Positions 1-64,000 of a stretch of 64,000 nucleotides of DNA are shown piece after piece. Position numbers and translations under genes: made by a program. How positions within the stretch are numbered: position 1 is the stretch's first letter; each line of letters begins with the position of its first letter. Location: NCBI GenBank assembly GCA_002269645.1, contig NIVC01001471.1, positions 124,001-188,000 of the forward strand. Reading direction: 5' to 3'. Below the pieces are notes generated by a model. That model was not told the origin of the DNA. It was given only the letters and a program-made list of their open reading frames with translations, and did no database searches. Source of the DNA: Macrostomum lignano (lineage: Eukaryota).

Positions 1-3000
1 TTCCTCGGCCAGTTTGACGAGGCCATCAGGGTGCTGGCAGAGGAGGCTCGGTTCAGGCCCGGCAAGGACATCCTGTTCCTGCTGGGCAAGACTCAGATGA
101 AGGCCAAGCGGTTTGCTGATGCGGCTGGCAGTTTCCAGGAGTGCCTGGAGATTCTGGTAAGATGGCTGCTCGTGTGAATTTTTTGTTTGCTTGTTAACCC
201 ATGACAAACAATTGACTCAAAGTTTAGTATTTTACATTGAGTTTGAGCATTGAGTCTGAGCATTGATAATTGAGCATTGAGTCTGAGCATTGAGTCTGGG
301 CATTGAGTCTCAGCATTGAGTCTGAGCAATTGATAATTGAGCATTGAGTCTGAGCATTGAGTCTGGGCATTGAGTCTCAGCATTGAGTCTGAGCAATTGA
401 TAATTGAGCATTGAGTCTGAGCATTGAGCCTGGGCATTGAGTCTCAGCATTGAGTCTGAGCAATTGATAATTGAGCATTGAGTCTGAGCATTGAGCCTGG
501 GCATTGAGTCTCAGCATTGAGTCTGAGCAATTGATAATTGAGCATTGAGTCTGAGCATTGATAATTGAGCATTGAGTCTGAGCATTGAGCCTGGGAATTG
601 AGTCTCAGCATTGAGTCTGAGCAATTGATAATTGAGCATTGAGTCTGAGCATTGAGCCTGGGAATTGAGTCTCAGCATTGAGTCTGAGCATTGATAATTG
701 AGCATTGAGTCTGAGCATTGAGCCTGGGAATTGAGTCTCAGCATTGAGTCTGAGCAATTGATAATTGAGTATTGAGTCTGAGCATTGATAATTGAGTATT
801 GAGTCTAAGCATTGATAATTGAGAATTTGAGTCTGAGCATTGAGTCTGAGCATTGATAATTGAGAATTTGAGTCTGAGCATTGAGTCTGAGCATTGATAA
901 TTGAGAATTTGAGTCTGAGCATTGAGTCTGAGCATTGATAATTGAGAATTTGAGTCTGAGCATTGAGTCTGAGCATTGATAATTGAGAATTTGAGTCTGA
1001 GCATTGAGTCTGAGCATTGATAATTGAGAATTTGAGTCTGAGCATTGATAATTGAGAATTTGAGTCTGAGCATTGAGTCTGAGCATTGATAATTGAGAAT
1101 CGAGTCTGAGCATTGATAATTGAGAATCGAGTCTGAGCATTGATAATTGAGAATCGAGTCTGAGCATTGATAATTGAGAATCGAGTCTGAGCATTGATAA
1201 TTGAGAATCGAGTCTGAGCATTGATAATTGAGCATTGAGCAAACCGAAGGCGATGCTATCTCAGGAGTCCATTCTATTCTGGGATAATTTTTTCAGAAAA
1301 AATCCGCATACAAGTTCGATCGGGTAAAGCCACAGGTTTTCCTCATTTCTAGCCAACTGCTGGCCTTTTTTAATTGCTGAGACTGGTTTTGATCGTTCTT
1401 TCATTCGACTAACATCTATAGCACTAATCTATTCTTCAGCGTACTTTCTGCTAAGATTATTTTTCTCAAATTTTTAAGCTGACAGAATTTAACACCGTCA
1501 AGTTACTGTATTCAACGACTCATTTGGAAAGTTCTGATGTTCTACCAAGTGGAATTTTCCCGCTTTGACAATTTTCTCAGCCATGAGGGCCAACCCCCAA
1601 GGCACAGAGAATGTACGTGCCTGACGATTGAAAAGTCAGCTCCGCTGTACACCCTGAGTGAGCGAGTGTGAGCTGTAATCAATTCTAGATCTGATCTGTT
1701 CACTTATAGAAAACTGTTTCTTTTTATTAAAATTTTATGCGATCAACTCAAGAATCCATCACAAACCTGACTCCGATTTCGTGTGCTTTGCAGAAGCCTT
1801 GGGGTGGCGACAAAAAGCTGGTGTGGCCCAAAGAGGCCGCCCAGGTGCACTACCTCATCGGCGACTGTCACACGGCGCTGCAGAACTACGGAGAAGGGCT
1901 GGAGTCCTACACTGCCGCTCTGGCCATCGACTCCGGCTTCGCTGATGTGAGTCACTGCTCTCTAAGTCAGAGTTTTTGTTGGGTCTGTAGCGAGTTACAT
2001 GTAGCTTTTGTACGATTTAGCAGCTCATTGTAGACTACCCCTATCTACTGTACATGGTAGACAATCTACTGTACATTGTAGACAATCTACTGTACATGGT
2101 AGACAATCTACTGTACATTGTAGACAATCTACTGTACATGGTAGACAATCTACTGTACATTGTAGACAATATACTGTACATGGTAGACAATCTACTGCAC
2201 ATTGTAGACAATCTACTGCACATTGTAGACAATCTAATCTACTGTACATTGTAGACAATCTATTGCACATTGTAAGCAATCTACTGCACATTGTAGACAA
2301 TATACTGTACATTGTAGACAATATACTGTACATGGTAGACAATCTACTGCACATTGTAGACAATCTAATCTACTGTACATTGTAGACAATCTATTGCACA
2401 TTGTAAGCAATCTACTGCACATTGTAGACAATATACTGCACATTGTAAGCAATCTACTGCACATTGTAAGCAATCTACTGCACATTGTAGACAATCTACT
2501 GCCCATTGTAGACAATATACTGTACATTGTAGACTACCCTAATCTACTGCACATTGTAGACAATCTACTGCACATTGTCGTAGACAATCTACTGCACATT
2601 GTAGACAATCTACTGCACATTGTAGACAATATACTGTACATTGTAGACAATCTACTGTACATTGTAAGCAATCTACTGTACATTTAGGTAATCTACTATA
2701 GAACATCTGCAAAAGCTGCAGACAACAATCAGATAGACTTGACAGTCTTTTACTTACAAGCTCTTACATAATGAGAAAATTAGCCATTTCCATTTGCAAC
2801 AGGAAACCTGATGATGCTCAAGCCTTGTTTGCATGGCTCCCCCCCCGGCCAGATCCAGTTTCCATTTATTAAATTCTGTAAAAAATCTAGAAAAAATGTT
2901 GTCTAAAAATAGCTACAACTAGCTGGTCGGTTTGTGGACTGAGAAAGGGCCCCTCCCCCCCTGAATTCGACGATAAACAGAAAATGGCGTCAGGTTTCGG

Positions 3001-6000
3001 GAAATCACCAGGCATGGTTAATCCGATATTTTTTGACGATAGAAAGTCGGCGCTTAAGGTGGTCTATTTTGGCTCTGAATTTTTCCCTGCTTGGATTTTA
3101 GCTTGCAATTTGATCTTCTGTTTGATTTTGCTCCGCTTTGGTTCAATAGACAGTCTGCTGGTTTAAATAAACACCCACCCAAGTCTTCATTCTGCTTGCA
3201 TAAACACCCTTCCAGATCATCTAGTTGATTAAACACCCTTCCAGATCATCTAGTTGATTAAACACCCTTCCAGATCATCTAGTTGATTAAACACCCTTCC
3301 AGATCCTCTAGTTGAATAAACACCCTTCCAGATCCTCTAGTTGAATAAACATCCATCCGGATCCTCTAGTTGATTAAACATCCTTTCAGATACTCTAGTT
3401 GAATATAAACACCCTTTCAGATGCTCTAGTTGAATAAACACCCTTCCCGATCATCTAAGTGAATAAACACCCTTTCAGATGCTCTAGTTGATTAAACACC
3501 CTTTCAGATCTTCTATTTGAATAAACATCCATCCAGATCCTCTAGTTAAGTAAATAGCCCCTTAGGTTAAATAAGCACCATCACAGGTCTGTCAGGAGTG
3601 TTTACTATCGAGTGTTTAATATCGAATGCCTGTATTTAAATTTTGTTGATCAGTTGCCAAGCCAACCCGCCAACTGCAGGGTTTTTACCACCGCGGCCTC
3701 TGCCGGATCCTGATGAAGCAAGCCAAAGGTGTCCAGGACCTGAACCAGGCGCTAGCCATCAACCCGGCGATGTACCAAGTCTACCTGTCCCGGGCGGCTC
3801 ACTACGCCTGCGAGGGTCGCTACAGCAAGGCCGTCCTGAACTGCAACGAGGCCCTTCGACTGCAGCCGCAGTGCGTCCGCGCCCTGCTCTACCGCGGCTC
3901 CATCAAGTGCCGAATCCGAGCGTACGGCCTCGCCGTAGACGACCTGACCCGGGCCATCGCCGTCGACCCGACCTGCGCGCTGGCCTATTTCAACCGGGCC
4001 GTCTGTCACGGCGAGAGCCGCCAGCCGGACCTCGCCCTGCGCGACTACGGAGTCGTGCTCATGCTCAACGACCGCCGGCTGCGCTACCGCACGCTGGTGA
4101 ACCGCGGCCTGCTGTACCTGACCTCCTGCAGCGATCCGGAGAACGCGCTCGGCGACTTCCTGCTGGCTGCTCGCGACCGGCCAAACGATGAGCGACTTCT
4201 GCACGCCATCGGCACCTGCTACCACCGGCTGCGCCGCCTGCCGCAGGCCGTCCGGGCGTTCAGCCGGGCTCTGGACGCAAATTCGAACTTCTACGATGCC
4301 TACATCGGCCGGGCCAACTGCTACCTGGACTTCGGCAGCCCGCGCAGCGTCCTGTTCGCCAGGCGCGACTACGAGCGCGTCCTGATGAGCGACCCGCGCC
4401 ACCTGGCCGCCCGGGTCAACCTAGCCTTCAGCCTGCAGATGGACGGCCGCATGCGCGCCGCCTGGGACCAGCTGAGTGCGGCCATCCGCTTCCAGCCGGA
4501 CTCGCCGAAGCCGTGGGAATGCCGCGCTGTGGTCTCGCTCCAGATGTCCAACCTGGACGGCGCTCTGGCCGACGCCAACGAGGCTGTGCGACTGCGGCCT
4601 AGCAGTGCAGAGAGTCTGGCGACGCGCGGCGTTGTGCAGCAGTGCGCCGGCGACCGCGTTTCGGCGATGCGCGACTACCAGAAAGCGATCCTGGCGGAGC
4701 CGAGCTTCTCCCTGGCCTATTATAACGCCGCCAACGTGTACCTGCAGCAGCGCCAGTACCATCAGGCGCTACGCTACTACGACTCCTGCATCCGGCTCAA
4801 TCCCGCCGACGAAGGTGCTCACAACAATCGGGCTCTGACTAGAGGCCTGCTCGGTGACGTGGACGGAGCTCTGGCCGATGCTAGCCGGGCCATCGAGCTC
4901 AGCCCGCACATGGTGCACGCCTTCTTCAACAGGGGCAAACTGGCCGTGCGAGCTGGGAACTTCGACTCGGCTGAGGCCGATTTTAGCGCTGGTGAGTGCT
5001 GAGTCTGCGTGCTTGCTGAGTCTGCGTGCTTGCTGAGTCTGCGTGCTTGCTGAGTCTGCGTCCTTGCTGAGTCTGAGTGCTTGCTGAGTCTGCTTGCTTG
5101 CTGAGTCTGCGTGCTTGCTGAGTCTGAGTGCTTGCTGAGTCTGCGTGCTCGGTGAGTCTGAGTGCTTGCTGAGTCTGAGTGAGTGCTGAGTCTGCGTGCT
5201 CGGTGAGTCTGAGTGCTTGCTGAGTCTGAGTGAGTGCTGAGTCTGAGTGCTTGCTGAGTCTGAGTGCTTGCTGAGTCTGAGTGCTTGCTGAGTCTGAGTG
5301 CTTGCTGAGTCTGCGTGCTTGCTGAGTCTGCGTGCTTGCTGAGTCTGCGTCCTTGCTGAGTCTGAGTGCTTGCTGAGTCTGCTTGCTTGCTGAGTCTGCG
5401 TGCTTGCTGAGTCTGAGTGCTTGCTGAGTCTGCGTGCTCGGTGAGTCTGAGTGCTTGCTGAGTCTGAGTGCTTGCTGAGTCTGAGTGCTTGCTGAGTCTG
5501 AGTGCTTGTTGAGTCTGAGTGCTTGTTGAGTCTGAGTGCTTGCTGAGTCTGAGTGCTTGCTGAGTCTGAGTGCTTGCTGAGTCTGAGTGAGTGCTGAGTC
5601 TGAGTGCTTGTTGAGTCTGAGTGAGTGCTGAGTCTGAGTGCTTGTTGAGTCTGAGTGCTTGTTGAGTCTGAGTGCTTGTTGAGTCTGAGTGCTTGTTGAG
5701 TCTGAGTGCTTGTTGAGTCTGAGTGCTTGCTGAGTATTTATTGTGTCTTGTGTCAGGCCTTTTTGTGCACAGTAAACTACTCTTGCACTGCAGTAGCTCT
5801 GCGTCACTTGTCCCCGTGTATCTTCTATTGCATCGTCTGTTCGACTTGCTTCTTGGTGTTTAGTTTCGAAAATATGATTCCGAAGCAGAGAAGCTGCAAG
5901 ATCAAAATATGCAAGCCTTTCTTCGCTCGAAGAAAAACACTAAGTGTCCGGGCAGAAAATGATACACTTGGGAGGTAATCGGGGCATTTTTTCGACTGGG

Positions 6001-8208
6001 GAAAATTACAGCCAGGGAAGCTGAGCCTGAGGTTTGTGCTCCGGGCCGCAGCTGCGAGCAGAGCTGTAATAACAGGGATGAACCTGCTTGCCACTGTCCA
6101 AAGCTGGGCATTTATCCCCGTGGCTATGACTCTCCGAATCCTCATCCTTAAAAATTGTCTTCCCGCGTTGCTTCTCATTTAGCAGCAGATTTCGAGAGTC
6201 CCAATTAGTGCGAAGTGGCAATTTTGCTGCTCAAAAATATGGGATGCACTCAAACCCTTTTCTGTCTCAGTTGATTGAGCCTTGCAGGTCTCTTTTTGCC
6301 TTTTTCTCTTTGAATTATTCTTGTGGATTAGCCCGCATCCTTTGTGCAGCGAGTGACTGACGGGATGGTATTCAAGACCTGCTGCGATGGAAATGCTTGC
6401 TTCACAATTCCTAGCATCTATAGCACCCCAATTTCCAACCCCTACCCTAGAATCGATAAAACACCCCGATTTCGATTTCTATCCCTTACCCCTAGAATCG
6501 ATAAAACACCCCAATTTCTAACACCTACCCTAAAATCGATAAAACACTCTGATTTCTATCCCTTACCCCTAGAATCGATAAAACACCCCGATTTCTATCC
6601 CTTACCCCTAGAATCGATAAAACACCCCGATTTCTATCCCTTACCCTTAGAATCGATAAAACACCCCGATTTCTATCCCTTACCCTTAGAATCGATAAAA
6701 CACCCCGATTTCTATCCCTTACCCCTAGAATCGATAAAACACTCTGATTTCTATCCCTTACCCCTAGAATCGATAAAACACCCCGATTTCTATCCCTTAC
6801 CCTTAGAATCGATAAAACACCCCGATTTCTATCCCTTACCCCTAGAATCGATAAAAAAACACCCCGATTTCCAACCCCTACCCAAGAATCGATAAAACAC
6901 CCCGATTTCTAACACCTACCCTAGAATCGATAAAACACCCCGATTTCGATTTCTATCCCTTACCCCTAGAATCTATAAAACACCCCGATTTCTAACACCT
7001 ACCCTAGCATCGATAAAACACCCCGATTTCGATTTCTATCCCTTACCCCTAGAATCGATAAAACACCCCGACTTCCAACCCCTACCCAAGAATCGATAAA
7101 ACACCCTGATTTCTATCCCTTGCCCCTAGAATCGATAAAACACCCCGATTTCTATCCCTTACCCTTAGAATCGATAAAACACCCCGATTTCTATCCCTTA
7201 CCCCTAGAATCGATAAAAAAACACCCCGATTTCCAACCCCTACCCAAGAATCGATAAAACACCCCGATTTCTAACACCTACCCTAGAATCGATAAAACAC
7301 CCCGATTTCGATTTCTATCCCTTACCCCTAGAATCTATAAAACACCCCGATTTCTAACACCTACCCTAGCATCGATAAAACACCCCGATTTCGATTTCTA
7401 TCCCTTACCCCTAGAATCGATAAAACACCCCGACTTCCAACCCCTACCCAAGAATCGATAAAACACCCTGATTTCTATCCCTTGCCCCTAGAATCGATAA
7501 AACACCCCGATTTCTATCCCTTACCCTTAGAATCGATAAAACACCCCGATTTCTATCCCTTACCCCTAGAATCGATAAAAAAACACCCCGATTTCCAACC
7601 CCTACCCAAGAATCGATAAAACACCCCGATTTCTAACACCTACCCTAGAATCGATAAAACACCCCGATTTCTAACCCCTGCCTCAAGAATCAATAAAACA
7701 CCCGATTCCTAACCCCTGCCTCAAGAATCAATAAACACCCGATTCCTAACCCCTGCCTCAAGAATCATTAAAACACCCGATTCCTAACCCCTACCTCAAA
7801 AATTAATAAAACACCCGATTCCTAACCCCTACCTCAAAAATTAATAAAACACCCGATTCCTAACCCCTGCCTCAAGAATCAATAAACACCCGATTCCTAA
7901 CCCCTGCCTCAAGAATCATTAAAACACCCGATTCCTAACCCCTACCTCAAAAATTAATAAAACACCCGATTCCTAACATCTGCCCCTAGAATCAATAAAA
8001 CATCCGATTTCTAACCACTTACTCTGAATATGAACAAAATTCGATATAAAATTCCGATGTTCTCGCCTCGCCCTTCATTGCAGCCCTGCTAATCCAACCC
8101 GACGACCCCGTGGTGTTGAAGTCACGGGCCGACTGCCTCGGCAAACTCGGGAAACGCCAAGCGGCCATCGAGGACTACAAGCGGGCTGTGCAGCTCACGG
8201 ATCGATGA
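1..8208 (+). CDS. TTC6: Tetratricopeptide repeat protein 6-like, 3' part (gene starts upstream of the window); exons 1-156, 1794-1946, 3680-4991, 8084-8208
   Basis: GT-AG junctions join in frame (phases 0,0,1): FLGQFDEAIRVL...EIL | KPWGGDKK...GFAD | GFYHRGLCRILMKQAKGVQDLNQAL...ADFSA | ALLIQPDDPVVLKSRADCLGKLGKRQAAIEDYKRAVQLTDR*. Many consecutive TPR motifs; the C-terminus resembles vertebrate TTC6 as I recall it. Confidence 0.85.
235..1240. repeat. Compound minisatellite of 13-14-bp modules (GAGTCTGAGCATT / GATAATTGAGCATT / GAGCCTGGGCATT) in the first visible TTC6 intron
   Basis: Periodicity read directly; accounts for the spurious minus-strand MLRLNAQ ORFs. Confidence 0.95.
2030..2690. repeat. 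21-bp minisatellite (TACATTGTAGACAATCTACTG) in a TTC6 intron
   Basis: Tandem periodicity; 7-aa periodic ORFs in several frames. Confidence 0.95.
3195..3560. repeat. ~29-30-bp degenerate minisatellite (TAAACACCCTTCCAGATCATCTAGTTGAT) in a TTC6 intron
   Basis: About 12 tandem units visible. Confidence 0.9.
4995..5735. repeat. 17-bp minisatellite (CTGAGTCTGAGTGCTTG) starting immediately after the TTC6 donor at 4992
   Basis: Tandem periodicity; unit resembles the donor context GTGAGTGCTGAGTCTG. Confidence 0.95.
6435..8010. repeat. ~39-bp C-rich minisatellite (AAAACACCCCGATTTCTATCCCTTACCCCTAGAATCGAT) with a higher-order duplication and drift to a shorter variant, in the last TTC6 intron
   Basis: 13-aa periodic ORF (LESIKHPDFYPLP); a block around 6860-7200 recurs around 7220-7570. 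Confidence 0.95.
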
Positions 8209-8639
8209 AAATATTCACGAATCGAATCTGAATTTGCCGTTTTATTTACTTTGTTAAACTTCAGTCAAGGTGGCTTGACATTTTTTTACAGCACAGTAGC
8301 TTATTGACCGTAGTTACATGTACACACAGATTTGGGACTTCGTTGTTAAAAAAGAAGATTTTTTCAAGATTGTGATATTTTAATTTTCTAGCAAGGATTG
8401 AAAATCGAGAAAGATTTATGCGTTCAATGGCCTTGCTATATAACTTGCTATTTTTATTAAGTCTATATTTAGGGTAAAGCAAAAAATATATATTAACCTT
8501 TTTAACTGTTTTTAATAACTCACTAATTTTCTTACTTTTATTGAGACTGATGCAGCTTGTGCATATTAAAGTAGTAAACTGGCTACAGACAAGCCACGGT
8601 AAGGGGAAAGGTTATGGTTAAAGGATTAAGGTTATTTTT

Positions 8640-9155
8640 AGGTCCAGGCTTTCTAGGCTTGTCTAGGGTTAGGTCTTGGTTTGTCTAGGGTTAAGTCTAG
8701 GGTTATCTAGGGTTAAATATAGGGTTGTCTATTGTTAATTCTAGGGTTGTCTAGGGTTAGGTCTTGGTTTGTCTAGGGTTAAGTCTAGGGTTATCTAGGG
8801 TCAGGTCTAGGGTTATCTAGGGTTAGGTCTAGGCTTGTCTAGGGTTAGGTCTAGGGTTATTTAGGGTTAAATCTAGGGTTGTCTATTGTTAATTCTAGGG
8901 TTGTCTAGGGTTAGTCTAGGGTTAAGTCTAGGGTTATCTAGGGTTAGGTCTAGGGTTGTCTAGGGTTAGGTCTAGGTTAGGGCTAGGGTTAGGTCTAGGT
9001 TAGGGCTAGGGTTAGGTCTAGGTTAGGGCTAGGGTTAGGTCTAGGTTAGGGCTAGGGTTAGGTCTAGGTTAGGGCTAGGGTTAGGTCTAGGTTAGGGCTA
9101 GGGTTAGGTCTAGGTTAGGCCTAGGGTTAGGTCTAGGTTAGGGCTAGGGTTAGGA
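8640..9155 (+). repeat. Telomere-like (TTAGGG-derived) degenerate repeat ending in a 23-bp unit (GGGCTAGGGTTAGGTCTAGGTTA)
   Basis: Dense TTAGGG/CTAGGG/TTAGG motifs directly upstream of ANKRD45. Confidence 0.85.
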
Positions 9156-9235
9156 TTAGTGTTAGGGTTGGCCCAGAGTATCTAGCTATCGGCATGCACA
9201 TATTTACGCACTGTACTTCAATTCATGCGCCAGAC

Positions 9236-9918
9236 ATGGAGATCGAAGAGGGCGAGCCGGTCCAGCTGACTCAGCATGCGCTGTTCGATCTGATCCAGCG
9301 CGGCAGCTACAGGGCGATGATCGACGCCCTGGACAACCCGATCGCGCACCCGCCGGAGGTGATCGCCCAGCTGATGTCCGGTCGCAGCGAGCTGGGCAAG
9401 TCGCCACTGGACACGGCAGTCTTCATGTGTCGCCAGGAGATCGTCAAGGACCTCGTGTTGAACCGCGGCGCCGACGTGAATGCCACCAACGCAGAAGGCT
9501 ACACGGCGATGCACCTGGCCGCGGCCTGGCGCAACGCCGAAGCCTTGAAGATCATCTACGCCCAGGGCGGCGACATCCAGCGCTGCAGCCGGTTCGGCGA
9601 GCGTCCCATCGAGGTGGCTCAGCGCTACGGCAACTCCGAGTGCGTCGACTTCCTTCAGTGGGCGGAGGCCCGCGACGCGTTCGCCGCCGCAATCCGGCAG
9701 ATGCGGGAGACGCTGGCGGACACGGAGAAGCTGCAGGGCCGGCTGAACAAGGACGAGAGAAAGCAGGCGGACCTGGCCTGCACGGAGCGCGAGCAGTGGC
9801 TGCAGGGGCGCAGGACGCCACAACGCAGAATTTCATAGCCATGCGGCTGGAGCTGGAGGACCAGTTTGCTCCGATCTACATCAAGCTGAGCGAGCCGCTG
9901 CCGGAGAAGACAAAGTGA
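9236..9918 (+). CDS. ANKRD45: Ankyrin repeat domain-containing protein 45-like; intronless; 1-nt frameshift in the G-run at ~9805-9808
   Basis: Ankyrin repeats (GKSPLDTAV; GYTAMHLAAAW; GERPIEVAQRYGNSECVDFLQWAEAR) then DTEKLQGRLNKDE...EQWL, matching ANKRD45. The C-terminus AQDATTQNFIAMRLELEDQFAPIYIKL is in another frame and is restored by one extra base. Confidence 0.85.
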
Positions 9919-10596
9919 TGGACTTGATGCCTGCTAATTGCTAAGTTGAATAAGTTGGGCCGCTCTCCGCACTGCAGGCGTCTATACAGTGTATACATGT
10001 GCATGAATTTGGTGAAATATTGTTATTAAACTACAGCCATCATTTTATTCCTCAATCATAGGCTTACTGTTCTAATTCCTAGATCCCTAATGATTCCCGG
10101 ATCCCTAATGACTCCCAGATCCCAATTATTACTCTCAGATTCCTAATATGTCTCCCAGATCCCTAATATGACTCCCAGATCCCAAATATCCCTCCTAGAC
10201 CCCAAATACCCATACCAGATCCTCAACCAGAGAGTGCACATTGCTAACAAAGATTGATGTAGGAGTAATTAAACTTTTTACGGTTAACATTAATGAACAA
10301 CTGACCAAAATCGAAAATTAAATAAATATCTTTTTTACAACAGGTTTAGCGTTATGCTATATTTTTTATTCTTTATTTTTGCTTAGAATTGCATAAATTC
10401 TAAGGCCCGAAAGCCCATTGAGAGACGCGTGAATCAAACGAAGTTTTTCAGTCCTTTGGATAGGGATTAGGTTTCCTTTGTTAGCTTTCTCTTTTATAAT
10501 TTAGAATCAGAAAAACAGCTGCTTTTGTGCAGGTAGTTCAAGTATAATCACAACTCAAGCTCTCGGGGTTTTCATATCGTTGCTTCTGACACCTTG

Positions 10597-11195
10597 GCAT
10601 TCCATTCTTTCCCCTGACATCCCGCACTGTCTCTTCTCTGGCACTCCATTCTTTCCCCTTACATCCCGCACTGTCTCTTCTCTGACACTCCATTCTTTCC
10701 CCTGACATCCCGCACTGTCTCTTCTCTGGCACTCCATTCTTTCCCCTGACATCCCGCACTGTCTCTTCTCTGGCACTCCATTCTTTCCCCTTACATCCCG
10801 CACTGTCTCTTCTCTGGCACTCCATTCTTTCCCCTGACATCCCGCACTGTCTCTTCTCTGACACTCCATTCTTTCCCCTGACATCCCGCACTGTCTCTTC
10901 TCTGGCACTCCATTCTTTCCCCTGACATCCCGCACTGTCTCTTCTCTGGCACTCCATTCTTTCCCCTTACATCCCGCACTGTCTCTTCTCTGGCACTCCA
11001 TTCTTTCCCCTGACATCCCGCACTGTCTCTTCTCTGACACTCCATTCTTTCCCCTGACATCCCGCACTGTCTCTTCTCTGGCACTCCATTCTTTCCCCTG
11101 ACATCCCGCACTGTCTCTTCTCTGGCACTCCATTCTTTCCCCTGACATCCCGCACTGTCTCTTCTCTGGCACTCCATTCTTTCCCCTGACACCGC
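10597..11195. repeat. 44-bp minisatellite (CACTGTCTCTTCTCTGGCACTCCATTCTTTCCCCTGACATCCCG), ~13 copies
   Basis: Near-perfect tandem units between ANKRD45 and B9D1. Confidence 0.95.
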
Positions 11196-11513
11196 ATTAT
11201 TTTCTCTGACAATTCAATCTTTCCTCTAAGACTTTATTCTTTACTTTGACATTCCTCTCTCTCTCTCTCTTTCTCTCTCTGACAGTCCATTCTTTCGCAT
11301 GACACTCTGTGCTCTCTTCCGTCTGATGCAGATGTCTTGCTTGACTTTCATTCGATCCTTCTTCCCTTTGTAATTCCCGTAATACTCGCATACTGTGGAC
11401 CTGCTAATTCCCCAATCGGCTTACCACATTCACCCGCTAATCGCTTTGATTGCTGATGACGCCAAAGTTTTGGTTTTGAATGCATGCGGCAGTCGCGCCC
11501 ACTCGAGTGAACA

Positions 11514-12131
11514 ATGTCGGGTACCGCAGGCGCCCTAGAAGCTGCCGGCAGCTTCCTAGTGAACACGTGCGGCCAGATTGAGAGCGCAGAGATTCCGCAC
11601 TACGATTACATCTTCATCATGTACCAGTTCGTGCACGGAGAGGACTGGGAGCGGGTGCTGGGACTTGAGGAGGCCGTGTCGCAGCTGTCCAGCAAGTCAG
11701 ACGATGTCAGAGGCCTGCACAACTTTGCTATGCCAGTTGATGTCACCTGGAAGGCCACCAATCCGCACGGTTGGCCCCAGCTGGTGATCACGGCGCTTGG
11801 CACAGACGTGTGGGGCACGCAGGTGGTCAGGGGCTACGCTGTGTGCCACCTGCCCATGCAGCCGGGCCGTTGCGTCAAACGGATCCCGCTGTTTGCTCCG
11901 AAGTCTTCGTCGCTGTTCAGCTCAATCCAGGGCTTCCTGCAGAGCGACCAGCCGCACTACACGGACCCGAAGATACTCGGCCAAGGCCAGGGCCGCCAGG
12001 TGACCCGGGTGCGCAGTCTGGGTCACGTCAATTTGACTTTTAACACCTGTCTGAAAAATCTGAGGACTCTGGGCTACCAGACAACCAGCGCAGAGGTCGG
12101 AGCTGCTGTCACCTCGTCAGGCATCGTGTGA
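11514..12131 (+). CDS. B9D1: B9 domain-containing protein 1 (ciliary transition zone, MKS module), intronless
   Basis: 205-aa ORF with B9D1 motifs: GQIESAE, GEDW..GLEE..SQ, PVDVTWKATNPHGWPQLV, VVRGY, P.YTDPKILGQGQGRQVTRVRS.G.V. Confidence 0.95.
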   Translation: MSGTAGALEAAGSFLVNTCGQIESAEIPHYDYIFIMYQFVHGEDWERVLGLEEAVSQLSSKSDDVRGLHNFAMPVDVTWKATNPHGWPQLVITALGTDVWGTQVVRGYAVCHLPMQPGRCVKRIPLFAPKSSSLFSSIQGFLQSDQPHYTDPKILGQGQGRQVTRVRSLGHVNLTFNTCLKNLRTLGYQTTSAEVGAAVTSSGIV

Positions 12132-12825
12132 AGTTGGCTGCTCACCACTCAGGAGCGAGTACTGCTGGAAGTAAGCGGACTTAGTAATTATTAGTAAACT
12201 TTAGTAACCAAGCTGATTCTTACCAGCAGGTGCCCCAAGGTAGCTTCATCGTTGCTGAGTAAAAATGTACCTGACTTCATCACCTCTGTCTGTTTCAACC
12301 GAATCTGGGTACATGCTTTCTAAGACTCAACCCAAAAATACTAATTTTTACACTCTTACAATATTGTTTTGATCTCACTAAATACTGCGTAAAAATGTGA
12401 CTTTTTGCACATTTCGAATTTAATTTTAACTGAATTCGGATTTCAGCTAATCTCTATTTTATCCTCTGCTAAATCGTTTAAATATGGCGTGTTTTAGTAA
12501 ACTTTACTACAATTACATTTTCGACTAACGCTGCTTCCATTACAGCTTTATTGGTAACTGCGTCCTTGGAAGAACTATTCGATGATAACATTATTTTACA
12601 CTAAATGCTTCCATTGTTTCTCAAATATAATAAGACACTATTGTAACACGATATAAATGTGTAAAATCGTGCATTAAACGCTAAAAGCGTGCTTAAATGG
12701 CTCGTGATCGTGTATTGGCTGGAGTCATTTAATGCACGAGAAATATACATCGTGTTGGCAGATGTAAATTTCTCACGAGTTGGCACAGTAAAAACGAAAG
12801 TTTAACTGGCAATAATAATGATTGA

Positions 12826-13098
12826 TTACACCTGTCCTAATGGGCAGATGTGCAACCGACAGCTCAGCCGCAGCTATTGCGCGGAGCATCTGAAGGCTGC
12901 GTACGGCTGTTCAGTCCAAGGACTGGGGGGTCGCCACACGCACACGCCCTCAATAACCCCAGCTAATGCTGGCACTCATTTTACAGCTGGGTTAACTGAA
13001 GCAATGCAGAGTTAAGTGTCTTGCTCAAGGACACAAATTGATCCGAGTGGGATCGGGAATCGAACCCCCGACCTTCCAGTCGTGAGTCGGCAACCCGT
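12826..13098 (-). mobile_element. tRNA-derived SINE, 5'-truncated copy of the family at 32345-32640
   Basis: Reverse complement aligns by eye with 32345-32640: B-box GGTTCGATTC, TGTGTCCTTGAGCAAGACACTT, CCCCCAGTCCTTGGACTGAACAGCCGTACGCAGCCTTCAGATG. Confidence 0.85.
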
Positions 13099-13416
13099 GA
13101 GTGGCAAACAGATTCTCAGTCACTTGCAGCTGCATCGGGTTCCTCCGAGCTAACAAAGCATCGCGAACTCAAGTATCATTAAACAGAAAAAACTGCATCA
13201 CGGATGAATCGTGACAAAAACTGCTCGAGCAGAAGAGGATTCGAGACACCTGCTGCTCACAGCCAATCAAGGCGATTCTTGGGCTGGAAAGAAAATCGTG
13301 AACTGAGTGAGAGAGAGAGAAAACCGGGCCTTCTTCTTGATCGATAACTCGCTTCGCCTCGCTGCTCCCCGTTCGAGTTTCTCAAAGTCCTTTCGAGGTC
13401 CTCAGCCAAGCCAGTC

Positions 13417-15202
<1,786 letters not shown>

Positions 15203-15524
15203 GGACTTTCAAACACTTCTTATTGGTAGGTTGAGGGTCGAAAGACAAAATAACTTACTTTTTTGTACAACATAAACCTCATTACTGTTTTAATTGACGC
15301 ACAAAAATGTAATTATCGGCTAGTGAATTTCTGTCTCTTGTATACGAGATTTACCCAAAGTTCCAGCTGCTATAATTTATTGTTGTCTGCGCCTCTGCTA
15401 CCAGTTTCATGTTTGACAAACAATTGCTGGCTTGGAAACTGGAAGCTGGAGGAGAAATCGATGGGGCTGAGCCCTCTGAGCCCAACGACTTTAACTATCA
15501 AGCTCTGCGCTTTGCTCCGTCCTT

Positions 15525-16522
<998 letters not shown>

Positions 16523-17393
16523 GTCCTTATGAATCCTTCTAAAATCTTTCCGCTTGTACCTGAGCTCCTATTTATTAGGTAAAGAAGAATTATTTTCACC
16601 CTAAATTTGCTTATTAAATATGCTTAAACACCCTACTTTCGACGCTACTTAGTACGCTCATAATTTGAGTGCAATTATTCAACACGAATGCACGGACTAA
16701 CAGATATGCAAAATAAATTTATTCCTGGAATAGTCGCAACTTTGAGAAGCATTTTTTCGGTTGCAAAGCTACGAAAACTTGGATTGTACATTTTTTATTA
16801 AATATGCATCTTACTCTGGATGTAGTGAGAGATGCCGCAGCTGCTGTTGACGGGCAGATGGAAGCGCAGAAAAGATATTTTAAGCGCAAAAAGCAAATTT
16901 TTCCAGTGGAAATTCTGCTGTTGCAACCAACTTCACGTAAAAATTCTGAATTTGAGGCTGAGAGGCCCTGCCTGACCGTCAGAGGGTCCTGCTGTACCAT
17001 GTCTCGATCTATCGGTGCCCAGGCCCATGAGGAACTTATTGTTTTACACATCATTAGCTTGGTAGGTCATTTGAACCAACAGAAATGGGGGTATTAAGGA
17101 GAAAAATGAATAATCTAATTCTATTCGGTTCTGTTAACACAGCACGCACAAGAAAAAAGCAAGCGAAAGATTGAGACGGCAAACAAAGGAGCGGTAAGGC
17201 TTGAGTCGACTGGCTTTATACGAACTGCTGCTTGGGTTTATTTGCTTCACTGAAGAAGAAGTTGTCAAAGCAGAGAAAGAATAAGGCAAACAGTGTTCCT
17301 CTGGCACCTTAGTTTTCTTCTTTTTCTTGTGCGGCGAAACTTATAAAAGACCAGTTTTTCTCTTTGTGGCTCAGCTAGTTTGCAATCAATTTT

Positions 17394-17407
17394 GTTGCTA
17401 TGGCAAC
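17394..17407. promoter_or_regulatory. RFX X-box GTTGCTATGGCAAC overlapping the dynein light chain start codon
   Basis: Near-palindromic 14-mer matching the X-box consensus GTYNYYATRRNAAC. Confidence 0.65.
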
Positions 17408-19583
17408 GCAAGAAGCCGCTAATAAACCTCGACCTGTAAAAGTCCAGTGGCAGAGAGGCGACATTGCGGAAGAGTATCGAGGCAGCATCCTCGAGACCGT
17501 TGCTATGGTGAGCTATGGTCATAGACACAGTTTCTCATCCGGTCATAGAAACAGTCCGGTCATAGACACAATTTCTCATCCGGTCATAGAAACAGTCCGG
17601 TCATAGACACAGTCCGGTCATAGACACAGTCCGCTCATAGACACAATCCGGTCATAGACACAGTCCGGTCATAGACACAGTCCGGTCATAGACACAGTCC
17701 GGTCATAGACACAGTCCGGTCATAGACACAGTCCGGTCATAGACACAGTCCGGTCATAGACACAGTCCGGTCATAGACACAGTCCGGTCATAGACACAGT
17801 CCGGTCATAGACACAGTCCGGTCATAGACACAGTCCGGTCATAGACACAGTCCGGTCATAGACACAGTCCGGTCATAGACATAGTCCGCTCATAGACACA
17901 ATCCGGTCATAGACACAGTCCGGTCATAGACACAGTCCGCTCATAGACACAGTCCGGTCATAGACACAGTCCGGTCATAGACACAGTCCGGTCATAGACA
18001 CAGTCCGGTCATAGACACAGTCCGGTCATAGACACAGTCCGGTCATAGACACAGTCCGGTCATAGACACAGTCCGGTCATAGACACAGTCCGGTCATAGA
18101 CACGGTCCGGTCATAGACACAGTCCGGTCATAGACACAGTCCGGTCATAGACACAGTAATTAGGGGATTCCTAATTCCCTAATTCCCTAATTCCTAATTC
18201 CCCTAGTCTTTCTGTCTCGTACTGAAATTCACCCCAAATGCCGCAGGTTGCCGAGACTCACCCTGAAGCAGACAGTTTAACCAGAGAATTGAAAAACCAA
18301 TTAGACGCGATCTATGCCCCAACGTGGCAGGTTGTTGTTGGGAAGTCATTCTCCAGGTGAGTTTTCCCTAGTTTTTATCCCAATTCCTCGATTTTCCGAT
18401 TCCCCAACTCCCCGATTCCCTCCATTCTTCAATTACCACAATTAACACAATTCCTCAATTCCCCGATCCCCCAGTTCCCTAATTCCCCGATCCCCTAATT
18501 CCCCGATCCCCCAATTCCCCGATTCCCCAATTTCCCAATCCTCCAATTCCCCGATTCCCCTAATTCCCCTATTCCCCTGTTCCCCTAATTCCCAAATTTC
18601 CCTATTACCCAATTCGCAAATTCCCCGATCCCCCAATTCCCTAATTCCCCGATCCCCTAATTCCCTGATTACCCAATTCCCTAATACCTCGATCCCCCGA
18701 TTCCCCGATCCCCTAATTCCCCGATTCCCCAATTTCCCGATCCCCCAATTCCGTAATTCCCCGATTACCCAATTCCCTAATACCTCGATCCCCCGATTCC
18801 CCGATCCCCTAATTCCCCGATTCCCCAATTTCCCGATCCCCCAATTCCGTAATTCCCCGATCCCCGAATTCCCCGATTCCCAAATTCCCTAATACCTCGA
18901 TCCCCCGATTCCCCGATCCCCGAATTCCCCGATTCCCAAATTCCCGATTTCCCAATTTCCCGATCCTCCAATTCCCCGATTTTCCTAATTACCAATTCCC
19001 CTAATTCCCCTAATTCCCCTAATACCCCTAATTCCCCTAATACCCCTAATTTCCCTATTCCCATATTCCCCTAATTCCCCAATTTCCCTAATTCCCCGAT
19101 CCACGAATTCCCCGATTCCCCAATTCCCGATTCCCCAATTTCCCGATCCTCCAATTCTCCGATTTCCCTAATTACCAATCCCCTAATTCCCCAATTCCCC
19201 TATTCCCTAATTCCCAAATTTCCCTATTCCCCGATTCCTCAATTCCCCGACCCCCCAATTCCCCGATTTCCCAATTCCCTAATTCCCCGACCCCCCAATT
19301 CCCCGATTTCCCAATTCCCTAATACCTCGATCCCCCAATTCCCCGATTCCTCAATTCCCCGACCCTCTAATTCCCCGATTTCCCAATTCCCTAATACCTC
19401 GATCCCCCAATTCCCCGATTCCTTTAAGTTCGAATTCGCCAAATCCCCAATTTAGCACACCAGCCTCTCAAACCCCCTTGCCACTCACAAACCCATTGCA
19501 GCTACGTGACCCACGAGAAGGGGTCATTCGGGTACATCCAGTGCAACCAGCTGGCTGTGATGATATTCAGGGCGGGCCTCTAG
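17400..19583 (+). CDS. Divergent LC8-family dynein light chain, 99 aa; exons 17400-17507, 18247-18356, 19502-19583 (not in the ORF track)
   Basis: Spliced product MATQEAANKPRPVKVQWQRGDIAEEYRGSILETVAM|VAETHPEADSLTRELKNQLDAIYAPTWQVVVGKSFS|SYVTHEKGSFGYIQCNQLAVMIFRAGL*; the second half aligns to the LC8 signature [22 protein letters not shown]. Canonical GT-AG sites, phases 0 and 2. Confidence 0.9.
17510..18157. repeat. 17-bp minisatellite (CCGGTCATAGACACAGT) filling intron 1 of the dynein light chain
   Basis: Over 30 tandem units starting just after the donor. Confidence 0.95.
18375..19450. repeat. Degenerate C-rich 8-9-bp repeat (TTCCCCGA / TTCCCTAA) filling intron 2 of the dynein light chain; G-run-rich on the minus strand
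   Basis: Read directly; also present at 18165-18205. Confidence 0.9.
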
Positions 19584-20366
19584 CATTTTTGTTGAGACTC
19601 CCGCGCGCTGCTCGACAAAATAATTCTGTTTTCAGCATTCTGTACGAAAATTAAATTAAAATAATTAACCAAGCAAGGCAAGCTTTAATTAATAAATGAA
19701 AGGCAGAAAAGCATCAAATCATTTTTACGATTAATTTGCATAAATAAATGACAGTTAGCTACTCACAGTAGAGAAAATAGTAAATTAATTCACATGCTTA
19801 TTTTTGTGATTTTTTCGATTTGAAAGAACCAGAATTCTGGGGGCAAGTTTGAAGTTGAACAATTTTAAGGAAGACAGGCGTGAAAGGAAGCAATCTCTCG
19901 GATAAGTGATGCAGAATGAAGCTGCACCTGCAAATTCTGCAAATTTCACTGGAGGCGCAAGTTGCATCAGCAAGATAGAAATTTTTCTTTTTTTGAGTCC
20001 CTAAATTGACAATTTCTCTCACACAATTCTGAACTATATGTATATCTTGCCAATGCAATTTGCTATGAAACCTGCAGTGAAAATCACGCACAATGGGCAT
20101 GACATGATACATGATACATGATAATACATAGCCGACACATAGATGCAGTTAACAAGAAATGTTTATCTATTGATTTTAATCCATATATCTGGGTACAGTA
20201 ATTGATAGCTTATCTGTGGTTTTTCTGAGATTTTTAAGCTTAAAAAATGTCACTGTGCATTTAGTAGCTAACTCAGTGGTCTCAGATCATTGAGTTGACT
20301 GTTCAGGCTCGTATCTGCTTATATATTCATTTCGTCCCAGACATTCGGAAGAAATTGACGATTTAG

Positions 20367-20745
20367 CCCGAACCCCAAGGGAGAATCGCCCCGAACCCCA
20401 TTGGAGAATCGCCCCGAACCCCATTGGAGAATCGCCCCGAACCCCATTGGAGAATCGCCCCGAACCCCATTGGAGAATCGCCCCGAACCCCATTGGAGAA
20501 TCGCCCCGAACCCCATTGGAGAATCGCTCCGAACCCCATTGGAGAATCGCCCCGAACCCCATTGGAGAATCGCCCCGAACCCCATTGGAGAATCGCTCCG
20601 AACCCCACTGGAGAATCGCCCCGAACCCCATTGGAGAATCGCCCCGAACCCCATTGGAGAATCGCCCCGAACCCCATTGGAGAATCGCCCCGAACCCCAT
20701 TGGAGAATCGCCCCGAACCCCATTGGAGAATCGCCCCGAACCCCA
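20367..20745. repeat. 23-bp minisatellite (CGAACCCCATTGGAGAATCGCCC), ~16 copies, just past the stop of the taperin-like gene
   Basis: Near-perfect tandem units. Confidence 0.95.
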
Positions 20746-20783
20746 GCGGATAATCGCCCATTTGTGCATTGAGGTGCGGAGAA

Positions 20784-22717
20784 TCAGAACAGCAAGTCTG
20801 GAGTAGCCGATGTCGACCACTGCTTCTGCTGTTGCAGATTCTGCTCCTTAGCGCTCTCTTGCTGCTTTAGATGCGCATCAGCGGCGCCACCGGAGCTGAC
20901 CGGCTTTCTGGAGCCCCACTGGAATCCGGATTCGCTCGCTAGCTTGGCCTGGTAACTGCCAATGTCCGCTGCCGCCGCTGCTGCTGGGGTGATGGAGAAA
21001 GATTGAATTTAGTGGTTGAAGCAATGCTGGAGCTTTAAAACGGCTCGAAGCGCTGGTGAATGGAAAAATATATTCTGGTATAGTATACGATTCTGGTATA
21101 ATGATTCTGGTATAACCTGGTATAGTATACGACCAATGCGTTAGTACTAGTGGTTTCTATTCTTCCTCACACCTGGTTCTATATGCTTTCGTTTCTATCC
21201 TCTCATTCGTTCGTTTCTATCCGCTCTCCCTCTTCTCTCCCTCCCCTCTCCCTCCCCTCTCCCTCCCCTCTCCCTCCCTCTCTCCCTCCTTCTCTCCCTC
21301 CTCTCTCCTCTCTCCCCTCTTCCTCCTGTCTCCCTCCCTCTCTCCCTCCTCCCTCCCCTCTCCCTCTTCTCTCCCTCCCCTTTACCTCCCCTCTCTCACT
21401 CGTCTCTTCTCCCTTCCCGTCTCCCTCTTCTGCTTCTCCCTCTCCCCTCATCCCTCACCTGAACTTTTCCCGTTAATTTCCGGCTGCATTGCCGAGCCCG
21501 TGGTCCTCTGCTCCTGCTGATAAGGCAGCTGCGGCTGCTGCTGCGTGCACAAAGGTGGTGACGTCACTGGACGCTCCTTAGCCTCCGGTGGTGGCGACTT
21601 TCGCAGCTGCAGCACCAAATTCCGATTGATGATGGGCGGCACGGCCTCAACGGGGTCGACGGGGTAGTCGGGGGTGATCTGCAGCTCGTCCATCAGGCTG
21701 CGCTCGCTCTGGTACTCGAATGTCTCGGCAAGGATGGAGTCTCGGGCGAAGCAGAGCTGCAATTAATGCGAGCAATTTGATTCTCATAAAAATTCAACTT
21801 CAATATCAGAAATTCGAAAACTTGTCTTCGCTCACCCGCTTCTTCCTTCTCCCCTCCGGTGACGGATCTGCCGACGACGATACCGCGAGAAGCCGCCGCG
21901 CCTCGGCCTCCAGCGCGGGATCCGGCGTGAAGCCAGTCCGCTCCTCGGAGCGCAGGTGGTCCCACACCGTGGCCTGAGCCCGACGCTCCGAGGTCATCAC
22001 CGGCTGCTGCGCCGACGGCTTCTGCTGCTCAGTCTGTCCAGATAGAGTCGACGGGGTCAAACGGACTGCGATGGAGCCTTCGGGCGCACCGGAGATGTCG
22101 GTGCCGAAGAACCAGCTGCGTCCTCCTGAACTGCCGCTGACTGTGGAAAGTCCAGGACGACGGCTTGTTGCTGACGCTGAACTGCTTGATAGCGCTGAAG
22201 AGCCAGTGAGTGCCGGCCTTTGCCTACTAGAGGGCGCAACGGAGGGCGCAACGGAGGGCGCAACGGAGGGCACAACGGAGGGTGTAACGGAGGGCGTAAC
22301 GGAGGGCGCAACGGAGGGCGCAACGGAGGGTGCAATGGAGGGCGTAACGGAGGGCGCAACGGAGGGCGCAACTAGGGGCGTAACGGAGGGCGCAGCGCTT
22401 GTAGCCGAATGCTGAGAAGTAATTATGACTCTGGCAGAAGCAACCGAACTCTGGCCGGAGCTGCTGGGCACAATCTGTCTAACTGAATTGCCGGCAAAGT
22501 TTGTTATTCTACTTGCTGAAACCGGCTCCTGCTGACGTTCGAACAGAGTCCTCTTAGACTGCACGTTTGCAGCGGGCACTGCAGAGGAGCCGGAGGTCTG
22601 TCTGCGCCCGTTGACAACGATATTCACTGGGCCGGGCATAGCAGACAGGCGAGTCCTGCTCCAGTTGAGTGCAAAACTCTGCTCAAGCTCGCCATGAACT
22701 GGTTTATTAAGTTTCAT
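20784..22717 (-). CDS. Low-complexity Ser/Pro/Gln-rich protein with a taperin/phostensin-like PP1-docking segment; exons (minus) 22717-21836, 21756-21459, 20983-20784; start codon uncertain
   Basis: Three exons join in frame via GT-AG (~459 aa). Splicing builds GRRKKR|LCFARDSILAETFEYQSERSLMDEL, resembling taperin KKMKISF...TTFEYPSESSL as I recall it. Contains a 12-bp coding repeat (PSVA/PSVT) at 22230-22390. Confidence 0.6.
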
Positions 22718-24810
22718 TTATATATAGCCTGCACTAGCCATTCTTCTCTGCGCACACTTTGACCAATAGGGGCGTAGCACTTTGGCGGACACTGTACCAA
22801 GGCAGTCGGAATACAGAACTCTGGCATCATAACCGAGAATGAACACTAACAATGAAGATTCTGACAAATAATTTGATGAAGTGTATTGAGTCTGGCTCTC
22901 TCCATCATAATGTAAAGTGCATGGACTGAATCGAAAAGGTTCTGTTTAATATGAAAGGGAGTTTGTCTGCATAGTCCATACAAGGACTGCTCAAGTATAG
23001 AAAGACGGAAAACTGCGTTTCTTGAAAGATTTGAGGAGGAAGTTTGTGCCATACAAATACATTATAGAGATAAAAGATTCTCATTTCCAATGACCCAATG
23101 CACATCTTTTGATATGTCTAGCTATTCTTAAAGTTCTATTAATACGGTATTTCAAAGAGCTTCTCGTATAGAAAATTGATTCTATGCGAATTTTATATTC
23201 ACGTTAGATTTTCATCATTTTAAGTTGTCTGTGTAACATAATGTGTAACAGCTAAGAACGATAAAACAGACTCATAAAACCAGTGAGTCACGTTGAGCCA
23301 TTTTTATGATTTTTAGGCACAGGACATACACGCTAGGATTTTTGTTCAGAAAAATGAAAACCTCCTATCTTCATAATGTATTTTTTAATAAAAAAAATTT
23401 GTTAGAAACAAAAGGTAAGAAGGAGCAGCTTTCAAAATTCTAAGTGAAAATTCGTTTGCGGTATATCAACTGCTGGTTTCGGGAATGCCTTGAATTACTG
23501 GAAGAGAATGCAAAGTGCATTGCACCAACGGGTAGCACGTCGAGTGCATGCCCTAAACAAAATCAGGCGTAGAATTAAATCAGAGCAGTAAGCAGCCATG
23601 GCTTAAAAATGTTCCAGTGTGTTCTGGATCCCATTTTTTTCAAAAGCAATAAACATGCAGTTCCTTGCAGAGCTATGCTAGCAGAGAGCAACATCGGTGC
23701 ACACACCGAAAGCCGCGCAGCAAGTCTTCATACTGCGCAGCATTTTCTGCTCCTGGCAGTCTTACAAAGAAGAGAGAACAGGAGAAGTGCCACTCCAAGA
23801 ATCGGTCCCCCGCAGCAGCAGAAATAGCAGAGAAAGCTATATAACTGCTACCCCGAGCACCTTTCACGGTCCGTGGGAGAGTTTGAACACAATTTTTTTC
23901 ACAGCAAAATTTCTAAGGAAAGAGAGATGCATCGAAATGAAGCGTGGTGGATGAGCTGAGTTTAAAAATCTCATCTAATATAATGAGTGCGGGAGATAGA
24001 TAGTACAGACAGAGATGTGTCGGCGCGGGCAGGGTTAGGGCAGACAAGGCCCTCTAGACTGTGTTGCTTTTATATTCGAACTCCATTTACTTCACGGCGT
24101 CTACGCTCCATTTCACTGAGATTCCAACTTACTAGCACAAACAGCACCCGAGCCTTTCTGAGTAGCAATATAAGCAGCTTCAGCTTTGTACTCTTCCTAT
24201 CGCACAGCAAAGCGATGGGGTATAGATACTGTGGTGTCCAGTTTGCATTAGTTGCGTGAGTGTGCGAGTGTCTATACTCATATCGTGTCGCAAGGTCAGC
24301 ACTTATGTCCTCGCTGCCGTTGTCTTGCTGTTCTCTCGATATAATAGCGCTCCCCAACAGAAAGAAAATTAGAAACAAGCAGGCTATACTTTTGAGACCA
24401 TGAGTACCTGATTGGAAGATGTACTATATACATATCTCATACGCTGGTTGAAGAACATACATTGTTTCATCAACAAATAAGCACCTAAGGTTATAGGGAT
24501 ATCTGATGCATGTTATTTTAAGTGCATGTGCACTGTGCAATGTGCACAATACAAATTTTTCAAACTGGGATTACAAATGGATCCGTCACCTACTCGTGTA
24601 GTTTATCAATACCAGATTTCTACTCCTTAAGACATGCACATTAAACGGACGGCCAAATTCAAGGATCGAGAGTGTAACGTCTATAACGATCGTGTTTCTA
24701 TAGCGGTCCTTGGCCAAAATATGCATGTGCATGCAAACTTTCGTTAGTTAAAATCTACAGTACATGCATACATATACTGTAGATTCAGTGTGATTTCAGT
24801 GTGAATCAAT

Positions 24811-26648
24811 CCCACTGGGAAAGGGTACATCGAAACGACGTCGAAACGACATCAAGATATCGAAATCATGTCGTTTTTTAAAAAATGAAAATGGGATCGA
24901 AAAAACGATTAATTATTGCATAATTGTCCCTTTTTTAGCCTTTTTCGTATTTATTTGGCTTAAATTGGGTATTTTTTCCATGTCGTAAGTAAGTCGTTTT
25001 GTACGACATCGAAGTATTATGTCGTATCGATGTCGTAACGACATCATTTTTTGCAATTGAACCCATATCCAAAGCATGACGTACTGACATTGTCGAAACG
25101 ACATTGGTTACACACGGCATCACAGTTCTCCGTTCCAGTGACAGTTCAAAATGAAATTGCTATTTCACGTCATGCTTTAGTCAATAAACAATTCTTAGTG
25201 AGCAGGCTGAGGAGTTTTACTTATTTAGATCTGTATTAATTGTATTAGTTGTGCAAATCCACACTGGCTAGGCCTAGCTACTGCTACTGCACACATTACA
25301 AGTTAATTCAGTTTACAGTAGATATGATCATGCTTCATGTACATGGTTCTATCCAGCCTCTGTCCATTGCTTCTTAAAGCCGACATGCCCAGGTGCCACA
25401 CTCCTCCAGGTCATCTTTGACCTTATCGTTCTCTTCGCACCCAGTACAGATGTTTGATACTCTTCAACCGCGAATCCTCATGCTCCCTAAGTCCCAGCCA
25501 TTGTAGTCGCCATGCCTTTTCAATGTGATCTTTCCCACTTTCAAGATCCACCTGTTACTCCTGTTCTCACTATTAAAATCCTGTCATCAACCGCAGCGTC
25601 CTTACCTGTCACTCACTGCCGATTCTCCTAATCTGTCGTGACGTCACTGCACCACCTTGATTAATTACCAATTAGAAATATGGGCTAACCCTATTGTAAG
25701 ATGTAACCATACAGAAGAACCCTACAGATTATAATACTAATTTAAGATTATTTAGATGCCAGCTCATTGAGCCATTTAATCAGTACTTCTTTTTCTCACA
25801 TAGTTCTCGCTGTTTGCTGTTATCGAATTTGATTTTTCTTCTTTTTCGAAGAAGTTTTCCTCTTTATTTTGCAGTGCAATGTTTTCACAGTTCATCTATA
25901 ATGCTCGCTATAGCTCATTGAGCCCTGTTATCTATGCTTCAATTTTTTATGCAGTTAGTTGACTGTTATCACTGTCACTGTTACCAAAAAGCTCGTAGTT
26001 TACAGAAAAATAATACAAATTATACTTTTTTGTAATTCATCTTCTGCTGTTACCTTGTGTGCCATTATATTAAAACACGATTATATCGTCCATATACTAA
26101 AAATGGTTTGTCTTACATACATCCCTTTACTCATTTCAATATTTGTAACTTGCACAATAATTGAATTTACCGGTTTTTCTACAACTAGCTATAGCGTACT
26201 GGCACAAAATGGTATGTCTGTATGATCTGTGTGATTCATTCTGTGCGCTTGTCTATCATTTTATACCGGAGCTCGAGTGAAGTTGAACCAATAGTACATT
26301 TACCATCTAGCAAAGAATCATTTTAAGCTATTCTACTTGTATATGATAGTTTTTTTATGGCTTAGAAATTTTTAGCAGGACATTATCGATCAGCAGCAGA
26401 TAGATTAAATTGCATTTTACGACACGCGAGGGCCGCGAAAACTACATGAAATTGAATACGACATCAATACGACATTGCGACATACATACGATGTAAAAAC
26501 GACGTACATACAATGTCGAAACGACATACATACGACGTCGAAACGATATAAACACGATGTCGAAACGACGTAGTAGGGCGGGGAAAAACCACGACGTCGA
26601 AACGACATCGCAAAACGACGTCGTTTCGACATCGTTTTTCCCAGTGGG
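24811..26648. mobile_element. Non-autonomous TIR DNA transposon, CMC/EnSpm-like
   Basis: Termini CCCACTGGGAAA ... TTTCCCAGTGGG, flanked by AT on both sides (2-bp TSD); subterminal arrays of CGACGTCG/CGACATCG at both ends; no coding capacity. Superfamily inferred from CCC termini and 2-bp TSD. Confidence 0.75.
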
Positions 26649-26825
26649 ATGAGCAAAATGACAAAATGACAAAATGAGAAAAATCATTTAAGTGTTCATG
26701 ATTTTACACGCAGATCATTCGATAGATGCGTGAAATGGCCTTTTTATTTTAATTAACTTTTCTCACTTTCTTTTTGCTATCGCTATTGCTTGTAATGGTA
26801 TGCTCATTTGTTGGAAATACTAATA

Positions 26826-26839
26826 GCAACCATAGCAAC
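26826..26839 (-). promoter_or_regulatory. X-box-like RFX site (GTTGCTATGGTTGC on minus) upstream of CCDC105
   Basis: Strong half-site CCATAGCAAC ~370 bp upstream of the acceptor (27209) of the first coding exon. Confidence 0.45.
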
Positions 26840-27258
26840 GATTTCCGAACATTGCCTTTGAATAGAAGAAAAGGTCAATGGAACCCTTTAAGTTTGAAGC
26901 AGCAAAATGAAATGATTACTGACCGAGTAGAGTAAGTTTGTAAAAGTAGTAACTGTTTTAAGAAAAGAATTAACGATTATCTATGTGATAGTTATTTTCT
27001 TAACGGACTAAGATAATTACAGTCAGATAAACAAACTATAATTTATATTTTTTAATAAACGGCTGTGCAACAAAAAATAAATAACTAAAATCCGTTACAA
27101 AGTTATTTGTTTTTTAATGAAAGACTTTGTAAAATTTCACTTCTTTAGCCCCCTAGTTTCTGAGCAAACTAATACTAATTTAAGTTAAACTTAATCTGTT
27201 CATTTTTAGGCTGAGATTGTGCCACAATCGTTGCGGGTGAATTATCTTCAAGCACAAA

Positions 27259-29303
27259 ATGGAGATCGTAGGAATTGGAACGCAAAATTGGAAGAGTGCC
27301 TCAAATCAGAGCATTGATGTCAATAATGGTTTAATTCTTCAATCTGAGTCGGACTGCACAAGACTTAGACGAAGAGATCCAGTTCCTTTTTTCAGAGACT
27401 ATGTTCTCGACCTCAGCAATGGTGTGGCAGATAAGTACGCGCGATCAACTCGGGAAGTTGTTAATCTTCTAAGGAATACTTTATTATCACTTAACGAGAG
27501 TACAAAAGCAATGCTACGCTCCAAAGAAAATTTGGAAACAGCACTTGAGAATATTCGTAAGGACCTTCAACTCAACCGTGAGACAGCGCATCTTCGATCG
27601 CTGAAACCAAAGGAAGAAAGAGTAAGTATACACCCATTATATTTAGTAAAATTAATGTTAATTAATTCAGAATTAACATCAGAATCTTTCCACAGTTTAT
27701 AACGGACAGAGATGGCTGTTAAAATATTAGTTAATGTGTTAAAATACTTCATAAAAGTTATAGAACTGTAAGAGCATATAAAAATATATATGCTTTAATT
27801 GGCAATAATTAAAATTAAAAGAGTAAAATATTCTTACTAAATCATAGTCCTATATATATCCATAGTAGTTGTTGGTATATTAACTTTAAACTAAAATAAT
27901 TACACCAGTGAAATATAATCTGTTTAGTGCATAACTTGCTTATTCAAAAAATTATATTTCTACTTTCTATCTTGAAATAAAATAAACCTTGATTATCTTG
28001 AATTATTGAATGCTCCTTACTTACTCTAGAATTAGTTTTTTCCTTAAATTTTTGCTACAAATGTTTCCAGCTATTAAAGTTATTAATATCCCAAGTAAGC
28101 AAGATGCTAGCATTATTATTTGTAAAAAATATGTAAAAATAGGTATTATATGGAAGCTGACAGACTAACAGAATCTGAGACATTCATGGGTTCAGATTCC
28201 ATTTTTTATCATCTTTACACGCATAATTATTAGCCACAAGACCTATTTTAAAATTTAATTCCTAATTTTCGAACTTTTCACATTAATAAACTGCAAAATT
28301 TTGCTTCTGTCGATTTTTTAAAGATATAATTAAACTGTTTTTAAACAGATAAAATTTTAAACTTATAACAATAAAACACTACAGCAAAGCATATTAAAAC
28401 AAAGTTCTCCGGATTTTAATATCCGTCACGCAGCTGGCCGACGGCGCGGACGATTTGTTGAACGCTGAGCGGCTGCACCTCGTCAACCTAAAGCAGGCGC
28501 TGGAGGCCAAGCATCGCGGTGTGGACGAGCTGCTGCAGCAGCTGGCCAAAAGCCGCGCCGCTCTCCAGAAGCTGCTGTCCGAGCGCGGCCGCGTCTGCGA
28601 CCTCGTCTGCGGCGTCACCCGGCCGGCCTACTCGCGGCAGTCCACCCGCGACTCCGGCGCGCCCGGCCCTGGTAACCGACCGAGCACCTGCGGCGTCGGC
28701 GGCAGTGGCGCCGATGGCATCGACGCTCTGGGCTCGTACACGCCGCAGTGCGAGATGGTCATCAAGGATGCCGAAGATCTCATGCGAAGGTACATGAATA
28801 AAGGAAACTATGATAGGGGTGAGCTCTGTGAGCAGCCCACAGGATGACGTGGCGGCTGGGTTTGCATATTTGCACTCTTCTTTAGTTCTGTTGCCTCCGT
28901 ATTCTCATAGAAATTCTGGCGCCTCAATTGTCATTCCCAAACAGATGCAAGCTGGTTGAAGGCGATGTAGCGGAGACTCTGGACGAGGTGAAGCGTCTAC
29001 AGAAGACCGCTCACAAGTCTGTGAACGACGGGCTGGTGAAGAAGATCTCTGAGACCGTCACGTTTGATGTAAGTGCATTGGGCTATTAACTATTAAATAA
29101 TTGTTATCGAATAGCTCAACGCACAGGAAAGGGATTGCAACAATGAAAAGCGGCACTGAACCATTGCTCTTGACAGCAAAAACTGGAGCTGGCAGCCGCG
29201 GACTCGAGGAGAACCATCAACAAAGCCAGGCGGTGGGAGAGCTTCGCTGCCAAATCGCTTGGATACAACCTGGTGAGTGACTGGCACAGACAGACAGACA
29301 GGC

Positions 29304-29396
<93 letters not shown>

Positions 29397-30818
29397 CGCG
29401 CACACAACAGCCGCAATGAAACCCTCACGACCAGGGCCCGGAGAAGTACTCCGATCTGAAGGCGCGGGAGAAGCTGGACAGGCCGATTATTCGAGTCTAT
29501 CAGCGCCATCCGGGCAACCAGGTGCCCGAGGCGCAGGAGATCATCAAGGTAAGATTCGAAATTGAAGAATTTTAAGCAAAGTCGTAGCTGTGACTTTACA
29601 TTTACATCTCAACCTCTAAAATATCGGTAAAACCCGTCAAGAATCTCCCGGGAAACCCTCCAGAATCCATCTGGAAACCCTCCAGAATCTCCCTTGGAAA
29701 CCCTCCAGAATCACCTTGGAAACCCTCCAGAATCTCCCTTGAAACCCTCCAGAATCTCCCTTGGAAACCCTCCAGATTCACCCTGAAAACCCTCCAGAAT
29801 CTCGCTGGAAACCTTCCAGAATCTCCTTGGAAACCCTCCAGAATCTCCCTGGAAACCCTCCAGAATCACCTTGGAAACCCTCCAGAATCTCCCTTGAAAC
29901 CCTCCAGAATCTCCCTTGGAAACCCTCCAGATTCACCCTGAAAACCCTCCAGAATCTTCCTGGAAACCTTCCAGAATCTCCTTGGAAACCCTCCAGAATC
30001 TCCCTGGAAACCCTCCAGAATCTCCCTTGAAACCCTCCAGAATCTCCCTGGAAACCCTCCAGAATCTCCTTGGAAAACCTCCAGAATCTCCCTGGAAACC
30101 CTCCAGAATCTCCCTGGAAACCCTCCAGAATCTCCCTGGAAACCCTCCAGAATCTCCTTGGAAACCCTCCAGAATCTCCCTTGAAACCCTCCAGAATCTC
30201 CCTGGAAACCCTCCAGAATCTCCCTGGAAACATTCCAGAATCTCCCTGGAAACCCTCCAGAATCTCCTTGGAAACCCTCCAGAATCTCCCTGGAAACCCT
30301 CCAGAATCTCCCTTGAAACCCTCCAGAATCTCCCTGGAAACCCTCCAGAATCTCCCTGGAAACCCTCCAGAATCTCCCTGGAAACCCTCCAGAATCTCCT
30401 TGGAAACCCTCCAGAATCTCCCTGGAAACCCTCCAGAATCTCCCTGGAAACCTTCCAGAATCTCCCTGGAAACCCTCCAGAATCTCCTTGGAAACCCTCC
30501 AGATTCACCCTGAAAACCCTCCAGATTCATCCTGAAAACCCTCCAGAATCTCCCTGGAAACCCTCCAGAATTTCCAAAAAAATGCCACGAATAGGTACTC
30601 CTGTCTGTTATCCTACCTCATTGAGCCGCATCTCATGTTCTGTCCCGCAGGCCCGCAACTACTACGAGGACTCTCTGCTGACCACCCGCCGCAACATCGG
30701 GCTGCTGCAGCTGTCGCAGCGCCGGCTCGAAGAGGACATGCGAGCTAAAAAGCTGGCCGCCTCGGCCGACTTGGCCGCGCTGCGCAATCGACGCAAAAAG
30801 GCCGACCATCGCTGGTGA
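27259..30818 (+). CDS. CCDC105: Tektin-like protein CCDC105/TEKTL1, 406 aa; exons 27259-27621, 28434-28789, 28945-29068, 29177-29272, 29435-29548, 30651-30818
   Basis: Six exons join in frame (1221 nt); motifs LRSLKPKEER|LADGADDLL, LGSYTPQC, and EKLDRPIIRVYQRHPGNQVPEA match vertebrate CCDC105 ([22 protein letters not shown]). Confidence 0.9.
29285..29396. repeat. (GACA)n microsatellite occupying most of a short CCDC105 intron
   Basis: Read directly. Confidence 0.95.
29640..30575. repeat. 22-bp minisatellite (GGAAACCCTCCAGAATCTCCCT) in the last CCDC105 intron
   Basis: Read directly; source of the 29761-30818 spurious ORFs. Confidence 0.95.
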
Positions 30819-32344
30819 ACCTTGAGGACTAGAGCTAAATTGGACAGATCAACAGTTGCACAGCTTGTGTTGTTTCATTCTGCCTGTATCTCTTTTCATT
30901 TGGTTCCAATGGTTCCGTGTTACATTTGCTAAAAAGTTTTTCTAACATTGTTTTTCATCTCTACAAAGCAGTCACCAGATTGCTTTACTGATCTGGTGCA
31001 GCAAATCTTGGCCTTAAAAGTCCATCTGCACACACTGCTGCTTTGCTGTTTAAATTTTGCAATTGAATCGTTGTTTGCCTGTTGTTTTCAGCCAACAAAA
31101 GTGAGAAAAATGTTGCTCAACAAAATTTATGCTGACCTTAAACTGCGCGCTCCCACGCTAGCTCGTAGAGAATTTAGCTGCTTTCAGATCTACGTGGCTA
31201 TCCACGTGGCTTTAGTTCAGTAGTGACTGTGAATAATTTAAACAAATTTGCGGCAATAACTGCAAACAGACAAATTTAGAATATATGCTTGTTCGTATTA
31301 TATCCTACTTTCAATTCAGTAGTATCAGTCTTTTTTCTTTCTCCCGCCGATTTCCTATTGGTTAGTCTTATCTGTCGTATTGTTCCAACAACCCCCCTTC
31401 GCCGCGAAATCTCTACCCCTGTCACATCTCTGCCCCGTTTTATTGCAACTCTCCCCTCGTTGTTGGGGTGCGGCGACCATGTACATTATCTATCTGGCTA
31501 GCCATTGTACATTATCTCTGCACTGATAGCGAAATTCGTCACGTGATTCTCTCCAGAAAACTTCTCCAGCAAATACGAGTATAATTCGCCTTTCTCGCTG
31601 AAAGCTGATCTAAATGATTTCTCACCCGCTACGAAAAAAGACAAGCAAAAATTTAATAAGCAAGTTCAAATTAGTCCATGAGATTACGATATTAGCGATG
31701 AGTAGATTGTAGATTTATCGTTTGTCACCTTATACTGCTGATAAACATTCTGTACACTGCTTTAATAGAAAGTTTAAATGTTGTCAATTTTACACAGTTA
31801 ATTTACACTCGTTCTCATATTTTTGCTATTTTTTCATAAATTTTCGTGTTTGTTATTCTACCTTTAGTTTTTAGATAGACGTCCTCGGCTTTGCTAGTAT
31901 GTCTTGCTATTTTAATAAAAATCAAGTCGGTCTAAAAAGATTTCCTACCTATTTTTTTCTAAAATTAATTGTAATTATATTGCTTCAGTTCTACAATATT
32001 TCTACGCGCTTTTTTTCTCGGTTGTCCGGGGCTAATTTTGCATCGGTATTTCCCTGTTTAATACAAGGCTCAACTGCTGAATAGCTTTAGAAGTTGCTTA
32101 TTATATGAATGGATAATTTCCTTCGCTTTGCTTGCTTGCGTCACTGCTGCTGTTTTTCTCAACAGAAAAAAGGAAAAAATAAAATCGAAAATTAGAACGA
32201 ATATTAACTGCTTAGCCGTCTGCTCTACGAGTATCGATTGCGCTTTTTTCGTAGCAAATTATTGAAAATATACTAATTGCTAGCTAAATTAAGATAGGAG
32301 TTAAAGGAATCTTTGACAACCTCGGCTGCCTACCAACTTGAGGA

Positions 32345-32640
32345 CTAGAGGTTGTAGCCTAGTGGTCAGAGCGTCGGACTCACGACTCAAAAGTCGGGGG
32401 TTCGATTCTCGACCCAATCGGAACAATTTGTGTCCTTGAGCAAGACACTTTGCATTGCTTCAGTTCACCCAGCTATAAAATGGGCGCCAGCATTCGCTGG
32501 GATAATAAGAAGATGGGGTGTGTGGCAATGGCGACCCCCAGTCCTTGGACTGAACAGCCGTACGCAGCCTTCAGATGCGCCGCGCAATAGCTGCGACTGA
32601 GCTGTCGGTAGCGCATCTGTCCATTAGGGGAGGGTGTAAT
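32345..32640 (+). mobile_element. Full-length tRNA-derived SINE with a CORE(MIR)-like central domain
   Basis: A-box TAGCCTAGTGG, B-box GGTTCGATTC, then TGTGTCCTTGAGCAAGACACTT...CAGCTATAAAATGGG (cf. MIR core GTGACCTTGGGCAAGTCACTT...CTGTAAAATGGG), AT-rich tail; second copy at 12826-13098. Confidence 0.8.
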
Positions 32641-33127
32641 AAAAAATAATATTAATTAAAAATATTATTCAGGACCTCGTGTCTCACCTCATGACAACAC
32701 GGGCGAGTTAAAAATAAGCTAAAGGCTGAGATCCAGTTCGACTGCCGTGATGTGGTAAGCAGCTTGGATACAAACCTAAGATGTGTGACGTGATTGCAAT
32801 TGGCTGTGCTGTTGTTGGCTTGCACACACCTTGCAGACAGATTTCCATACTATGATGAGCTCCTGCATCAATGGCATGCATCTAAAGCCAAAAAATGTGA
32901 CTCTCTTCTCGTCACTGATCCCTGATTCGCTTCACATTCTGCAAACAAGATGCGTTATTCCAATCCGAAAGCAAAAACATTCAGAGACGAATTGGAGAAC
33001 GGCTAGAATGAGAGCAGAACTGAAGCCCCATTGGCTGTGCAGTGGAGATTTAAGCCACCCACAAGGAAAAAATTCAATTCATCAAGCAACACTTGGAGCG
33101 CTCAGAACCATTTTGAACACTGCGGCG

Positions 33128-34009
33128 ATGTCGACACCAACGATGCTCCTCCTCGCCCTGCTGAGCCTCGCCTGCCTGCGCAGCCTGCAGTCCTGCCAGC
33201 CGCCCTACCAGTCCGTGTCCGGCTTCTGCCTGCTCGTGAACACCACAGCCGCAGTCGGCTGGTGCCAGGCAGCTCGTCTGTGCCAGGCCGTCGGAGGCGA
33301 GCTGGTGATGGAGCCGGCCGCCATCCGGGCAGCTGCTCCGTTCACCACGGTGAACTTGTGGGTCGGCGTCACCGACATGCTGGAGGAGCGGCTCACCAGC
33401 AGGTGAAGCAGTCAACATCGAGTTTCGAGTGTTTCTGCACAAAGCAAAATTTATGCCACCTTTTGCTAAAATTCGGAAAATCTCACGCAACTGTTCATTA
33501 GCCTGCGATGCGTACATATACTAATTTTCGAGATTATAGCTAAAATATTATAACTGATCTGATATTCTCATCTTCTCAGAAGCGGCTGGCGCATGGCCAA
33601 TGGAAGCGAGTTTGTTGCCCCAAACTCTGACTGGGGATCTGGCTACCCAAACAACAATGACCACTCGGACGACATGCTGGCTCTAACAAGTGGTCTCCTG
33701 GCCGACTTGATCTCATCAAACGCCATCGGCTTCGTCTGCCAGCCCGTGGCGACGCCGAACAGCGGAACCTTCCGTCGGACCAGCTTCCTGAAGCTGGGTG
33801 ACATCACGCCCTACTACTGCTACACGGAGGTGCAGTCGGTGCAGCGCAGGCTGCTCTGCATTCGCCAGTGCGCTGCCCGCTGGGAGTGTCGGGCGGCTCT
33901 GTTCAACCGGGCCGAGTCTCGCTGCCGCATGCTGGACTTCGCCGACGCGAGCGCGGGCGACGCCATCGAGAAGAGCGGCGCTTGGGAGAAGTTCGTCAAG
34001 GCCTACTGA
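33128..34009 (+). CDS. Secreted C-type-lectin-like + PAN/apple domain protein, copy 1 (234 aa); exons 33128-33402, 33580-34009
   Basis: Signal peptide (MLLLALLSLACL); CTLD motifs C..GFCLLV...W..A..LC...GG.L, LWVG, W..G.PN, FVC; C-terminal C..QC....C.A..FN....CRML PAN-like pattern. Phase-2 GT-AG intron. Confidence 0.8.
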
Positions 34010-35379
34010 GAGAAACAGCGATTGAAGAGACAAGATGGCCACTGGAATTAACAAAGTCTTGACCCCTTGATAGAACAATTTTAACCAAAAATACGCTCGT
34101 AGCGGAAACTCTGCTTGAGTGCAGCGTCACATAAAGCAAAATAAAGAGAGCTTAAAGGCGGACGGCCGCATTCACAACTGCTAGAAGCCTTTTTTCTTTC
34201 CTTTCTTCACCAAAAATTATAACTTTCTTGCATCAACCCTGAAAGTAAAAAGCTTGTTGATGTTTCTGTCCTCAAATTAATCTTTCTTCCACAATTAGGG
34301 CTGAGTCAGAAACATTTACGAATGGTGTAATATCAAGCCTTTGCCGAGGAAGGAAAGCACTTTGGGATCCCTTATTTGATGTTAAATTACTCATATAAAT
34401 TCCGATTATTTTCTACGTACCTCGTAATTTCTAGCTCGTAATTTTTTACGAGCGTAATACCCCAATTAGAACACATTGGCTTGTGAAGCATACTCCCTGA
34501 TTATATCATGGACCACGGTATACAGTGGTCCTTGATTTATGTGGCAACTCTCTCTATTTTCAAAATTTTACAAATCCACCATACCGCTTAAAGAAATTTT
34601 TTTCTGGAATTTTTTCGATGTGCAGGACTCAGGAGCCTCGAAGTCTGAAACTTTCGTTATACCCGGGTAGCAACGCAGAGCGCTACTCAAGTTTCGCAGT
34701 AAGCGGATGAGGAGTTTGCTTTTCTATTTTTTTAGGAAGATGAGGCGCATGTTTCCCTTACACCATTTTTTTCCGAAACGTTTCCAGACTCAAGCGATGG
34801 GAATGAGGCAAAGGCTTTGTCGTGCCCGGTTTCCTTCCTATTCAAACTAATCACAAAAACATTTTGAGCTCACATTGATTGGAAGAAAAAAACATTGATT
34901 TCCTCGCATTGGGTGTGGAAGGCGATGTTGCGGAGTTAACCACACAGTCAGCGATCTGAGAGACTTTTTCAAGACAGGCGCGTTTCACTTCCGGTAATAA
35001 AATGTTATTAGACTTTCGATGTCAAAGATTTTTTCTTTTGGCTATCCCAAGGACTGCTAAAGTAAGGCAGCAATCTTTGTAATCCTGAGGCTTGTACAAA
35101 ATCAAAATTTTTGCTTATTTCGGACCTTTGCAGACTACGAGCGTGTCAATCTACAATTGACGAACGCTCTAAGCCTCTGTTAATATATTTTGCCAGCCAA
35201 CGCTCATTAACAATGGTAAGCAAATGAGAGGCTTAAAGCGTTTGTCAATGTACTTTGTGGCCGCGATCATCATCACAGTCTGAAACCCCCTATATAATCT
35301 ACCATTAACTTAGTCCATTTTCTCTTTTTGGATCTTGATTTCATTCCTATCATCGTTTATGTCTGCAGCTGTGCGAGTG

Positions 35380-35620
35380 TCAGTACATCCAGTGGATTAT
35401 CATCGCAGCTCCAATTTTTGGTACTCTGCCACCAACACAAGGCAGACGATTGCGGCGTCCAGTCTCCTTGTAGCGACGCTTAATTGACATAACGGTATTG
35501 ACGTTAATCTTCTTCCATTTCGCGATTTCGACTGGCCGCTCATTACTTCTGTTTAAGGTTTTGATGACTAGGCTGTGCATTTCATCACTGATCCTTGTCT
35601 GTGTGCTTGACTTAATTGCG
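35380..35620 (-). pseudogene. N-terminal HTH fragment of a Tc1/IS630-type transposase
   Basis: ...EIAKWKKINVNTVMSIKRRYKETGRRNRLPCVGGRVPKI resembles the paired-like HTH + GRPRK linker. Confidence 0.6.
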
Positions 35621-36471
35621 GGCGCCGTCCTGGCCGAAGAGCATGGCAAGAATCAATCAACTGCCGCATGAACGTACGCCCAGAACAGATAACCTGCGCC
35701 ACCAACCGAGCTTACCAATCACATGCTGCAGCACTAATTAGCCGACTAACTCTAGTTTTCCCGCTTCCAGCTCCAGCAGGCAGACAAGCTTCTCCACTTT
35801 CTAGCTCGTAATCCGGCAGCATCTTCACTCCGGTGAGAGTGTCAAACTTGGCACCCAAAAAGGACATACGCTGAGAGAGCCGCCGACACTTGCCCCCCTG
35901 TTGACTGTGAAGCCCAAGCGAGTCACGAGGTCAGTCATCTGATTACAAAAAAATCTTTGGCAGTCCTCACGGGAACCTCTCCGCACCATCGGTAGCTTCA
36001 TCGCCTCGCTAAGTCCATGGAAAAACGTCACGGTAAGCTTTACTCAGGTCGACCTTTGTCATGAAGCACCCTCTAGTCAACTTTCTATCAAAGTTTTCCA
36101 CACAAGAAAACCGCAGATTCTCCTGACCGACCCACATCAAGTTGACGCAGCCACTGACCGGTCGGCTACAGTTGCGAATCAGGTGCACCGCTCTTCGTCC
36201 TTCGGCAGAGCGCCGATGGCGCTCGCGATCTCAGTCACTGCCCCTTCGGCCACTCTCTCTCTCTCTCTTCCCTCTTCTTCACTTCTCTCGTTTCTCTTAT
36301 ACCCCCAACGGACGCTCTGCTACTGCACCCCCGCCAGCAGCGGGAATTATCTATGGTAAAAAGCTCACTAACAATACAATTCCCAGTTCTTCCCACAAAG
36401 GAGGGGGCAACAATAAACATGTATTGTACCATGACCTTTGTGCCCGCTGGGCACTTATTCTTGCCTTTTAA

Positions 36472-37504
36472 TGCCATAGACTACATTTAAGCCCGCTTGC
36501 AGGAGTCACACTTACTTTAATGCAAATTAGCGGGCAGTTAATATAGGATTTTTCGTTTCATAAAATTGTCATTTGATTTCGTCCATAGAAGTTGGCAGCG
36601 CAGCCATAGAGTCTATGGCAATAAAGTGCGCTGTTTTCCGATTGAATTCATAACTTTGCCACTTCATTTCGACTTGGCGCGCTGAGTGACTCAAACACTG
36701 CCAGAGGGGGCTGGGATATCAGTGGGTGAATATCTATGGCCAAACCTCTCATAGAAATGAAAAGCCTATATGAACGTGTCCTCTTCTTGGGCAACAGTCA
36801 CCTTCCTTGTGTGCCTAAAAATGGCTGCATACGCGTCCATTGGAAACGTATAAACGCGGCCAATCGTATTCAACTGCGAACTCTGCCACCGTACTCTCCA
36901 TTTCTTAACGCCGCGGAGCAGGCACACAGTTGTCTCAAGGCTTTGCTTAAACGCCAGCTAGCAACACCTGAGCTTCAACAGGAACTTAGCTATCCGCCTG
37001 ATGGCATCAACCCAACGGAGTGGAGACTCATGGTGCTTTTCCGCTGTGGCTACGTTGCACTAGAGGAAATTTCCGCCGCTGCGGAACGACATGTGATGCG
37101 GTTTCTGCCCCTGTGCATCAATGAGCAGCAGATAATGTGAAATTTGTAGCTTGTTGCAGCGAAAGAGCATTAAATTTGGCGGACATAACTGATTTCACTG
37201 TTGCAACTGCCTACTTCCTCATGTGACTTAATACACAGCTTTCTGTTTTTAACAGTTCTTTCTGTACTGGACAAGCGCATCGACTTTTCTGTTGCCTTTC
37301 TACTGGGTATGTCGAAATGAAGTGGCAAAGTTATGAATTCAATTGGAAAACAGCGCACTTTATTGCCATAGACTCTATGGCCGCGCTGCCAACTTCTATG
37401 GACGAAATCAAATGACAATTTTATGAAATCAAACGAAAAATCCTATATCATTAACTGCCCGCTAATTTTGTCCCACTTTGTCAAGGACACAAATGTCTAT
37501 GGCA
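36472..37504 (+). mobile_element. Internally deleted IS630/Tc1-type element: long imperfect inverted repeats around a transposase C-terminal fragment (~36840-37140)
   Basis: ~150-bp inverted arms 36524-36673 / 37311-37468 with outer TGCCATAGAC / GTCTATGGCA; internal ORF carries LPPYSPFLNAAE (YSPxLNPIE motif). No TSD identified. Confidence 0.7.
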
Positions 37505-38349
37505 CAATGATAGTAATACCCATGCTTTAAGGGCGTTAATGGGAAAATCAGAGGGCGCCGTTAGGTACTATTGTGCCCTGCCAGTTCAACTTCTCCAACC
37601 TGGATGTCTTGCATTTCAAGAAAAAAACGCTTTACTCTTTGCTGAAGGTTGCAGAGACTCGCGTGACATGTTTATAAATACCCGAAGTCTAAAATGTTGA
37701 CGCGATTAAGAACACTCGCTTAAATGGCTTGCATTAAGTATGCCAAGTTTGAGCTTCAAAGCTTCTTAGCCCAGTACAATCATCATTTGATTAGCTTCAT
37801 AAGAATCGTCGCACATTCTTAACTGTTTTTGTCAACAAATAAAAGGCGGAGGTTTAGTGGAAAATAAAATGCTGCCGACTTTGGTCTGCTTGTAGCCTCA
37901 GCTCTGGCTATTTTCTTTTCTTATTCTTTTATTTCCCATGGGCTTTTTGCCTCATATCCCTTCCAAGGGCCAGTACCCAAGAAAGGGCCGTCAGCACCAT
38001 AGACAGCTTCCCAGCTGCATATACAAAGTACAAGCGTAGCTACATAAGCACATGTGCATTTGCACTTGTATAAAGCATAAACAGATAGCAGAGCTTGTCC
38101 ACAACATTAACTTTACCATCACCACTTTACCAGCACCTTTTTACTCATCCGACATCTTAAAATATCAAAAAAAGCTCTCCTCTTTCAGATCCATTAGCAA
38201 TCTCGATTCTAATAGTAATAAGAATTAATGCTTTAATGATTATACTTTGTGCAGCTTGTGCAAAGTTTAATGATTATACTTTGACCGTAAAGACGGTCTC
38301 TTACTGCGAAGACTCAATTTATTGCATGTCTTAATTTATTTGCCCCACG

Positions 38350-41300
38350 GTGCAGATAAATGCCGCTACCTCCTCGTGGTGAGAGCGGAGAGCCGCGCTT
38401 AACTGCTGCGGCGGCCAAATGCGGCAGGACCAAGCGAGGGCAGCGGAGCGCGCGTCGGCGAGTCGAACGCCGTCGCGAGCGAAACTGGCGAGGTCGGCAA
38501 CGTGGCGCCGCCCGCCGAGCTGCTGCTGCGCTGGCCCAATTGGATCTTCCGGGTGGCGCCGGGGACCATGAGGCTCACCAGCACCGAGCCCCAGCCGCAA
38601 CCACAGGGCACGCTTCGGGTCGGGACGCTGAACTGCCGCACTCTCAAGGCCACATGGCGGAGAGGGCTGCTGGCGAGGCTAGCGCTCGATCTCAGCTGTG
38701 GTGTCATCGCACTACAGTAGGTGTCTATCAGAGCCGACCCCGGACTTCACTGTGAGGACCTGGGCGCCGGTTGGACACTCTGGTACACCTCAGGGGATGA
38801 GCGAGGCCGTGGAGGAATTGGAGCGCTGATCGGACCGAGCCTGCAGCAGAGCTGTCGCTGCGTCTCCCTGTCTTCTCGGCTGCTTCGGGTCGACGTCCGG
38901 CTTCGCAGCCGGAACGCCCGCCTGTTCTGCGCGTACGCGCCGCCTGCTACCCGCTCCGATGAGGCTCAGGCCTTCTTCGAGCAACTCTCGGTGCGGGTGG
39001 AGGAGATGGCGCAACGTGACACAGTGGTCATTCTCGGAGACCTGAACGCAGTTTTGCGTAGGTCCGAGCGATCGCTGTTCGTGACAGCGCGCGAGAACGG
39101 CAACACCGGAGGACCTCCTGGAGAGACAGGACATGGTGTCGGCCAACACCAGATTCCGCAAGTCACCGGGCAGGCTCGCGACCTTCGTGGGCTGCAAGCG
39201 GAGGCGGCGGAACGCGCGCGGCCGGAACGCTACGCGGAGGCTGGCACAGCTCGACCACGTGCTTGTGCACTTTCGTGAGCGCCGCCGCGTCACCAACTGC
39301 CGCACCATTACGCCGCTGGCTCTGCGGTCCGACCATCGGCTGCTCATCTGCGACCTTCGGCTTCGGGACCCGCTCTACCGTCCGCCAAAGCGGCCACCGC
39401 GGCGCTACTACCGCGCGCTCAGGGACGCCGAGACGCAACGTCGCTTTGCCGGTGCCTTTGTCACTGCGCTGGGCGACAAGCGTAGAGGAGCCGAGTACGC
39501 GGAGGTGAGCGCTGCAGTTCGAGCCGCTGCGGAGCAAGCAGTCCCGCTGATGCGACCGGCCCAGCGCGGGCAGCCAGTCTGGCAGGACGACCCCGCGATC
39601 GACGAAGCGAGGAAAGATCTGGAGAGGCTCCGTCTGAGTGGGCGGCAAATTCGCGAGGCGGAGGAGGCTCTGGCGGCTGTCTACCTGCAGCGGCAGCAGT
39701 CCGCTGTCGATGACGCCATCCAAGCCGTCTCTGCCGCAGGGCCCGATGCCAGAGGGCGCGTGGCCTGGTCCGTCATCAACACTCTGACGGGGCGAAAGCG
39801 GCGCATCGCGCTCAACCTGGCAGGCGACACTCCGGATGAGCGCAGGAACGAGCTGCGCGAGTTCTTCGCCGCCATTGTCAACGCGCCGCCCCCTCCGCTT
39901 CCAGAAAATCTGAGGCTGCCGCCGGAGACGCCGTTGCCGGCGGAGGAGAGCTTCAACGTTGCCCCAGTCAGCACAGCCGACGTTGTGAAGTTCGCTCGGC
40001 AGTCGCCGGGCGGCAAAGCGCTTGGTCCGGACGAGGTGCCCACCGAGGCGCTGCGGATCCACTGCGTGGCCACTGAGGTCGCCAGAGTGATGAACCGCGC
40101 GCTTTCCGGTGAGGTGGCGCCAAACGAATGGACCACGGCGCACATCGTCGCCATTCCAAAGAAGCTGGGCACCACCAAGCTCGAGGAGCATCGAGGCATC
40201 TGCCTACAGTCCTGCGCCGCGAAGCTGTTCAACCGCATGCTGCTATCGCGGTTACAGCCTGTGCTGGACCCGTACCTGCGGCCTGAGCAGAACGGATTCC
40301 GGCCCCATCGCGGCACAATGACGCAGATCCTGGCTCTTCGGCGAGTCATCGAGGAGGCGCGCATCCGCCAGTTGACCCTGATCCTGATCTTCGTCGATTT
40401 CAGGAAGGCCTTCGACTTGGTCGTGAGGGACGCGCTCCCAGAGGTGCTCCGTGCGTACAACGTGCCAGAGCTGCTGATTTCTGCTGTCATGGCGCTGTAC
40501 CACGGCACGACGGCTGCTGTCTCAACACCGCACGGCCTATCGGATTTCTTCGAGACATCCTCCGGGGTGCTCCAGGGAGATACGCTAGCGCCGTTCCTAT
40601 TTATTCTGGTGCTTGACTGGGTGCTACGGACTGCTCTGCCTTCCAACGACGACGGCTTCCTGCTGCGGCGACGCGTGGGTCGACGCCAACCGGAGAGACG
40701 GCTCAGCGTGCTTGGCTACGCCGATGACCTCGCCCTGCTGTCCTCGACCGTCGAGGGCGCCCAAGGACAGCTGGATAGGCTGGTTGCCGTTGCGGCGAGC
40801 GTCGGCCTGGTGGTCAACACGCAGAAGACCGTCGTGCTATGCGTGCCGGACGACACCGAGGCTGCAATCTTCTGCCGAGGCGCTGACGGACAGGCGAGTG
40901 AGCTTCCAAAATGTCAGCAGTTCGTCTACCTCGGCGGTCTGGTTCCCGACGTCCGCGAGGATCTGCGGCGTCGCCGAGGACTTGCCTGGGCTGCCTTTCG
41001 TTCTATAAGGTCAGTCCTGCAGTCTGAAGCCCTACCGGACCGCCAGAGGGCGGCGCTGTTCCAGGCGGTGATCGAGACCGTCCTGTTATACAACGCCGAT
41101 GGACGCTGACAGACTCGCTCGAGGCTCAAGTCGACGCGGCGCACGCTGGCCTGCTGCGCGCCGCCTTCAAGATCGGCAACGAGCGAGTCACCAACACGGC
41201 GCTCTATCATCGCGCCGGCCTGGCCCGTCCTAGCGATCTGCTGCGCCATCGGCGACTCCAGCTGGCAGGCCACGTCATCCGCGCCGAGGCCTACTGTCCG

Positions 41301-41480
41301 GAGCCGGTGCAGGAGGTGCTGCTACTTACGTTGCAGGCACCCTACCGGCGGGGACAGGCGAGGACTCGGCGCTACGTCGACTGTCTGCTGGCTGACGCCG
41401 GCGCCCCGGAATCTGCCGGCGATGCAGCGCCCAAGCTTCGAAGCGCGCCATCTGACGCTGCTTTTGCGAACTGACAGCGT
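38350..41480 (+). mobile_element. Near-full-length RTE-clade-like non-LTR retrotransposon (APE endonuclease + RT), inactivated
   Basis: APE motifs GTLNCRTL, IALQ*(E to TAG at 38718), CAYAP, ILGDLNA, LDHVLV, SDHR; RT motifs GPDEV, QNGFRP, FVDFRKAFD, GVLQGDTLAPFLF, YADD, FVYLG; frameshifts near 39120 and 41100; the distal frame ends ~41474. Confidence 0.9.
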
Positions 41481-42115
41481 ACTCTGTTGTTTTTGTTGTT
41501 TGTGCAGCAAAGGTGTTAAAAAACGAAACTGACAGTGCCTTGCTCGACACCACAAGCAGGGATGAGTTCACTACACCACGCCCTAAATATTGCTTTCACA
41601 CAGCAGAATGCATTTAATGCATCATAGAGTTCAATCATATTTTATATGCTTCCCCACATCATGAATCCAAAAGTAGATTTATTGTCCGATGTACATTGCA
41701 GATTTCAATGAGACAATATTTGCAGATTGGATTGGAACTGCTAAGATACAAAAAAGTCTTTTAACGCTCAGATCAGTCTGACTGATCTGACTGACTGGTT
41801 GAGATAAATATAGGTTCTTTACCGGCCTTTAGTTATCACAAATTTGACTCGGACAGAGAAGCGTTGTACTAGGGCGGGCCTGGCTGCTGAAGCTGGGTGG
41901 TGAAGAAGCTCATTGCGCCAATGCATTTTCAGCATTTTCGGCCCCAGCTGATCGGGGCCGCGTCAGTGATGCGAAAACCATCGCGAATGCCCACGCTCAA
42001 AAACTCTGAGTCCGAGTCGAAGAACAATACTGGTGTCCAAGCAGCAGTTGACAGTGGCCAACGGCTTCAAAGCGCAGCCACCGAGTCGGCGGCGTGTTCT
42101 GCAGAAGGGCCGTCG

Positions 42116-42360
42116 GCAGGGCGAGCGGCAGGGCGAGCGTCAGGGCGAGCGGCAGGGCGAGCGGCAGGGCGAGCGGCAGGGCGAGCGGCAGGGCGAGCGG
42201 CAGGGCGAGCGGCAGGGCGAGCGGCAGGGCGAGCGGCAGGGCGAGCGGCAGGGCGAGCGGCAGGGCGAGCGGCAGGGCGAGCGGCAGGGCGAGCGGCAGG
42301 GCGAGCGGCAGGGCGAGCGGCAGGGCGAGCGGCAGGGCGAGCGGCAGGGCGAGCGGCAGG
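42116..42360. repeat. 12-bp GC-rich minisatellite (GGCAGGGCGAGC), ~20 copies, next to the mariner TIR
   Basis: Read directly. Confidence 0.95.
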
Positions 42361-42369
42361 ACGACTGTA

Positions 42370-43362
42370 CGGGGTGCTTATTAAGTTCCCGGAAAAGTTC
42401 AGTTCTGGTGGTCGAATCTGCGCGAAATTTTACCTGCAGAAACCGCAGTCTATTAAAACTTCTCAACATAATTTCTATTCAAATCAGAGCACTTTTGCAG
42501 GCGCTGGAACCATGCGTCAAAGCATCCTTTGAGATCAGCTTTGGTGCAGCTGTCCAGCTCAGCTAGCAGCGCAGCAACCAGCTCCTCCCTTGAGTCTTAG
42601 CGCTTCCCCTTCAGATTTTTCTCCATCCTGGGAAAGAGGAAGAAGTCAGCTGGCGCCAGGTCCGGGGAATATTCCGAAATCATCTAAAGAAACTCCTGGG
42701 TCACTCGTTCCCGGTGCGCGGAAGCGTTGTCCTGATGGAGGAAGATGCCTTTTGTCAAGCGTCTTCGGCCGCTGTTGTGCGAGCGCCTGCAGAACCTGAG
42801 GCAAGCAGACGGGCCGTATCATTCTTCCGTCACTGTGGCGCCTTGCTGCAGAAGCACTGGCAGCAGGATGCCACTGCGTCGGAAAAAATGACCGCCATCA
42901 GTGTGCCGACGCTGCGCTCGCGATGAAATTGGAGAGGAGCATCTTCCTCGTTTGTGACCCACTGCCGATTTTGCTCTTGGATCTCTAGGTTGAAGAAGTT
43001 GAAGCAGACCCAGGTTTCGTCGCCAGAGAGGTTGTTATCCTTTGAGCGGCCTCCGTCAAACCTGGGTGCCATGAGGTCGCAAACTCAACGCGGGCTCCCA
43101 TCTGGTCAGCGCTTAGCAGGTGGGACACCCAGCGAGCGGACAGCTTCCTCATGCCGAGGTGCTAGTGCAGGATCTCAATGATGGTGAAATCTGACACCCT
43201 GACGAGCTGCTCCAACTAGCGAATCGTCACTCGCCGATCTTCGCTCACATAGCGTCGAACAGCAGCAATGACTCACGCAGCGTCTGAAGGCAGGCGGCCA
43301 CAGAGCTGCCCAGCCGAAACTGTACCAGAATCGCCACTCGCCTATCGCGGTCAGTCGAAATC
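42370..43362 (-). mobile_element. Degenerate mariner element (DD34D type) retaining one TIR; 5' end lost at the foldback element
   Basis: Minus-strand translation shows MRKLSARWVSHLL (WVPHEL), GDETWV, FLHQDNASAH, YSPDLAPADFFLFP, ...RNYVEKF* with internal stops; terminus TA|CGGGGTGCTTATTAAGTTCCCGG at 42368-42392. Confidence 0.9.
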
Positions 43363-46300
43363 AGTAGAAATTTTTATAAGAAACCAGGCATTTTAGCAAA
43401 AATAAACCTTCAAACCACATAAAATTGAATAAAAAGCAGACATTTTCAATTATAAACCGCAAGTATTTTAATAGAAAAGTAAGCAAACAAGGCACAAAAC
43501 CAGCAAATTTTACCTTTTTCATTTTAATGTTACTGATAAGGTAGAGAGTAGAAACTTGTGAGCTGTATGGAGTTAGAAAGTATTAGCCAATATGTATCGT
43601 ATGAATTATTAGTTCAGTACCAGCCATTGGTCAAGCGAGCATTTATGAAGTTATTACGAGTGATGAAGGGATAGAGAGCTATATACAGGAAGACAGTATC
43701 CTTCTAAACCACCACGAACAGATTGCTAATAGAGATAAGCTTTGTCGGTAGGCAGTATGAGTAAGCGAAGGCGGGGTAAATACTTTTCCACATGCCAGAC
43801 AGAACAGTATTGTGCTAGGATTTCTCTCGAAATCGCGGTACGCTTAGTTTTTATCACACCATCCAGATGCGTCAACTGGTCAACAGTAGTCATTTATATG
43901 TTATTAGACCTTACAAACCCAGGTCAGGTAAATATTACAAAGAGTATATTGCGTACACACGCCAACTCCGAATACCAAGCCATACTAGTCTACTTGCAGT
44001 GCTCCTGGAGGGAAGGGACGGTCAAGAGTTACACACCAAGAATGCATTCACACAAAGAGTACACCACTCGAGCCCCGTCCATGCGCCCCGATATGTATGA
44101 CGCAGGCAACCCTCCCGACATGTATGCCGCAGGCGACCCTCCCGACATGTACCCAACATGTATGTCGCAGGCGACCCTACCGACATGTACCCCGACATGT
44201 ACACCCTACCATATGGCACTCGAGCCACAGGTGCCAAGCGGCCCCCCGAAATGTACGCCGCGGGCGCCCCCCTCCCGAGCCGAAGGTACACTCTTCCAAT
44301 ATGAGTGTACACTCTCCCAATACAAGTGTACACTCTCCCAATATGAGTGTACACTCTCCCGATATGAGTGTACATCGATTTGTAGTCAACAATACCTATT
44401 AACACAAAATTAGGCTAGTGAAAACTACTTATAGTAGGTGAAATTGCGTATATTTACGTAAAAAGTAAGCAAAACACATATTAATCACATCAGTAGGTGT
44501 AAATATCAGGGCATAATGCATATTACGAAACATATAGGTGTACGGACATATAGAATTAAGCATATGGGCAGCAAAAAACACACAATGTAGGTGCATTTTA
44601 TCGATATTTTGGCAGAAAAGTAGGTGAAATAGACAAAATAGTAGGTATAATACACAGAACCTACTCATTAGTGTAGTAGGCGCTTGTAGATGCTAGTATT
44701 TTATCAAACCCTCAAACGGTTGATAATGCATGACTAAATTTAGATACCGTCTATGGTAATTCGTCAGAAACTTTGGTCTTAAATGTTCTAAGTTACAGCG
44801 AAGACTTCTCAGTTTTTCATTTTAAGCCGTCTTCGCTTGCCTGCCTTAAACATGACCGCTACGCATCTTATCAATTGGTCTCATCTGCCGGTTGATAGTC
44901 TCGATGGCGTTTCATCCAGCGAATACTCATTCATTGCGGAGCTGAGCAGTGACAATCACCGAGATGACAATCAGCTGGAGGACTTTATTAACTTCATTAC
45001 CGATCATTCACGATCTGACGATGAACTGCTTGGTGTCGATCTGCCGGAATGTGAAGAGGATGGAGCTTCTGTTGCTACTGATGTCATGGACAAGGCCGAG
45101 GTGGATTCTCTACCAAGATCGACCAAGGAGCAAATGTTCCTTTATGGCAAAGCGTTTGCCAGCTACATGAGTGACTTGGGTCATCCTGTTGAAAGTCTCA
45201 AAACAATGGAGCCCAGTAGCCTCAACGAGCACCTGCGGTTCTACTACTTTCGGCTTTCTAAACCGAATGGAGAGTCGTACTCGCCATCTAGCTTGGTCTG
45301 CATTCGGGCCGGCATCCAGCGATTTTTTCACTTCATTATCAAGCGTGAACTCAACTATCTTCACGGATTGTCATTTCTCTGGCTTTTACGTAACTTACGT
45401 ACTTTTTACGTAAATATACGCAATTTCACCTACTATAAGTAGTTTTCACTAGCCTAATTTTGTGTTAATAGGTATTGTTGACTACAAATCGATGTACACT
45501 CATATCGGGAGAGTGTACACTCATATTGGGAGAGTGTACACTTGTATTGGGAGAGTGTACACTCATATTGGAAGAGTGTACCTTCGGCTCGGGAGAGGGG
45601 CGCCCGCGGCGTACATTTCGGGGGGCCGCTTGGCACCTGTGGCTCGAGTGCCATATGGTAGGGTGTACATGTCGGGGTACATGTCGGTAGGGTCGCCTGC
45701 GACATACATGTTGGGTACATGTCGGGAGGGTCGCCTGCGGCATACATGTCGGGAGGGTTGCCTGCGTCATACATATCGGGGCGCATGGACGGGGCTCGAG
45801 TGGTGTACTCTTTGTGTGAATGCATTCTTGGTGTGTAACTCTTGACCGTCCCTTCCCTCCAGGAGCACTGCAAGTAGACTAGTATGGCTTGGTATTCGGA
45901 GTTGGCGTGTGTACGCAATATACTCTTTGTAATATTTACCTGACCTGGGTTTGTAAGGTCTAATAACATATAAATGACTACTGTTGACCAGTTGACGCAT
46001 CTGGATGGTGTGATAAAAACTAAACGTACCGCGATTTCGAGAGAAATCCTAGCACAATACTGTTCTGTCTGGCATGTGGAAAAGTATTTACCCCGCCTTC
46101 GCTTACTCATACTGCCTACCGACAAAGCTTATCTCTATTAGCAATCTGTTCGTGGTGGTTTAGAAGGATACTGTCTTCCTGTATATAGCTCTCTATCCCT
46201 TCATCACTCGTAATAACTTATAAATGCTCGCTTGACCAATGGCTGGTACTGAACTAATAATTCATACGATACATATTGGCTAATACTTTCTAACTCCATA

Positions 46301-46503
46301 CAGCTCACAAGTTTCTACTCTCTACCTTATCAGTAACATTAAAATGAAAAAGGTAAAATTTGCTGGTTTTGTGCCTTGTTTGCTTACTTTTCTATTAAAA
46401 TACTTGCGGTTTATAATTGAAAATGTCTGCTTTTTATTCAATTTTATGTGGTTTGAAGGTTTATTTTTGCTAAAATGCCTGGTTTCTTATAAAAATTTCT
46501 ACT
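43363..46503. mobile_element. 3.1-kb foldback structure: inverted arms 43363-44467 and 45400-46503 around a 932-bp spacer
   Basis: Arms start AGTAGAAATTTTT and end AAAAATTTCTACT; I found only ~3 differences (2 substitutions, 1 indel); each arm has internal 27-bp and 21-bp tandem arrays. Confidence 0.95.
44837..45442 (+). pseudogene. N-terminal/core-binding part of a Crypton-type tyrosine recombinase (ZMYM2-4/QRICH1/KCTD1/KIAA1958-like), truncated before the catalytic domain
   Basis: SLPRSTK...KAFASY...LKTMEPSSLNEHLRFYYFRLSKPNGESYSPSSLVCIRAGIQRFF matches the Crypton pattern N.T...F..W...L...L..FY...R...G..YS..SL..IR..L.R; the ORF runs into the right arm and stops. Confidence 0.75.
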
Positions 46504-47467
46504 CTCGACAATGATTGTGTCAGCTATTTCATTAAAATAACCTACTTTTTGAATAAAACGTTGTATTTAAGCCCCTAGTTTTTTTTCAAAACATAATGGA
46601 AACCCTCACAACGCCCTTGGAACCTCCTCAAGCAGCTTACATAGAGCATGCAGACCCCGAAACCCCCTCTAGTGTGCCCTGATTTCAGCGGTCTGACGGT
46701 TAAGATCTTTTTTTTTTACACTATATTTTCCTTCATACAGCAATACAGGAGGGTTTGGAAGAGTGAGTCTGGCGGGAGAGGGGGCTTGTGGGGTGATGAG
46801 GATGCGTACACACAGTTTAGCCTGTTTTAGCCTACCTTTTGGGTTAATATACTTACTATTATTACTACCATTATACCTACTATGTACATACTATTATACT
46901 ACCCACTATTAAATATGCTGCACTAAAACCAACTTTTGATAATAGTAATAGAATGTTCTGCATTAAAAATGTGAATAATGATCGTCAAATTGCTAAACAA
47001 TGCAAATATCTATAGGACAATGGATGTAAGTATACATGTACTCACACAACGGCTCAGTCTTGTCAGTGCGAAAAAGTGATGCGATGCAAATGTTAATATT
47101 TAGATTCTTGAGTAAAAATAAGAAACTTTTTTAAATCGAGCGAGATTGCTCCCGAAATAAGGTAAAATTAGGAAAGTTAGACGTCATTTTTTCAGTGACA
47201 AAACCATCGAACATGATATTTATGAAACGATTGGTATGCGATTTGTAAATGTTTGAATTGAAATTTCTCTTGTTACATGAAGTAACTTTTTAGTTCAATG
47301 CTAAGTCGAACAGAGCCGTGGACGAATCAGGCCGTTTAAATGGAACAATGGGAGATGAAGTGAAGCCCCGTTGGCTGTTGAGAGCAGCTATTTAACAGCT
47401 ATCGCCTTCGAAAGGCGTCGCTTTAAGCACTGGAACCCAAAGAACCGCGATTTCATCAATTGTATCG

Positions 47468-48423
47468 ATGTCGACTCCGAGGGTGCTCCTCCTCTCCCTG
47501 CTGAGCCTCGCCTGCCTGCGCAGCCTGCAGTCCTGCCAGCCGCCCTACCAGTCCGTGTCCGGCTTCTGCCTGCTCCTGAACACCACAGCCGCAGTCGGCT
47601 GGTGCCAGGCAGCTCGTCTGTGCCAGGCCGTCGGAGGCGAGCTGGTGATGGAACCGGCCGCCATCCGGGCAGCTGCGCCGTTCACCACGGACTCGGTGAA
47701 CTTGTGGGTCGGCGTCACCGACATGCTGAAGGAGCGGTTCACTAGCAGGTCGGAATTCCAGCAAAGTTCTAGAAAATTAATGCGTTGAAAACTGCCCATG
47801 CTAATCAATTAACAAAAAAATTGCAATTGCTATACCACTTCTTGTCGTGCACTGAATTCTGAAGGACGCAACTTGAAGGAGAATTGAAAATAACGATCAG
47901 AAACATCGAAAACCAACTCTGCAAACTGATAATAAGCCTTCTAGTGGTTCGTCGTTCAAGTTTCTCTTTTAATTGAAATTTTCATCTTCTCAGGAGCGGC
48001 TGGCGGATGACCAATGGAAGCAAGTTTGTTGCCCCAAACTCTGACTGGGGATCTGGCTACCCAAACAACTATGACCACTCGGATGACATGCTGGCTCTAA
48101 AAAACGGTTTGCTTCTCGACTTTGTCTCATCCAATCTGGTTGGCTTTGTCTGCCAGCCCGTGGCGACGCCGAACAGCGGAACCTTCCGTCGGACCAGCTT
48201 CCTGCAGCTGGGCGACATCACGCCCTACTACTGCTACACGGAGGTGCAGTCGGTGCAGCCCAGGCTGCTCTGCGTTCGCCAGTGCGCTGCCCGCTGGGAG
48301 TGTCGGGCGGCTCTGTTCAACCGGGCCGAGTCTCGCTGCCGCATGCTGGACTTCGCCGACGCGAGCGCGGGCGACGCCATCGAGAAGAGCGGCGCTTGGG
48401 AGAAGTTCGTCAAGGTCTACTGA
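47468..48423 (+). CDS. Secreted C-type-lectin-like + PAN/apple domain protein, copy 2 (236 aa); exons 47468-47748, 47994-48423
   Basis: Paralogue of 33128-34009 with the same phase-2 intron position and a 2-aa (DS) insertion. Confidence 0.8.
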
Positions 48424-49955
48424 GTTGTGAGACTCAAAAGTTATGAATTGGAAAATGTCAATACACTTTACTGAGAAAGACGTCTGCAATCAGAAGTAAG
48501 CAGCCTAACATGTTCTCGAATGAGTTCACCCCTCGCTGAAGCAATGTGCAAATTTCACGCAAATAAAGAAGAAATCTTTATGCAATAACATCTTCTGCAT
48601 GAAGTCATGTTGCGTATCTGTGGATTTTAACAGCAGATTTGGAAAAAACCTTTGAGTGTATTTTTCGCTTCGTGGAAAGCGTGTCACCCAATTAAAACAT
48701 TCGTTTTCAGTCAATTTAGTCTTTTCCGGGCTCATAGAACTAGAATTTCCGACATGCATTTGAAACCAAGCAAGTGTTTTTCCGAAACTTTGCGATTGAA
48801 GCATCGTTTTTAATGGCATTGGTAGTGACTGCTTCTGCTTTTGAGTATGCTTTTCTTGTGTCTCAGTCTCCCTCCCCGGTTAATGAGCTAATTAAAGTAA
48901 GTCATCTTTCTTAAAATTTCTGTGGGAAATTTCTCTGATGTACCTAAAGGCAAAGGTTTATGCATACAACGGCATCAGAATTTTTTATGTTTCATATCTC
49001 AGGGTGTATAAAAAGTTGAAGAGCTTTCTTCAGTTTTAGAGACAGTAGCAAAACCTGCTTTAATTACCTTCAGGGCGTTTTTTGAACCAAGGCGCACTTA
49101 CTGCTACCCGACATTGTGGAGATTGGTGGAAATGGGGGTAATCACTCTTCCTATGTGCAATAGGAACTTATACTAAAGTTATACTACTGGGGTCCTTTAA
49201 TTGGCCTCTAATGAGGTTTTTCGTTTTTTTTTCTTTAGCTGCACGTGCAAATTGAAGCTTTATAGTCTAGCACGTCCTAAAACAAAGTTTTTTTCGTTTG
49301 AGTTCTCCATAGAAAATAGAAATAGGTGCGCAACTCACTACTGAGCTGAGCAATTTGCGTTGTATTTCTAAGATACAATACGATTCCCAAAGAAAACAAT
49401 ATTATGAACGTATTTATCGTTTGATGTAGAAGATATCGATATAACAAAAGCAATGATCACTGCAGCATACAAAAAACTGACTAAAAATTCACATATGTAG
49501 AAATTAAGGAAGTCAGTGCATACATCTTTATAATATGGCTGGCGAATGCCAGCTAAAAAGGCAGTTTTGTCATTTTAATTGACTGAGTAGACAGCCAAAA
49601 CTCGCTTGAAATTGGACTCTAGCAGGATAGACGCAGCTGAATTTATCAGAAGAAACGCTGAACATGCTCAAAATAAAAATTAAAATTTGATAGATTTTTG
49701 GGTCGGCTATGGCTCTTGTAATGGCAAGAACTTTCTATGCTTTTGTTGTCTTTTTAACTGTGCCCTCAGTTAAAAGTATTTTCTTATATTTTATTTATAA
49801 CATTATTATTCTCTTTATTCGTAATGATGAAACGTAATGATGAAACGTTACTAATTAATTATGGTATTTACTAAGCATCTGTATTTATTATAAATAACGT
49901 GTGCCAGCCCATCCTTATCTATACATTAACTACGACATGCAAACTACGAGCTATA

Positions 49956-51623
49956 TCACAGCGGTGTCTCGTAGCACCCTGTGCTGGTTGACCTTTTCAT
50001 TCGTGTCTCTGTCTCTCCGTGCCGCCGTCTTCGTCGAGATCGATGCTGCTGCTGCTGCTGCTGCTGATTCTGCTGGTACAGCCTCTGCTGCTGCTGTTCT
50101 TCAGGCTCACTTTCTGGTTTCCCTGTTGAATTCGAGTCCAGTTCATCTACGGAGCTGTGCCTCACCTTCAGAATGGACTTCAGAGCCCCGCCTCCAACGC
50201 TGCCAGCTGGCTTCTGTCGATAAATCGCGATGGTAGGATAGTACACGCAGTACAAAGTGTACTTTACCTGCGGACAACGGTAGCCCGAGGACATGGGATT
50301 TGACCGCTTTGAATTAAATGAGGCCAAGAAGCTGCCCCTAGAGTTGCGTCGCTGTTGTTGCTGCTGCTGCTGCTGCAGCGGTTGAACCTGCGACTGTTGG
50401 CTGTTGGGAATGGCGCAGTTAATTGCTTCAACGAATGATGCCTCAGGACAGGGCATCGGGATACCCGGTTGCAGCTTTGGCACAGTGCCAATGAGGATCG
50501 GACAGCCTAGTGTCACGTCTTTCACAGGTACATGGGAAAAACCGAGAGTGACGCACATCTGAATTGCGTACTCCACTGCAATTGGGTGTTGGAAGTGGCT
50601 ATTCGGCAGAGATGTCGCTACCACGCCCGGAATGTGTAGCTTGTGCTTCGCCGACCAGAAGCGCTCCGGTTCCTTTCCAGGACCAAGAGAAGCCACCTGC
50701 TCCTGCAGCACAACCTGGTTGCGGCTGCCAAGTCGACGCTGGTTGCTCCCGAGAGCGGTGGCTCGCTGCACCAACTTTAGGACGATTCGCTGCACTGGTA
50801 ACGTACTGGAGGAGCAGTGCACGCTCAGATGGCAGTTGACGTCTTCACCTGGCACGTATGCGTCCTTCTTTAGCATCATTGAGGTTTTCACCTCGTCTTT
50901 CAGCAACTTATTGATAAGGCGATCAACACTGGTGCACGAGGTCTCGTCAAAGGTGCAACGCTGGGCCACAGCCGGCGCATTGAGATCAACATCCTCGATC
51001 AAGGTGAAAAACTGCGTTGCTTCAATTCCATCGGCCTCGTCCAAGGAGAAGGTGACAACGGCGCGGCAGCAGTAGCGCACGCAGCCGAACTCCTGACACT
51101 CGACTGAGTGCGGCAGCCAGCGGGGAAGCTGAAACTCGAAGCTGCGTTTCTCAACCAATCGGCTGCCTGGCAGAAGGTTTTCCTCGATGGACAGGTGACG
51201 CCGGCAGACCAGTCTCTGTTTCGAAACGCCGTTACTGGTCTCGGGAGGCAACTCGGAATAGCCGACGCACTCGATCTTGTAACCTGTCGCATAGACCGGT
51301 CCGCGCGTCTCGACGGTCACCCAGCCGGCGATGCGGTCTCCGCTGCGGAAGACCCGACGGCCGCCGCTGAAGCAGACGTCAAAGAGAAGCAGGCGACTCT
51401 TGGCCGATGCTGTGGCCAGCGCCGACAGGCTGGGCGCCTGTGCTGGCGTTGTCGACGGGGAAAGCGCCGGCGATGAGGTTCCCGACGAGCTGGCAACAGA
51501 GTCGTTGGCGTGCAAGATGACGAGCGACGGCGTCTCTTTGGTCATGCTCATGAGCCCGGGCGCCCCTTCTAGGCGTCTCTGTGAGTTTAACAAGGGGTTT
51601 TCAGCTAAAGATAAAGCTGACAT
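49956..51623 (-). CDS. Alpha-arrestin (arrestin domain-containing protein), single coding exon, 555 aa
   Basis: Arrestin-N (VFRSGDRIAGWVTV; FEFQLP..LPHS.E...GCVRY) and arrestin-C (KDAYVPGE; LHIP; I.VEY; CPILIGTVP) motifs, then a Gln/Arg-rich tail; an acceptor AG directly precedes the ATG. Confidence 0.85.
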   Translation of the reverse strand: MSALSLAENPLLNSQRRLEGAPGLMSMTKETPSLVILHANDSVASSSGTSSPALSPSTTPAQAPSLSALATASAKSRLLLFDVCFSGGRRVFRSGDRIAGWVTVETRGPVYATGYKIECVGYSELPPETSNGVSKQRLVCRRHLSIEENLLPGSRLVEKRSFEFQLPRWLPHSVECQEFGCVRYCCRAVVTFSLDEADGIEATQFFTLIEDVDLNAPAVAQRCTFDETSCTSVDRLINKLLKDEVKTSMMLKKDAYVPGEDVNCHLSVHCSSSTLPVQRIVLKLVQRATALGSNQRRLGSRNQVVLQEQVASLGPGKEPERFWSAKHKLHIPGVVATSLPNSHFQHPIAVEYAIQMCVTLGFSHVPVKDVTLGCPILIGTVPKLQPGIPMPCPEASFVEAINCAIPNSQQSQVQPLQQQQQQQQRRNSRGSFLASFNSKRSNPMSSGYRCPQVKYTLYCVYYPTIAIYRQKPAGSVGGGALKSILKVRHSSVDELDSNSTGKPESEPEEQQQQRLYQQNQQQQQQQHRSRRRRRHGETETRMKRSTSTGCYETPL

Positions 51624-52370
51624 CTAAATAGCTGCTCTACTGGAATAAGTCTTTATAGAGATATGCGCGAATCCAGCGCTTTGCTAGAGCTTTCTTGATG
51701 GAAAGAGTCGCACGATTCAAGCAGACTATGCTGTACACTCCAGATGTGCATGTCGGTTAAGACGGGCACACAAGATAGTGGTTGGCTATTGTTTGATCAG
51801 GTTACGAAGTAGAAAAAAGCACGGACCTAGCAAGCGACAGAATGAAAGAATGAGTTCTCTTGCCAGGTTGGGACTGGAATTTTCCAGTGAGAGCAGAATA
51901 AAGTAATAGTAACTTCAATGGAGTACTGATATTTCTATAGACTCTGGAGTCTGGATGCTGACCGTTAACCAAAAAATCAACTTACATTGCATGTACGGTA
52001 GCTTCAAAAGTACCCGACGACTTTTTGCTTCGTGCAATATAAATATTTCCGTTATCTTGATGGTGGCAAGAAAAACAAGTTTGCTTTTTTGGTAAAATTA
52101 ATTGGTTTAGTGAAACGCAGGCTAAAGGGATAGTTGTTCACTCGGTCGATTTTGTAATATTGTAATAAAAAACTGAACGCTGGTATAGGCGAAATACACG
52201 GTGCAATTCCTCTCTCTCTTTCCCTCTGTCTCTGAGCCGCTGTGTCCATACAGTCTGTACTTGAATTGCGTAGGTGAGGCGGTCGCTTGAGCAAGGTCTG
52301 TTACAGTACAAGGCTTGGCGATACGGAAATGACTCGCGGACTAAGCTGAGCAAGACAGACCTGCCCAAGT

Positions 52371-52380
52371 CCATAGCAAC
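52371..52380. promoter_or_regulatory. RFX half-site CCATAGCAAC upstream of the alpha-arrestin
   Basis: Half-site only; a CCAAT box (ATTGG) lies ~240 bp further upstream. Confidence 0.3.
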
Positions 52381-54431
52381 TGTACTGTGCTGTACAGTAC
52401 AGACAGAGCGGGAGAGGGGGCAGAAAATGAATGAAAAGCTAACAACACTGGGAGAGAGAAAATATCGGGCGTTTCACCTTTGGGCATTGAGTCCGGAGCA
52501 GGGCAGGGAGGAGCAGCTTGGCGAGAATGTGAGCTCTGCACAGCGCGTTGCCAAACCGCGAGCAAGCAATCATTTTCTTTGCTCTTGCCGCTCAACGAAC
52601 CTAAATGATTTTATTGGCCAACGGGAATATAATGGCGCAGATTGTATATTGTATAACTACACACTCGTATATAATTTTATCTTTTGGCTTCTCACAATCT
52701 ATATTTTTATGCTGCAGTATTGTGCAAAGTCATTTCCCACACACTTGTCTCGCCTTCTTGGCTTTGGCAGAAGGTTAACTAGATTATTTCCAAAAATACG
52801 CGTAATTTGTACAAACTATTCTTGCTCAACAAAGCGCGCGCGTTTCATACATTCACATGTACATATACCATTGCGAGGGGGGCCAGTAGACAAATATAGA
52901 CGCTTTCTGAGTCGAGTCTATATGCTCTATCAACCACAGTGTGGCGCTGTATCACACCGTATACGAATATCACATATGTATGTAATTTATATAACGTATA
53001 TGTATATAACGTATATATATGTGAAAAATTCGAAAGGCCGTTGGCCATCGCATATATAACATATGTGATGGAATAGAAAGATCCAGGGGGAAAGAATAAT
53101 TACAAGTATATTTCTATGAAATTAAAAGTCAGATATGCCTCCAGCTCTCCATTTCTGCAAGCCTAACACGGACCAGCCAAGATGCATTTACATGTATAGC
53201 AAAACATGCAGTGGTGAACTTGAAAATTCAGTGATGGAACCGCGAGATTTCCTAAAATTATATTAGACAAGTCGTTGCGTTGCTGTGCTTAACTTTTTTC
53301 ATAACGCTATATAATTGTCTCTGCAAAAAAATAAAATTTCACATCATTATTGACCAATATAAATGCTGTGGCGCGCAGGCCCTCAAAAGTCAAAATGCTA
53401 TACAGAATGAACGATTTACATGTAATGAAGCACAACTAGCTAGCTAAATGTATGGGATATGGATAGAATTATCAAGGATGAATTTAGAAATGTCTACTCT
53501 ATTAGTCTACTTAAAATTAACTAAGGGATCCATCCAATTGGCATATTCAATAAGGCATAAAAGTAATTTACAGATGTAAAATTGTATACTAACGGCTTGA
53601 TGTATATAGTTTACAAAAAATCACTTTTTCTCGCAAAAAACAAATAAAACAAAACCTTTACTATTAAATTTCCTTTAACTGCTGGAAAAAATACAATTAA
53701 AAATAAAAAAATTGATACAAAAACTTTCAAAGCATACTACAAAGCATAACATGCGTCTCAACTTTTTTAAAATTCAATTGATTCTTATGTTATGATGATA
53801 ACTCATTTGAGATTGAAGTCGCGCGCCGCTCGATGGTACCTACCCTGCTCGCTTGCTTGATTGTAATTAGAAGTGGCTGTTCTTTTTGTTAGCCTTTTGT
53901 ACTGTTCAAGCGCACCTTTCCTGTTATCCTTAAGCTTTTATTCTACGAAATATGATTGAGCTGTACCTTGACATTTAGAATTAGAATATTTTTGACTTAA
54001 GTAAAAAGAGATCAATAATCGGCCGCATAACCTCTCTTTGCCGTTGGCTAACACCTAAGATTTAAATATCTAGTTAGTGCAACTACAGTTGAGTTTTCGA
54101 GTTGCTTTTTAGCTAGGCCTAAAGCAATTGACTCATTGAGCCTAAACTATCGATTTTTCACAAAAACTTACAAGATTTAATCTATTAAACCTATGGCTTC
54201 TCGTGGTGCTAAAAGATCAGCTCAAGGAAATTTATTGCAGCAGATTGACGATTTTCTAAAATCTGCAGATGGATTGCTTGGTGCAGAATCAAGCGAAACT
54301 GAAAGCTTTTCTATTTCGACTAGTGCAATGAATAGACCTAGTCAGCCTAGACAAGACAGACCTTTTCGAAATGTTCCTATTCCAAAAGAAACTTCAGGCA
54401 GCAAAACAGGAAGAGTAGCTACATCTTCGAG

Positions 54432-57400
54432 CCATAGTGCAGAAGGACGGGTGTACGACGGAAATTTCCGTCGTACATTGAGGTTGGTTGTCGTACATGT
54501 CGTACATCGTTCATTTTTGCAAGGGCTCTTTGTCGTACATGTCGTACCGTCGTTGGCCACACTGTCACTGTCGTACATCTCTGACTAGAAAGCTATATGC
54601 ATAGGCATTTAAAAATACAATTTCGTTTTCATAATTAAATTAAATTTATTCAAAGTTCTTTTTACGAGGCACAAATAAAATATAATCTTGGCATACTTAA
54701 TAATAATTTTTTATTATGTGGCACCAAATTTCACATTTTTATATTCAAGGCCACACAAATGTGCATCCGTTGTTTTAATCTTAACCTTGTTTATTTCTTT
54801 TTTGAAATGCGTATCGTTGTATCGTGTTACTGGGAATTGAATTGTGAATGTGAATTAATTCATAATCATCTGATCTTGTAATTCTCGTCCTCCGGTCAGT
54901 CTCGTCTCTCGTGATCGTGATGTGATCTAAGATAAGATCTGATCTGACTAATGTCTTTTGTCTTATCCCTTATAACTTTTACTTTTCTATAATCTATGGC
55001 TATGCACTCTGCACTGCACTAGCACTATATACTATACTACAAGCTACAACTAAAAGTAACTTTTAAGTTTTCTTAATTTGTTGCAAAACTTAAACTAGCA
55101 ATTTGTAATTTTTCAACTTTGACAAGTAAATTTATTAGTAGTTAGTACGAGTAACAAGTTGAGTAATTAATTAAGTTGAGACTGTTGAGTTGAGTTGCAT
55201 GTTGCATTGTTGCAGTTGACTCATTGACTTTGACTGTTGACAAATGACAAGGTCAACTGTCAAGTGACACTTGTGACAGTTTGTTGTTTGAGACTTTGAG
55301 TTAGTGAAAGTGACTAGTGACTGACTGACTGGTCTGTCTGACTGACTGACTCGTGTCTCGTGTCTGTGTCTGTCTGGACATCTGGTGATTCTTTCAAGTT
55401 TATTTTTTAAACATTTTATCACTTTTACCTTCATAAATTAGTTCTAGAACTTCTAGTGTTCTGTTCTAATTCTAGTTCTTAACTTAACTTCTTGTTCTTA
55501 ATCTTAGTTGCAAGTTTTTATTTTAAAAGTTCAAGTTGTCAGTTGTGTAATTTCACAATTTCAGTAATTGAGTTGACATTAGACAAGTTTATAAAATTAT
55601 CTTATCACTTTCTTTTAATAATTAGTAATTAATTAATTAAATGCATTTTTTATTTGTCAAATTTGACTTTACTTGACAAGTTGAAGTTGACAGTTGAGTA
55701 CTTGAGTATTGAGTAAAGACATAGTAATTAAGTTGACAGCTATGGCTTATTGCTTGGCTTGAAACCAACAAATATTTCTTACGAAATAACAAGTAGAAGT
55801 AGCTAATAGCCATCTAGCCAAGAGACACCAAGTTTTGCTTCGTTTCATGAAAGAAAAGAAGTGAATATATATAAATTAGGGCCTACTGCAAGTCTGCAAC
55901 TAATTTGAGACAAAACTTCAGGTGCTTGGCAGCAACTTTAGCAAATACAACTTCCAAGTTGACTTGACATTGACAAGTGTATAAATTTATCTTATTACCT
56001 TTACTTTTAGTCTTTTAGTAATTCTAAATTCATAGCAAATTTTGCTATTGTATTGTATTGTAAGTTGACTAGATTGAGTAATTGAGTTGTATAAAATTAT
56101 GCAATTGATTATATTTGGTAGAGTTGAGTAGAACATTTGGTAGAGCTAGATTGTAGAATGGTACAGTATAGTATATGAAATTATTTTATAAAAAAAACAA
56201 AATATATTGAAATGTGCATTAATTATATCCTATTACTAAATGTCTAATCTTTATTTCCTAAATTTCTATAAGTATAATTATAATTATTTATTTAATTTTT
56301 GTAAACAAAACCATATTTTTATTCAACTGATAACTAGTTTGGTTTATGCTTACTTATTGATTAGATTTGGTCATAACTAATAATACTAAATTAAATGCTG
56401 ATTGCCAAAAAAATTAACTTGTCTTTCAGCTAAATTCAGCTATTCAGCATTTGCTTTTTGATTTATTGTGCCAAAATTAATCTCTATAATGTCTCGTAGC
56501 AGTAGCACATCAAGTTCTGGCTCTGAAGAAAATCAGTCTGAGACAGAGACACCACTAGCTGCAGCTTTGCAAGCTAGTATCCAGGACCAGGCTGACCAGG
56601 CAGAGCCAGAGGCAGTAGTAGAGAAGGCGAAGGCTGCTGAGTGTGCTTGGGCCCATATGCCAATCATGCAACAGGCACAGCGGCAACGCCAACAGCAACA
56701 GGCTAATGTGCAAGTACAAGCAAAATCAAAGCGTCCACTGAGTTTGTCTCATGCAGCGTCTTCATCTGCACAAACTGAAGAGCCACCAACTAAGAAGCCT
56801 CGCGGAACTGTGTGTGACCCACATTACTGTGTGGATTGCCTTCAGCGAGGGCTTCCACTGTCCAACTGCCGCATTTATCGAAACAATGGTAGTAGCAGAA
56901 AAACTCATCGGAGTCGCTGGCACAAAGAAGACCCAGCCAATAAGATTTTAACATATTGCAGACCTGACCATGCTGATGTTCGCGACCTAATTGCTGCCAG
57001 GCCTGCCAATGAGAATGAGAAGCAGGTAAAAAAACGCATCACAAAGGCCATGGTCAGCCATGAGGTGCTGGAGGTTGAAAGTGCCAGTGATGAAGAGTCA
57101 CCTGAACGTCCTGAAGTTCCAATGACCACTGAGCCTGAGGCAGAGCAGCAGCAGTCTGAGGGACCAAAGACAAATCTGGTAGTAAACATTGAAGTACTGG
57201 AATCATCCGCCGTTGACCAAAGATCCAGCTCATTTGTTAGGCAGCTTGCTGATGCTTCACCTATCCTTCCCAGTCCTGCTGAGGCTGCATCTACAGCATC
57301 ATCAAGCACGTCAGGTCGGGATCTTTTGGCAATTGTCACTGGGCTGGAAATTAAAATGGCGGAGGCAGCCCGACAACTTGCCCTACTTCCGATTATACTA

Positions 57401-60400
57401 AATGTTGTTCGGGACTTGGCGCTGTCACAGGCTACCTCCAGCTCAAACTCTCGGGGACAAAACTTACCAAAAGTGCCGCCAATTGTGGCTAGCAACATGG
57501 CCGAGCTCCTGGAGAACGAGATGCTCGCCACAGCACCTTGCGGTGAGGACACAATTTTATACTGTGTCCCGTGCTACAACGTTTTAATGGAAGGCACGGC
57601 CTTCTCGCCAAAGTTGACTGTTGCGGAGAGGCACAGCACTTTGTAAGTCCATTGTATGTACTTTTATCTAACAGGCAATAAGACAATCCAGTTGGCCTTT
57701 TCCATTTATTTATTATAAACTTTCATTTCTCTAACTTCTTATAGAAACCCCAAGTCGATGGGCACGCTTGCACGAGGGCAGCTCATTACAAAGCTGGAAA
57801 TGACTGAGATCCTTGCGTGTGGCGAGGCATTCTCCCGGCTTCGTTATAGGATAGTGAAACATCTCTCTGGTATCGAGGCTGTCGGCCATGTGAAAGCTAT
57901 GAAGAAGTATGCGGACCGCAAGATTGAAGAGAAGCGCGTCTCAGGAACTGTTCGGCGCCTTTTGCGTTGCTCTGTTGCCAATATCGAATCAGCGTCAGCT
58001 AGTAAGCACTATGAGACGTTCGTGAGCATGCTTTATCGGTCGGACGCTGAAGTTGGCCAGCGGGGCCACGGCCGGTATGTACCATATTATGTGGTTTGTA
58101 TCTGTATGCCATTAGCTAAGCTATGGTTATTTTGTACGCTATTTGTTAATTTACCACCCACTATGCATCCAACTAGGGAGTTTAACAAGGAGTTGTGGTC
58201 GTTGTTTGAGGTCACCGCTGACAAGTATACGGCTGAGTTCCTGCAGACCCCACTGCCGTCCACCGGATGTCCTCCCTGCTACGCCATTGCTTGCGACAAA
58301 AGCACACCAGGTCGCATCACTAACCAAGCTGTTATGGTGTTGGCCAGGTAAGTAGGGAGGAAGAAGGAAAAGTAATGTACATTAGGAGTATCCGCCACTT
58401 AAATATTACTTTTACTACCTCCTTAAAACGGATAACCCCTAACAGGTGCGAGACTGGTGACGCCGTTGCTATCCCAGGTGGCGCCCCGGCCGTTTATTCC
58501 AAAGAGATGGACGGCAGCGGCCCCGTTCTGGTGCAGCGGCTTTTTCAAGGTCTGGCGAACTTTGATTTGCCCATTGATCGTCTTGTGGGCGTCATTGCCG
58601 ACGGGCAATATCAAACTGCGCCTTTTAAAACGGCAATATTTGAGAAGCTGAAGGAGGCCGGAGCCGACTATGAGATCCCAATTAACTGGGACCCGGCCCA
58701 CTTTATAAACCTGGCCGTGACTAACGTGCGCGATAGTGACGACGGAGAGGCGTTGCAGGATTTTATTGACAGGGCAAACCTGTTTCCGCATCTTTTTGGC
58801 CACGGGCGTGGCCGTTCGGCTTTGGAAGTAAGTATGCAACCTGAATGTCTAACTGAATAGTTTACCGAGGGTTTTAGATATACGTTTGCTATAAAACTAC
58901 TCCAAATTCTTTGTTTGTAAAAAAACAGATTGCTTCCGAGGACCATGCCGGAGCAATTTCATCATTTGCCTCGCAGCGCTTTACCAGTTCAGCCATGAAC
59001 CAATGGCAGACCATCTTTCGCTGCTACGGCGATCTGCATGCCGCATTTCGAGCCGAGAAACCACGAGTCAGAGATAACGACCCACAGCCGTACATAATGT
59101 TCGGATTTGATTTTGTGTGCGACTTGTTGGGCTACCTGGATCTCTTTGCGCCAATCAAGTAAGTTGATTTATATGCCTTGTGGGTAGTAAAATTACTATG
59201 GGATCAACTTTTTGATTACCTACTTACTCCAAACACATAACACTTGCACAGAGCTCTTATGGAGATTGCGCAGAATCTTCAGCTGCCCCACTGGAAAGTG
59301 TCTACCTTATGGCCATTGGTAGCTGAGTTCCTCCATGTCCATGCAGAGCAGTTTCGTAGTGAGGACTACCCCACGCTGCATGAGCACATCGACAATCTGC
59401 ACGTTGGTGGCACATTTGATGGCGTGACTCTGCTGGACGGCTGGCTCAAAGTAAAAAAGCCGGTTGCTGGCTCTGCCTCTGACCAGGATCAGTGGCGCGC
59501 TCGAGACATGGAGGTAAGCTTGTGCAATCATTATATTATGTACTCTGCCAAAGTTACCATATTCTCCTTTGTGCTTCATTATTCAGCTCCATCCTTCTTC
59601 CTCCTTCCTCAGGACATTGCACGTGATACACAGAAGCTTGCCGGGGCACTTCACCGCAGCTTCGTTGCTCGCATTCAACGCTGCTGCGACCCGAGCACCT
59701 CTGATTGTGCCTCCTTCGATGCAGCTGCCATCATCCGTGCCATTGCATGCAGGGACCCTGAAGTTGCAGCAGAAGAGTTTGCAGACCAGTGCGCTCCCGC
59801 CTTTAAGCGGCTTGTGACCGAGGCAGTCAAGCATAAGCACCTGGCTCATCTGAAAGTTCCCATGGCCCGAAGGTGAGCTCCTTCACAATCAAAACTATAA
59901 ATGCACTGGTACTATAACTAGTGTGAGGCTGGAAATCACATATTTCAAGACCACTTTGCTACAGAAAAATGTAACGAAATCGAATTGTATTTAATTTTAT
60001 TTTTTGTCCACTAAACTTAGGTATGCTGCGAACTTTGTGGACACTATACGCCACGTCATTTTCACGGGTGAAGGCCGCAGTAGCTGGCTGGTGCCTTCCA
60101 TCAACGGGCCACTGACGGATTTAAAAGTAGCAGCACCCACTTTGGCACGTCAGTTATTGCTGCATCTATCGGGTTCGACAGCAGGTGGTGAATTTTCATC
60201 TGTTGTGGTGGACGAAGCAGCAGTTTATGCGTCTTTCTATGCCGACCCAGACGTTTTCCAGCGAGCCGGCCCTGCAACATGTGCACTACTTGATTTTGCA
60301 CTACACCGAGGTGGCACTGGTGAGTTGCAAATTCCAGTTGCTATCTACAAATTAACTAATGTCACCTTGGGCAAGTCAGTCAGATTTGATCAGAATTTCA

Positions 60401-61000
60401 TCTACATATTTTTCCGCCTTTTTCTTCCAGAAGCGATTGTCGAGAGCTTCTACTCGACTATGCGGTCGCAACAGCAACAGGGAGGCCAAACCAACGACAC
60501 CCTTCAGCTTCGCGCTAAGTTAGCTTGGTTGCTACCACCCATGGGCGGCGATGCATGCGAAGAATTTCTCGACGACTCTGCGAAACTTTTTTTTAAAGGC
60601 GACAAAAGCCGTGGGATTCGTCCACATTGGAGTCCGTTTTTTGCTGCCAAAACTAAGGACGCCATCGGCAAGGTGCTGCAGAGGCGCGCAGCAGCTGTTT
60701 CCCGTGTGCCATTCATCGGCCGTCGGAAGCAGAAGCCCAAAGACGGCGACAATAATGCCAATTGATAAATTCATTTAATTGAATCATTCATAATTAATAT
60801 TACTTCAATTACTTGTAAACTTGTTATTACCACTTACAACTTATTATTACTCTTTGTCTGGGTCGGGAGTATGTGGGTTTCTGCATTGTAGTTTGTCGTA
60901 CAAAAAAAAATTACTTAGTTCACTTGTGTCGTACTGTCGTACAGCAGGCTAAAACTGAAATTTGCCTTCCGTCGTACACAGAAATCCTTCTGCACCATGG
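54432..61000 (+). mobile_element. Full-length hAT-superfamily DNA transposon, 6,569 bp
   Basis: Perfect 8-bp TSD TCTTCGAG (54424-54431, 61001-61008); TIRs CCATAGTGCAGAAGGA..GTGTACGACGGAA / TTCCGTCGTACAC..TCCTTCTGCACCATGG; subterminal GTCGTAC motifs (6 plus 1 inverted on the left, 4 on the right); internal transposase gene. Confidence 0.95.
56489..60765 (+). CDS. hAT transposase, ~1,140 aa, nine exons: 56489-57642, 57745-58074, 58177-58347, 58446-58827, 58929-59158, 59252-59513, 59613-59872, 60021-60319, 60431-60765
   Basis: Eight GT-AG introns (102,102,98,101,93,99,148,111 nt) give a 3,423-nt stop-free CDS. Motifs: CxxC..H...H finger (CVDC..HRSRWH), second finger (YCVPC..KH..H), catalytic D (ACDKST), D (IADGQY), WDPAH (CxxH-equivalent), SQRF (RW-equivalent), E in GTEAIVESFYSTM. 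Confidence 0.88.
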
Positions 61001-61728
61001 TCTTCGAGGCCTGATAGGCCTATGGAAAGATTGTTATCAGCTTACCAAAGACAAAGTAATACTCCAACTTTTTCTACTTCTGAAGATTCTGATTCTGAAG
61101 AAATTAAGCAAAGAGGTCCATATGCAGGTGGGTTTTTAAAATCATTTTTGAGTTTTGTCTTTTTTATTACGCCTATTGAATTGAATCTAATATTGTCAAT
61201 GTTATTTTTTTAAATAGTTAGTTATTTTATTTAATGCACTAGCCACTGGTTTATATATTAATTTGTAGCATTGCCATTGTTAAATTTAGAATCACATAAT
61301 AACTAAATTTTTATACAAGTTTTAATGACTTGTTTTGGTATTAAATTATTATTTCTGATCAATAAATGCCAGGGTGTACTTTATATATCAAATGCACAAA
61401 ATATTTACAGATTTTGTTTGCTAGAAAAGTATATATATTGTTGGATTTAAATGTAATGTAGCAATGATAACAATAGCATTAATATTATTTTATTAAAGCT
61501 CTCTTGAGACCAAAAAATCTTTATTGAAGTTTTATGTATACATATTATATTTTTTTAATTTCTATACAGAATGTGTAATTTTTTGGGATGAATTTCAACC
61601 TGGCATAAAGGATCAATTTTATATTTGGTAAAATTTTAATTTATAGTCTATCTATAGGCTACCTAAAAAATAAAAACTCTATGTATATATATGTGTCTAT
61701 GGACAATTTTGTTTACTATAGACTCCCA

Positions 61729-64000
61729 GGGTCTTAGTCATTTCGTCAACTGGCCATTTTGTCAACTCAGTTTTTGCATTGGTTGTTTTGTCAACTAGCC
61801 AATGAAGCGGTCTCAAACCTTAGTCACTTTATCAACTGACCAATGGAGAGTTCCCCAACATTGGTCACTTTGTCAACTGCCAATAAACTACCCCCCGTGG
61901 CCGCAAAACAACTAAAACTGAACCCTAAAATGACTAAGTCAATAGGCTAATTAATATATAGATACCCTTCTATACAACATCTGCTGGCTTCAATCGATGC
62001 ATCTCTGACTATACATTAACAAACAATAATTCACTCAGGTGTTTGAAATGTGTGTAGTATAACGCAGTTGATACCCCATGTTACACATTTGCATGACAAT
62101 TTTTAGATGTACATGTAGAAATTCATTACAGAGTAGTTGATGAGTACTAGACCAAAAATAATAATGCTTGAAATGGTCCACTCTACATGGTACATTATAA
62201 ATATATATATATAAAAAGCATTTCAAATTAACCATTACATTTATGGTCATATCGATGTCAATCACGCTCACGCATTAAAATTTATATAATAATATTTTTT
62301 ATGCACACACTATATTTAAAACCTATATTAAGTATTAAGCACAATCGTACTGCTATTGTAGTGCGATTTCTGTATGGTAAGTGGTAATACGGTACTAAAT
62401 GCAGACAAAAGAAAAATATATTATTTTAAGAAAATTGCAATATTAGGACATCTTGGAAACTGTACATTACGTTACAATAGCATATGGTTCATGTACAAAG
62501 TGCAGACAGAAAAAAATATAAAAAATAATATAATATATAGTGAATGTTACATATATAATCAGGTAAAAACAAGTTGTAAAACAGTCCAATTAATGAATTA
62601 TAAAGTCTTATACTTAGCTGCACTTTTATTGTTGCTGCTGCTGCTATTGTGCCCTGCTGTGTGCAAAATGCGGAATGTGGCCAAGTCTTGTGCAGCTGAG
62701 CAGGAATGCACGAATCGAAAGCGCGCGGCTACAGTACTGCGCCCAATATCACTCTACTTGCACTTGCAGCCGCTCGTACCACGCCCGATGCTGCCACTCT
62801 TGTACTCCTTGTTGCACCAGCGTGGCGTGCACAGGTACCAGCAGTACCTCTGTATGGAGCAGTTGAATGAGAGGGTACAGGGTGAGTTTGACTCTCTTAG
62901 CCCACTGCTTCAGTCGCCAATGCCAGCCTTTCACCTTGTTGTTTGTCCAAATAGACTGGCCATAAACGCTTATTTCAGCAGCGCTGGTCAGCCATGTACT
63001 GTTGACATACTCAGCCAGGTCCAGTAAAAGCGGCGCTTGCACTCCAGTGACAACTTGTGCTAGGCCGTCGTTCATGTGCTGGTATGGCAGGTAGGGCAGG
63101 TCCATCAGCATCCTGGTGAAATTCTTCGTACCTGGTCTTTCAGGTAGGCCTGTTGCAATCCTATATACTGAATGCGACAAAATATTGCCTGTGCATAGTG
63201 AAAAAGGCAGCCTTGAAGCCTGACCATAGGGAAGACAGCTCGCAAGGCCTGCCATACAGCAGCCTCAAAGTCCATTATGCAGACTTCAGGTGTTGTGTTG
63301 CTGATTGCCTCCCGTAGCGATTGAAATACAGCAGTATAGTTGTTGACAGCCTTGCCTGACATTATAGCAAATGCTAGGGGCACCTGTTTGACTGTTGTTC
63401 CTTGCTGGATGTAGCAGTGCATAGAGTAGAGTTGCTTGAATGGTGCATGGATGACATCAAAAGTGCCATCTAGAAACCATAGCTGACGGGATGCCAGCAG
63501 CTCAATTTGATTTGTAGTAAAAAGCAGCAAATGGTGTTTGCCAGTTCCTTCAACTTGGATGTCAGCCCGAACAAAATCTGGAGAGATACGGTCCATAGCC
63601 AGATCAAACTGGAGGTCAGATGGGGGCATTGGATGCTCAGCTTCCCAAGCTCTGTTTGCAATCCGCACCAGTTGACAAATAGCTGGTACTTCCTGGCCAA
63701 AGTCAGTCACGCTATGGTCTAGCAGCTTCAACTCCACGATTGCAGCAGCTGATCAAAAGCACTGCTGCTTTGCTTCATCCTTGACCAGAACGACAATGCA
63801 ATGCTTTACCAACTCACAAATTCGTGGCTCGCAGATATGGGCAGCCTGGCCACTCCAAATGCCTTGATTGTCCTAGATGGCTGATGCTGGGCACTTAAAC
63901 CTTGAATTTTGCTGGGTGCAACGCCAATAGCGTCTGTTACTTTTTCGACGTTGAGGCCCAAAACGTATTCTTGGTCACCCAGTCATTGAATGAGTAAGGG
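61729..64000 (-). mobile_element. Degenerate MULE (Mutator-like) element with FLYWCH + MULE transposase; continues beyond the window
   Basis: Minus strand: RRYWRCTQQ..KCPA (FLYWCH), WFLDGTF, MDFEAA, GCLFHYAQA, TNNKVKGWH (catalytic E changed to K), broken by stops/frameshifts; probable terminus GGGTCTTAGTC at 61729 followed by five TTTGTCAACT-like subterminal repeats. Confidence 0.85.

What the first reader, a model, noticed from the sequence alone, without database searches (positions are those of the whole stretch)
43363..46503. Giant foldback with 1.1-kb inverted arms around a truncated Crypton-type tyrosine recombinase
The arms are ~99.7% identical by my count (about 3 differences in 1.1 kb), start AGTAG and end CTACT, and contain internal 27-bp and 21-bp arrays. 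The spacer encodes only the core-binding half of a Crypton/DUF3504-like recombinase, and its ORF runs into the right arm. Described Cryptons are not characterised by kb-scale TIRs, whereas AG...CT ends and long repeat-bearing TIRs are Polinton/Maverick features. Either this is a double-left-end derivative of a Crypton made by template switching, or it is the deletion relic of a larger long-TIR element that uses a tyrosine recombinase, which would be the novel case. It could also transcribe a very long hairpin RNA.
Basis: partly seen in the sequence, partly recalled or inferred. Interest (0 to 1): 0.75.

Follow-up and report, generated by a model that had tools for sequence, protein, structure and literature searches.

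The report
Local foldback around a broken Crypton
The 1.1-kb inverted repeat is real, but it is likely a one-off copying accident in a pile of decayed animal transposons (a repeat, a deleted Crypton-type recombinase gene and a cut mariner), not the two ends of a new long-ended mobile element.

Summary
The arms are real: 43363-44467 and 45400-46503, 1102 of 1105 columns identical. AGTAG/CTACT are not element ends. Contigs of public runs carry the arm on past 43363 in letters that mirror 46504 onward, and the left arm abuts a 5'-cut mariner.

An intact 495-aa parent recombinase exists (P0001; Cre-like predicted fold, DUF3504/CryptonA-like relatives). The window copy lost residues 192-477 by an internal deletion at a 6-bp microhomology, not by running into the arm.

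The arm belongs to a repeat roughly 9-16 times deeper than the recombinase gene in three runs. It shows no 2:1 drop at the arm's inner edge and is not joined to the gene in contigs of two runs. Both arms share letters missing from listed contigs, and the inner junction has templated filler.

Best reading (0.6): one inferred two-switch template-switching event duplicated the arm. Relatives in metagenome contigs look like compact 1.8-2.1-kb units; no long inverted repeats were seen, though most contigs are short. No genome or long reads were available, so native long ends (0.1) and an assembly chimera (0.1) remain open.

The parts
42370..43362 (-). Decayed Tc1/mariner copy; its 5' end and first codons are missing at the junction with the left arm
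   Evidence: HTH_Tnp_Tc3_2 E=1.3e-6, 29 bits, under the 31.5 cut-off, read through with X; Transposase_1 E=0.14; DETW, HQDNA and YSPDLAP motifs visible (motif names recalled); multi-copy in 4 runs
43363..44467 (+). Left arm: part of an abundant non-coding repeat family, starting at an internal position; inferred to be the copied arm
44087..44201 (+). 27/38-bp GC-rich array inside the arm (mirror 45666-45780)
44286..44374 (+). 21-bp array, 4.2 copies (mirror 45493-45581)
44468..44709 (+). Single-copy continuation of the same repeat family, with AGTAGGT motifs; in contigs of 3 runs it goes on into sequence other than the recombinase gene
   Evidence: tables 7 and 8; motif positions
44704..44717 (+). 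Junction between repeat and recombinase cassette: the same 6-mer twice with 2 bases between
   Evidence: sequence; contig ends at 44709 and starts at 44712 in X4, X12, X7; no bridging contig in X4 or X7 by depth sum
44712..45384 (+). Remnant of a Crypton-type element: 5' leader, parent residues 1-191 (probable start M24 at 44852), then residues 478-488 out of frame
   Evidence: 2 differences in 2244 aligned letters to listed contigs
45350..45355 (+). 6-bp microhomology at the internal deletion that removed residues 192-477 (about 860 nt), including every catalytic residue
   Evidence: parent contigs align up to 45355 from the 5' side and from 45350 on the 3' side
45385..45399 (+). 15-nt filler at the inner junction; with 45384 it holds a 10-nt copy of sequence beside the arm's inner end, centred on a palindrome
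   Evidence: folds back on the arm start, 2 of 200 shuffles as stable
45400..46503 (-). Right arm, inferred to be the original copy
46504..46720 (-). Outward continuation of the repeat; 46504-46521 shown by loose-end letters, up to about 46720 inferred from a 217-letter overhang; true end not found
   Evidence: tables 7 and 8

Best explanation
The feature is a near-perfect 1.1-kb inverted repeat around a deleted Crypton-type recombinase gene, and it likely arose at this one locus when repair synthesis switched template twice and copied part of a neighbouring repeat backwards. Shown: three kinds of sequence meet here (cut mariner, abundant repeat, recombinase remnant); the repeat runs on past the right arm; the gene has an internal deletion; the inner junction has filler copied from beside the break. 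Inferred: the original order was mariner, lost DNA, then repeat plus recombinase cassette pointing leftwards. Synthesis left the mariner at 43362, joined the opposite strand inside the repeat (46503), copied arm, inner part and cassette to 45384, then re-primed at the palindrome near 44453-44467 and resumed. That one event would duplicate the arm, invert the spacer and delete the mariner 5' end and the cassette 3' end. The intact parent is predicted to be a compact (about 1.8 kb) Crypton that moves by tyrosine-recombinase excision and integration (the model proposed for Cryptons, not shown experimentally per PMC13565253). The window copy cannot encode an active enzyme.
For: Arm continues outward in contigs of 3 of 4 runs as listed. 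No 2:1 fall across the arm's inner edge: bins 44200-44299 versus 44600-44699 read 1022/779, 8183/7262, 189/250, 13/28 (table 2), and contigs X2 record 13 and X7 record 28 cross 44467. Both arms carry the same letter at 14 of the 15 arm positions listed as variant, 4 of them with the window's letter absent from all laid contigs of all 4 runs. Arm-to-arm difference is 0.27% against 2.2% arm-to-contig. Bin 44700-44799 is fully explained by two unjoined contigs in X4 (163.02 v 163) and X7 (91.05 v 91). Arm depth is 9-16 times ORF depth in X7, X12, X4. Templated filler is of the kind described for foldback repair in yeast (PMC11724301, abstract). P0001's contig is 1802 nt; relatives show core-to-core spacings of 1752, 1827 and 2092 nt.
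Against: None of the window's four junctions is shown in a listed contig (tables were cut: 243 loose ends and 1358 pieces not shown), and the chimeric protein is not in the protein collection. Contig depth is not copy number and contigs drop rare variants; the contig-based ratio across 44467 is 1.89 in X12. The outer arm is 2.3-3 times deeper than the inner path in X2, X4 and X7, which a family with real inverted ends could also give. A diverged variant of the inner region has about the depth of the ORF in X7 (66.8 v 61.8) and X12 (688 v 632), so the intact gene may follow a relative of this repeat. Long-TIR elements also homogenise and extend their arms (Galileo, PMC3573991 passages).
Confidence: 0.6

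Rival explanations
1. The arms are native inverted ends of an unrelated foldback-type DNA transposon family (Galileo-, FB- or Sola3-like; names recalled) into which a Crypton inserted at 44710. Later deletions trimmed the left outer end and the right inner end, and conversion made the arms alike.
For: Repeat-bearing, AT-rich, multi-copy arms; outer arm 2.3-3 times the inner path; cassette much closer to its family (0.09%) than the arm (2.2%), as for a later insertion; Galileo copies show long internally repetitive TIRs, recruitment of inner sequence and conversion (PMC3573991 passages).
Against: Needs two separate deletions plus conversion; no depth step at 44467; no terminus, target duplication or transposase found in the window.
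Confidence: 0.18
2. The parent is a long-TIR element that moves by its tyrosine recombinase, and the window holds a deletion relic.
For: Depth of a diverged inner variant matches ORF depth in 2 runs; the first bases of the cassette resemble the repeat's own continuation by eye; the parent's right side beyond about 200 nt was never seen.
Against: No contig joins repeat and cassette in X4 or X7. Among loci L001-L020 the longest inverted match between the two flanks is 39 nt, apart from one repeated palindromic end, and 0 of 20 have mirrored contig ends; most of these contigs are too short to hold kilobase arms. Passages of PMC3212892 and PMC13465315 state that Cryptons lack TIRs.
Confidence: 0.1
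3. The inverted duplication is a library, amplification or assembly chimera.
For: No junction-spanning contig is listed; the 44709/44712 link is absent from two runs; chimeric ORF not in the collection.
Against: Needs two switches; the arms differ at 3 sites, with the non-family state once on the left (43843) and apparently once on the right (indel at 43647); templated filler and a microhomology deletion look biological; single-copy links between deep repeats are often dropped from contigs.
Confidence: 0.1

Closest known systems
CryptonA (DUF3504-type tyrosine recombinase transposons; PMC3212892, PMC13465315)
   Same: Single recombinase gene; 24 of 33 aligned relatives match DUF3504 and 25 Phage_integrase; nearest Atlas clusters are DUF3504/integrase from Cnidaria and Mollusca, score 0.97-0.98; R, K, H-x-x-R and Y conserved.
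   Different: P0001 itself does not match DUF3504. The second catalytic His is Gln in 5 of 5 clade members that cover it. Relatives show end hairpins and short inverted repeats, whereas PMC3212892 found no terminal repeats in animal Cryptons. The kilobase arms here appear local.
Galileo / Foldback long-TIR elements (PMC3573991)
   Same: Kilobase inverted arms with internal tandem repeats; inner sequence duplicated in inverted orientation by repair; longest arms in defective copies.
   Different: Galileo uses a P-type DDE transposase, with true termini and 7-bp target duplications; none found here.
Polinton/Maverick
   Same: Only the look of long arms and AG...CT letters (terminal motif recalled, from no call).
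   Different: The letters are not termini; no ORF long enough for a B-family polymerase or capsid lies within the feature.
Tec1/Tec2 and MarCry-1_FO (PMC3212892 passages)
   Same: Known elements that pair a tyrosine recombinase with inverted ends.
   Different: They also carry a DDE transposase that does the moving; here the mariner lies outside the arms and is cut.

Membership tests
CryptonA | Tyrosine recombinase with R-H-R-Y tetrad | tested here: met
   Parent P0001: R260, K294, H382, R385 in 33 of 33 rows, Y417 in 31 of 33 (2 gaps); profile aligns to XerA over H-x-x-R, G-H, Y; model pLDDT 81.4, best match Cre E=2.8e-9. All these residues are deleted in the window copy.
CryptonA | DUF3504-type domain, no C-terminal GCR1_C domain | tested here: inconclusive
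   24 of 33 relatives match DUF3504; P0001 matches only QRICH1 (E=3.9e-5, under cut-off) and Phage_integrase (E=0.0048); no GCR1_C match. No tree with named CryptonA sequences was built.
CryptonA | No long terminal inverted repeats in the parent | tested here: inconclusive
   Contig links and relatives point that way, but the parent's ends were not read.
CryptonA | Short direct repeats at the ends | not testable with these tools
   Parent ends unknown; a 6-mer is repeated at 44704-44717 but the cassette may be cut there.
CryptonA | Dispersed near-identical copies | tested here: inconclusive
   ORF depth about 3.5-5 times that of window-like mariner contigs in 3 runs; a rough figure, insertion sites not seen.
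Polinton/Maverick | AG...CT at true termini with target duplication | tested here: not met
   Sequence continues past both motifs in the family; the flanks do not repeat.
Polinton/Maverick | pPolB, DDE integrase and capsid genes | tested here: not met
   None within the feature; no relatives in viral contigs. A lost interior cannot be excluded.
Foldback-type TIR transposon | Two arms per copy across the family, with defined termini | not testable with these tools
   No genome held; depth is ambiguous.

The most novel reading that the evidence does not exclude
A flatworm lineage of Crypton-type recombinase elements has acquired kilobase, repeat-bearing inverted ends, with a few intact copies driving a larger non-autonomous family; its enzyme uses Gln in place of the second catalytic His.
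Probability: 0.12. Interest if true: 0.7.

Novelty: new member of a known kind. Interest (0 to 1): 0.24.

Why it matters
As read here it is ordinary: a decayed Crypton-type copy caught in a local rearrangement, and a caution that mirror-match edges are not transposon ends. What may be useful is an intact, little-diverged animal Crypton-type recombinase (P0001) with a His-to-Gln variant site, and relatives with visible hairpin ends and tandem pairs. Crypton transposition has not been shown experimentally (PMC13565253 passage), and these give candidate enzymes and sites. If intact copies did carry the long arms, it would be an architecture that my searches did not find described for Cryptons.

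Tried and rejected
Insertion of the element into the mariner with a 1-bp overlap: the flanks seemed to rejoin in frame, but one search shows the right flank belongs to the repeat; dropped. A one-base frameshift in the T run at 45323: replaced by the internal deletion once P0001 was found. Whole genome: none held. Viral contigs: no recombinase relative and no arm match; prokaryote genomes: no arm match. Rfam: 0 matches at E<=0.1 in 42000-48000. The duplicated host gene at 33 kb and 47.5 kb gave no empty site. The similarity of the outer extension to the inner region is marginal (9 of 200 shuffles as good), and the two other pairs tested are at chance (93 and 85 of 200). The small hairpin at the 44710 junction is no more stable than shuffles (97 of 200). 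Hairpin RNA: no RNA holder listed, which says nothing either way. Ten window ORFs: 0 of 10 in the exact-sequence collection. Earlier scan notes: nothing in 4 look-ups.

Full report
Observation. The arms span 43363-44467 and 45400-46503 and match at 1102 of 1105 columns; the differences are an indel at 43647 and substitutions at 43843 and 44271. The 27/38-bp and 21-bp arrays are present. The window has no N and the arm has no third copy in it. The host is an animal, likely a macrostomid flatworm: the closest named relatives of the recombinase are Macrostomum lignano proteins at 46-57% identity. No genome is held, so family structure comes from one laying of Logan contigs of 4 runs, out of 24 listed, on 42400-45399.

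The gene. A 495-aa protein, P0001, from a 1802-nt contig is 100% identical to the query region. The window encodes its residues 1-191 (one stop at residue 3, ahead of the probable start M24 at 44852) and, out of frame, residues 478-488. Parent contigs align up to 45355 from the 5' side and from 45350 on the 3' side, so the deletion sits on a 6-bp microhomology; at 45384 the parent goes on into its last codons and at least 200 nt more (run X2). The catalytic domain was therefore lost by an internal deletion, and a second break lies at 45384. In a 33-row alignment R260, K294, H382 and R385 are invariant, Y417 is in 31 rows (2 gaps), and position 408 is His in 26, Gln in 5 (P0001-P0005) and a gap in 2. 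The model (pLDDT 81.4) matches Cre best, E=2.8e-9, and the profile aligns to XerA. DUF3504 is matched by 24 of 33 rows but not by P0001; the nearest Atlas clusters are DUF3504/integrase. It works like a CryptonA enzyme; membership rests on relatives, not on a tree.

The ends. Left of 43363 lies a decayed mariner on the minus strand, cut within its first codons. Contigs of X12 and X7 continue beyond 43363 with letters that mirror 46504 onward, and X2 record 9 continues for 217 letters at the arm's own depth. So the repeat extends past the right arm, the left arm starts in its middle, and AGTAG/CTACT carry no meaning as termini. The true outer end was not found.

Repeat versus gene. Scaled to window-like mariner contigs, the ORF is about 3.5-5 deep and the outer arm about 32-62 in X7, X4 and X12; in X2, guessed to be RNA, they are equal. 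These are rough figures: the tool warns that depth is not copy number. In three runs one contig stops matching at 44709 and runs into other sequence, while another starts at 44712. Their depths add up to the whole bin in X4 (163.02 v 163) and X7 (91.05 v 91), leaving no bridging contig. Most gene copies are thus not preceded by this repeat allele, and most repeat copies are not followed by the gene. Against this, a variant of the inner region about 7% diverged leaves the window at 44643 with about the ORF's depth in X7 and X12 (not X4), so a related repeat may precede the intact gene.

Are the arms native? Depth does not halve across 44467 in the bins of any of the 4 runs; contig-based ratios are 1.04, 1.10 and 0.98-1.17, but 1.89 in X12. 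Of the 15 arm positions printed as variant (40 of 135 rows were shown), both arms carry the same letter at 14, and at 4 the window's letter is in no laid contig of any run. The arms differ from each other by 0.27%, from listed contigs by 2.2% (40/1818); the inner part differs by 1.5% (10/682) and the cassette by 0.09% (2/2244). These sums use 20 of the 32 listed pieces; 8 mariner pieces and 4 diverged variants were left out. The arms were made alike after this copy drifted from its family. The 15-nt filler at 45385-45399 repeats sequence beside the arm's inner end, around a 10-bp palindrome, and folds back on the arm (2 of 200 shuffles).

Mechanism. One event with two template switches accounts for the cut mariner, the mid-repeat start of the left arm, the longer right arm, the shared letters, the filler and the missing 3' end of the cassette. 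This is inference; short templated foldback insertions at breaks are described in yeast (PMC11724301, abstract only). The alternative, native long ends with two deletions and conversion, has a precedent in Galileo (PMC3573991, passages) and stays open. None of the four junctions appears in a listed contig and the chimeric protein is not in the collection, so an artefact is not excluded.

Relatives. A scan of metagenome contigs gave 31 loci. In the first 20 listed, the longest inverted match between the two flanks is 39 nt, except L012, where a palindromic 130-nt end is repeated; 0 of 20 have mirrored contig ends. Only L005 has over 1.7 kb on both sides, so this test is weak. Eleven of 20 carry a GC-rich hairpin core upstream of the gene (pattern written after seeing the data; L002 and L003 are one family), and 2 of 6 loci checked hold two genes in tandem. 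Core-to-core spacings of 1752-2092 nt fit P0001's 1802-nt contig. The core is absent from the plus strand of 43363-47400.

Literature. PMC3212892 (passages): Cryptons have no TIRs, no terminal repeats were found in animal Cryptons, and Tec1/2 and MarCry pair a recombinase with a DDE enzyme. PMC13465315 (abstract, Background, passages) agrees. PMC5753468 (passages) gives the Polinton gene set. PMC13565253 (passages) says Crypton transposition has not been demonstrated. Searches (listings only, beyond the papers named) showed no long-TIR Crypton. Repbase entries and the supplements of these papers were not read and may describe Crypton ends.

Verdict. A real structure with an ordinary cause most likely: a new Crypton-type family member, broken, inside a probably local inverted duplication. 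Interest 0.24; novel case 0.12 likely, 0.7 if true.

Noticed in passing
L002:153-193 and 1994; L012:43-172 and 2136-2264; L015; L020:447-492 and 2215: Relatives of the recombinase sit in 1.8-2.1-kb units with a hairpin (GC-rich core in 11 of 20 loci) upstream of the gene, often a second hairpin downstream and 13-39-nt inverted repeats; L012 and L015 hold two genes in tandem, L012 with the hairpin repeated between them. These may be the recombination sites, which PMC3212892 did not report for animal Cryptons.
   Followed up: partly
P0001 residue 408 (deleted in the window): The conserved T-G-H motif reads T-G-Q in all 5 flatworm-clade proteins that cover it, against His in 26 of 26 others, while the rest of the active site is invariant.
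   Followed up: partly
window 43947-44643: Contigs show the arm family has several internal layouts: forks at 44021, 44075, 44366-44409 and 44643, and a second diverged copy of the 43947-44075 module.
   Followed up: no
window 56462-60765: Five consecutive plus-strand ORFs of 178-394 aa that look like one interrupted transposon-type gene; no Pfam match at E<=0.05.
   Followed up: partly
window 62749-63752: MULE transposase fragment, E=2.2e-13.
   Followed up: no
window 36524-37468: A 945-bp element with about 150-bp inverted ends, 94% alike.
   Followed up: no
window 33126-34010 and 47466-48424: Two copies of a small two-exon, Cys-rich gene, 93-94% alike in the exons; no Pfam match for the first exon.
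   Followed up: partly
window 38721-41400: Non-LTR retrotransposon with RVT_1, E=1.5e-27, just left of the mariner.
   Followed up: no
window 235-30575: Dense long tandem arrays (53 rows), including 177 copies of a 4-mer at 14030-14736 inside what reads by eye as a G-protein alpha gene.
   Followed up: no
window 12822-13088 and 32377-32643: A 270-bp dispersed repeat, 85% alike, in opposite orientations.
   Followed up: no

What the first reader, a model, noticed from the sequence alone, without database searches (positions are those of the whole stretch)
54432..61000. Intact, intron-rich hAT transposon hidden from the ORF track
The ORF track shows only scattered fragments at 56-61 kb. Using canonical GT-AG sites they splice into one stop-free 3,423-nt CDS (~1,140 aa) with two N-terminal Zn fingers and a full D-D-E triad (ACDKST / IADGQY / IVES), but WDPAH in place of the usual hAT CxxH. 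The gene sits within matched TIRs and a perfect 8-bp TSD (TCTTCGAG), with GTCGTAC subterminal sites at both ends. Seen: TSD, TIRs, splice sites, open frame. Established: 8-bp TSD and these motifs define hAT. Inferred: recent insertion and possible autonomy. Eight introns and this size are unusual for a hAT transposase, so it may be an undescribed lineage and a candidate native transgenesis tool.
Basis: partly seen in the sequence, partly recalled or inferred. Interest (0 to 1): 0.85.

Follow-up and report, generated by a model that had tools for sequence, protein, structure and literature searches.

The report
Active hAT-like transposon in a flatworm
This is an intact 6.6-kb cut-and-paste DNA transposon of the flatworm Macrostomum lignano, found as at least five identical copies at different sites, so it has moved very recently; its enzyme has the fold of hAT transposases but belongs to a widespread animal lineage that no standard protein-family model recognises.

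Summary
These are the 8-bp target-site duplication (TSD) TCTTCGAG, the 15/16 terminal inverted repeats (TIRs), the GTCGTAC subterminal repeats, and eight GT-AG introns giving a stop-free 3,423-nt CDS of 1,140 aa.

The spliced protein is letter-for-letter identical to four GenBank proteins of Macrostomum lignano. Those proteins come from an RNA-seq-guided annotation, so the junctions have transcript support.

The four GenBank loci carry the same 6,569-bp element at 100.000% identity. Their flanks are unrelated, and each has its own perfect 8-bp TSD. With the window copy, that makes at least five independent and very recent insertions.

Classification:
- **Fold level.** A confident AlphaFold model (pLDDT 88) matches only hAT transposases: Hermes in the PDB and a Pandoravirus hAT protein in BFVD.
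- **Sequence level.** No Pfam hAT model (hATC, DUF4371) or PDB profile matches the protein, 35 relatives or the family consensus.
- **Differences from hAT.** The motif is WDxxHxLNL, not CxxH. Termini start 5'-CCA. Elements are 6.0-6.6 kb.

The family has at least 584 clusters (50% identity), from flatworm, amphipod, tunicate and jellyfish. Relatives elsewhere lack introns.

Verdict: a real, apparently active, hAT-like element of a deep and unnamed lineage. I could not check it against Repbase or Dfam.

The parts
54424..54431 (.). Left copy of the 8-bp target-site duplication, TCTTCGAG
54432..54447 (+). Left terminal inverted repeat, CCATAGTGCAGAAGGA
   Evidence: pair I23, 15/16. The A/G difference at position 5 is present in all five copies, so it is native to the element.
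54452..54585 (+). Left subterminal repeat region: seven GTCGTAC/GTACGAC sites, including the perfect 26-nt palindrome TGTACGACGGAAATTTCCGTCGTACA at 54452-54477
   Evidence: (I12, D1). I infer these are transposase zinc-finger binding sites, by analogy with Hermes subterminal repeats (PMC10368747).
54586..56488 (+). About 1.9 kb of AT-rich, low-complexity non-coding leader (many short GTTGAC/TGAC-type micro-repeats); presumed promoter and 5' UTR
   Evidence: No ORF with homologues lies here. Its function is inferred.
56489..57642 (+). Exon 1 (aa 1-385): disordered N-terminus, KKPR nuclear-localisation-like motif, zinc finger 1 (C114, C117, H138, H143; nt 56828-56917) and the CxxC of zinc site 2 (C359, C362; nt 57563-57574)
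57745..58074 (+). Exon 2 (aa 385-495); carries the conserved H424 and H433 (nt 57860-57889)
58177..58347 (+). Exon 3 (aa 495-552); first catalytic Asp, D535 (nt 58295-58297), on beta-strand 1 of the RNase H fold
58446..58827 (+). Exon 4 (aa 552-679); second catalytic Asp, D604 (nt 58600-58602), and the WDPAH = D(2)H motif (nt 58690-58701 for DPAH)
58929..59158 (+). Exon 5 (aa 680-756); start of the insertion domain, with the conserved R696-F697-x-x-S700 motif
59252..59513 (+). Exon 6 (aa 756-843); insertion domain
59613..59872 (+). Exon 7 (aa 844-930); insertion domain
60021..60319 (+). Exon 8 (aa 930-1030); end of the insertion domain
60431..60765 (+). Exon 9 (aa 1030-1140 plus stop); GTEAIVESFYS motif with the catalytic Glu, E1034 (nt 60442-60444)
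60895..60978 (+). Right subterminal repeat region: four GTCGTAC sites on the + strand; the outermost is the half-site TGTACGACGGAA read inward from the end
60985..61000 (-). Right terminal inverted repeat (reverse complement CCATGGTGCAGAAGGA)
61001..61008 (.). Right copy of the 8-bp target-site duplication, TCTTCGAG

Best explanation
Window 54432-61000 is a full-length, probably autonomous cut-and-paste DNA transposon of Macrostomum lignano. It has transposed so recently that its copies have not yet diverged.

It encodes one 1,140-aa transposase from nine exons. The protein is built like a hAT transposase:
- an N-terminal C2H2/BED-type zinc finger behind a KKPR nuclear-localisation-like motif;
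- a second conserved Cys2-His2 site in a helical domain;
- an RNase H-like catalytic core (D535, D604, E1034), interrupted after beta-strand 5 by a roughly 400-aa, mostly helical insertion domain that begins at the WDPAH motif.

Proposed mechanism, inferred from Hermes and other hAT elements and not shown here: zinc-finger domains of a transposase multimer bind the GTCGTAC subterminal repeats, including the palindromic pair near the left tip, and bring the 16-bp TIRs together. The DDE site nicks the DNA and releases the element through hairpins formed on the flanking DNA. The exposed 3'-OH ends then attack a target 8 bp apart, and repair of the gaps creates the 8-bp TSD.

In classification terms, the element belongs to a deep hAT-like lineage found across animals. 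The lineage has 5'-CCA...TGG-3' termini, 8-bp TSDs, D(2)H in place of C(2)H, and elements of 6.0-6.6 kb. Current hAT sequence models do not recognise it.
For: Shown directly:
- Structure of the element.
- The spliced 1,140-aa protein equals PAA45963.1, PAA49331.1, PAA83209.1 and PAA93563.1 exactly. That annotation derives from StringTie/TACO RNA-seq transcript assemblies with TransDecoder ORFs (PMC5730564).
- Four loci in GCA_002269645.1 carry the 6,569-bp element with 0 mismatches and 0 gaps. Their TSDs are AAGAGAGC, CAGCCCAT, ATTAGGCC and GCACAGGT, against TCTTCGAG in the window. None of the ten 3-kb flanks resembles another.
- Family: 584 clusters at E<=1e-3.
- DDE and D(2)H residues are conserved in 21/24 to 30/30 sequences. 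WDxxHxLNL-type motifs occur in 57 members and none has Cys at that position.
- Intronless relatives align straight across all 8 junctions.
- Three other lineages have one TIR+TSD solution each. All have 8-bp TSDs, 5'-CCA termini and a length of 6.0-6.4 kb. All have lineage-specific subterminal repeats.

Fold:
- The AlphaFold2 model has pLDDT 88.4 and pTM 0.81. D535 sits on beta-1, D604 just after beta-4, D634 just after beta-5, and E1034 on the helix that follows the insertion.
- In the PDB, the nine significant Foldseek hits are all Hermes (E 9e-6 to 7e-5, probability 1.00, TM up to 0.57 over 534-706 columns). The next hit has E 0.012.
- In BFVD, the single significant hit is a Pandoravirus japonicus 'HAT family C-terminal dimerization region' protein (E 1.3e-9, TM 0.55, 666 columns).
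Against: - No sequence method links the family to hAT. Pfam gives nothing for the protein, for 35 relatives or for the family consensus. A family profile finds nothing in PDB sequences. hhalign against Hermes and a small Hermes profile gives probability of 1% or less.
- The termini (CCATAG, CCAGG) do not fit the YARNG pattern I recall for hAT.
- The eight TSDs fit neither of the two hAT target consensus patterns I recall (nTnnnnAn, nnnTAnnn).
- The elements exceed the 2.5-5 kb range quoted for hAT (PMC3942097).
- The N-terminal finger model was poor (pLDDT 64) and found no BED match.
- Activity is inferred from identical copies. No excision event, empty site or enzymatic assay has been seen.
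- Repbase and Dfam could not be searched.
Confidence: 0.8

Rival explanations
1. It is an ordinary member of one of the recognised hAT families (Ac, Buster or Tip) that has simply diverged.
For: 8-bp TSD, short TIRs, subterminal repeats and a Hermes-like fold. One relative (P0002) is named 'DUF4371 domain-containing protein' by UniProt.
Against: BuT2 and its relatives in the Tip group carry a detectable hATC domain, described as highly conserved across hAT (PMC3942097). None of 36 members here, nor the consensus, hits hATC, DUF4371 or any other Pfam model, even at E<=10. This includes P0002 itself. D(2)H replaces C(2)H in all 57 members examined. Termini and target sites differ.
Confidence: 0.07
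2. It belongs to, or founds, a separate superfamily with 8-bp TSDs (for example the poorly characterised Novosib, or an unnamed one), and its likeness to hAT reflects only very distant common ancestry.
For: There is no sequence-level link to hAT. The termini, D(2)H motif, larger size and extra beta-hairpins in the insertion domain are all distinctive. Novosib has no Pfam model and its RNase H domain is uncertain (PMC5751038).
Against: In two structure libraries the only significant full-length matches are hAT transposases. The collinear string D...D...[D]xxHxLNL...R[F]xxS...ExxYS mirrors hAT motifs, partly by my recollection. No Novosib sequence was available to test.
Confidence: 0.2
3. It is a P-element-superfamily transposon (8-bp TSD, D(2)H motif).
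For: The 8-bp TSD. D(2)H lies about 30 aa after the second Asp, as in P-element transposase, where D303 is followed by D339 (PMC8230255).
Against: There are no THAP or Tnp_P_element Pfam hits. No P-element transposase structure appears among the 50 best Foldseek hits, while Hermes takes ranks 1-9. The insertion domain is about 430 aa, against about 190-230 aa in P.
Confidence: 0.02
4. The identical copies arose by segmental duplication, polyploidy or assembly redundancy, not by transposition. Alternatively, the gene is a domesticated host gene.
For: The Mlig_3_7 assembly is known to be highly redundant (PMC5730564).
Against: Identity stops exactly at the TIR tips in all five loci. Each locus has a different perfect 8-bp TSD. 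The ten 3-kb flanks share no similarity. Neighbouring genes differ. A domesticated gene would not keep TIRs, TSDs and subterminal repeats.
Confidence: 0.01
5. The copies are recent but the encoded protein is not active. The element would then be moved in trans by another family member, or would now be silenced.
For: No functional assay exists. M. lignano holds several related lineages (P0002/P0003, P0005, P0006).
Against: The ORF is intact in all five copies. All conserved catalytic and zinc-binding residues are present. The gene is transcribed and correctly spliced. Each related lineage has its own subterminal repeat motif, which argues against cross-mobilisation.
Confidence: 0.1

Closest known systems
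Hermes (hAT superfamily, Musca domestica; PDB 2BW3, 4D1Q, 6DWW, 8EDG, 8SJD)
   Same: - Best structural match.
- RNase H core split by a large helical insertion domain that starts at the [C/D]xxH motif.
- N-terminal zinc finger.
- 8-bp TSD and short TIRs.
- Short subterminal repeats arranged differently at the two ends, with a palindromic pair near the left tip (PMC10368747).
   Different: - 9-11% identity, with no HMM or hhalign signal.
- WDPAH in place of CSSH, and RF in place of RW.
- Insertion domain about 100 aa longer, with beta-hairpins.
- 1,140 aa against 612 aa, and a 6.6-kb element.
- Termini CCATAG, not the CAGAG I recall for Hermes.
- Eight introns.
Pandoravirus japonicus hAT-family protein A0A811BLV7 (carries the hATC domain by name)
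   Same: It is the only significant BFVD match: E 1.3e-9, TM 0.44/0.55 over 666 columns.
   Different: 12% identity. The window protein has no detectable hATC domain.
Ac, Buster and Tip families of hAT (for example Ac, TcBuster, BuT2/Tip100)
   Same: 8-bp TSD and 10-25-bp TIRs. Some have multi-exon transposase genes (BuT2 has five exons; PMC3942097).
   Different: They have detectable hATC, with or without DUF4371. They have C(2)H. They are 2.5-5 kb long. They have family-specific target consensus patterns that the eight TSDs here do not show.
P element / THAP9
   Same: 8-bp TSD. D(2)H motif after beta-strand 5 (PMC8230255).
   Different: No THAP domain, no structural match to P-element transposase, and a different insertion domain.
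Novosib and Zisupton (KDZ) superfamilies
   Same: 8-bp TSDs (my recollection). Novosib also lacks any Pfam model (PMC5751038).
   Different: No hit to the KDZ Pfam model. Novosib proteins were not available for comparison.

Membership tests
hAT superfamily | 8-bp target-site duplication | tested here: met
   Five copies of this element and three related lineages all have perfect 8-bp TSDs.
hAT superfamily | Short TIRs (10-25 bp; PMC3942097) | tested here: met
   16 nt at 15/16 here. Relatives have perfect TIRs of 18 nt or more.
hAT superfamily | Terminal consensus 5'-YARNG (recalled, not from a tool) | tested here: not met
   Termini are CCATAG, CCATGG, CCAGGG and CCAGGA. The pattern fits only if the first C is skipped, and the TSD boundaries do not allow that.
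hAT superfamily | Element length 2.5-5 kb (PMC3942097) | tested here: not met
   6,569 bp here. Relatives are 6,018, 6,160 and 6,369 bp.
hAT superfamily | C-terminal hAT dimerisation domain (hATC, PF05699) detectable by sequence | tested here: not met
   No hit for the protein, for 35 relatives or for the consensus at E<=10. By eye, ESFYS resembles Hermes ERTFS, without statistical support.
hAT superfamily | DDE RNase H core interrupted by a large alpha-helical insertion domain; overall Hermes-like fold | tested here: met
   AlphaFold2 pLDDT 88.4. Foldseek's only significant hits are Hermes (E about 1e-5) and a Pandoravirus hAT protein (E 1.3e-9).
hAT superfamily | C(2)H motif after beta-strand 5 | tested here: not met
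   D(2)H (WDPAH) in 30/30 aligned sequences and 57 members; no Cys variant. The position right after beta-5 and the following HxLNL context are kept.
hAT superfamily | N-terminal BED-type zinc finger | tested here: inconclusive
   The C-x2-C-x12-20-H-x4-6-H pattern is conserved in all 5 sequences that reach it. The model was weak (pLDDT 64) and Foldseek found nothing. No zf-BED Pfam hit.
hAT superfamily | Subterminal short repeats needed in cis | tested here: met
   Repeats are present in all four lineages and absent from the interiors. Their requirement for transposition was not tested.
hAT superfamily | Excision through hairpins on flanking DNA | not testable with these tools
   This needs biochemistry or excision footprints.
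hAT superfamily | Sequence-level homology to reference hAT transposases | tested here: not met
   phmmer and a family profile against the PDB found none. hhalign against Hermes gave probability of 1% or less. The Hermes profile was narrow (7 sequences), so this test is weak.
P superfamily | THAP DNA-binding domain, Tnp_P_element domains and a GTP-binding insertion domain | tested here: not met
   No Pfam hits. No P-element transposase among the top 50 Foldseek hits.
Mutator/MULE | MULE or Transposase_mut domain; 9-10-bp TSD; long TIRs | tested here: not met
   No Pfam hit. The TSD is 8 bp and the TIRs are short. The IS256-type ISCth4 matches only weakly (E 0.012, TM 0.23-0.31).
Zisupton/KDZ | KDZ transposase domain (PF18758) | tested here: not met
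   No hit at E<=10.
Novosib | Similarity to Novosib-1_CR transposase (Repbase) | not testable with these tools
   No Novosib sequence or model is available here (PMC5751038).

The most novel reading that the evidence does not exclude
The element is a currently active founding example of a previously unrecognised, superfamily-level sister lineage of hAT. That lineage is spread across Metazoa and has D(2)H chemistry, 5'-CCA termini, elements of about 6-6.6 kb and no existing sequence model. In M. lignano it has also gained spliceosomal introns inside a transposase gene that is intronless in other hosts. Its ends plus its transposase would then give a native, host-adapted transgenesis and insertional-mutagenesis vector for a regenerating flatworm model.
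Probability: 0.3. Interest if true: 0.75.

Novelty: new variant of a known kind. Interest (0 to 1): 0.6.

Why it matters
**For M. lignano research.** This is the flatworm model in which stable transgenesis exists, but it relies on random integration or on a proof-of-principle piggyBac system (PMC5730564, PMC8717057). An endogenous transposon with at least five identical, transcribed, intact copies is a candidate native vector and mutagen. It is also a possible source of ongoing insertional variation between laboratory lines.

**For transposon biology.** The family shows that a large animal-wide group of DDE transposases (at least 584 clusters at 50% identity) escapes all hAT sequence models, although its fold is clearly Hermes-like. 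It also carries the D(2)H motif reported for P-element transposase. That makes it useful for rooting the relationships among the hAT, P, Kolobok and Mutator superfamilies.

**For intron evolution.** Intron-free relatives elsewhere, and only partly shared intron positions between the two M. lignano lineages, make this a tractable case of intron gain or loss inside a mobile element.

Tried and rejected
**Searches that failed or found nothing**
- The search for homologous proteins timed out on the full protein and on a 457-aa core. A 204-aa piece found only three fragments.
- Exact look-ups of single-exon ORFs, of the mis-spliced UniProt model P0151 and of the neighbouring arrestin ORF found nothing. 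The last was meant to locate a paralogous empty site.
- The host ORF restored by precise excision has no homologue. 'Inserted in a host exon' therefore stays unproven.

**Sequence links to hAT, all negative**
- Pfam on the protein, on ten relatives, on 36 family members and on the family consensus.
- PDB phmmer and family profile.
- hhalign against Hermes alone and against a seven-sequence Hermes profile. The profile was narrow because the Hermes search returned only six fragments. I wrote the Hermes sequence from memory and then verified it against PDB 8EDG, with 611/612 identical.

**Other tests that gave nothing**
- N-terminal finger: AlphaFold2 pLDDT 64 and no Foldseek match.
- The eight introns are no more alike than shuffled controls, so they are not 'introner'-type repeats.
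- There are no other copies or fragments of the element in the window.
- The Hyalella azteca locus (L005), the short Logan contig (L003) and the P0005 locus (L006) gave no TIR+TSD solution.

**Literature**
- Searches for hAT or DNA transposons in Macrostomum, for Novosib and for Repbase hAT subgroups found no description of this family.
- Yuan & Wessler 2011 (PMC3093488) is not held.

**Rejected readings**
- P element, MULE, KDZ/Zisupton, a domesticated gene, and segmental duplication. See the rival explanations.
Full report
**1. The observation**

- The 8-mer TCTTCGAG lies at 54424-54431 and again at 61001-61008.
- Between the two copies the element starts CCATAGTGCAGAAGGA and ends with the reverse complement of CCATGGTGCAGAAGGA, a 16-nt TIR with 15/16 match.
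- About 20 nt in from each tip both ends carry TGTACGACGGAA.
- GTCGTAC or its complement occurs 7 times within 54453-54576 and 4 times within 60895-60977. It does not occur in the 6-kb interior. The two ends hold 11 of the 14 copies in the 64-kb window.
- The ORF list shows only fragments here.

Joining the fragments at eight GT-AG introns (93-148 bp) gives nine exons: 56489-57642, 57745-58074, 58177-58347, 58446-58827, 58929-59158, 59252-59513, 59613-59872, 60021-60319 and 60431-60765. Together they make 3,423 nt and 1,140 codons with a single terminal stop. Exons are 52.8% GC and introns 34.5% GC.

I estimate about 0.02 false solutions per locus.

**2. Whose genome, and is the gene model right**

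A full HMMER scan of 1.84 billion cluster representatives found 584 relatives at E<=1e-3. The nearest are Macrostomum lignano proteins.

An exact look-up of my spliced 1,140-aa protein showed that this very sequence is deposited four times: PAA45963.1, PAA49331.1, PAA83209.1 and PAA93563.1, all 'hypothetical protein' of M. lignano. The GenBank annotation of that assembly (Mlig_3_7, GCA_002269645.1) was built from a genome-guided RNA-seq transcriptome using StringTie, TACO, TBONE and TransDecoder (PMC5730564). The eight junctions therefore rest on transcript models, and the element is transcribed.

Two further lines support the junctions:
- Relatives that are single uninterrupted ORFs (P0004 in L002, P0007 in L003) align without breaks across all eight junctions. 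One example is GT|EAIVESFYS against GTEAIVESFYR.
- Two older UniProt models (P0001, P0151) are mis-spliced versions of the same gene.

**3. Copies**

The four GenBank loci (L007-L010, on four different contigs) each hold the whole 6,569-bp element with 0 mismatches and 0 gaps relative to the window.

Identity ends exactly at the TIR tips. Each copy has its own perfect 8-bp TSD:

| Copy | TSD |
|---|---|
| L007 | AAGAGAGC |
| L008 | CAGCCCAT |
| L009 | ATTAGGCC |
| L010 | GCACAGGT |
| window | TCTTCGAG |

None of the ten 3-kb flanks resembles another, and the neighbouring genes differ. So at least five independent insertions have not yet acquired a single substitution in 6.6 kb. That is the signature of very recent, probably ongoing, transposition.

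It also shows that the one TIR mismatch (A/G at position 5) is a native asymmetry of the element.

None of the four loci is the window's site. I cannot tell whether the window comes from another assembly or from an unannotated part of the same one, so I make no claim about polymorphism.

**4. What the protein is**

*Sequence methods are silent.*
- Pfam finds nothing for the protein, for ten relatives, for all 36 members of alignment A1 or for the HMM consensus.
- The PDB sequence search, with one protein and with the family profile, finds nothing.

*Structure is not.* AlphaFold2 on residues 326-1140 with the 36-sequence alignment gave pLDDT 88.4 and pTM 0.81.
- Against the PDB, the nine significant Foldseek hits are all Hermes, the only hAT transposase with a solved structure that appears in these results. 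They have E 9e-6 to 7e-5, probability 1.00 and TM up to 0.57 over 534-706 columns. The next hit is the IS256-type ISCth4 at E 0.012. No P-element, RAG1, Transib or piggyBac structure is in the top 50.
- Against BFVD, the only significant hit is a Pandoravirus japonicus protein named for its hAT C-terminal dimerisation domain (E 1.3e-9, TM 0.55, 666 columns).

*Catalytic residues sit where an RNase H-fold transposase needs them.* In the model D535 lies on beta-1, D604 just after beta-4, D634-x-x-H637 directly after beta-5, and E1034 on the helix that follows an insertion of about 400 aa. All are conserved:

| Residue | Conserved in |
|---|---|
| D535 | 26/28 |
| D604 | 27/29 |
| D634 | 30/30 |
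| H637 | 27/30 |
| E1034 | 21/24 |

*Motif details.* Fifty-seven family members show WDxxHxLNL-type motifs and none has Cys at that position. By my recollection the trailing HxLNL is the context of the hAT CxxH block, and R696-F697-x-x-S700 parallels the hAT RWxS block. hhalign's best, though non-significant, alignment pairs exactly that stretch with Hermes TRWNST.

*N-terminus.* A C-x2-C-x20-H-x4-H finger (C114, C117, H138, H143) follows a KKPR motif. It is conserved in all five sequences that extend that far. A second invariant set (C359, C362, H424, H433) lies in the domain that precedes the catalytic core. A fold-level test of BED likeness failed for lack of a good model.

**5. The family as a transposon**

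The same blind scan gave one solution in each of three other lineages:

| Locus | Source | Identity to window protein | Terminus | TSD | Length |
|---|---|---|---|---|---|
| L001 | M. lignano | 35% | CCATAGTCAGGA | GACATCAA | 6,018 bp |
| L004 | M. lignano | 37% | CCAGGATGGAAT | TGGCCATC | 6,369 bp |
| L002 | unidentified ENA eukaryote | 30% | CCAGGGTGCATT | CATGTTTG | 6,160 bp |

- Each lineage has its own CG-containing 7-8-mer (GTCGTAC, GGCGCAC, CGGCGTG or TGCGCGC). It is repeated 4-12 times in the outer 250 bp, never in the interior, and lies on the same strand at both ends.
- The window's left end also has a perfect 26-nt palindrome of two such sites, while the right end has one half-site. 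Hermes likewise has a quasi-palindromic pair of subterminal repeats at its left end, bound by its BED domains, and its two ends are arranged differently (PMC10368747).
- Named hosts are M. lignano, the amphipod Hyalella azteca, the tunicate Styela clava and the jellyfish Sanderia malayensis.
- The L001 gene shares introns near aa 495, 552 and 1030 but not the others. L002 and L003 have none. The introns were therefore gained in the M. lignano lineage or lost elsewhere. They are not copies of one another.

**6. Mechanism**

*Shown:*
- the anatomy of the ends;
- the 8-bp staggered target joining, implied by eight perfect TSDs;
- an intact, expressed transposase with a Hermes-like fold and a complete, conserved active site;
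- recent multiplication.

*Inferred from Hermes and other hAT elements:* the zinc fingers bind the subterminal repeats. A multimer pairs the two ends. DDE chemistry excises the element through hairpins on the flanking DNA, with the D(2)H motif at the start of the insertion domain helping to shape the active site. The 3'-OH ends then integrate 8 bp apart.

**7. Comparison and membership**

The element works like a hAT transposon and has the hAT fold. By the usual criteria, however, it fails several tests:
- hATC is undetectable;
- the motif is D(2)H, not C(2)H;
- termini are CCA..., not the pattern I recall for hAT;
- the elements are longer than 5 kb;
- the eight TSDs match neither target consensus I recall for the Ac and Buster families.

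It passes on TSD length, TIR length, subterminal repeats and overall fold. P, MULE and KDZ membership are rejected. Novosib could not be tested. I therefore file it as a hAT-like element of a deep, unnamed lineage, and not as a member of hAT in the strict sense.

**8. Novelty and verdict**

Every named member in the protein databases is 'hypothetical' or 'uncharacterized', and I found no paper that describes the family. I could not query Repbase or Dfam, and a family this widespread may already sit there under some hAT subgroup.

I rate it a new variant of a known kind, with interest 0.6. Its inference of recent activity is strongly reinforced. Its 'hAT' label is right at the level of fold and mechanism but not shown at the level of sequence-defined membership.

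Noticed in passing
window 54193-54431 + 61009-61213: Removing the element and one TSD copy restores a 147-codon ORF (MASRGAKRSAQ...SSRPDRPMERLL...) in DNA of 31% GC, followed by a plausible GT donor. The insertion may therefore interrupt a coding exon. The ORF has no homologue among 5.8 billion proteins.
   Followed up: partly
window 62749-63737 (- strand): Decayed Mutator-like transposase. One ORF hits Pfam MULE at E 2e-13, and adjacent ORFs in other frames suggest frameshifts.
   Followed up: partly
window 43363-44472 and 45395-46503: A perfect inverted repeat of about 1.1 kb (100% over 825 + 284 nt) around a 922-bp core. An ORF at 44837-45442 starts in the core and runs 48 nt into the right arm; it has a weak QRICH1-domain hit (E 0.0024). 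This could be a mobile element with long inverted ends or an assembly palindrome.
   Followed up: partly
window 39133-41109 (+), 49956-51623 (-), 3713-5002 (+), 13417-15202 (+): A reverse-transcriptase ORF (RVT_1, 1.5e-27), an arrestin-domain ORF, a TPR-repeat ORF, and a G-protein alpha-subunit gene whose two halves are separated by a long microsatellite-filled intron.
   Followed up: partly
window 738-1235, 4983-5807, 6344-6895, 10555-11172, 15263-16599, 20287-20820, 29778-30818, 41897-42566: Many long minisatellite or microsatellite arrays that read as long repetitive ORFs. This fits the repeat-rich M. lignano genome.
   Followed up: no
window 54432-54681 and 60751-61000; L001 9421-15438; L002 5656-11815; L004 8464-14832: In all four lineages the subterminal 7-8-mers lie on the same strand at both ends, so they point in opposite directions relative to the two tips. 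All the motifs contain CG (GTCGTAC, GGCGCAC, CGGCGTG, TGCGCGC).
   Followed up: partly
L007, L008, L009 (element at 7944-14512 in each): In three of the four GenBank loci the insertion lies 735-924 bp beyond the 5' end of a divergently oriented annotated gene. This hints at a preference for regions upstream of genes, but three cases are too few to judge.
   Followed up: no
L006 10001-15985 (P0005, PAA52400.1; M. lignano): A related lineage annotated as a gene. It has lost the second Asp (EGYY) and the His of D(2)H, lacks the last exon, and has no TIR or TSD. It is either a decayed copy or a candidate domesticated transposase.
   Followed up: partly
L002 10623-10625: The intronless relative from an unidentified ENA eukaryote assembly has a single in-frame stop that splits an otherwise full-length transposase ORF, although its TIRs and TSD are perfect.
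   Followed up: no
P0002 (UniRef A0A1I8GFG7), P0001, P0151, P0188, P0189: UniProt names for these M. lignano gene models (DUF4371-, SWIM-, HECT- or SET-domain-containing) could not be reproduced with the current Pfam for P0002 (the only one scanned). The longer models probably fuse the element with neighbouring genes.
   Followed up: partly
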